From: Bigelowiella natans CCMP2755
Lineage: Eukaryota > Protista > Cercozoa
Assembly: GCA_000320545.1 (NCBI GenBank)
Contig: ADNK01000719.1
Location: forward strand, 1-46,841
Direction: 5' to 3'
Length of the DNA stretch: 46,841 nucleotides
The notes beneath the pieces were generated by a model. It saw nothing but the letters and a program-made list of their open reading frames with translations, was not told the origin of the DNA and did no database searches. Position numbers and translations under genes: made by a program. This document shows positions 1 to 46,841 of the stretch, one piece after another (position 1 is the stretch's first letter; the number at the start of each line of letters is the position of its first letter).

Positions 1-51
<51 letters not shown>

Positions 52-168
52 GGGGTGTAAGTGAGTAATATGGTCGGCATGCATGCGTGGAAAATGTAGG
101 CGATATGCACGTAGCTCGGTACAACGACACCTTCATTCTGCCCCCCTCCCCCCCCCGCGCACACGTAG

Positions 169-672
169 GAGTCTTTCCGTTTCACATGTACGGGGGCCAA
201 TACTGGGAAGATGGATGGAGAGGAGGTCATCCTCGCCTATACAAAGGTATGGAGAGTTTCCTGGTTCGATCCCTGTGCATGCATCAAGCTGCGCGAGTGC
301 GCCGTACCATATTTATGACTCAGATAATTCTCGCAGCGTTTCGCGCGCGCACACGCGTACCGTAACGCACACACCGTTCACCTCCGTTCAAAACGTCTGT
401 TTTACCACGAATTGTGTCTTTGAACTCAGCCCTCTGCCGATCTGCGGAAGCGACTGGAAAGAACTCACCCGGTGCCATTGAAGAGCCTCGCCGCCTTCGA
501 GCGCGTGCGTGTTGCTGCGGGTCAGGTGGAGACAGTGGACATCGCCGTCCCGAAGTCTGCTTTTGGCCTTGTCAACAATGGCGGCGAGAGGGTTTTCTGG
601 ACAGATGACACCCACGTAGTCGAGTTCTCCGATTCTTCGTCATCGCAAATTGAAGTGAAATTGACACCATAG
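169..672 (+). CDS. Last two exons (169-246, 430-672) of a glycoside hydrolase family 3 (beta-glucosidase/xylosidase), C-terminal Fn3-like domain; 5' part lies outside the window
   Basis: Spliced translation ESFRFTCTGANTGKMDGEEVILAYTK|PSADLRKRLERTHPVPLKSLAAFERVRVAAGQVETVDIAVPKSAFGLVNNGGER... matches the GH3 Fn3 pattern NtG..dG.EVvqlY...P.k.L..FerV.l..Ge. GT-AG intron 247-429 is phase 0; stop is TAG. Confidence 0.85.
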
Positions 673-769
673 CAGCGAGGATGAGGGAGGGGTAGAAGGA
701 GGGGACGACAACCAGCGCAATGCGTTTTGAATCGTTCATCTACACGACCCTATTAGTAGCTATCTGCTA

Positions 770-1635
770 TGCACTAGCTAGTTAGTTGCAATGTCTAGAT
801 GGTTGATGCAACGGTCATCAGATTGACAAGAATGATGCGGTTCCAATCAATGAGAGTCATGCGCTGCATGTACGTTCATGCAGTGGACGCTGCCAGATGC
901 GTGTTGATGATCTTGCGCACGCATTCTCTAGCAATCTAGCAATCGAAGAAATGGCGAGCCTAGGAGCACTGCTAGCTAGCTGCTAGACTGCTGGACTGGA
1001 ACAACAAGTGCTAGACTGGTAAAGAGGGCTAGCTAGCTGGAGGGAATCATCACACCTGGACATCCACAGACCTGACTAGCTCTAGAGCTAGAACTAGCTA
1101 GCTAGTAGAAGATGCGCCAATGACAAGCTAGCTAGCTAGCTAGCTAGTGGCATGCAAGATGCTGTCTAGCTGTTTAGCTGTCCAGCTGTGCAACAGCAAT
1201 TGCTAGAAGTCAAAAATCCAGAAATTGCGCTCACCACTCCAGCCAGCTAGCTAGCTAGCTAGCTAGCCCGCTGTTCAGCGCGCCACCCTGCTAGCCTGCT
1301 AGCCTGGCACCTCCAGACCTGCTGTGGCTGTTGGCAATTGCTTGAACATGCGTCCGAGAACAATGAGAACAATGATGAAAAACCACATCTAGACATCCAG
1401 ACACTTCCAAAGTGTCTAGCTAGCCAGGCTAGCAGGTCTAGCAGGCTGGCAGGTGTGGCAAGACACTTGCAGTCTAGCAGTCTAGCAGTGCACGATGTGC
1501 AGTGGCCTCGAACTGGCTTCAGTGAGGACTGACTAGCAAACTAGCGGGGGATCATGCAAATTGGGCACGATCTGAGCATTGAAAAGCATCACAACCAGCA
1601 GCCAAGTGACGACGACGTTTCGAAGCTAGCTAGCC
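770..1635. repeat. CTAG-rich low-complexity intergenic region with (CTAG)n runs and short tandem duplications
   Basis: About 40 CTAG tetramers by eye count, including (CTAG)5 runs at ~1128-1147 and ~1247-1266. Local duplications include ctgctagc x2, gagaacaat x2 and ctagcagt x2. Confidence 0.85.
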
Positions 1636-2019
1636 AACAATGGCAAGGCATCAATCCTGAGCAGGAACTTCCTCACAGCTACGTTCACACGGAGATCAAC
1701 GTTGGGGACAACCGAGGGGGCACCGAGCAAGACTTTGGTCTTGACAGAGTCCGGGGCATCAAAAAATGAAGAGCAGGCAGGAGATGCAGGGCCGAGAACT
1801 GCTCTGATGCTGGAGAATCGAGAACGACAAACATTGATTAATGGATGAGATTTCCTAAAAGGACTGGATTTCCTCAAATTGAGGTGTCGCATGCGCTATT
1901 TCTCCTCTATTAAGGTAAGGAAACTAACATTTTCGATGTAGCTGCAAATCCCCTTGTCGCAGTTAACAAAAGAATGACGTTTTCCATCGGGCTCTTCCTT
2001 TCAGAAGGGAAGTTCGAAG

Positions 2020-4071
2020 ATGGCCCAGCGCTCGTCGAAAATGGTACCTTTTGCAACCACCCACACCCCTCCCAAATTCCTAATGTCCAATCCACATCTC
2101 TATCAGATGGTGGGGCAATATCTTGTGAAGGAGAAAATCGGCAAAGGCTCCTTTGCGACGGTGTGGAGGGGTGCACACAGGGAGACGGGCAAGAAAGGTA
2201 GTTACCAGTGTCTCGACTTAACATTCTCGGAAGGAAAAACTCACAGCGTTGACCGAACCTATCCGCAGTTGCGATCAAGGGGATCAACATGGAGAAGGCC
2301 AATTTGAAGGAAACAGAGTGTATCAACTCAGAGATCTCAATTCTCCGAGCACTTGACCATCCAAACATCGTCCGACTGCTTGACTTCCAGGTGTGGGGGA
2401 AACATGGGATTTTTTTAAAAACATTTGGCTGTAACTGTATGCAATCACCTTTCAGCGAACAAGGAGGCACATATATCTCATTATGGAGTACTGCGCTGGA
2501 GGGGATCTTAGCCAGTAAGTTCTAATAATGACAGCGTTTTCGCAGGCAGCGGTTCAACTCAAAACAAATTGGAACACCCAAAGACATTCAAACAAAGCAT
2601 CACGGCAATATCTCATAGTAGAAATTAAAACTTTAATTAAAGTATGATCAAAATAGTTCGTATTTCCATTTTTGCCATCCTGTGAATCCTCCCCCCTCCC
2701 CCATTTGTTACTTAACAGATACATCAAAAAGCACGGGAAAATCAGCGAGCAGAATTCTCGCGAGATGATAAGCCAGCTTGGTAAATCCTATGTGCTCCCT
2801 CCGTGTCTTTCTTTGTCCCTCCTTCCCGGGTGTGTCTAATGCAATGATTCTTGGCACAGCCTCCGGACTCAAGTTCCTCCGGGAAAACAACCTCATGCAC
2901 AGAGACCTCAAGCCCGCGAATCTTCTATTGGAAAGCATATGTGCGTGAGCGAGCAGCAACAGCAATGAATTACCAGCCGCCACAAACAGCAACAATAATA
3001 ATAGCAATGCAAACATTTCGTGTTTTGAGGATAGCTCACGGTATCACTATGTGATCGCTGGTGGGGTTCTATGCAGACTCTCGTTCACTCACCATACATC
3101 TTATCCATTCGACAGTCTTCGAGGAAACAAAGTCGTGCCAGCAGCCACCCTTGGTCCTTAAGATTGCGGACTTTGGATTTGCGAGGTAGAAGGCTGAAAT
3201 GTGTTGCGCTGCGCAGCGTGGAACAGAACAGCGATCCCCCATGCAAGAGGTGTACCTTGCTCGTTGTCTCTGCGGGCCCGCAGTGGCACCGTTCATAAGG
3301 ATGGCTTCACATGCCGTGATGTTTCTTACAAATCGAAAGTTCGGAGACCCAACAAACTGGGAAAATGAGTGTATGCGCGCTTGGTCCGGAAGCCTCTCAT
3401 CATGCCCGTCTCATCTCCACCTTATCCCCTTATTCATTGCCCTCCATTCTCTTCCTTCCCTCACCACATCACAACAAGGCATATCGGTGCCAAGGATATG
3501 GCCGAGACCTTGTGCGGGACGCCCTTGTACATGGTACTGCAGCATGACGTTTAATGAAAAAAAGGGGGGGAAAGAAGGAGATGGCCACCACGGATGATTC
3601 TGAATATGATTATGATGGTGATGGTAATTATGATGATGATGATGACGAGGAGGAGGAGGAGGAGGATCCTCGACTGTCATCACACGCGCTCAGTGTAAAG
3701 GAAAAGGAATATATGCGCACTTTTACCTTTGCCCAAATCCCTTCTTCCCACCTTCCATCCCATGTGTTGTCAAACCAATCAATCAATCTTACAGGCCCCG
3801 GAGATCCTAGAATTCAAGCCATACGACACGGCTGCAGAGCTGTGGTCCGTTGGAGCTATCATGTAAGAAGAGCACTCCATTTCTTAGCAGATCTGCTAGG
3901 AGTAGGAACCTAAGCAGCTTGGAAGATCTTGCAGATTTCCGCTGGAGCGATTGGCTCTCATGGCTAATTCCCTGGACTTTGAACAGGCACGAAATGGTGA
4001 CAGGACTGCCCCCATTCAAGGCCCCCAACCAGAACAAGCTTCTGATGAAGTAGGAACACGTGATAACCCAT

Positions 4072-4113
<42 letters not shown>

Positions 4114-4856
4114 TCCTAAGGGATATGTATATGATCCTTATATCTCACCACCATCATCACCATCACCATCACCATCATCATCATCATCATCATTATCATC
4201 AACATCACGCCATCGTCTTCGGTACTAGCCATCTCACATCATCACCGCCATCGTATCTCTAATTATTTCTTCAGAATCAAGAGCACTGGCAAGGGACTAA
4301 CGATGGAGCAGCGATTTCGTGCAGCACTATCTAGCTCATGCATCACCCTCATCGAAGGTCTCCTGAGAAGAAACCCAAAGGGTAATGGGAGAGCTATTGG
4401 ATCGGCTCGAGCAGCTACTAGCTACTATATATTAACCCCAGCAGCAGCAGCACCAGTAGTAGTAGTAATAGCAGCATCAGCAGTGGTAGTGATAGTAGTA
4501 GTAGAAACATATGCGTTTTTGGCATAGCCCCGTCGTTCAAGAGGGGGGGGGGGGGGGGGATGGATCGAAAGCAATTTAAACTATGCCGACACGCAGTAGA
4601 TAGTGCGTTTTTTGGTTTTGTGGACACAAACCCTTCTTGATTGTGTTGCATATTCTGTCGCATCTTCTGTACGACGCTGGCAGATCGGATACCGTTTGAA
4701 CAGTTCTTCAAGCACCCATTTCTCTCGGTGATAGTAGAGAATGAATCAACGATGCTAGGAATTAGCTGTGTCGATCTCTCCTACCGCCCTAGTCTTCCAA
4801 TATTTTTTTTAAATCAAATTCTATACGTAGTGACGCATGCGCGCACACTTACATAA

Positions 4857-4894
<38 letters not shown>

Positions 4895-5936
4895 ACACAC
4901 GCACTTACACACTTACACACTTACACAAAGAAAGTCTACTACAACAAAGTGACTGATACGTGCAATTCACTCCAGAAAACTAGTGAATCGAAGCAGACAG
5001 CGGAACCATCATCGCCGTCCTCAGGTACAATATCTGGAAAAACCATCATCCTCATTATCATCATCATCATTGCGGCTGCTCCTGTTTCCTAGCAATGCGT
5101 GGCGTCGCAACGAATGCCGTCGAGGAAAATTTACAACGACGATTCCCCTCCTCGACGTTTTTCAAAATCCGATCATATCCCCTAGTTCGTTTTGGCGACA
5201 GTGTGTATTTGGGACGTTCTTGTGCACGGCGAGGGAGACTTGCAAGTAATAATATAACCTATTATGGTATTCCTTACATTCCAGAAACGGCATCAGCACA
5301 GCAACCAGGAGGAGGAGGAGGAGGAGGAAGAAGCGTCCCACCCCCAAGCGGACTCAGCAAATTGTTTCTGGAAAAGGAGAGGAGGATGATGATGGTAATG
5401 GTACGCGAATCAAGCGGCGGAAGGGGGGGGGGGGGGAGGGGGGGAGCGATGCGCAGTTTACACAGCAGTAATGGCACACGATAGGCATGATAAATCGACC
5501 ATAGTGACTTTGGTGATGATGGGTGACGGGTGATGCTAGCATCACTTTGTTGTGCATCAGGAGAGAGCTTAGAGAGGACGTAGTTAGAGGACCGAATAAC
5601 AGATACCCCCTTCTCTAGAACCCCCATCGAATAACTCATGTTGTTGGACTTTCCCCGTTCCGAGCAGAAGCGGAACGACGCTCAGGCGAATAATGGGAAA
5701 GGCTACTCCTCCCCCTCCTCCTCCTCCCACGAGGGAGATCGACTGCTGAGAACTAGAGACACAGGATTTCCACGATCAACAACCGCAACGGCGGTGATAC
5801 ATAACAACGCGACGGCGGCTGAGACGATGACGGCGGCTGAGACGATGACGGCGGCCACGAAAAGAGCTACTACCGCAGGGCCTCATGCGGCTTCCGACGA
5901 GCATAAAAGATATATGCTGCAAGAAGTAGCGCGGCC

Positions 5937-5973
<37 letters not shown>

Positions 5974-7184
5974 TACACCCAACAACCCACCTCACTGCAA
6001 CCTGCCGCACCACCCCAAAAGAAGCAGCACGGGCGAAGTAGAAGCAGTGTTAGCACTTCCCGAGAAGGAGAGAGAAGAGGGAACACCACGATTCAGTCCG
6101 AGCCTGCTGTCGTTGGGGGAGGGAGCGGGCGCAGCGATGAGAATAACTCTCAGGTAGAGAGAGGAGAAAAGGGAGAAATTTGGGGAAGGTCTATAGATGC
6201 CCTTTATCGCGCATACTCGATTACAAAAGTCGTCTTTGATTGGAGGAATGACTGGAGCAAATTAAAGGGGGGAAGGGGGGGGGGGGGGGGGGGGGGAGTA
6301 ACCCCAAAAAACACATCGGGCCAGGATTTTTTTTTTTCTGATATGGAGGCGGAGGAGGACGTATGGTTATAGCACTGAGAAGCACCGGAAGTGTTTGATC
6401 CCGTGGTGACATTTGTTCACTATAACTATAGAAGTAACGGTGTTGTTGATGTGTGTGCTTTATAACAGGGATATGTCGTCATCGAGGCTCCGCAGCACTT
6501 CCAACGGCATCATCATCATCAGCATCAGCAGCAGCATAATCATCGCCAAGGGTATCGAGACAAGAGCATCTCTGAGGCTGACGATGATGAGAAATACCGA
6601 AAGCAGCAGCAGTCGTCGTCCTCGTCGCAATGCTCGGCGGAAATCGAGGTGGTGGCTCGTGGTGATGACGATGAATGGGGGTTTGATCTATGCGTGCGTT
6701 GAGCGCTTAGTGCGGGGTTGTGGGTGCCCCTCTGCAAAAGTAACTTTCAGGCTTTTTCACTGTTTTGATGTGTGTGTTTTTGTTTGTCTGTCTGTGTCTG
6801 TGTGTGTGTGTGTGTGTGGTTGTGTGTGTGGTTGATGTGTGCATACACTATTACGTCGTCACCATCGCCCAGATCGAGCCTACTGCCGGGATGTTTAGGC
6901 CCCCAGCACTGGCAACGGCAGCAGCAGTAGCAGCGCCAAACTCCCTACCAGCAAGGAGACGAGCTGCTTCTGCCTTTTCCATAGCAGGGCCCACTTCAGC
7001 ATACAAACAGCACCACCACCACCAGCAGCGAAGAAAGCAGGAGGAGGAGGATCAGCAGCAGCAGCAGCAGACCCAGCGTCAGCAGACCACAACTCCCATA
7101 GCTAACGATAATGGCAAGAATAGTAGAAACCGCCGTCGGTTCTCCCTCCCTTTCTTTTCATCGACAACATTATTGTCTAATCAT

Positions 7185-7215
<31 letters not shown>

Positions 7216-8891
7216 AGGATCATAACACACAGCAAGCCCTACCATCCCAACAGAAGCCTTACACTCGGACATTCACGCCCCCTCCCTCGCGCCATGAAGC
7301 CCCGGAGGCAGTAGCAGCAGCAGCAGCTGCTGCCGCTATAAGATCATTTTCCGATGCGGCAAAGAAGGCCCTGTTGGTGGCGCGTGTTGGTGAGGAGAAT
7401 GAAAAGGAGCATAAATTCGTCGAGGCAGTGCAAGCGTACGTGTACTCGATCACGCTGTTCCATCGCCTCCTTGCAGGTAATAGTGAGTAAGCTTTATGAT
7501 GCTTTTCCCCTGACCCTGACACCTGTACTGCCACCATTTTTGGCTGTTGTAGCAGTCTTATCACAATGCTTTCATTCCTCTCCCTTCCCTACCCCCCCCC
7601 CCTTCTTTTTTTGGGTTCTCCCCAACCGCCTTCAGATATTCAAAGGTGGAAGAAGCAGTTCTCTTCTGGATCGAGCAACGATGTTGCTGCTACCGCCACC
7701 CCCATCAACACTGCGCAGGGTGCGGGACCTGTAAGCAAAGAAGGAGGGAAGAAGAAGGAACATCCTGTTAGCTCCGCGGCAGCAGCAGGCCCTAAAGGAA
7801 AGATCGATCGGCTGGAGAAGTGGTCTCTGCAGATGTAAGTATGAAGCAGATTAGCAACCCCCACCTCTTTCGCGCCCCCACTTTCCCCACCTCTCCCTCT
7901 CCCTCCCTCCCTCCCTCTTCGCGCGCTCACGTGTGACATTGTGGCAGGGCGAAAGTCTTCCTGCATAAGGTCCGCAGCCTGACCACGTTCCTTAGCGGCA
8001 AGGAGAGCATCAAGGTTGGCTTGTTTTGTTGGTTCGGATATCCACCGCAACAACAGCAACAGCAACGACAACAACGACAACAACAACAACAACATCAATA
8101 ATTATAATAATAACAACCAAGATGGTAGTAACACACCGTTCATAATCGAGCTCGGGTAGAGACCACACAGCCGTTGTACCTGAGAGGGAGGGGGGGAGAG
8201 AGGGAGACGCTTTCTTTCTTCTCCTTTATGTCACCGCAGGGCACAGATCAAAAGGCGATTTCGAAATTTTTCCAGATGTCCGCCGTATCATTAATTTCCC
8301 ACTGCCGATCGATGTATGTATTAGGTGTCAGTGGAGGAGCTGATATACAGGCACGCGATAAAGGTTGCCAAGGACGCCGCATTCGACGAGACATTCGGCG
8401 CACACGCGCTGGCAAGGGGCAAGTACAAAGAAGCAATGAGGCTCTTCGAGTTGCTGCTCTGCTCTGGCAGCCGCGATCATGATTCTTCCAACCGCAACGA
8501 CGATGACGACGGTGACGGTGATGAAGGAAAGCGCGATGATGACAAGGAGGGAAAGGGCAGGAAAGAACGCGACAGTGTAAGTACACCATTGTGTGGTTAT
8601 TTACTCGTCAATCAGCAACCATTTGTTCGTTGGAGCAAATGGTCTTCATTCGGCGAGAAACAAAAACACTCTTTTCGTTTTAAGATGTTTTCCTACTATA
8701 ATTCCCCCCAACATGGACGATGAATAACCCGGCTCTCTCCCATCCCATTTCCCCATACATAGTCGCCTAAATGTGACGAGCACGATGCTACAATTTTGGG
8801 AAAGTTCATTTCCGAATTTCGGTCGCGGATTGAAGGCAGAGTCAGTTCAGCGACAACGGAAAGGAGGAGAGAGAAAAATGGACGTCGGTAG
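2020..8891 (+). CDS. ATG1: ATG1/ULK-family serine/threonine kinase (about 18 exons): N-terminal kinase domain, low-complexity Q/H/S-rich linker with AIM/LIR, C-terminal tandem MIT-like domain
   Basis: Spliced motifs: IGKGSFATVW, VAIK, EISILRALDHPNIVRL, IYLIMEYCAGGDLS, HRDLKPANLLL, LKIADFGFAR, AETLCGTPLYMAPEIL, ELWSVGAI, LLRRNPKDRIPFEQFFKHPFL. The C-terminal VSVEELIYRHAIKVAKDAAFDETFG...KYKEAMRLFELLL is typical of ATG1. Stop TAG at 8889-8891. The start (2020 or 2083) and linker exons are uncertain. Confidence 0.92.
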
Positions 8892-9509
8892 TAGCAATGA
8901 ATAGAATCTCCTAGTCTTGGGGAGGTCGGTAGTAATGAAAAGAATCTTTTAGATTTTTAAGGAGAGAGCTTACAGCAGACTATAAAGTTGGTGATGACTT
9001 TATCCACCCCATCACATTATTCGCATGGCGAATACAGCATATTATGCTTGTACATACTTTTTTTTTTAAATTCCCTAAAAACGGCGGTTCAGGTAGCGAA
9101 CATATTGCAGGATCTGCATATGATGGCAGATGTAGAATTCGACAAGCGTGTGAATTTGTGCGCATTCATGTGAAGGCAGATTTAGTTTTTCTAAAATGGG
9201 TAAACACGATATATTGACTACTCTTCCAGAGGTCGTGCACATACAACCGCTACCGCGCAGCTACATGCATTCGATCGCAATCACGTGCTGTGCTATTTCT
9301 TCTTTCGGAGAAATTACGGTGAATGGTATATTACTATTTGTTAGATGTCAGACAACCGAGTCACCTTATTCATTTAGTGCCTAGATATGCTAGCATGTCT
9401 GATCATTTTATTTTACGCCTATAACTGTGTAACGTGCGCGCAAATAATGTGTAATGATTTTCTGATGTCGTACGTGCAACAATGGCTGGATCTTGAAATG
9501 CTAGTTGCG

Positions 9510-11015
9510 TTAACTGTCTTCAGCAGCGACAGAGGGAGCAGTTGGGTCCGGCTTAAAGTCGAGAGACACGCCGTTTATACAATACCGTCTGTGTTCACAA
9601 CAGGCATCAGATTATGCTCTCCGTTACTAGTAGGTATCTAGCGTGGACTATGAAGAAACAACCTTCCTGTGGGTTCTGGGCCATCGCCAAAGACATGGCC
9701 TAAGTGCGACCCGCACTGTTTGCATCTTACTTCACGTGTCCTGACATTATTGATTAAACCGATAAACATGCAGCGCGCAAACGCACATGCACCCGCAACT
9801 GCGGATCGCAAGATGAGGAGAAAAAGTCGGAGAGTCCGCTAGATACCGAAAGTCCGGAAATAAATAGATAGGATGCACTGTTTGCTCCACAGCATTAGAG
9901 TCCTGATATTCGAATGACAAATGTTTCAATATACCTCCAACCCAATTATTCAATGCATTCAGGATTGTGAGCGTCATTATGGATGATAATGCTGCTGCTG
10001 CTGCTGATGGTGATAGCACCGCTGCATCCCAGAAAGAGGGCCACCCCGTGCCACTGTCATACTGATTGAGTAGATTGATTAGTTTCGACACTATAGCGGC
10101 TCTTTGCACTGTAAAAATCGCAGCTTATATAATGTTATTACGGAAGGATATATGGGTATGGAAATTATAGCAGATCAATCAAAATTCAGACAATATTGGT
10201 TCTTACGAAACGATGGTAGTTGTGCCACGATTGTGCGACACGGGGAGGGACTAGCCGTCAAACTAAATTTAAAATATTGCTCTTTTCTTCTAGTTGTCCC
10301 TTTATTGATGTCGGCACCTTTTGTGAAGCCAGAAAGAGCGGATTTCCGCAACCTGCGCACGTGTACGTGCCATTCCTCTTTTCGACATTGAGCTTCGAGG
10401 TAAACGCCATCTCCGTCCCGCGATTTACCATGACCTTGAATCTGCAAGTATTATATAACGATAGAGCATTGGTAGACCCATGAAAATGAAGAAGAGGAAG
10501 AGAATAAAGAGAAGACGGAAAATGTAGAAAACGGAGCCGATAGCATTGAGCAAATGAATACGCTTTGGCGCGAGGCGCAATTACTGTTCTGAGGTCAATT
10601 CTTCTCGCCACTGCGCCCTTGATTTCTTTACCGGTACGCTCGGCGATACGGGCATTTGCCTCTGTAGGAGCCAGACAAGCAGAAATGGCCACGCCAATCG
10701 CCAAACCTCTAGCCCGAGCACGAAATTGTTGTCGACGGATGCTAATGTTAGCAGCGATTCCTGCATGGCCGCCCTCATTGGAACTACAGTGTCACTTCTC
10801 CTGTCCCGCTGCGAACGAAGGAAAGGTGATGCCGCTATCTTCTTCGTCGTCATTGAGCTGCTGCTGCTGCTGCCCCTCATTCTCTTTGCGGCTGCCAGTA
10901 GTAGGCGCTCCTCGGTTAATGACTGGAGGATAGCACTGCCAGCGCCAACACGCCTGCATCGCCTGACGCATGAAGCCGACCCCAGCAAGGAGAACAGGAA
11001 AAAAATGGAAATCAT
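9510..11015 (-). CDS. msrB: Peptide methionine-R-sulfoxide reductase MsrB (Zn-binding, Cys-type) with a long N-terminal targeting extension; 6 exons
   Basis: Spliced: [10 protein letters not shown]|[15 protein letters not shown]...[16 protein letters not shown]|[14 protein letters not shown]|[19 protein letters not shown]|[26 protein letters not shown]|[11 protein letters not shown]...*. Two CxxC pairs, HLGHVF and the catalytic RYCIN motif are present. Confidence 0.95.
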
Positions 11016-11554
11016 TCAGCGAACTAGGGGGTAGGAGAGCACCGGCCGTGCTAGCTTGCTCGCCAGTCGACGTAAGGGGTCGGAAGAGAAGTTGCTGGGT
11101 CGACGCCTTTTCTCAGTTTTCCCTGCATTTTTTGGGTACGACAACGCTGTTGAATGATGTTCCAACAATTACTGCCAAACTTACAAAATCTTCCAGAATC
11201 GTATGTCGTTTGGCACAATTGCTGCGTGACCAACCATCATCCGCTTCAGAAAATTGGAGGGAGGTGTGGAGAGTCGTTAGAAAAGTTCCCGCTCTAATTT
11301 TTTGCAAACAGGCTTGTGCTCTCCTGGAATCCCCGACCTCTGGTATTTCACGAGCGTTTTCACATTCCAGACGAGGCAGGGAAAGTTCCGCCTCCTTTCC
11401 GACAGCATTCCGAGTGCCTTTCAAAAACTTATTTCCTGACGGCCAAATGTGTTGTCGCATCATGAAAATTGCCGATAGTTTTGGGAAAGAAGGGAATTCT
11501 TTCTAGTCTTTGTTGTCTCACATGGAGTGTAATAAAAATCGAATCGGACGAACC
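11016..11554. promoter_or_regulatory. Probable bidirectional promoter region between head-to-head msrB and the giant RBR gene
   Basis: Divergent predicted start codons about 540 bp apart, with no microsatellites between them. No specific motif was identified. Confidence 0.4.
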
Positions 11555-12575
11555 ATGCAGTCCAGGGCTGCAGATTCGCTCGAGGGAGGGGCTATGAAGG
11601 TTTATGTCTCTAGGATGCCTCTAATCCTTTCCTCCTTTTCTTGTTCTCACAAATTGCATACGCGGTTCTGCATCGTTGCATCAACAACAAAAAAATAGAT
11701 ATTTGAACCTTACGCAGGCTTCGGGCGAATCCGCTCGTGGGGCGGTGATGCAGATGATCACTGGGGTTCCTTCTCTCAAGTATCTATTCTCTTTTTCGGA
11801 GTTAACATCGTCATAGCCCATCGTGGTTTATAACCACCCTTTGTTTGCCGTTTGCGCAGGAGGCAGAAATCTCTCTACTCACGTATTAAACATCAGGTAG
11901 CGACTCACGCAAAAATCTTGCGAGCTTGTTTTTCTTCCGCATCATCCCTGAGAAATGATATATTTTTTAAACATAGATGGCCGTGAAACGGCATATCCCA
12001 GCATCCATGAGGCCATATGTTACTGCCCGGCTCCCATGTCGGGAGCATGAACACAAAGAATGGTTTCGAGAGTGCGAGAAATGCTGGAATGGGGCAGTGC
12101 GTGAGGTCAACAGAATGCCGATAACGTGCCCTATCTCCACGATCACGTGTTTTTTAAAGCAAGCACGGCAATTTTTCATATCACCAATTTTTCATATCAC
12201 CAAAGACACTTTGCAGAGCATACAACCACACATAGCTGGGGTGCGAGTCATGATTTTTGTGGGTTCTATTTTTGTGTCTACCAGTACTTATCGAAGCACC
12301 CAGGAGCATGTGCCCCAAAAGATCTACCGCTTGATGAAACTATTGAAGCTGAATATACTAACGACTTCGGCGAGGCTCTAGGGCGTACGAAAGGCCGCCC
12401 CCAGCTATGGGTTAGTATCCTTGGGGTCCGGATCAAAGGAGACGAAGTGGAGGAGGATTCGAAAACCGACATTATTGCCAGAAATTTGGTAAGAAAAACT
12501 TTCATTGAATATCCCCTTGATCAATCGCGACCGTTTATGCTTTTGGTAGAGGCCCAACACGCACAAACATCACAT

Positions 12576-12616
<41 letters not shown>

Positions 12617-14994
12617 TCAGCCTGCTTTCTACCTGCTACTCCTCCCAAAGGAATGACGCATAGTGTTTTACCCCAGAGTGCAACTTTGAACTTACATGCT
12701 CCTCGCAACGGTCGGACGCAAGCGGGCGCTACACGTCTCCAAATCGAGGTGGACCTTCCGCTGCATACAGGGGAAGAAGGCGGGCGCTCGCTGCGGTCTT
12801 TTGCGCTCACTGTTCATCCAGGCAATATATTGCTGCGGGCCAAGAAACAGCCACGACACCCCCTAGCTAAGGCTAAAATGCACCTGATAACCCCGCCTAG
12901 CAATGCTCTCATACCGGACCGGAAAGCAGGCGCCGACAGCCTTGTCGACCGAATTGCCATCCGATCACAACGGTTTGCCATTCACCTAGACCTACTGTCC
13001 ACAGGGATGGAGCGCGTGTGCGTGGCAGTGTGGCGGCGAAAGTCGCTCTTGGGCTACTTTTTCATTCCCATCGAGGCACTTGTCGACGGATTCGGCAAGA
13101 GCAGGGACCTGGCGGTGAGCGTGCCCCCGCTCGCGGAGCTCCCAATGTATCACTTGGCTACAACTACTAATCGTAAGGCGGCGCGGCAAGTCATTAAGTC
13201 AGCCGTTATCCGCTTCCCCTACTTCGAGCCTGCTCTGCCTGTCGCGCGAGAAAAAGGCCCGCTCTCCATCTTTCCTGGGGAGCGCGTGAAGCTGCGGGAG
13301 GGCGTGCAGCTGGAAGGGGTTCCCTCGGGATCGTGCGGCACAGTCCTCCGCCGAAGGAAATCCTCACCATCGTCACCGGCATCATCACCCAAAGGGCGGA
13401 ACGCATCCCAGAATAGCATCGTTCGAGAGAAACCTGCTGGCGCATTGGCAGCTGCAGTTAAAGGCGGGATTGAGACGGTGGAGGAGGAGAAGCGAAAGAG
13501 AGCAGCAGAAGGAGAGGGGGGGAATGACAAGACGGCAGACCCTCTTCCGTACAACGGGGATATAGGGGCGGCCATGCGTGCGCGTGATACAGAGGCAATT
13601 CGTCTGCTAATGTGTGCACGTAGAGCGACAGCACCGCCCTCCGCGAAGGATGCTGAAGCAGGGGCAATTCGTGGTAAGGCCAGCGAGGGGAAGGATGATG
13701 ACTCGGTTCCGTCCTTCGATGTGATGTTTGAGACTTTGGGGTCGGTCGGAAGGAAGGCAGAGGTGAGAGGCACTCAAATCCAGCGACTCTGGCGTCCAAT
13801 TCACCCCGTTATTAGGCCGGGAGGGGCGGAGCTCTCGGGGGAAGGCCTCCCCAAGCTCTACAATCCAGTATGGCAAGCAGTCTCTGATCACAGCGCGATT
13901 TTGCGTTTTTTTAGGCTGTGGAGTTGATTGCTCTTTCCCCACCCGTCCCCTGCAAAGCAATATATTCGTAGTAATTTTGGGAGGACGGCAAAAGTTGCCA
14001 GCGCACTCATCTCTCTTGCAGTCTATCATTTTCTGTTTTTCAAAGTCAAAAACCGTCTTCCCATGAGGCAGCATGTGCATTGATGCGTAGCATAGATGGC
14101 AGATCCGCGCCTTGTTTATGCTATAATTTTATCAAGGAAGGAGTGAGGCAATTCGCATCACGTTGATATCGCCGGTTGTCGGTTTCGATTCGGCCATGAA
14201 ATACCCCCTTTATTCAGGTGAAAACTTACACTGTCGCCCCCCCCCTCGTTGAGTCCCACTTCGCTGGGTGGAGCTTCAAGTCAGGATCAAGCATAGATCA
14301 GCACGTGGTTTCCATAGAGCTTCATCACGATACGGGAAGGGAGGCGGAGGAGAAAGGTATTGCGGCTTTAAGGGGCAATACGAATAGGGAGGCCGGGAAG
14401 TCAGAGGGAAAACCAGCTCGCACGAACTAGATGCAGCATATTTGCTCGATAAAAACAAATCCCGCAACAACCTTCTCCCCCTTCCTTTCCCCAGTGTTGG
14501 GTCGATTAGAGATAACGCTTGGTGGGCGTCTGGCTCCGGTGGGATCTATCACTGATCGCTGGTATCCGTTACAGCACCCGAGGAATCCGACCTCACGCCT
14601 ACTCCATCCACAGCCGCTCATTCGTGTGCGAATCGAGTCCCGCCCCGCCCCCGCCCCCCTCACGTGCTGTGTGTGCTACGACGAGTTTTTGCCAGATACC
14701 GCGCACTATTCGTGCGCGATGAACCCCGCGGGCCATAGCCTGTGCCGGGGCTGCTTTGTAGACTTCGTCTCGAGCGCCTGCGACCATTACATGGGAGGGG
14801 AGTTCCCTGTCCGTTGTGCGATGGGTTGCGGTCAACTAGTCCCGGAAGATGACATTTATGGTGAGAGGAAGAAGAAGAAGAAGGAGAAAAGCTCTTCATT
14901 GAAACCGACATCTGCCAGCCTGTACCCTCCCAACGATGAATACAAACATCATTTATCTTGTCTGTTGTCTCTCACGAACCCGGACTTCGTTGCT

Positions 14995-15067
<73 letters not shown>

Positions 15068-15071
15068 AAGT

Positions 15072-15115
<44 letters not shown>

Positions 15116-15600
15116 CGACCACCGTCAGGAGAGAGAGAGAGAGAGAGAGAGCGATAAAACGAAGAAGAGGGGGTTCGGTAACCTCTGGGATCGGTATGTG
15201 TGGACGTCAATCCAGGTGTCATTCTAGCAGCATCGTTTTTTCTTGTCTCCCCCCCCCCCTCCCTATTGACGGATATCTGAAACAAATAATGTACATAATT
15301 CATTTCCCTTCTCCCCCTTCCCCCACCACCCAATTTCATCAATGTCTGAAACGTTTAAAACAGGCGGGACTAAACGGTACTGGGGAGGCGGCACCCAACG
15401 AGTTCTCCTCCCTGGTTCTCACCTGCCAAAATGCCACGAGTACCACGAATGCTTTCCACCCCACTACCATAAAATGGCCAGAGAGCTGTTCCACAAATGA
15501 TCTGATGCCTCAGCCCTAGAGGTTAGTGGGTGGTTATGTCGGTTGTGGAGGAATCACGGCGTTGTCCTTGTAAACCAAAAGAAATATAACTTTGGATTTT

Positions 15601-15647
<47 letters not shown>

Positions 15648-16569
15648 TTATATATTTTGCGCACACGTATGATTTATACCGAGTATGATGGAGCTAGTTC
15701 GCCATTCGTCATTTATGCTACACTGAGGTGGGGCCCCCCCCCCCCCCCCTCCTGGCGCTACAATCCCCCAGGTCAAATACCTATTCCACGTCCGCCAGCA
15801 AAACTTCTGGCGCCGATTTGCCAGGGAGCAACGAGTAGTTCGCCGGCTGAACTTCTTGGAAGAGGTCAATTTTCCAACACGACTACACGGAAGTTTTTGT
15901 GGCCCCTCATACCTCGCAAAATCTACTCTTTCCCCACAGGAGCGAGTGAAGCGCGCCAAGCAGCACCGGGCGTTCGTAGCTGCGATGAAGGCAAGATACA
16001 AGGAGTTCAAGAAGGACCACTGGATGTTCTCCGTCTGCCGGAGCTGCGGGCTCTGCAGGCGCATTTACCAGCTTATAAGCGAGACGTGCCACGCGGCCGG
16101 AAATCGCAGACACACCGTCGATGATGACGTTCGGGTCCTCGATGTGAAGCGAGGGCATTCGATAATACCGGACTGGTACTTTGGAGGACGGAACAAGGAC
16201 GGGTACATCTCTGCCATAACCAAACGGATTGGCATCGGGCGCAGGGTGAGGGGGGGGGGGGCGAGGAGGGAGAAAATTTATCGTGTGCCTATTGGCTGTT
16301 ATGGCTGTGTCTGATGCGTCTTGCCCTCCTCCTCCTCCTCTTCTGCAAACGTAAAAAGGCTTAAGATTCGAGTGTCAAAAAAGGCCTCTCTGCTCGGGAT
16401 TGGTGGCTTGTGCTCAGCATCAACTTCCAATGTGGACATCTTCGTGACGGAGGGGGTCAACTCGATCGGAGATGAAGACAAGCTCCTTTGTCACTGCAAG
16501 CGGGTAGAGAACGTTCAATATGTTGTGACAAGAGCGCGCTATTCTTGCGTCGATGTATTATTCTCATTG

Positions 16570-16605
<36 letters not shown>

Positions 16606-16641
16606 TTATACATATATATGTGTGTGTGTGTGTGTGTGCAC

Positions 16642-16673
<32 letters not shown>

Positions 16674-16674
16674 T

Positions 16675-16713
<39 letters not shown>

Positions 16714-16943
16714 ACGTATATAATATGAAGCGAATAGCAAGAGTATAGACATTTGTGTGTGACTTAGGTTATGGTTTCCACCGGAAAGATGGAAAAAATC
16801 CACACTCTCATTTTAGATAGCGGAATTCCTATGGAGCCAAACAAATGGTAGGTGGGAACAGCTATATGGGGCATTTGGTGTCATACAGACCATATCTGCA
16901 CACGCAAACACACACATACACACACACACACGCACACATACAA

Positions 16944-16988
<45 letters not shown>

Positions 16989-17099
16989 TAGTTATAATCT
17001 CTTTTAATCCAATAATGCTTCAAATGAAAAGGTATAAGGTCGCTATCATTCAATCAGGAGGAGAGGCTTATTATATGGACAGGGTACCACACATAAATT

Positions 17100-17150
<51 letters not shown>

Positions 17151-18527
17151 AAATATAATATACCCTAGATAAATGCAGAATAGAAAGAACAATAAGATAT
17201 CTTGGATTTTGTGTGCACCACCGTAGCCGTCACCGAGCCGCCAATTCTTTGAAAATGGCGCAACCGTAATGGTATACGATGTGCGCAACCCCAATGGCGA
17301 AGATGTCTTGCTCGAGCTGCAGGTCACCCGCAACGATGAGAGCAACAACGGCACCTCCCCCAGCTCTGGGCAGCTCCCCAGCTTCTTTTTCATGGTGCCG
17401 AACGAGCATCAGAAGAAGACCATGAAGGCGGATACGGAAGAAAAGGAGGAGAAAGAGGAGAAGGAAGGCGGGAAGGAGGAAAAATATGAAAAGGACCTGG
17501 AATCGAAGGCGGCCGCCCCTCCCTTGTTTGTCTGCGTGAAAAAGTTTAATGGGGTCAACGATGAAGTCGACTCGGAGCTGCTGAAACTAGCGCCCGGCGA
17601 TGTCGTGCTGTGTGTGCGAGACAAGAAACTACCCGGGAACCTCGATCATGTGCAGCTCGTGGAGCTTGCCGATGAAGAGAAAAACGCTGTGTTCCTGCAG
17701 GAGGCGGAACGGGATGCCCCTCGAAGGGGCCTCTACCCGGGCGAAATGCTTCGGCGCGTGAAGGAGGGAACTCGTGAGCATGTGCGCCTTGTAGGCGTAT
17801 TCGACAAGTTGAAAATTCGCTACGACAAAACCCTTGCGGAGACTGGCTTTCGGCTGGGAAAGAGAAAGCAGAGGAAAGGGTGTGGGGCGAAGGGGGCAGG
17901 TAATGCACGAGTGGTAACAACATAACGCAATATAGAGAAATCATTCTATAGCTAAATTGTGACATTCCGATTTCGGCTTGACGCCCGTCTAAGAACTTGC
18001 CAACTACTTCCTTCTTGACTTGTTTTCCCTTACGATTCTGTGCTTTAAGCTGCTTTAGAGGAGGCCTCACTCGATAGCAATCTTGCGGCTGGCGGCCGCG
18101 TCAAACCAGGGCTATATGTCGTACGCAAGGGAACGCCTTCGTCGGAACGAAAATTCCTTAAAGAATCACAAGTTTTAGACAATCTCGCCATAGCTACAGG
18201 GGACATTGTGGAGGTGGTCGAGCCAGGCTCAGAGCCGACGTCAGGTGAAACCAAAGTGCGTTGCTTTGGCTGCGAGCGTCCAACATGAACCACGTATAAA
18301 TTATCAGAACGGCCAGAGGCAAAGGATGGTTGCGTGATCGCGCGGAAGCACCCGTTGATGAAATTCCAACGGTCGTTATATGATAGAGTGGAGACTTAAG
18401 TCGACTGCCTTTGGAGGAGGGGGGGGGGCGGGAGATATGGAAGTAAACTTGTTTGTTACCTAATTAAACTGGGAACAGTTTTTCGTGCTACACATTAGAT
18501 GGAGGCATATCCAAGGAGGAGAGAGGC

Positions 18528-18583
<56 letters not shown>

Positions 18584-19041
18584 TGTGTCTATAACTTCCC
18601 CGGTTTATGATTCAAGGGGAACATTCGCATTGTTCCTTGTGCGGCTGATGCAGAGCTCAGCTCTGCATTTTGGGAACTCATTATCGTTCTGGTCTGATGG
18701 TTTTTTATCCTTGTTGCTGCTATGTTGCGGTTTCCTATCTTCTCTCTAGATGGTGGCCTGGAGATTCCACGATACGTCTTAGTAATGATTATCGTGCCGT
18801 GATGTCTATTGACGGCGTGAGGCCCACCACTACCATCGCAGAACTGCGCAGGAAGATCGCCAGTAAGATTGGGTCAGAAAGGAGATTTGTGCTCTCCATT
18901 GGAACGAAGTTTGTCCCCCCTCAGCTCGACGATATTCCTGTATGGCAGCTAGAGTTTTTTCTTTGTGGTTTCATAGCATTAATCCCCTCCCCTCCCCCCT
19001 TCCACCTTTTTGCCCTTTATTTGCCGCCGTCGGTCTGTCTT

Positions 19042-19075
<34 letters not shown>

Positions 19076-22000
19076 CGTGTGCGTTTTTGTGTTTCTATGA
19101 GCTGCAAATGAGCAAAAGACTTAGCACTTTTGGTTTCGTTTATTCATTCTATCGGCCGACATTACTGAAGCAAATTGAAGGGAAGAGAAAGAAATTGATT
19201 GACTCAAAATCATACGGAGCACTTTCACGCCGAATTCGCTCACCAATTACTGTTTCCTTGGGGAACAGGTGGCGATGGTCGGAGTCCATCCTTGCCTACA
19301 TAACCTAGTTGTCCAAGTGATCGACAAAATTAAGGATTACGTACCTCATAAATTGCCTCTCGCAAGCTCTGGTAGTTTTTCTTCTCGTTAGTCCTGACAT
19401 TCGTCCGCAAAGGGTTTCTTATGCGTATACATGAGACCAGTTCATGGGGTTATAGCTCTTCACCTCTCCACGCCTCGCCCCCCGCACTCTCCCACATATC
19501 TCTCTTGTTTCACACGCATACTCACACACACACACACGCCCACTCATACTTAACACACTTTCTCTGGACAGACAAGTTGGAGGCAAAATCCTCCCTCAAA
19601 TTGACGGACACAACAGTTCGCTTTTTGGGACCTCGGCCACGCTCAATAGCCTTTCATCAGGTAGGATGTGGGTGTGAATGAAGCGGTGATGGCCGCTTTG
19701 CATAGCCATCGATCTGAATTTTTATCATTGCCGAAAACTTCTATCGAGTTCTTCCACAAAACGCACAGTGTGAGACTTGTGTCTTTTTCCAGCTCCGAAC
19801 CGTCGAAGATCTGGTGCTGGCTATTATGGACGTGTTTGAGACCAGGACGCTCTATGGCTACCTCATCCACGAAGGAAGGAAAATCCCCCTTCACATCGGC
19901 CCGAGCAGTATAGTCTGTGGCGGCACCAAGCGCCTCGGGATTGATCGGAAATATGCAGGAATTTCCCTTGACGCCCTCTGCAAAGAGCAAAGCCCTGTCC
20001 TTCAATCTATATTATATATAGACCTGATGGCGAGGTTTGAGCAAGTTGAGACGGATGACGTTGTGGCGGTGAAAGGCAGGGATGAGGGGAAGACTGTCTC
20101 ACATTCAACGCCAAAGAACTGTGATGTTGGGTGGCTGCCTGATCCTCCTCGTGTCGATGAAGTCTTTACAGGGCCCCAAATAACCAAATTCACCCCGAAG
20201 GATTTCATATTAGAAGGTGATATCCTTTCGTCTAGACGACAATATTTGTATGTCTCTCCTGTACCTTTGTTTGGGAAGTTTTCCCTCCGTCTCGAGTTCT
20301 TGCGAGCGAAGAAATCAGATGATTTGCTGGCGGAGATTGGTTCACAGTTTGGTATGTCATAGATAGCTCTCTGAATAAATGTCCTGGAATGTGTTTAATT
20401 AATGATGCTTATCCCAAATGTGTAGTTCGCATGATAAAAATATTTGCACACGAATTTTTCCCTGCGACCCTGTGGATACATCGATTGGGGAGAGGCCATA
20501 GATTCTTTCTACTTGAGTATCATGATGATCCTGAATGTATGGAAGGCCCACACTTTGAACCATACACTCACTTGAAAAGGACTATCTCTCACGTAACACG
20601 CGTTGTGTATGCGCCTCGCTGCTTTTGTCGTCATTGCAGAATTCGACCTCAGATTGATCACATCGAGAGAAGTCTTCAGTCTGAAGAACACCTTAGAAGG
20701 AAGGAGGATAGTGGAAGGCGATAGCATCCGCATTGACATTGATGCTCCCAACCGAATGGTCATGGTTCTGCACCGCTATCGCAAAGACCAGACCGATGGG
20801 AAGGAGGCCACCAATTACGGCACCGAGGCTTTCTCTGTTCCTTTCGATAATTCGGTCATCATACAGAAGAGTAATCCTGAAAGCCTGAGAATCACGGTGA
20901 ATGGATTCGCTAGCGTCGATCGTTACTACGGAAACTCCTACAAGATCAGAGCAAATTTAGAAATGCCCACAGACTGGACGGAAGGCTTTGTTCCCGAAAG
21001 CTCGCTTATACCCCTCAAAGATGTTGAAGACCGTGCGCTAATAAAGGCAGCACAGCAGCGCTACGGGGCCCTCATAAAGGCGAAGGGCTCCAGTGAAGAA
21101 GAGCTACAGGAACCATCAATTGAGATTCGTGATGCGAGGAAGATGGTTGCCGCCTTTCCTGAAGCACGCCTCTATTGTAGCAACGGGTCGGTCTTCTTCG
21201 CTTTGATCGCCTTTTCATTTAGATGTATAGTGGTTGTGGCTTCCTTCCTTCCATCACGCACCAGATTTATTGTTCGGTAGCGGCAAAACTAACGGTGAAT
21301 AATACGGTAGGTGCCATGATCGATCGACGTTTCTGCAAGGGCTGTCCTTCTACTCCTCCATTTGCCATCGCGCAAAGGGAACAGTTCACAGCAAGTCAAA
21401 CTACTGCTTGGTGTGCGGAAGTAACTCTTCCGCCATACACGCTTGTTGTGGTGGATGCGACTTTCACACTGGTAACGGATCAAAGTGTGGGGGTCATGAA
21501 TCCGATGTGATGGAAGCGAAGTTCTCGGTGCGGTAGATTCATTCCCTAATTATATCTTCGTAATTTCAATGCAGCACTAAGGATGTCGATGGACATGCCG
21601 CTTTGTTTGTCAGGTTCCTTCATGTAAGCCGCATAAAAGTCCTCCTGTAAGGAAGGATTTCAATGCGTCCGGAACACTTATCAAAGTCACTGCCAGTGGT
21701 AATCTTAAATTCAGCAAAACGCACGCGTATGCACGGCACGCACGCATAAATGGTGCACTTCATCGTCCCACACATCTCGTTGTCCGGTGCTGCCATTTTA
21801 GGCCTTGCGCTTACCCATGTGAAAGTCTTTTGCCGCACCAAGCGTGGGGATTCGATCGTAGAGTTGAAAGTTTCTCTGTGGGACACTTCCGCGAAGAAAA
21901 TGCTCGATTTCGGAGAGTATGATCCTCAGAAGAAAACTGAGGTGGCAAAGGAGGCCAAGCAAAAGGGAAGCAAGGTGAGGGCATTGTCTTCGTAAAAAGA

Positions 22001-25000
22001 GTCTTGTTGTTGTTACCCACCTTGCTATCGCTAGTTTTAATTCCTTTGAAACCTATGGTAGATTTCTATCGACGATGTCGCTGTGACTGTGTACATGAAA
22101 CGAGGATTCGTCCTGCAAAAAGGTGTCAAGTACGCTCTGATGGTTACGCAAAAAGATGGGGTGTTCGAACTTGAGTCGGGCATGAAGACGCCGGGTGTTG
22201 GACATTGCAGTTGCAAACAATGGTCATGCAAAGTTACATATCCGGAACAGCTACGAAGGCACCCATCTGGCGAGTCATCGTCGGCGTGGAAGTTTGATAC
22301 AAGCCAAAAACTGAATGTACGAGCGCCTTTTTTTTTCAGTTTATTTCATATTTGCTTCTTCTCACTGTAGTCCGATTTAAGTCCCCCTCCTCTCCCTGCA
22401 CCAAGAATAGCTGCCGTAGTTATGTTTGTGATTTTATATTTGGCATTGTGAAATCTACGAGAAGACAACCCTTCCTTGAATCTAAGTGAAAAATATGTTC
22501 GCATTTTGGTCAGTTTTTCAGCCGAACTGGTCCTGTCCAATGCTGCTACTTCATGCTCGGGCACCATCCTCTCCCGGACGATGCCGAGAGTAAAGAGGAC
22601 ACAAACGACGCCACGGATGAGAAAGGCCTCACTACCCTCCCGCCATATTCACCTTCCCAGCTCTGCGAGGTTTGCATGTTCAAGGGAAAGCCCGACCGCA
22701 ACAATGAGACGAAATGCTCTATCTGCAATTGCTCGACCCAAATGACCACGGCTACTCATGGGACGCAGCGGGTCACGCCCTACAGAGACTTCACGACTCT
22801 TGAGAGAGTCGAGTGCTGGCAATGTGGCTACAAAAGTCTTGGCTTTGTCCCCGAGTGCTGTGCATGCGGCGCAAAGACGAACTTGAAATTGGATCAGCGG
22901 GAAATCACCAACATGGTCCTTCCTCGGAAGGGCCATGGAACAGCCCTTTTCATCGCGGTGAAGGATGGCGTAACCTCCCTTTCCAACCGCGGACGCCTCG
23001 AGCTCATCCCAGGAAAAAGGGTCAAAAACCATATTTATCTCGAGTCGCTTCGATTCAGGTGGTACAGCCATGCCGAATACGCTTTATCAGCCAACGCCTT
23101 GTCGCAGTGCTGTTGATGAAGAATATTGATTTTGACTTTGATTACTTTTACTTTCCCCTGCACTCCAAACCAGGAAAGGGGATGTGATTGAACTAGTGGC
23201 TGCTTTTGTGCCGGGGCCCGGGAACAGAAATACCTTCGTGGGATTGAAACGGCGCGATTTGTACAATTCAGGAGTGGGCTCCGTCGGTTTGCTGAGGAAA
23301 GATGCGGTGCTGCAGCATTGTCACGAGGACACCGAACTGTTTTTCCCTCCATATTTTATCTTCGCTTTGTACCCATACCACTGCGGTCTTATTATTGACA
23401 TGTTATTATTCTCTATGATACATTGTGGGCGGTTCAGGTGCGGCTCACGACCGTTGAGGAACGACTAGTGCTGCTAGAGCAGTTCGAAAGAGCAAGGACT
23501 GAAAACTATATTCCAATGCGAGCACGAAGGGCTTTTGCTACGACCGAGAAAGCCTTAAAATGTAGTGCATAGTTTTCTCAATCTTCCCTTATCTTCTTCT
23601 CATTGGTTGGTGGAAGAAACACAGATGATGCTCATAATTCATGCATTTGCTTCTCGATAAGAGTTGCCGATATCATTATTATGCATATATGTAAATAATA
23701 TATATATATATATATATATACAAATTCCCTTAGGTACTACATGCAGTGAGGTGGGGCCTATGTCCCTTCTCCACCGCAAAACGTGCCTCCCGTGCGTCAC
23801 AAAGGATGGGGATGGGAAACGTGATAACAGCAGCAAGGACTCGAAAGAAACAGCACTGCCATCAGCTATCCACAGCAATGTCATTCACGCCGAGCACCAA
23901 ATTAGGCTCGCAACAGGGAAAATGAAGCGGGACGACGAAAGAATACCGCGACCTGCTCGGATGGAGATAACGATGGGGAAGGCAGATAAAGACGAGAGCA
24001 AAAGCGTCGTCCAGAATGGGATGTACGTCAGTGGGATTGCGGTAGACCTGAGTGCAAACGATATGAAAAAGAGTAGGTACCACACCAACGTCACCCTAGA
24101 GGTCGAGGTAACTTCGCCAACTGGAAGAAATAATAAGGAAAGAGCTGTTCTCATCAGGCCGAGGTAGAATGATTATGGCATCTCAGAGCAACACGAGGGC
24201 CGCCGCACACAAATATCAAATAGGCCGCCGCACACAAATATCAAGAGAATAAAAGCAGAGTTACCGAATTCTTCATACACGTACTCTTTGCTCTTCTCCC
24301 TCCTTTTGCCTTTAGGAGTACTAAGGACACGCCGGAATGCGAGCATTTAAGTCTGGCCATCAGCGAAACAGAGTTTGTCCACAGTTTGCCAAAAGGAAAG
24401 GAACCAGGGCCAATGGTACAGCTCACCTGTGAGAAAATAGCACGCTGCATATAGATATTATGATAATAATAATAATTAGCGCATACATATCTAATATCAG
24501 CCCATGGTACTTCTCAGCTGAAAATCTTTAAACATACAGAGAGAAGTTCACCCCCAAAAACTGCTTGGTTGAGAATGCCTGTATAACCACGTATCTATTA
24601 ACCACGTATCCGCTACCCAGATGAGATGGGAAAGGGGAAAGGGATCCAAATTCTTTATAAGGCCACCATTAGCCTCTGAAGAGGATGTCAGTGTTATAAA
24701 CTGGCTATCAAAGAGAATGAAAAGGTCGTTTTATCACCCAAAACAATGTGACATTTCACAGGTCGTTTGAAATCAGGTGATCGTTTAGAAAATCAACTTG
24801 CTAGTTCTTATTCCGCATGCGATGAATTTTCGTACCAAAACCTGCTCATTTCAAAATCTGTACAGATTGCCCTCGGCAAAAACCACCGTGGCCTATTTCC
24901 AGATGAATAATGGATTTGTTCAATCATATCAGGGGCGCTGAGCTTGTTAGCATCATTGACGAAAAGGGTCGGTACCTGACCTCCTACGCTGGTGGAGGCA

Positions 25001-27032
25001 AGCCTGCGTGCATGATGGAAGCCACGGAAGAGAGCAAATCTGAAGAGAGGTTTCGCAAAAGTGCGAGCTTCGCTATGGAAAAGCACAATGTAGAATCTGG
25101 AAGCTTCTCGCTGACCGCTCTCATTCCTGATCATGGTGGGCTCCTTGTTGACATAGTTTCGCTCGGTCTCGCTGCGATGCCATAGAGTGCCCTCACAGAG
25201 GAGTTTTTCCCCAGCAAACTTCCTTAGCCATTTTAATTTTTGAACCTTGAAGACCTTTGCCACTGAGTCTAAGTATGCCCCATTCCCCTCTCCCCCCCCC
25301 CCTCCCTATGTATTGCTGCTAGGGCGGGCATTTTTGCCATTCAACCCGGACATCGCGCTAACCGTTCAATCGTACTGTGAGCACTCAAGCAAGTTTTTCA
25401 TTCAAGACTACGTCGACACCAAGCAGCTCTTCCTCGAGGAGGGTCTTGGTTTGCAAGGAAAAACCAAGTCGGGTGGACAGGCTGCAGCAGCGGGGAGCTT
25501 TTGCTTCACTTTCCCTTCCATTGAGGCGCTCCCTCGCATCCCCCACCCGGTCGTGCCCGGGGCCGGGGATGATAATGACGACAAGAAGAAAGAGTCAAAG
25601 AAACAGAAGAAGAAGAAGAGGAAGAAAAAGGGGGGGAAAGAGAATAGCACAAACAACAGCGAATGCGTCCGCTTGTCAATGAATCCTCCAGTATTCCTAC
25701 CTCCGGGTGCAAAGGCAACGTTCCGTTGCTACCCGGTTTGGAATCGCCAACCATGCAAGCCATTTGAAGGCCCTCGGACATATCGAATCGGTCGCAAGCT
25801 TGGCCAAGCAAACATGTCCGATAATGGCAGTGAAATGTCGGGAGGCACCTTCTCACTGACCGCCACGGATAAGCGCATCACTCATATCTTCGTCGTCGCA
25901 GCGGACGGCAGAAAGGAGCCAATCCGTGAACGAAAAGGACAGCATCTTCGCCCCGACAACGTTGCCGTCAGGGGGGGCGACAGCAGCCGATCGTCAAGAC
26001 AATGGTTTCGTGTCTCACGCCCCGTCTTAACTGAGCGGCGCTACTTTCTAATTCGAAAGGCTATGGTGGCAGGACTGCGAGTCGGGGACGTTCTCTTTCG
26101 CGACCAACTTCGACGAGGCCATTCCGAGGCCAAAGAGCAAGATGGAAACCTCCTCCACGTCTATCGGCCGACATTCTTAGCCTCGCACCATGAGTGTTTA
26201 GCCGGACGCCATTCCCTGAAAGCGTCCCGCGTCGAGAAATCGTTTGTCTGCCGCTACGGCGAACACAAGCACGAAGCGGGTGTAATTATCGAAAAATGTA
26301 CAAAATGCGCGTATTACCGATGTCCGCGACTAGCCTTGACGTCAAAGCCCCTGGGCGGAGAGACACTTGTTCCCGCTACTCCTCGATACCATCCCGCGTT
26401 TCCAGGGAGGGTCTTTCAAAGGTGGAGGCACAAGTGGGGCCAGGGAGCACTTCGGTGCGCCGTGAGCGGGAAGGCCATCAGACCTGGCGAGGCGATCTGG
26501 GTTTCGCAGTTCGAAGAAGATGACAGGCCGTATAAACAGTAAGGCTTGCCTTTTTTCTTCGCCATTTCTCGCACATCATGTCTTGGTATTTTTTTGCATG
26601 AGGGAACTTATTTTGAGAGAGAGGGAAAGGTGGCAGGCAGTACCATTTCAAAGAGTCCCATACTCTTAAGTCAGATCGAACCCTCCCGCCCCCTATTTCG
26701 AGAATCTCGTTCAGCAAACCATACATCACCAAAATTGATCGTGCTTTCGAAACCGCCGTTTTGTGTGATTCCGGACAGTCTCTGCGTTGTTTGTTTGCAT
26801 GTGTGTTTGCGCGCTCGTATCATGGTCATTGGCGGTACAACATTGTCGATAAGTTCTTCCATATATTTCGCTTCATTACATAACTAAGGTATAACTTCCC
26901 AACAAAGTTGATGAGACACCACTACCGCCAGAGATATATTCGGTAAGGGTATTTTACACGTAGAGCGGTGGTTGAGAAGAACAATAATTGTACATTAATC
27001 CCCCGCTCCACACTTAACCCTCGCCAGTTGTC

Positions 27033-27069
<37 letters not shown>

Positions 27070-28826
27070 ATATAAATGTATATGTGGATTAATTTTAGAA
27101 TTCTAGACGCTCACATGCCGATGTACGGCTCAGCCAGCGGGCTGGTACCCGGTGAGTGCCTCACGCCTATTCCCGCCGAGGAAGTCGAAGAATTGCGCTT
27201 AGAAGCCCGACTAGGGGCTGTGCAGAGCTTCGATGAGGAGCGCCTTGGAAAACTGCAGAGGGAAGAAGAGCTGGAGGCCTCGGCCGCTCGGAGCATAGCG
27301 CACGCCCTTGCCTCCCTCGGGCGAAGGGTTTGCTGTGAGTTGTGTTCTATGGAGGGGACCTTTGAAAGGCTGGTTACAGAATGCCGCGACTGCAAAAGCG
27401 GGGCTTGGGGGCATCGGCTTGTTGAGCTAGACATGGACGCTGCGGAGGCGAAGGGTGACACGCATGAGGCGAAGGCCGGGGGGCTGACCGAGATCGGAAC
27501 AACCCTGCAGGATGGCGACGATGAGAAAGCTGGTAAGGAGGAGAAATGGGCTAGGCTCAAGGGCAGCAATAACGTCCTCAGAAGGTGGCTTTCCTGTCTC
27601 CGTCTCTCCACCGAAAATGGAAATACCTCCGCCATCGAATCACCGGCTTTCCCACGGCCTTCTGGTTCATTCTTTGTTGCGCACAAAGACTGGAAAGCGA
27701 ATTCTTCGCACCTAGCGACGTTGTGGCCAGGGATCGATGTTGATGCTGCTCGCCATTCGCTGCATGTGAAGAAGGGCGATGTTCTCCGCATCCTCAGCTC
27801 CCCGCCGAACCTTACTTGCATCTACGCTCAGGTAGTAAGGCCAGACTTTATCATTGTCGCTATTGTCATCTCGTTTTTCCGACTGGATGCGAAATCTCTT
27901 TGAGTTGGTGGCAATGCCGCCGGGGGGGAGGACATGCTACCGCCGCCGAGAAGAGAATGCATTTTTCACTCGTCGTTTCTTCCTTTTCTATGCCTTTCAC
28001 CACATCGCCATCTCATTTTTAACAGCCAGCCGTCCTTCCCTCCGACTCATTCTTAGGTTGTGAAGCGAGCAGATCCGAAGATGGCAGAATTGGACAGAAA
28101 GCCACGGTGCAAGCACGGGGCGGTATTTTCGGCGCTGCGTGACAACGATAAATCAAACTGGTCCTGCCAAGGCAAGGACGGCGATGGGCTCTGCCCACGG
28201 CACATGAACACGCATACGCGTGGAAACCGATTTTGCAGAGCGGAGGAGTGTTGGAGCCGTTGCAGCCTGTGCGAATACTGCTTTTCCCAGGCGAAGAAGC
28301 AGCTCGAGGGCACTGCCGAGCCTACCAAAACCAGCTTTTCGGGGCTACCCCGAGGGTTTGTGCCCCTCGCAGTCCTTGCAAATTATGGTTTTGAGAGTGA
28401 AGAGAGCAGTGCGTTTATTGCGACGATTGAGGCAGAGACGCAGCGATCACGTCGAGAGAAGGTGAAAAGGGAGGAAGAACGGCGAAGAAAGGGCGAGGCG
28501 CGGAGAGAGCACAGCAAGCGCGTAGAGTGGATAAAGCAGCGACATTTTGTATCGGTTCAAAGAGCCACGAAGGAACAAGTCGTGCTAGGTCCTACCTGGG
28601 AGTATTCGGCGCAAGCAGAAGAGTGGTTAGACTTTATGGTAGGCGCAGACTCTCCTGCCGGCATATCGCTGCTCTCTGTGGACCTTTTCGTACCAAAAGA
28701 GAAGGATATTACCAAAGGTGAGAAATGTGCGGTAGGACGTGGGGTGTAACTGATTCTGGGCGTTTGGAGGTTTTTTTTCGCATCGTAACTGTATAAAAAC
28801 CACGGGCGTTGTCGACATGCGCTAAC

Positions 28827-28860
<34 letters not shown>

Positions 28861-31049
28861 GGATTGCTATTCAAGATATCTAAACTTCTGCCAAACGCTC
28901 AAGGATTCTGTCCGAATTGCGCTTTTGATGTGGCTTTGTTTGGTAGGGGAATACTTCGATCTGCGAATCTACACAGCCGATCTTCCTAGGTATGTGCGTC
29001 GATTCTTTCTTCCGCCACACACCGAAATTAGAGCATATTCTGTCAAAGCACATTTTTCCCTCATGTATTGGATTCTGACTTGCGTGGCAATTGCTACGAT
29101 TTCCTTCCCCCTTCCCACCCCCCTCTTTCCCTTCTTTTCCCCTCCCCATTCGAAGGCAATCTCGTCGACGTCCTCTTGCGCAAGCAAGATATTCAAGCAG
29201 GGTGCCTCTTGCAGGCGACGATAACGCGGACGGCAGCCAAAGTTCCATAACGGAGGATGGCCGCAGCAATGAGAGATTCACCCTAGCATTACCCCGGCCG
29301 CTCTCGGTGCGGCGTGGCGTTTGGTACACGCTGAGGCTCCTGCAGATTTCGAAACGGACTGCGAGCTGTGAAAATGCCGCTGCGTTCGCGTTTGCAGAGA
29401 TTTCCCATGGCAGGGTAGCGGATCTCACGGTACGATTCCGAGCAACAACGTTGCAGGTAGATGAGAGTTGTAGTGGAGACGCGAAAAAGAGCGAGGGGGG
29501 CGGGGGGCATGTGGGGACGCGAAATGGTGTTATAGCTTGGCCCTCATGTACAATTCCTCCCCCAAATTGCCGCCAATACCCACTCTTAGAAAGATGAGAA
29601 ATCCGGCGGAACAAGCGCTCGGTATGGGACTTTCCCAGCCCTCAACTTTAGTTGCCTCGCTGCTCACCCACCCTCCGCCATGCTGCCCAAGAACCTGCCT
29701 GAGAGTATCTCCTCGTCACCAAAGCTGGCCTTGGGTCTTGTGGGGGCGGGAAGGTGCACGATTGTCGGGATTAAACCTGGCAGTGGTGGGGAGTGGGTTG
29801 GAGGGGAAGGTCTAGTACCTGCCGTCGGAGAGCAAAACCTTATAGCTGTGTGGAAGCGAGAAGGCGGAGAAGAGGGCAAGGTACTTGACAGGGAGCGAGT
29901 TGAAAACACCTCCCGCCCATTTCCTTTTCGTTGTCCCCCCCCCCCCCCCCCGCGGAGTTCTCTCGAGCAAGCATGACTTCGTCCTGCAATAAGTTTGGAG
30001 AGTCCACCTGGAGCTGACACGCCATCAGATTGCGGAGTTCCGGACTTATTTGCGTGTCTTTTCTAGGCGTTGCTGGGGGGGATGGAGCGTGGCCGCATCG
30101 TGTTCCCGCGCGTGGCAAAGCATGAAATGTACAGCGTCTTTCGGATTCTCTCTCACACCGTTGCATACTGATAGACTGAATGCGTAACGCCCTGGTGTGC
30201 TGAAGATGGTTGTTGCTGCCCTATATGCGGTAGTAGTGCGGCATGTTTCTCTCTAGATCTTCATTGTAGTGCGCTATGGACGTCTCAAAAAAATCCCTCG
30301 TCCGAATGAGCGGTCGTCATTCTTTTCGCCAAAAATATCTAGGTACTTCCCATGAGAATGGCTAACCGCGCCTGTGAGCGGAGAGGCTCTAAAGAAAGCA
30401 TTGCTGGCGTGGGAGGAGGACGAAAAGAGAGAAGGCGAAGTCGACGGTAAGCGTCAGAAGAGAGGCTAGATGCAATTCTAACCGGCCACCACACAAAATC
30501 TACACAGCAAGAAACTCACAAACAGAAACACACAAACCGGGGAGTGCATATTCTAATCACGGTAATTTTGCAACTTGTCCCGCTTAAAGCCCGCCGCCGG
30601 TCCCGTGCTCTGCGCCGTCAGCGGGCTCGGTCTGCCTCACGCTCAAGATCACGGTCGCGCGGAACGGAGGCGGATTCCGCATCGGACAGCGAGAGAAGCG
30701 GTCAGGCCAGCCCTGCACGTGTGAGGAGACGGCGACGCAGTGGAAGCAGAGGCGGCGGCTCACGAGGAATGAAGGGTTTTGAGGAGGTTGCAAGCGGGAA
30801 AGACGAAGACGCGGACGCCCAAGCAGCGAAGTATTGGACTTGCGAGCTGTGTAAGTTCGGGAAGAATCCTGACGAGCGAGAGAGCTGTCTTCGATGTGGT
30901 GCGTACGGCTGCCTATGGGTAGAGGAAGGAGCGGAGGAGGGGGGGCAGGTCGATCTTGATGTGGTCGAGGATGGAGACGAGGATGAGGATGAGGAAGGTG
31001 CTGAGAATGGAATCATGGGAGACATTTCGGATCAAAAGGTGGAGGCATT

Positions 31050-31094
<45 letters not shown>

Positions 31095-33386
31095 TGCGCG
31101 TGAAGGATGTACAAGTGAGCTATGGAAGAAAAGAGTCCTAAAACACCTTTTTTCTCTCTCTCTGCTATCATCACCATCACCATCACCATCATTGCTATTA
31201 TCACCATCGTCGTTGTCATTGTAGTTGCACCCACAACCATTAACCCATCGCCGTGATTCCGCGTCATTATACGCAATAGTCATCGCTGCCATCACCATCA
31301 TTATCATCATTTATTATGACGGTCGATCATCAGGGGCTCACCAGCAGCATCGGAGACGCCTTTGGTCCTAACTCAATGACTGGCGTGTATTTCGAGTGCC
31401 AGCTTGAGGCATGCAGGTGCGAATATATGCATGTGTGCATATTGACAAATACATCGAACATTGATTATGCTTCGAGGCGATTTCTATATACGTTTCCCAG
31501 AATTCCCCCCCCCCTCTCCCCACCTCACCTCCCTTGTGACGGATTTCCCGCAGAACATTGACATGCCTACGGTGCTTGAAGCACGTGCCTCCGTCCCAGA
31601 AGATGACTCACGATTGCGAGGTCAGCTCCCCCGAGCGCGGCAGCGCGTGCGCGCTTTTGCCATTTCTCGTAATCGTCCACCTGTTCCTATTCTATGACGG
31701 GCGTGTCCCCAAAATCAACGAAAACAGCATCATGAAGTCTGCCCTGAGAAGACTGAGAAACCCCTCCTCAACCGTCCGATTGTTTGCCTCAGGGGTTGAT
31801 GGGCGTCGTGACCCTCTACAAGGATTTCCTCTCTATTCTTGCCAAATCGTCGTCGCAGCTGTGCCCGAAGTGTGGAAAGCCTGGGCTAAAGGTAGCTCTA
31901 GGCAATTCAATTGGGATCAATTCAATTTGGATCATCATTAATATTAACCTGCCGAGACGTTCGCTATAGCGGCAGCACCTCCGCATCTTCATCATCATCA
32001 CCACCACAATTCTTCTAACATTGACGGCACTGAAAGCGCCGATGATTGCTGGAGCTTTTTGAGTTGTATCTAGGGGATTACTCGCCCCCTCCAAGATGTT
32101 TCTTACGATGGAATCTCATCTCAGGACCTTGCGTGCACGCACATATCCTGCAACTGCGGCGCGAAATGGTGCTACATGTGCGGAAAGGACTTCACGGGTG
32201 GGTTTGGCAACCATAACAATTGGAACAATTCCAACGGTCTCAAAAAGGTAGTAGCACCTCGAGTGTCGTCTCGAAATGCGTGACTGGTAGAGAAATAAAA
32301 TAACGAATGTGTGCGGAGCAATTGTATTTTGTCACCATTATGATCATCATCATTATCGTCATAGTGATCATCACCATCTTCTGACGGAGCTCCCTCCTCC
32401 ATAACTATTCATTTCCCCCCCCCCATATCAGATTGGGCATTGCCCGCAATATTTGAGGGCGGTGTACGACAAAGGGAAGGGCTCGGCGGAGACGGCCCTG
32501 CGCCTCTTCCACATGCACAAAGCAAGGGTTATCCTGTTTAATGCTTGAGCGAAAATTACAAAAATGATGCCATTGCAGAGAACAAAGAGAATGGTTTTCG
32601 TGTCGCCAAAATGACCGTGTCGTGACGTTAGTCAACCCTTGAGTTTCACTTGCTCACAAACTCGAATCATGGGCGACTGGTGCTGCTACTGCAGCTGCTT
32701 TGACAGTTTTTCTAATTTCCTCCACATACAGATGGCTCTGGATCGCTTCTATATTAGCATGACCGCAGAGAAAAAGAGGAATTTTCCAGTAATGATGGAA
32801 AGGTCGTCACGGCGGTGTTTGCGACCCATTAAGGATATCCAGCCCCCAGATTCAAAAGAGAATATGCGGGCATTAGGAGAGGGGAGAGTGGGGGGCATGC
32901 ATAAGGCCGTAACTGCTGCCGTTATTGCAAGTTTTTGATGTCCTGATTTGCTCTTCATGCCTTCACAGGTACTTTCCTGAGGGCATCCTCGACAAGGAAG
33001 ACCACAAAGAATTAATGAGGGTGTGCAAAGAGTGCTTTCAAGAAGGCGACTCTGCCTGGGCCGTCCAGGAAAAGGTGTCTGCACGCAAGTCGCCACATAT
33101 GTGTTGCTACCGCCACGGGCGCTTCTCCAACTTCCTGTCCATGGCGCAATACTGATGATGATGATAAACACTGCAGATGTATTATGATGGTGACGATAAA
33201 CATAGTAGTGATGATGGCAGTTGTTGGATGGCTGCTCGTTTTTTACTACCATCGTTATAGCCATTATGTTTTATAGAGTATTCCTATGGTCATTATCAGC
33301 CACCGGTCGATTGGAGCCGCAGCACTTTTGACGGTGAAGGCGATGACGGCAATGACAAAAAAGATAAGGAAATCAAGGCACGGTGA
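11555..33386 (+). CDS. Giant multidomain RBR (RING1-IBR-RING2) E3 ubiquitin ligase, about 50 exons and roughly 4,100 aa: C2-like, RING1, 3xPHR, at least 4 SH3, ubiquitin-like, RanBP2-type and other Zn fingers, IBR, RING2
   Basis: Phase-consistent GT-AG exon chain traced by hand from MQSRAADS... to ...DKEIKAR-TGA (33384-33386). Domain motifs are listed separately below. Junctions at 15364-15521 and 29810-30446 are ambiguous, so a split into two genes is not excluded. Confidence 0.72.
14218..14580 (+). other. C2-like domain (C-terminal half) in the giant E3
   Basis: VVSIELHHD...EK|VLGRLEITLGGRLAPVGSITDRWYPL matches the C2 ending lG.v.i.l.....d.Wy.L. A second C2-like segment, VCVAVWRRKSLLGYFFIPIEAL, lies at ~13015-13085. 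Confidence 0.55.
14665..14860 (+). other. RING1 finger of the RBR module
   Basis: CCVCYDEF...CAMNPAGHSLCRGCFVDFV...VRCAMGC has C3HC4 spacing resembling RING1 of RNF216/TRIAD3-type RBRs. Confidence 0.85.
14999..15152. repeat. Intronic compound microsatellite (CT)n-(AT)n-(AT)n-(GA)n
   Basis: Directly visible; representative of dozens of intronic dinucleotide and trinucleotide tracts in the window. Confidence 0.95.
16171..17391 (+). other. PHR domain 1 (5 exons)
   Basis: W.FGG...IRVSKKASLLGIGGL...LDSGIPMEPNKWYKVAI..SG..AYY...SNNGTSPSSGQLPSFFF. The ending matches the PHR hallmark SNNGTS...GQIP..lF of BTBD1/2 and MYCBP2. Confidence 0.85.
16571..16712. repeat. Intronic compound (AT)n/(GT)n microsatellite
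   Basis: Directly visible alternating AT and GT blocks. Confidence 0.95.
17521..18783 (+). other. Two SH3 domains
   Basis: LFVCVKKF...LLKLAPGDVVLCV...RRGLYPGEML and LYVVRKG...LAIATGDIVEVV...QR|WWPGDSTIRL. Confidence 0.7.
18790..19330 (+). other. Ubiquitin-like domain
   Basis: MSIDGVRPTTTIAELRRKIASKIGSERRFVLSIGTKFV..LDDIP|VAMVGV...LVVQV fits the beta-grasp pattern v.p..TI.eLk.kI....g.....L...gk. Confidence 0.6.
21614..22552 (+). other. Divergent PHR-like domain 2
   Basis: IKVTASGLALTHVKVF...VTVYMKRGFVLQKGVKYALMV...RTGPVQCCYF parallels PHR domains 1 and 3. Confidence 0.5.
22660..22875 (+). other. Two RanBP2/NZF-like CxxC...CxxC zinc fingers
   Basis: CEVCMFKGKPDRNNETKCSIC and CWQCGYKSLGFVPECCAC. 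Further fingers: LKCTTC...TCLPC (~23560-23795) and WTCELCKFGKNPDERESCLRC (30835-30897). Confidence 0.65.
22945..23445 (+). other. SH3 domain 3
   Basis: LFIAVKD...SLRF|RKGDVIELV...GSVGLLRKDA|V; the L.F.KGDvI.l signature is joined across an intron. Confidence 0.7.
24198..24244. repeat. Direct duplication of ggccgccgcacacaaatatcaa in an intron
   Basis: Two exact 22-nt copies at 24198-24219 and 24223-24244. Confidence 0.9.
27670..28385 (+). other. SH3 domain 4 with an inserted Cys/His-rich zinc finger
   Basis: FFVAHKDW...SLHVKKGDVLRIL...CIYAQ|VV...[CKH...WSC...C.RH...C...C...C..C..C]...RGFVPLAVL. Confidence 0.6.
28540..29655 (+). other. PHR domain 3
   Basis: VQR...TWEYSAQAEEWLDFMV...ISLLSVDLF...FTLALPRPLSVRRGVWYTLRL...SGGTSARYGTFPALNF. 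Confidence 0.7.
31385..32450 (+). other. IBR (last six Zn ligands) and catalytic RING2/Rcat of the RBR module
   Basis: YFECQLEAC|RTLTCLRC...THDCE, then LCPKCGKPGLK|DLACTHISCNCGAKWCYMC...H...C. The predicted catalytic Cys is at 32134-32136 and the His at 32140-32142. Confidence 0.9.
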
Positions 33387-34657
33387 TAAGGAAGTCAAGG
33401 CGCGGCGCTGGTATGCTAGTGCTGGAGCATGCTACGTACGCGCCCATGTTGCGCAACAAAATCAAGCATGAAAAACGCCGCAGGACCAAGCTAGAAATGT
33501 GTCATAAACCGGGCATTGTCGTTATGTAGCCACGCTAGCACGTGCAATGCAAGTAGTCAACATTCGCGAGTAGTCTCGTGCATGTGGAAGTGTTTCTGTG
33601 GTGTAGGTGAGCAAATCAGCACATAAAAACTACTCACAATAACACTTCTTGAAGTAGTACGCGAAGAAACAGTGACAACTATCCTACTGTCCTACGCACA
33701 GGCCCTAGCTAGATCTAGAGATGCAGTCTCAAACTGTCTAGATCATTCCGAATTACTTGCTGCTATTGATGACATGCTATGAATTCATTGTATTGCCATT
33801 CATTGTACATTCATGTGCGTAAGATAGGCATCTGATGTGTGTCTATTACTCGCAGCCAATCCATTTCGTACATCCTTGCACATGTGTAATGTTTAAGTTT
33901 TTGTTTTGCCCCAAGCTAGCAAGCCCATTCCATTGAGGAGTAACAAACAGCCAGCTTCAGTGTGCGCTTTTACCCAACTATACATCAATTCTTACTGGTG
34001 TAATGCAGTCTCATTGCGTTACGCACTGTCTAGCTGTGAAACCTACCTTTTTAGCTTTGTCATGGGTGCATGCCAGCGCACGCACACAGACTAGACGAAG
34101 TTGTACGCATGCGGCACATTAGAGCAGTGTCATCGTGTGCATATCGCAAGCTAGCAAGATAAACGCACATATGGCTATAATTAGCATTATATCGCATTGT
34201 GACACCTTCATGCGAACAATGAACCAATAAAAGTGCGTTGCACATGCTAAGTATACAATTTACATTGTGCATACGCGTTGGAATGCTTGCTTGCTGAAGC
34301 AGCGCAAAATATTTATTTATATATGTAAAGAATTACCATGAGTATTCATTGTGAGCATGCACAACTCACTTGCGTATTCGACAAGGGCCAACTCTGTTTA
34401 CGATCTGAATTAGCTACGTACTGCGTGCAGTTGCACGGGCACGAAACGAGCCCACCTACGTAGGTCGTAGCAAGCCAACATAGTTTTGCAAGCCAACATA
34501 GTTTTCTCGGTTTCAACGTTGTTACCACGAGTAGCTTGACGACTCAAGTCTAATATGTTCGCATGTAAGGCCAAGGAGCTGTGTGCGAATGTATGAGGCC
34601 AAAGCCATTGACCTTGAATCAGTGTCGTAACGTACCTGGCTGTTTGCGACGCTTACT

Positions 34658-35068
34658 TCATTTCTTCGGCTCGAGGTTCGCTAGCGACGGTATGAGCTTC
34701 TCATAAACAACAATCCCGCGAAGATATTCGCTGGAAAAACATCGAACGGGAGGACAACAGCACGTACAGTACAAACAATGTTATGCGCATACGCAAAGGT
34801 TGAAGAGTATTGATGAGAACAATGGTGCCGCGATTGTTGCGTCGCTGGCGTTGTCCAGCCCGGCCAGCATAAGCACACTACATGCATGCAGCATCAAATA
34901 CCTCGCTCCGATGAATTCGTTGTGCTCATGCAACATGATCTTCGTGTTCGCTATAGGCGAGAACCCGTACACGGGAATTCCTATTATCCGCAAACGGATG
35001 CAAAACGAGAAAATAGCAGGGTCTACTGATTGCACGACTTATACAGTCACAAAACGAGGCCAAATGTG

Positions 35069-35113
<45 letters not shown>

Positions 35114-36601
35114 TCATCGATGTTTTCTGGGGGGCAAGCAGCAAGCAAATTGTTGATTTTCCTTCCTTGGATTAAATGGTCGGCAGTACCTGCCCCTCGA
35201 ATGTAGCGCCCGTCAGTGCCTGCTGGAAATATCTCCTTCACAAGATCGATCTTTACCTCCTCCTACGCGGAGCAACGCAGGCAAAATAGGCAAATTATAC
35301 AATTTGTCATCAGGCAATCAAGACTTTACACTTTTGGCTGAAGCAATGGGCAAAGGAGAGAAGAAGCCAACCTACCCCCTACCCACCCCCTCAGTACCTT
35401 AAAGCAGTCCTCGAATGCACCCCAGAATGGCGACTTTTCTCTGCCGGAGAAGAAGAGTCTCTCAGGAACTGTACACGCGCGTGTGTGTGGGGCGATGTAG
35501 GCACAAATAAAGCACATTTAGCACTTGCATGCATATAAGCTGCCAACTACCGATCGATGGAGGACACGTGGTGCGCTGGGGTCTGACGCATTGCGATTAG
35601 ATTAAAAGGGTGATAAAGAGAGCGCCAAGTGAGACCAACGAGACATGAATAACACTCCATAACATCACCATATTGATGTTTAAAAAAAAAAAAACAACAG
35701 GATGCATTCGAGCTGCCACTCGACCTTGTAGACGAACTCGTAGCTTACACCCTCCTCCGCGGTCCATTTCTTGAGCTGATGATTAGATTGTGTTGCGGCA
35801 ATTAGCCGATATTTCTGACTAAAGCCGATATTTGCATTGATGACCAAATAAACAAATAAACAGGGGGCTTGAGTGTTCTCGCGAATGAGGGGGGGGGGGG
35901 GGGCAAAGCTCTTTTTGTGAGCATGTATCCTCGTTGGTTGGTTGATGCATGCATGGGTAGGGAACACTACCATTTCTTCAAAGTCATCCAGAGGGAGGGT
36001 GGGGGGAAGGCGAATATCAAATCTGCATTCGAAAGTTATTTGCAACTGATTAAGACTTTCATCGTATCGTCTTTGTGTTCGTGTTTGCCTCTGGCGTGGC
36101 CAAATCATATCGCCGCGACAATAGACGTTAATGCTTTGTCTATATTTGCTTATAAATCTACATATATCATCATCGTCATCATCATCATCATCATCATCAT
36201 CATTATCGGCATCATCATCACTAATATCATCATTTGCGTAGTTCATGATGGTGAAGATCGAACCCTGCCATAGCATCGGTTGGGACGACGTTCAGAGAGT
36301 ACTTCCCGTTGATCTTAACCCTTTTTTGGAGGAGAGTGGGTTTGAGAAGGACACAAGAGCCCAAAAAATAGGAAATAATTAGTAAAAAATTTATTCAACG
36401 CCAATAACCTCGTCCGTCAAAGAGCGTGTAAAGGCATGATCAATACGACTAAAGGCAAGCTTACCCCCCCTCGAGGCACGTCAGGTTTACTGTAGCTACG
36501 TCGCCAAGCTTCAGCGCTTGAGAGTGGCGGCAGCCTTCATGCAGCTTTGTGTGTTGTTCCTGCGAATTAGTGAGCAATTGTATTAGAATTGATATCACAC
36601 A

Positions 36602-36643
<42 letters not shown>

Positions 36644-36986
36644 ATTATGACAACTGCGACAGGCAAAAATATCAACGAGATTCGTCCACTCAAAATGCCC
36701 ATTTGCCGTGTCATCACAGGGCCAAAAACCATCAGCGTTTCCAGTGGCGCAATGGTGGTCCTTACACTCTTCATTTTCGTCGTCCTCTACATGCTTACTT
36801 ACTTACTTACATACTCCTACTACAACTACTACTACTACTACTACTACTACTATACCGAACCTCTCGAAACTTTAGAAGGCAATTTATGGATCGGATTAGC
36901 TTCTCCATAGCAGTGCCCTGCGATGGTGGAGAACATCGAATCAATGTGTCGTTCACCATCAGTGGATGCGCGCGCGCGCGCATATC

Positions 36987-37024
<38 letters not shown>

Positions 37025-37112
37025 ACCTTAATAAACCGACTTCCATGTCCTGTAGGCCCTTTGGCACGAATCTGTGGGAGATAATCACAAACATGTAACA
37101 CACGCATCCAAA

Positions 37113-37161
<49 letters not shown>

Positions 37162-38947
37162 CATACGTGTATTGTGGTATTGGATGATATTCACGTTAGT
37201 ATTGTTTGTCACATCGGTAAGTCGTCGCACTCGTAATAGTATCAATGCACAGGCTTATTGCAGCAATAATTGGAAGAAGAAGAAGAAGAAGTAGAAGAAG
37301 TAGGCACACTACTTGTAGCGCTGCATTGACAACAAGGCATTATTACCTTCACCCACCACACCGCTCGTTCTCCGTAGAACACCGTGTAGGCATTTCTGAT
37401 GTGAATGTTCAAAACATACATATCAACACGCAACAACACACACACACATACTCACACCTCAGCTACCTACCCCTCATTTGCAAGTCCTTCATCGAGTGCA
37501 ACGCCAGCATTCAAATCCTATATGCGACAAGAAGAACGGGATACGTCGAGATTGTAAGGCCATATGCTGGCATGATGATGCATCGATCACTTCCCGAGCT
37601 ATACCCAAAAAAACCAAAAATTTGCCACGCAAACACAAGGCGACTACACAGGCTGTAGAAACACTGGTTGAAAAAAAGGCAATGTACAGTCAAGGTCGGC
37701 GCTGCTCCGTCGTGTGCGTACGCTTCGAATGATGAATTGGTATAGCAGCTCGCTCTATTGTTGTGGTTTGCGTCTCACCTTGAACTCCTTGGTTCCCACA
37801 AACTTTGCCATTCCATCTACGCCTCCTGCCACCGAAAAAGCATCATTATCCTGGAGATCAACTAAAATCCTAGATAAACCCATAACGGTCTTTCCGCTGC
37901 AAAGGTCATTTGCAGCACCATTGAGGCCAAACGCTTTTTTGGGGTATTTGTGTGATATCGAGAACGTGTTGATATATGTGTACGTCGAACATTTCGTGTT
38001 TGCTTCTGCTGCAGTCGTTATTGATGTAGGCGGCAGCAGCAGCGAAAGTGAAAAATTAGTGGCAGCATGACACGCCATCAATTGCATATGCTTCAGGATA
38101 TGTCTCTATCACGGCTGCCCTGTGTCTATGTATATGTGCGTACCAATCTCTTCGTCGGGCATGAAGAGTAGATGCACAGTGCGAAGCATTTTTCTCTTTC
38201 CCCCCCCCCCTTCCTTCTCCTCCTCCGCCGCCGCTTTCAGGATCCGCAACATGGCTTCGACATACTGCATAACCACGCACTTCATGTCCTGCGTGCCCCT
38301 GGCCACAATCGTGCCGTCTTTCAGAATCGCTTCGAAAGGGTCGCAATTCCACTGGTCCTGAAAGACGATGGAAGGGGCCAGAGCATAGAAAAATAGGAGC
38401 TATCAGCAGATGCAATATTGTGGAGGGGCAAGGCTCGAAATGATTCGTCTGGCCGCAAAAAGAGCACATAATAAACCGACCTTTACGCAAGGAACGACAT
38501 CGTAGTGGCAATTGAGCACCACGGAGGGAAGCTTTGGGTTCGTTCCTTTCACTGTCGCGACTAGGATTGGCTTGCCCTTCACGCACTCGACCGTCTGGCG
38601 TGTAATGAAAAATGGAAGTCGGGTGAGGAGGGGGAGGGGGAGGGGCAGCATGCAATTACGAATTCATTTCAGAGCACATAAATGCTGGATGAACCTTGAG
38701 CTCGCATATTCCTTTCAGCATATTCGAAAGATAATCTACCGCCTTTGCGTAGGAACCCTATGGGGAGTGGGATGGGTGTGCATAGGAATGAAGATTCGTC
38801 ACTATCCCATTTATCATCTTGCCGCCCCCCCACCACAGTCACCTTCGGCCCATTTGCAGATACTGTAGGTATTCGAAGAAACTCTCGAAACCGTTCAATT
38901 TCAGGAATTGCTCCGAGCTTCTCATCGCTGACGCCTTGGTCAGCCAT
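34658..38947 (-). CDS. ACY1: Aminoacylase-1 (N-acyl-L-amino-acid amidohydrolase, peptidase M20A), about 18 exons
   Basis: Spliced motifs: IERFREFLRIPTV, SVVLNCHYDVVP, ARGTQDMKC, FMPDEEIGGVDGM, ALDEGLAN, VFYGER, GPTGHGSRF, GDVATVNLT, NVVP, FDIRLPP, IFPAGTDGRYIR, GFSP, LHEHNE, GIVVYEKLIPSLAN. All metal ligands are present. Stop TGA at 34658-34660. Confidence 0.95.
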
Positions 38948-39197
38948 CGTGATAGCGTACAGGTAGGGGGGGTTCTTTCGAGCGAGCCGGCGAGTTGTGA
39001 GCTGTCGAGGATTATCGTCTTTCGGTTAGATGATTTTCGCATATAATTTTGTCCAGAATTTGATACGAATCGAACATTTATTGAGCCTAAAATATCAAAG
39101 ATTTACCCCACAAATTAATATTCTCAAGCCAACATAAACAACAATAGCATAGCGGTTCCCTCCCTCCTCCAGGAGCAGTTTGCCTCGCCCTTCTCCA
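38948..39197. promoter_or_regulatory. Probable compact bidirectional promoter between ACY1 and the SAM/U-box gene
   Basis: Head-to-head arrangement with about 250 bp between predicted ATGs; the second ATG is uncertain. Confidence 0.35.
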
Positions 39198-40011
39198 ATG
39201 CAGGTCCTCCATTTGCCATAGCTTTTCCTTTTTGGTACGCTTTGCTTATCCGCCCCCCCCCACCTGAGGTATTGCTCTCTTTGATCGAAATACACCGAAT
39301 GACTCATCCCCCACCCCCTTCGGTTCTCCTCTTCTTTCTTCTTCTCTTAACGTAGGCGGGAATAAGTAATCGGAAGTTCATTCGAGTCCGGAGGTCAGCA
39401 AACCGGAGGGGTCTGGCCGAAGAGGAGTCCAAAGAGTACAGCAGCAGCAGCAATAGCTCCTCTCGAGTAGCACCTCGAGTCCCCTCTCCTTCGCTCCAAC
39501 CCCAAGCTTTCCGCTCGCAGCAGGCCCGTCAGTACGCGTTGCAATACAAAAATCGGATCCAGCAGAAAAGCGATGGCAATCGCGTTCTATCTCGGATGGG
39601 GGGCGAAGTAGGAGGGGGTAAGGGAGGGAGAAACAGCAACAGGCCTTACTTTAGAACCTCCCTGGCTTTCGACCAAAAGCAGCATGTTTCCTCCCCACTG
39701 CTGCCCTCCCCCCCTCTTAAGGCACTATCCCGGCGGATTATTGAGGTAGCATTTGGCTGTGTTGGTGTTCGTAGCAAAACGATATACGCGGGGAGATTGG
39801 GAAGAGAGGGGTGGTTGGAAAAATAACAACTCATGCGATGGGCAGTGACAGTCAGCGTCGCACGCAAAGGAATGACGTGCTTTCTCATTTCTGGTTTTGG
39901 GTTCATTAAGGTCGATAAGGAGCGTCATAATGCGGAGGCTTCTCTATTGGATTTAACGGTACCCGATGCAAGTTGAGAGGCGGCGTTTGTGTATTTGTGA
40001 TTCTGTGAGAG

Positions 40012-40059
<48 letters not shown>

Positions 40060-40298
40060 TGAGAGAGTGAAAAAAATATAATTGCTCGTTTTTATAAGAG
40101 CTGTGCCCATTTTTGTCACCATCCTTATGATCCATGATCCATCTTCGATAACATCAGACCTCGTTGTCCTCGAATACTCACAAGCAGCACAGTGTGCAGA
40201 GGAATATGAAAGTCGGCAGCATGCACCTCCATTAGAATTTTTACGGGGAAAGGCAGGGGGGACGTTTGATGAAACGGATATCAATTCATATATAAATA

Positions 40299-40340
<42 letters not shown>

Positions 40341-40434
40341 AGCCTTGAAGAGGAGGCAAAGGAGCAAAAGAGAATTATCGCTGAAGCGCAGGAGTACTAC
40401 AATAATGATAAGCGCACGCCAAAACACACATGCA

Positions 40435-40466
<32 letters not shown>

Positions 40467-40488
40467 CGTATTTGTTGTTGTCGCTGTT

Positions 40489-40529
<41 letters not shown>

Positions 40530-40556
40530 GTGTGTTTTTGTGTGTTTGTGTGTCTA

Positions 40557-40611
<55 letters not shown>

Positions 40612-41372
40612 TACAAATCCTTCTTCTTCCTCTCCTCTACCATTTATTAGTCGCTTGCAGCATCTAAAGAGCGGTTACCGCAATTGCCTCCAAGAGTATA
40701 CTTCGGTAATACTACTACTACTACTACTACTACTGCATATGATCATGCCGTTAAAATTGCTTGTTGCTACACATTTGGGCTTAGCTAGTGAACGTTTTAA
40801 CTTTTGTGTTGGAAACGTTTCCCTTAATTAATTTTTCAAATTTTCTTTTTTTGGGGGGGGGGGGGGGGATCGGGGATGCGACGGCCTTTTCGGTGAGAAC
40901 GTCTGATTTGTCATCTTTATATATGTGTGTGTATATGTACATGCGGTGCACAGCTGCAAGCGAGGGCTAAAGTTACCCTTTCAGATCAAAATGCGTGCCA
41001 AAAACGGGTGAGAAACACGCTCCCCAGGACAGCAAACCTACTCATTGCTTCATCAAACGTGGCGCAAATGTTGATGCATTCATCATCGTCCTCATCATCG
41101 TCGTCGTCGTCGCCTTCGTCATTTCCACACCGCCAACACCTACCGCAAACAACCGATAATTATCAGCTATCTGAGCTCGAGAACGAATCGATGAGGCTGC
41201 ACACGAGATGGAACAGCTTTTTAGACAAGGTACCGACCCTGAGGAAGTAGCAGCACTAATAGTAGTAGAAGCAGTAATAGTAGTAGTAGTAGCAGCAGCA
41301 GCAGTAGTAAAAGCGCAACTCGAGATCTTTCGCGCAATACAGTGCTGACAGCTTCAATCGTCGTTTGTGTCT

Positions 41373-41413
<41 letters not shown>

Positions 41414-41843
41414 CAGATGTCTGAGTCGTCGTCGCTGAATAGCCTCAACTCCTCGGATGTAGAAATCCTGCTCACGGAGGCAAGCCTGCAGCGATTTATC
41501 GACGTGCTCAAGCGCTCTGGGGTCATAACAGAAGAGGTCGGTCTATAAATAGCAGCGAGTGCATGGATGAAGACATCGTAAACAATCATGATGCTAATAG
41601 TGCTAGCGTGGAAGAGGGGTGAGGGGGGGGGGGGTGGGGGGCATAACCGACGGATCGGCGTGTATTGGTGATAGTAGCATCAGTGACAACAAGGGAAAAC
41701 CTGCAGATACCCCTACATCTATTTGCATTCAATAAAGGCTTCTCTCCCTCCCCCCCCCCTCCCCCCATCTTCGATTTGGTCACAATGAAGGGCTCGCATT
41801 TGGAGTTGGTGGATCGTCAATTCTTCCAGGTGATGATGCGATG

Positions 41844-41875
<32 letters not shown>

Positions 41876-42023
41876 CTTCTTCTTCGTCTTAGCTGCATAC
41901 ATAATTGGTGTTATCACGTCATACCGTCACCATTGCAATATTGACAATAATAGGACATGAATCTAGCTGAAACCTTCTCTCTCGGAGAACGACAGGTACG
42001 CGCGCGCGCTGATGATGCCATGT

Positions 42024-42073
<50 letters not shown>

Positions 42074-42299
42074 TTGATGAACATTTTGCATTATTTTGAG
42101 TGAGATAAGTAGAAAAAAGTAGTGTGGTGTCAAGACCCCCCCGCTGCGAAGAAAACGCGGACGATTTGCAATGCTCTCCGATGTCGCATGGATAGTCGGA
42201 AAAACAAAACTGATTCTCTTGCATTCTGTCAATTATTTTTTAAATGGTTAATTTCAATTTCATGATGGAGAGCATGAGCATTTCACACGAAGATCATCG

Positions 42300-42334
<35 letters not shown>

Positions 42335-42531
42335 GACAACCGTGAATGATGCTCTCGTTTTGTATTATTAACAACAGCGATTGCTGTTCCTGCTCGGCTA
42401 CGTGCGCGAAAAGCACGAATTGTACTTGCCACAGGAGGACAACACTTTCAGGTTCAGGGAGGTGGAAGGGGGGGGGGAGGGTCTAATTTGCTTTGTTCAT
42501 TTCTTCCTTTCATGTGTGAAAAATAATACAT

Positions 42532-42568
<37 letters not shown>

Positions 42569-42620
42569 CAACGCAGGACGTGGTCTGTTAGTGGAGTATC
42601 CTCGTGGCTCAGAGAGGTAG

Positions 42621-42655
<35 letters not shown>

Positions 42656-44170
42656 AAATATTTACATAATATTAATATGTTGATCACCAGGTAAACTGCG
42701 GGTCTTTGAGTCCGATATTGGAGGAGCTCCGCGTGGATGGGATCACCTTGGCCACCGTCTCGTAATTGCGCGCATACATACATCAACAACCAAGAAAGGC
42801 TTTGCTAGCGACGGCAGCCATCTCGAAAAGCACGCCAACAATAGTAACAGCGCCGACAACCGCGGAGAGCATTCGATGCCCCATCGTCATGCCGTGCTGC
42901 TATCAGAGATCTGCTTTCCCTGCTCCTAGCGACACAACGGCCCACGGCCTTGTCGCAGAGCCAAACTTGCTCCGTTTTCGATGCAGTTTGCCTTTCATTA
43001 CCTGTAGGATTTCGTAGGGTTTTCTTCCAGGTTGTGACTGGCTTCTCTTTCTTCGTTTTATCCCTTTCAGGAGGGATACACTCGTCTCTGAGGTGCTTGG
43101 AAAGTCTCGCGAGGTGCGCGGTGGTGGATTCTTTGGGAGGGGGGGGGGGGGCGAGGATCCTGCTGCTTTATTCGAATGGAGAAATTCTGAGATGCAGCGA
43201 GAAACGTCGATAGGCATTCTGTCGGGCGAGATAGAGCCCTTTCTTCTTTGATATTGTTGCGGCATATGTTGTGGTAGAATGAAGAGTGTTTTTGCACGCA
43301 CTATCTACAAGATTTGCCGAGGATTGACTATTTTGTCGCGCACTACACTACACACACACACACAAACATAACTGTAAATCCTCGTACCTTCTCATATTTC
43401 CCCCTCCTCCTCCTCCTCCTCCTCCTCCTCCTCCTCCTCCTCTTTGAAGACCAACTATGCTAAGAAGCGGTCCATTCGAGAATATGTGCAGCTTCGCATC
43501 TGGCCTCAAATCCAAGCTCTAAGAAAGGTTGTTCAATTCTTCCTTCATCACCACCTTCACTCTCCCCCCCCTCCCCTTCCTCCTCGGTATAGGATTTCCC
43601 TCCCAGTAGAAAACTAATACGTATTGACCTTACGGTGGACTACTTTTAATCAGGAGCACGGGATTGTTGTCGCGGAGTCGCAGCCGCCGTTAGCATCTGC
43701 ACAAAAGGCCAATAATGACCCCATCAGCAGAGGAGGAGCGGCGCTCGATGATGGCCCTCCCGCTCGGTTTCTAAGCCTCCATTCGACAGCCAAAGAAAAT
43801 AAACAGGGGGTGGGGAATATTGCGCGCGCTGGGGCCGCCGCCTCTGCTACCATGGGCGACGTTGCTGCTGATGATGAGCGGAAGGACGATGGGGGAGACG
43901 ATGACGAGAAAGGTTATTGTTGATGTCGTTGTTGTTGTTGTTGTTTTGATGTGCGGTTCGACTTGACAACGTCTACCATCATCACCGTCGCTGTAGGAGC
44001 AGGAGGGAAGGGGGGGAGCGGCGGTACGATCAAGGACGGCAGCAGCCCCAAGGAAGCTCCCTCGCAGTTCTTATGTCCGATAACACTGGTTGTAGAAACG
44101 CTGTATTTTGTGAAATGACATGTGCGTGCGTGTGCATGTGTGCATGTGTGCGTGCGTGTGCATGTGTGCA

Positions 44171-44210
<40 letters not shown>

Positions 44211-44599
44211 GGGAATGACATCTCCGATCTCTTTTTGACCTTGCTATAAGGTGATGATGGAAGATCCTGTGCTGTGTAAAGATGGGAGCACGTACGAAAG
44301 AAGCGGTACTGCCCACATTGCCTCCACACAATGGTTCATAAAGGGGAAAAAAAACAATGCGGCACTGAGAAGTGCGCCTGAGTCTAAAACACAATGAACC
44401 GTCCTTTCCCCCTCCTCCCCCCCCCCAACCTCCCCTCCTTCTTTGCGCGGATGGATTTGCGATTACGTCAGCCATCGAGGCGTGGATTGCCAAACACGGT
44501 ACGTCGCCCATTTCGAGGGAGCGGCTGCGAAAAGACCAACTGTTTCCAAACCGCGCTCTCAAGGAGATGATCGAGCGATTTAGGTAAATCAACAGAAGT

Positions 44600-44643
<44 letters not shown>

Positions 44644-44840
44644 TCACGAGAGATTGTATTGGAGAATTGACGGTCGTCCCCGCGATACATCCCAGCTTGC
44701 TTTGTCGCATTCAACCCCTTCCTATTTTGATGAAGCGCATCAGTGTTCCGACAACGATGCTTATTACGCTGTCTAGAGTGCAGGCCTGTCGTAGTGTAAC
44801 CCTCGTTCCATACATTAGGGAGCAGAAACTCTCGAAGTAG
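39198..44840 (+). CDS. Coiled-coil, 2xSAM and U-box protein (putative E3 ubiquitin ligase), about 20 exons
   Basis: Coiled-coil exons (SLEEEAKEQKRIIAEAQ, LSELENESMRL). SAM-like SDVEILLTEASLQRFIDVLK and TWSVSGVSSWLRE|VNCGSL..ILEELRVDGITL. U-box APSQFLCPITL|VMMEDPVLCKDGSTYERS|AIEAWIAKHGTSPISRERL....LFPNRALKEMIERF. The start and the last exon (stop at 44587 or 44840) are uncertain. Confidence 0.8.
40434..40610. repeat. Intronic (ATT)n, (CT)n and (AG)n microsatellites
   Basis: Directly visible. Confidence 0.95.
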
Positions 44841-45748
44841 GCCGTAATCTTCATTCGGCAACCAAGCTCAAGCAGCACGCATCACTCATTCTTAGCAATT
44901 ATCACGAAGTGTGAGACATGTTCGCCGTCAGCATCAGCCCGCGCGTATTTGGTGGTAGTCTAGTAGTGTCCTCGAGCAGCACCATCGTCGCCCCCACACA
45001 TGTGAATACAAAGACTATACGTCAACTATAATTATAATGTAGATCTTGATCGATATGCACATGCCAGGCATGCAATCTTGATCTATCTCTACGATATAAG
45101 TAGTGCCCGTCAATTGTGCGCGAGTGAACCAGCATACAGTATATACTTGTATGAAGTTCCCGATTATTATCGACGAATATGAACGATCATTGTCTGCCAT
45201 GATATCACGGCTTATAAAAACTTATTGCTTTCATTCTTCGCTTTCGTGCCGATCGCACATACTAGCGTACTCGCGTTATAGTGCCATGAAACTGCCATAT
45301 CGATCAGCATCATAGCAGTAGCTACAGGCCAACTTTATATGGTCTAGCATCAAAATTATCAAAGCTAAAAGTATGTGCCAATATCGCTTTGTCACCAGCA
45401 ATAAGATAAATAAGAACGCATGCTCAAGACGCACGTGACGCCATAGCAGTGGTGATTTTCCTATTCTTGTTGTTGTAAGATGACCGTCATCGTCTACGTA
45501 CGGTTACATATTTATCGTACAAGTGCTGCATAATCTGCCAGCTTTGTTGTAGAGCAAAATATCATCAATGGGCATGACAGTGCCAGCTTGAGCGTACATT
45601 GGATCATCTACACGTCTGGACGTGCTAGGCTATTACGTCGATAATCAGTGTTGATTACATATATATTCCAGAACCTAGTATGCTGCTCGCACCGCATATC
45701 AGTTTAAAGATCGGTGCCGTGACAATACGTTGATTGGCCGCTGTACAG

Positions 45749-46596
45749 CTACGAAAGATAGTCGGGAAGATACCCCGGCGGCATCCTGTCTGCGAGGCAG
45801 TTTTCCTCGAGTTTTTTCAGCTGTTTGCACAGTGCGATAACAACAACAACAACAACCAACAATAGTAATGTGATTGGGTTTGTATGTTGTTCGTGTTGTG
45901 TGTGAATAATGCGTTCATTGCACGCCATCAATACACCGGTTCCCAGCTTACTCTCTTTCCGTTGTTGCTTTCCTCTGCGCCCGCGCCTCCCCCCCCCCCC
46001 CCCTCTCCCCCGTTTCAGAAGCTTTGGATAAATACATCGTCGTCGTGTACATCTGCCATCGATATCTAATTAGCGTGCCGCCGTGTATTCAGCAGTACCA
46101 CTTCCGGCAGCATTGTCTTTGAAGGATCCTTGCTTTTCGCTGGCTTGATGCAGGGATGGTTGTCATCCAGAGAGGTGTTCAATGGAGCTGCAGAGCTTCG
46201 TTGGGCTGGAGACAGAGGGGGGCGTTTCGCTGCTGCCGCTGCTACTTCCCTTTCGTAGCACTGCACCGCCTCTTCAAATTGCTGATTGAAGATGACGATA
46301 GCAAGTAGGTAAGAACGCTAGAGTATGATGACGGTACACTTGCATGCATTGGTGAGAAACCGGAAGGGGAGGGGGGGGGGGGGGGGGGGGGCTCTCCACT
46401 GACAAATATTTGCCTTTGGTTGGGGTCGGGTGCTGTTGTTGAGTTAGTACCTTTGCACGCCTCTCTCCGAAGAGAATTTTGCGAATGGTGCGGGACCGAA
46501 AATCGGATACTGAGTTGGAGAAGGCAGGGAGGGGGCGTGAAAGAACAGCATATGCTTAATCTGATTTTTCCTTGATCTTCGAGATGCGTGATATTA

Positions 46597-46635
<39 letters not shown>

Positions 46636-46658
46636 TGTGCGGTCATTAAATGTGAGCA

Positions 46659-46695
<37 letters not shown>

Positions 46696-46841
46696 TGCTA
46701 ATAGGATTTCGCACAGAACTGCTCGTAGTTCATTCTCCCTGCACTTACCGTACAGGCCTCCATCTCTGGGGTCAAGAGCAATGCCGCGTGGGCCTTGACA
46801 TATCAGAAGACAAGCAACGTGTTTCGAGAAGTCAGATCGCC
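45749..46841 (-). CDS. 3' exons of an NHL-repeat (beta-propeller) protein; 5' part lies outside the window
   Basis: Exons 46749-46793 and ~46451-46509 splice to xPRGIALDPRDGGLY|VSDFRSRTIRKI (NHL consensus P.GIA.D...g.LYVsD.....IRki), followed by QFEEAVQCYERE... and probably a final ...PPGYLPDYLS*. Confidence 0.7.

What the first reader, a model, noticed from the sequence alone, without database searches (positions are those of the whole stretch)
14665..32450. RBR E3 ligase whose RING1 and RING2 are about 3,000 aa apart, with the insert apparently inside the IBR
Seen: a clean RBR-type RING1 at 14665-14860, then a helical linker and a CxxC (CRSC, 16036-16047) where IBR ligands 1-2 normally sit. 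The remaining six IBR ligands (FECQLEAC, TCLRC, H..C) and an intact RING2 (CPKC...ACTHISC.C...WCYMC) appear only at 31385-32450. No free CxxC or second RING1 precedes them; the nearest four Cys form a complete RanBP2-type finger. A hand-traced exon chain of about 3,000 codons connects the two halves. Established: in Parkin, HOIP, ARIH1 and RNF216 the RING1-IBR-RING2 unit is a contiguous 200-250 aa, and accessory domains lie outside it. Inference: either a very large cargo is looped out of one IBR zinc site, or the RBR is split over two adjacent genes that could act in trans. I know of no precedent for either.
Basis: partly seen in the sequence, partly recalled or inferred. Interest (0 to 1): 0.85.

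Follow-up and report, generated by a model that had tools for sequence, protein, structure and literature searches.

The report
Giant split-IBR RBR ligase gene, interrupted
This Bigelowiella natans gene belongs to an apparently undescribed group of protist RBR ubiquitin ligases that carry an insert inside the middle (IBR) zinc domain, here about 2,900 residues long, but this copy's spliced mRNA has an in-frame stop codon between the two halves, so it probably cannot make both halves as one protein.

Summary
RING1 (14665-14860) and the IBR ligands 3-8 plus RING2 (31334-32247) are real. Both match the two halves of one small protist RBR family (Leptophrys, Ploeotia, metagenomes). Every member of that family carries a 100-280 aa insert between IBR zinc ligands 2 and 3. 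So an insert inside the IBR is a family trait, and it is expanded here to about 2,900 aa.

Spliced RNA contigs from three studies fix 14 exons between 26.5 and 32.5 kb. They join the RanBP2-finger exon directly to 31334, so there is no hidden RING1/CxxC exon. One 10.5-kb contig probably reaches RING1.

- CRSC is not the ligand 1-2 site. The homologous hairpin lies in a missed exon (15364-15521) and has lost ligand 1.
- The mature mRNA carries an in-frame TGA at 30353, 180 codons before the second IBR half.
- A second TGA (15498) probably lies in the missed exon.

A second giant paralog (contigs C1145/C1144/C1143) has insert, IBR half and RING2 in one 1,553-codon open frame.

Verdict: a new variant of RBR architecture. 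This copy is most likely recently disabled, or else split or bypassed. I could not decide which.

The parts
11977..14355 (+). Predicted 5' exons of the gene (start ATG of the JGI fgenesh model Bigna1 70788 = P0001). N-terminal region with SH3-like and C2-like parts.
   Evidence: P0001 mapped exactly onto the window. Names. Prediction only; no RNA was laid here.
14494..14860 (+). Exon with the end of a C2-like domain and RING1 (Cys/His ligands at 14665-14860). It ends in phase 1 at a GTGAGA donor.
   Evidence: phmmer, 8 hits. Family HMM E 4.7e-23. tblastn with P0002-P0008, E 1e-10 to 1e-13.
15364..15521 (+). It encodes the post-RING1 helix and the hairpin homologous to IBR ligands 1-2. It reads S-H-L-P-K-C where the family has V-T-C-x-x-C, so ligand 1 is lost. 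An in-frame TGA lies at 15498-15500.
   Evidence: It is in phase with the RING1 exon and with the acceptor at 15772. tblastn with P0005, E 3e-4. It is the best window match to HMM positions 166-187. Paralog comparison. The exon limits are not confirmed by RNA.
15772..16202 (+). First exon of the insert (helix F-W-x-x-F-A-R-E-Q-R, as in paralog C1144).
   Evidence: P0001 model. Paralog exon order. CRSC has no counterpart in the family alignment.
16360..26538 (+). Predicted insert exons (about 20). A PHR domain spans about 16171-17391. A large exon lies at about 25323-26538. The donor at 26538 is confirmed by RNA.
   Evidence: P0001 holds PF08005 PHR, E 1.8e-8. Frame-keeping exon chains found by dynamic programming. 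Joint 26538>26889.
26889..30128 (+). RNA-confirmed insert exons: 26889-26942, 27099-27831, 28057-28717, 28947-28989, 29156-29456, 29590-29880, 30067-30128. They form one open frame.
   Evidence: Spliced contigs in runs X1, X2 and X3 from three studies. All introns are GT..AG and no stop occurs.
30343..30446 (+). RNA-confirmed exon with the in-frame TGA at 30353-30355. The same frame stays open afterwards.
   Evidence: RNA and genome agree (no other letters). Only a weak GAG acceptor at 30379 would skip the stop in frame, and no contig uses it.
30590..31038 (+). RNA-confirmed exon with an Arg/Ser-rich stretch, a RanBP2/NZF-type finger (about 30832-30913) and an acidic linker. The first ATG after the TGA lies in this exon.
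   Evidence: The same module order occurs in paralogs C1143 and C2031.
31334..31620 (+). Two exons (31334-31416 and 31554-31620) with IBR ligands 3-8: C-x4-C-x4-C-x2-C-x11-H-x-C.
   Evidence: Weak matches, in the right order, to HMM positions 288-327.
31793..32247 (+). Two exons (31793-31891 and 32125-32247) with RING2/Rcat: C-P-K-C ... C-T-H-I-S-C. The presumed catalytic Cys codon is 32149-32151. The G-G-F-x-x-H-N-x-W motif follows.
   Evidence: Pfam IBR E 0.003. Family HMM E 5.7e-12 and 4e-5. 51-58% identity to P0003/P0004/P0006/P0008.
32432..32548 (+). Last exon with the family tail motif (H-C-P-x-Y-L ... A-L-x-x-F-H). Stop codon at 32546-32548.
   Evidence: HMM E 4.3e-4.

Best explanation
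The locus is one transcription unit of Bigelowiella natans. It encodes a giant paralog of a protist RBR subfamily in which the loop between IBR zinc ligands 2 and 3 carries an insert.

In short members the insert is a 100-280 aa antiparallel helical hairpin. This hairpin would bring the ligand 1-2 hairpin back next to ligands 3-4. Here the insert has grown to about 2,900 aa and holds a PHR domain, SH3-like parts and a RanBP2/NZF finger.

By analogy with solved RBRs, RING1 would bind E2~ubiquitin, the Cys of C-T-H-I-S-C in RING2 would take ubiquitin as a thioester, and the insert modules would bind substrate or ubiquitin.

In this copy, however, ordinary translation cannot give both halves in one chain. 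The mature mRNA has an in-frame TGA at 30353. A second TGA probably lies at 15498, and ligand 1 of the IBR is lost. The copy is therefore most likely a recently disabled, still transcribed paralog. The intact example of the architecture is the paralog on contigs C1145/C1144/C1143.

Shown here: the homology of both halves, the family insert, the splicing of the 3' third, and the TGA. Inferred: that both IBR parts share one zinc site, that the transcript is continuous from RING1 onwards, and that the copy is disabled.
For: Family and insert:
- Searches show members with RING1, an invariant T-C-x-x-C, an insert, ligands 3-8 and RING2 in single transcript-derived proteins.
- In L002, RING1 to ligand 4 lie in one genomic exon.
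- The AlphaFold model of P0008 has a strand hairpin at 244-260, helices 264-309 and 318-351, and strands 359-380.
- All top fold matches are RBRs. RNF216 gives Z 10.7; RING1 aligns to Parkin, HOIL-1 and RNF144 at rmsd 2.3-2.9 A.

The window:
- It matches the family HMM piece by piece and in the right order.
- RNA contigs from three studies join 14 exons, and 31038 is joined to 31334.
- The X2 contig holds 6,794 nt upstream of 27098. My exon sums place RING1 at 6,048-6,471 nt upstream.
- The TGA at 30353 is in both RNA and genome, and all three frames are closed there.
- No contig uses an alternative joint.
- Ligand 1 is lost, and the donor of the paralog (AAA|GTACCA) reads AGA GAG here.

The paralog: C1143 has PHR, NZF, IBR half and RING2 in one 1,553-codon frame.
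Against: - All other zinc ligands and the catalytic Cys are intact, and RING2 is 51-58% identical to distant homologs.
- There is no frameshift in 3.2 kb of RNA-confirmed coding sequence, and all 14 confirmed introns are spliced.
- The frame stays open for 91 codons between the TGA and the next ATG. That fits a very recent mutation, but also a bypass of the stop.
- Contigs drop rare isoforms, and the raw-read run gave only 3 reads.
- The TGA at 15498 and the whole 5' two thirds of the gene have no RNA evidence here.
- Contig continuity is weak proof of one transcript. The X2 contig also runs about 530 nt past the stop, possibly into the next gene.
Confidence: 0.5

Rival explanations
1. The locus still makes one giant active RBR polypeptide. 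The TGA at 30353 (and the one at 15498) would be bypassed by a minor splice isoform, for example the acceptor at 30379, which removes 36 nt in frame. Alternatively the stop would be read through or recoded.
For: - The frame is the same on both sides of the TGA and stays open for 91 codons up to the next ATG.
- An in-frame alternative acceptor exists.
- The catalytic half is fully conserved.
- According to earlier scan notes, B. natans has selenocysteine machinery.
Against: - No contig in three runs shows the 30128>30379 joint.
- The acceptor is a weak GAG with score -0.8, against 0.5-11 for confirmed sites.
- No SECIS-like match at E up to 5 in 29800-34500.
- The sequence around the TGA codons is not a known read-through context (my own knowledge).
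Confidence: 0.2
2. The RBR is functionally split. A giant protein would carry RING1 and the ligand-2 hairpin, and a separately translated small protein would carry NZF, IBR ligands 3-8 and RING2, starting at the ATG about 22 codons before the finger. The two would assemble in trans.
For: - The stop lies exactly at a module boundary, between the SH3-like part and the Arg/Ser-rich part.
- Contig C2031 holds the same C-terminal module in one 390-codon frame, with no RING1 within 38 kb upstream.
Against: - Both ORFs sit on the same spliced RNA, with thousands of upstream AUGs and no sign of an internal start. That call could not have shown such a start.
- On C2031 the ATG-bearing Arg/Ser-rich part is in a different frame from the finger, so that copy may itself be broken.
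- In paralog C1143 and in all short homologs the halves are fused.
Confidence: 0.12
3. Two or more unrelated neighbouring genes were joined only by the assembler and by hand-tracing. RING1 and RING2 would then belong to different genes by chance.
For: - The JGI model P0001 ends at 20359.
- Logan contigs can merge neighbouring genes (note).
Against: - The two halves are the complementary halves of one family unit, in the right order and on the same strand.
- Every exon from 26538 to 32548 is linked by a splice joint.
- P0001 ends by reading into an intron.
- Frame-keeping chains exist across 19769-26538.
Confidence: 0.03

Closest known systems
Canonical RBR E3 ligases (Parkin, ARIH1/HHARI, ARIH2, HOIP, HOIL-1, RNF216)
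   Same: - RING1 with RBR spacing.
- IBR ligand pattern C-x4-C-x4-C-x2-C...H-x-C.
- RING2 of the form C-P-x-C ... C-x-H-x-x-C with a catalytic Cys.
- The model of homolog P0008 matches these structures best.
   Different: In solved RBRs the RING1-IBR-RING2 unit is contiguous, about 200-250 aa (established knowledge). Here 100 to about 2,900 aa lie between IBR ligands 2 and 3. Pfam sees only RING2 in the homologs. The family also has its own tail motifs after RING2.
Protist split-IBR RBR group found here (P0002-P0008: Leptophrys vorax and Ploeotia vitrea transcripts, IMG metagenome proteins, locus L002; B. natans paralog on C3629)
   Same: The same RING1, the same post-RING1 helix and ligand hairpin, and the same ligands 3-8, RING2 and tail motifs.
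   Different: - Their insert is a 100-280 aa helical hairpin; here it is about 2,900 aa with folded domains.
- They keep ligand 1; the window copy does not.
- They have open frames; the window mRNA has an in-frame TGA.
HOIL-1 and HOIP (NZF plus RBR)
   Same: A RanBP2/NZF-type finger lies shortly before the catalytic part (domain order of HOIL-1 from my own knowledge).
   Different: In HOIL-1 and HOIP the NZF lies N-terminal to RING1, outside the RBR. Here it lies after RING1, inside the IBR insert.
MYCBP2/Highwire/RPM-1 (PHR proteins)
   Same: Very large E3 ligases with PHR domains (PF08005 in P0001, E 1.8e-8, and in the C1143 frame, E 7.9e-6).
   Different: Their catalytic module is RING plus a tandem-cysteine relay, not an RBR (my own knowledge). 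No other similarity was found.

Membership tests
RBR E3 ligases | RING1: a C3HC4 finger with RBR-type spacing that binds the E2 | tested here: met
   All eight ligands are present at 14665-14860. Family HMM E 4.7e-23. RING1 of homolog P0008 aligns to Parkin, HOIL-1 and RNF144 RING1 with Z 8-9 and rmsd 2.3-2.9 A. E2 binding was not tested.
RBR E3 ligases | IBR: eight zinc ligands in one contiguous domain of about 50-60 aa | tested here: not met
   Ligands 3-8 are at 31397-31620. Ligand 2 is at 15432-15434, about 2,900 codons upstream. Ligand 1 is replaced (H-L for T-C). The Pfam IBR model gives no hit on this middle domain in the window or in the homologs.
RBR E3 ligases | RING2/Rcat with a catalytic cysteine | tested here: met
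   C-P-K-C x9 C-T-H-I-S-C-N-C x4 C-x2-C after the RNA-confirmed joint 31891>32125. Pfam IBR E 0.003 on the exon. HMM E 5.7e-12. Catalysis was not tested.
RBR E3 ligases | RING1, IBR and RING2 in one polypeptide | tested here: not met
   The only isoform assembled in three runs has an in-frame TGA at 30353 between the halves. A bypass of the stop is not excluded.
Protist split-IBR RBR group (defined here) | Invariant T-C-x-x-C-G hairpin 25-35 aa after RING1 | tested here: not met
   The window has S-H-L-P-K-C-H at the homologous place. Only the second Cys is kept.
Protist split-IBR RBR group (defined here) | F-F-x-C-x4-C-x4-C-L-x-C ... H-x-C, then K-D-L-x-C-T-H-I-x-C, G-G-F-x-x-H-N-x-W, C-P-x-Y-L and A-L-x-x-F-H | tested here: met
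   All motifs are present, in order, in exons 31334-32548.
Protist split-IBR RBR group (defined here) | The ligand 1-2 hairpin and ligands 3-4 form one zinc site (the insert is a loop of the IBR) | tested here: inconclusive
   The AlphaFold model of P0008 has the expected strand-hairpin, helical-hairpin, strands order. The tool gives no coordinates and models no zinc, so Cys-Cys distances could not be read.
PHR domain proteins (PF08005) | PHR domain above Pfam's cut-off | tested here: met
   P0001 residues 830-987: 35.5 bits against a cut-off of 23.6. On single exons the match is only E 0.01.

The most novel reading that the evidence does not exclude
The stop at 30353 is functional, not damage. 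In that reading B. natans would run a naturally split or gated RBR. One form: a giant scaffold carrying RING1 and the first IBR hairpin, plus a small NZF-IBR'-RING2 protein, would assemble through a shared IBR zinc site. Another form: rare bypass of the UGA would meter out the active full-length ligase.
Probability: 0.15. Interest if true: 0.85.

Novelty: new variant of a known kind. Interest (0 to 1): 0.6.

Why it matters
RBR ligases are treated as a compact three-domain machine, and the IBR as a small rigid spacer. A natural family shows otherwise. One IBR loop accepts anything from a 100-aa helical hairpin to thousands of residues with folded domains. This marks a permissive insertion site in the RBR core. 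It also offers natural material for asking what the IBR's first zinc site is needed for, and whether the two halves of an RBR can work when they are physically separated.

The family is missed by Pfam-based annotation: only RING2 scores. RBR counts in protists may therefore be too low.

For this locus, the practical point is that both gene models and hand-traced chains hid a real in-frame stop that only RNA showed.

Tried and rejected
Searches that led nowhere:
- The search for homologous proteins gave nothing useful in three tries. Low-complexity words swamped the word filter, and the length window excludes long models.
- The look-up of encoding contigs had no record for P0001.
- The metagenome scan added only two loci.
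- Pfam on single exons is nearly blind, and a six-frame IBR search of the genome does not see this contig.
- tblastn between the two giant paralogs aligns only the RING1/C2 region and the catalytic core, so the inserts cannot be shown to be homologous.
- No second allele of the TGA region exists in the assembly.
- Three literature searches found no description of the family.

Ideas rejected:
- CRSC as IBR ligands 1-2.
- My own first guess that 15885-15920 (H-G-S-F-C-G) was the ligand site. The paralog shows that this exon is the helix after the hairpin.
- A direct join 26538>27099. RNA shows an extra 54-nt exon.
- Acceptor 32074. RNA uses 32125.
- Selenocysteine at the TGA: no SECIS-like match and no redox motif.
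- The fgenesh path around 15498 through an 8-nt exon. It is implausible and it deletes the conserved hairpin.

Exons were searched by reference. Joining was used only inside the sandbox, to follow the reading frame.

Full report
**Organism and setting.** The window is a whole 46.8-kb contig (C3018) of a 91-Mb assembly. The RING1 exon is 99% identical to a 1,567-aa protein, P0001, that EukProt names Bigelowiella natans, JGI model Bigna1 70788. The gene is rich in introns, and many of them hold microsatellites. A ULK/ATG1-like kinase gene lies upstream.

**The two halves are real and belong together.** The RING1 exon (14494-14860) has all eight ligands. In a search of 1.8 billion proteins it found only eight hits: P0001 and seven proteins of 269-782 aa. 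Four of those seven come from Trinity transcripts of Leptophrys vorax and Ploeotia vitrea or from IMG metagenomes and are full length. All of them have the following order:
- RING1;
- a helix;
- an invariant T-C-x-x-C-G hairpin;
- a variable stretch of 100-280 aa;
- F-F-x-C-x4-C-x4-C-L-x-C ... H-x-C;
- a RING2 with K-D-L-x-C-T-H-I-x-C;
- the tail motifs G-G-F-x-x-H-N-x-W, C-P-x-Y-L and A-L-x-x-F-H.

In the metagenomic contig L002, RING1, the hairpin, about 245 aa of insert and the next two cysteines lie in one uninterrupted exon. An HMM of this family hits the window piece by piece and in order:
- RING1, E 4.7e-23;
- the hairpin region at 15270-15497 (weak);
- the two IBR exons (weak);
- the first RING2 exon, E 4e-5;
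- the second RING2 exon, E 5.7e-12;
- the tail, E 4.3e-4.

So the window's two ends are the two halves of one ancestral unit. An insert between IBR ligands 2 and 3 is a family trait, not a peculiarity of this locus.

**Is it an IBR loop?** The six-ligand element has exactly the spacing of IBR ligands 3-8. In solved IBRs the first zinc site uses ligands 1-4 in sequence (established for Parkin; my own knowledge). The invariant T-C-x-x-C is therefore the obvious source of the two missing ligands.

An AlphaFold model of P0008, built on 8 sequences with mean pLDDT 60 and RING1 at 80-90, shows this order:
- a strand hairpin at 244-260 carrying the two cysteines;
- two long helices, 264-309 and 318-351, that form a hairpin;
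- strands at 359-380 carrying ligands 3-6.

All best structural matches are RBRs. RNF216 gives Z 10.7. RING1 aligns to Parkin, HOIL-1 and RNF144 at rmsd 2.3-2.9 A. The tools give no coordinates, so the shared zinc site remains an inference. Pfam sees only RING2 in these proteins, and three literature searches found no description of them.

**RNA evidence for the 3' third.** I had one read-laying run and used it on 26500-32480. Spliced contigs from three runs of three studies (4.8, 10.5 and 5.0 kb) agree completely with the genome. They define 14 exons, all with GT..AG introns. Four of these exons were missed by frame-gazing: 26889-26942, 28947-28989, 30067-30128 and 30343-30446.

The contig has exactly 150 nt between 31036 and 31791, which is 83+67 nt, the two IBR exons. 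The RanBP2-finger exon is therefore joined directly to 31334, and no RING1 or CxxC exon is hidden there. RING2 uses the acceptor at 32125, which gives the canonical spacing.

The 10.5-kb contig carries 6,794 nt upstream of 27098. My exon sums use the P0001 model plus a splice-aware dynamic program that came within 65 nt of the truth on the confirmed part. They place the first RING1 cysteine 6,048-6,471 nt upstream. The contig therefore probably includes RING1. This is an estimate, and contigs can merge neighbouring genes: this one also runs about 530 nt past the stop codon.

**The in-frame stop.** Following the frame through the confirmed exons, 715 codons are open from 26538 to 30128. Then a TGA occurs at 30353-30355, 11 nt into exon 30343-30446. 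All three frames are closed between 30067 and 30360. After the TGA the same frame runs on for 342 codons to the true stop at 32546.
- RNA and genome agree at the site, and the assembly has no second allele.
- The only in-frame escape is a weak GAG acceptor at 30379. No contig uses it.
- No SECIS-like element scored in 29800-34500.
- Ninety-one codons stay open between the TGA and the next ATG. That fits either a very recent mutation or a bypass.

**The 5' half.** tblastn with P0005 hit 15429-15497 (E 3e-4). It is in phase with the RING1 exon (phase 1). It ends at a good phase-0 donor (GAG|GTTAGT), which matches the strong phase-0 acceptor at 15772. It encodes the post-RING1 helix and the hairpin.

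The hairpin reads S-H-L-P-K-C, so ligand 1 and the invariant Thr are replaced. A TGA lies at 15498. In the paralog on C1144 the exon ends at AAA|GTACCA. The window reads AGA GAG there, so the exon runs 39 nt further and takes in the stop.

The fgenesh model avoids the stop by cutting out the hairpin and using an 8-nt exon, which is implausible. The exon at 15772 (F-W-x-x-F-A-R-E-Q-R) corresponds to the paralog's next exon. CRSC therefore lies inside the insert and is not the ligand pair. None of this 5' structure is confirmed by RNA.

**Paralogs in the same genome.**
- *C3629* holds a compact member with all parts within 2.7 kb.
- *C1145, C1144 and C1143.* C1145 ends with a C2-like domain plus RING1. 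C1144 starts with the rest of the linker and V-T-C-Q-K-C; P0005 bridges these two. C1143 has one 1,553-codon open frame with a PHR domain (E 7.9e-6), SH3-like parts, an Arg/Ser-rich stretch, an NZF finger, an acidic linker, IBR ligands 3-8, RING2 and the tail. This second giant member is open where the window has its TGA. The two giant copies share only 32% identity in RING1, and their inserts do not align, so the duplication is old.
- *C2031* has the C-terminal module alone in a 390-codon frame, with no RING1 within 38 kb. Its ATG-bearing Arg/Ser-rich start is in another frame, so its status is unclear.

**Reading.**
- The transcript is continuous where I could test it.
- This copy cannot make both halves in one chain by ordinary translation.
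- The evidence for damage is one confirmed stop, one probable stop, a lost invariant ligand and a lost donor. On that basis I rate recent inactivation of a still-transcribed paralog as most likely (about 0.5).
- A bypass that gives the full protein comes next (about 0.2), then a functional split (about 0.12).
- The intact catalytic half and the absence of frameshifts keep the last two alive.

**Limits.** Exons were searched by reference, and joining was used only in the sandbox to follow the frame.

Noticed in passing
window 1900-9000, + strand: Upstream neighbour: a multi-exon protein kinase gene with ULK/ATG1-like motifs (G-K-G-S-F-A-T-V-W, H-P-N-I-V-R-L) and long Gln/His-rich stretches. Seen only in frame translations.
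   Followed up: no
window 32668-33152, + strand: A possible next gene starts only about 120 nt after the stop of the RBR gene. Its ATG at 32668 is followed by a Cys-rich start and a C-x2-C ... C-x2-C finger. The 10.5-kb RNA contig seems to run into it, so the transcripts of the two genes may overlap.
   Followed up: no
G000:C2031:38790-40013 (L004, L010): A copy of the C-terminal module only (Arg/Ser-rich, NZF, IBR ligands 3-8, RING2, tail), without introns. No RING1 lies within 38 kb upstream. The ATG-bearing start is in a different frame from the finger, next to a C5 run. This could be a frameshift, an assembly error or a retrocopy.
   Followed up: partly
G000:C1145 end, C1144, C1143:1-6810 (L013, L012, L009): A second giant split-IBR RBR gene spread over three contigs with consecutive numbers. 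Its last 1,553 codons are one open frame without introns, whereas the window copy has five introns in the homologous catalytic part.
   Followed up: partly
G000:C3629:51670-54870 (L011): A compact member of the same family (RING1, V-E-C-K-R-C hairpin, short insert, IBR half, RING2, tail) within about 3 kb.
   Followed up: partly
window 31402-31566 and 29881-29951: Low-depth unspliced contigs (depth 2.4 against 26) show some retention of introns 31417-31553 and 29881-30066. The second contig stops at a poly-C run.
   Followed up: no
P0004, P0008 (Leptophrys vorax): Some short family members end in several predicted membrane helices (long helices 549-707 in the P0008 model). The B. natans copies lack these.
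   Followed up: no
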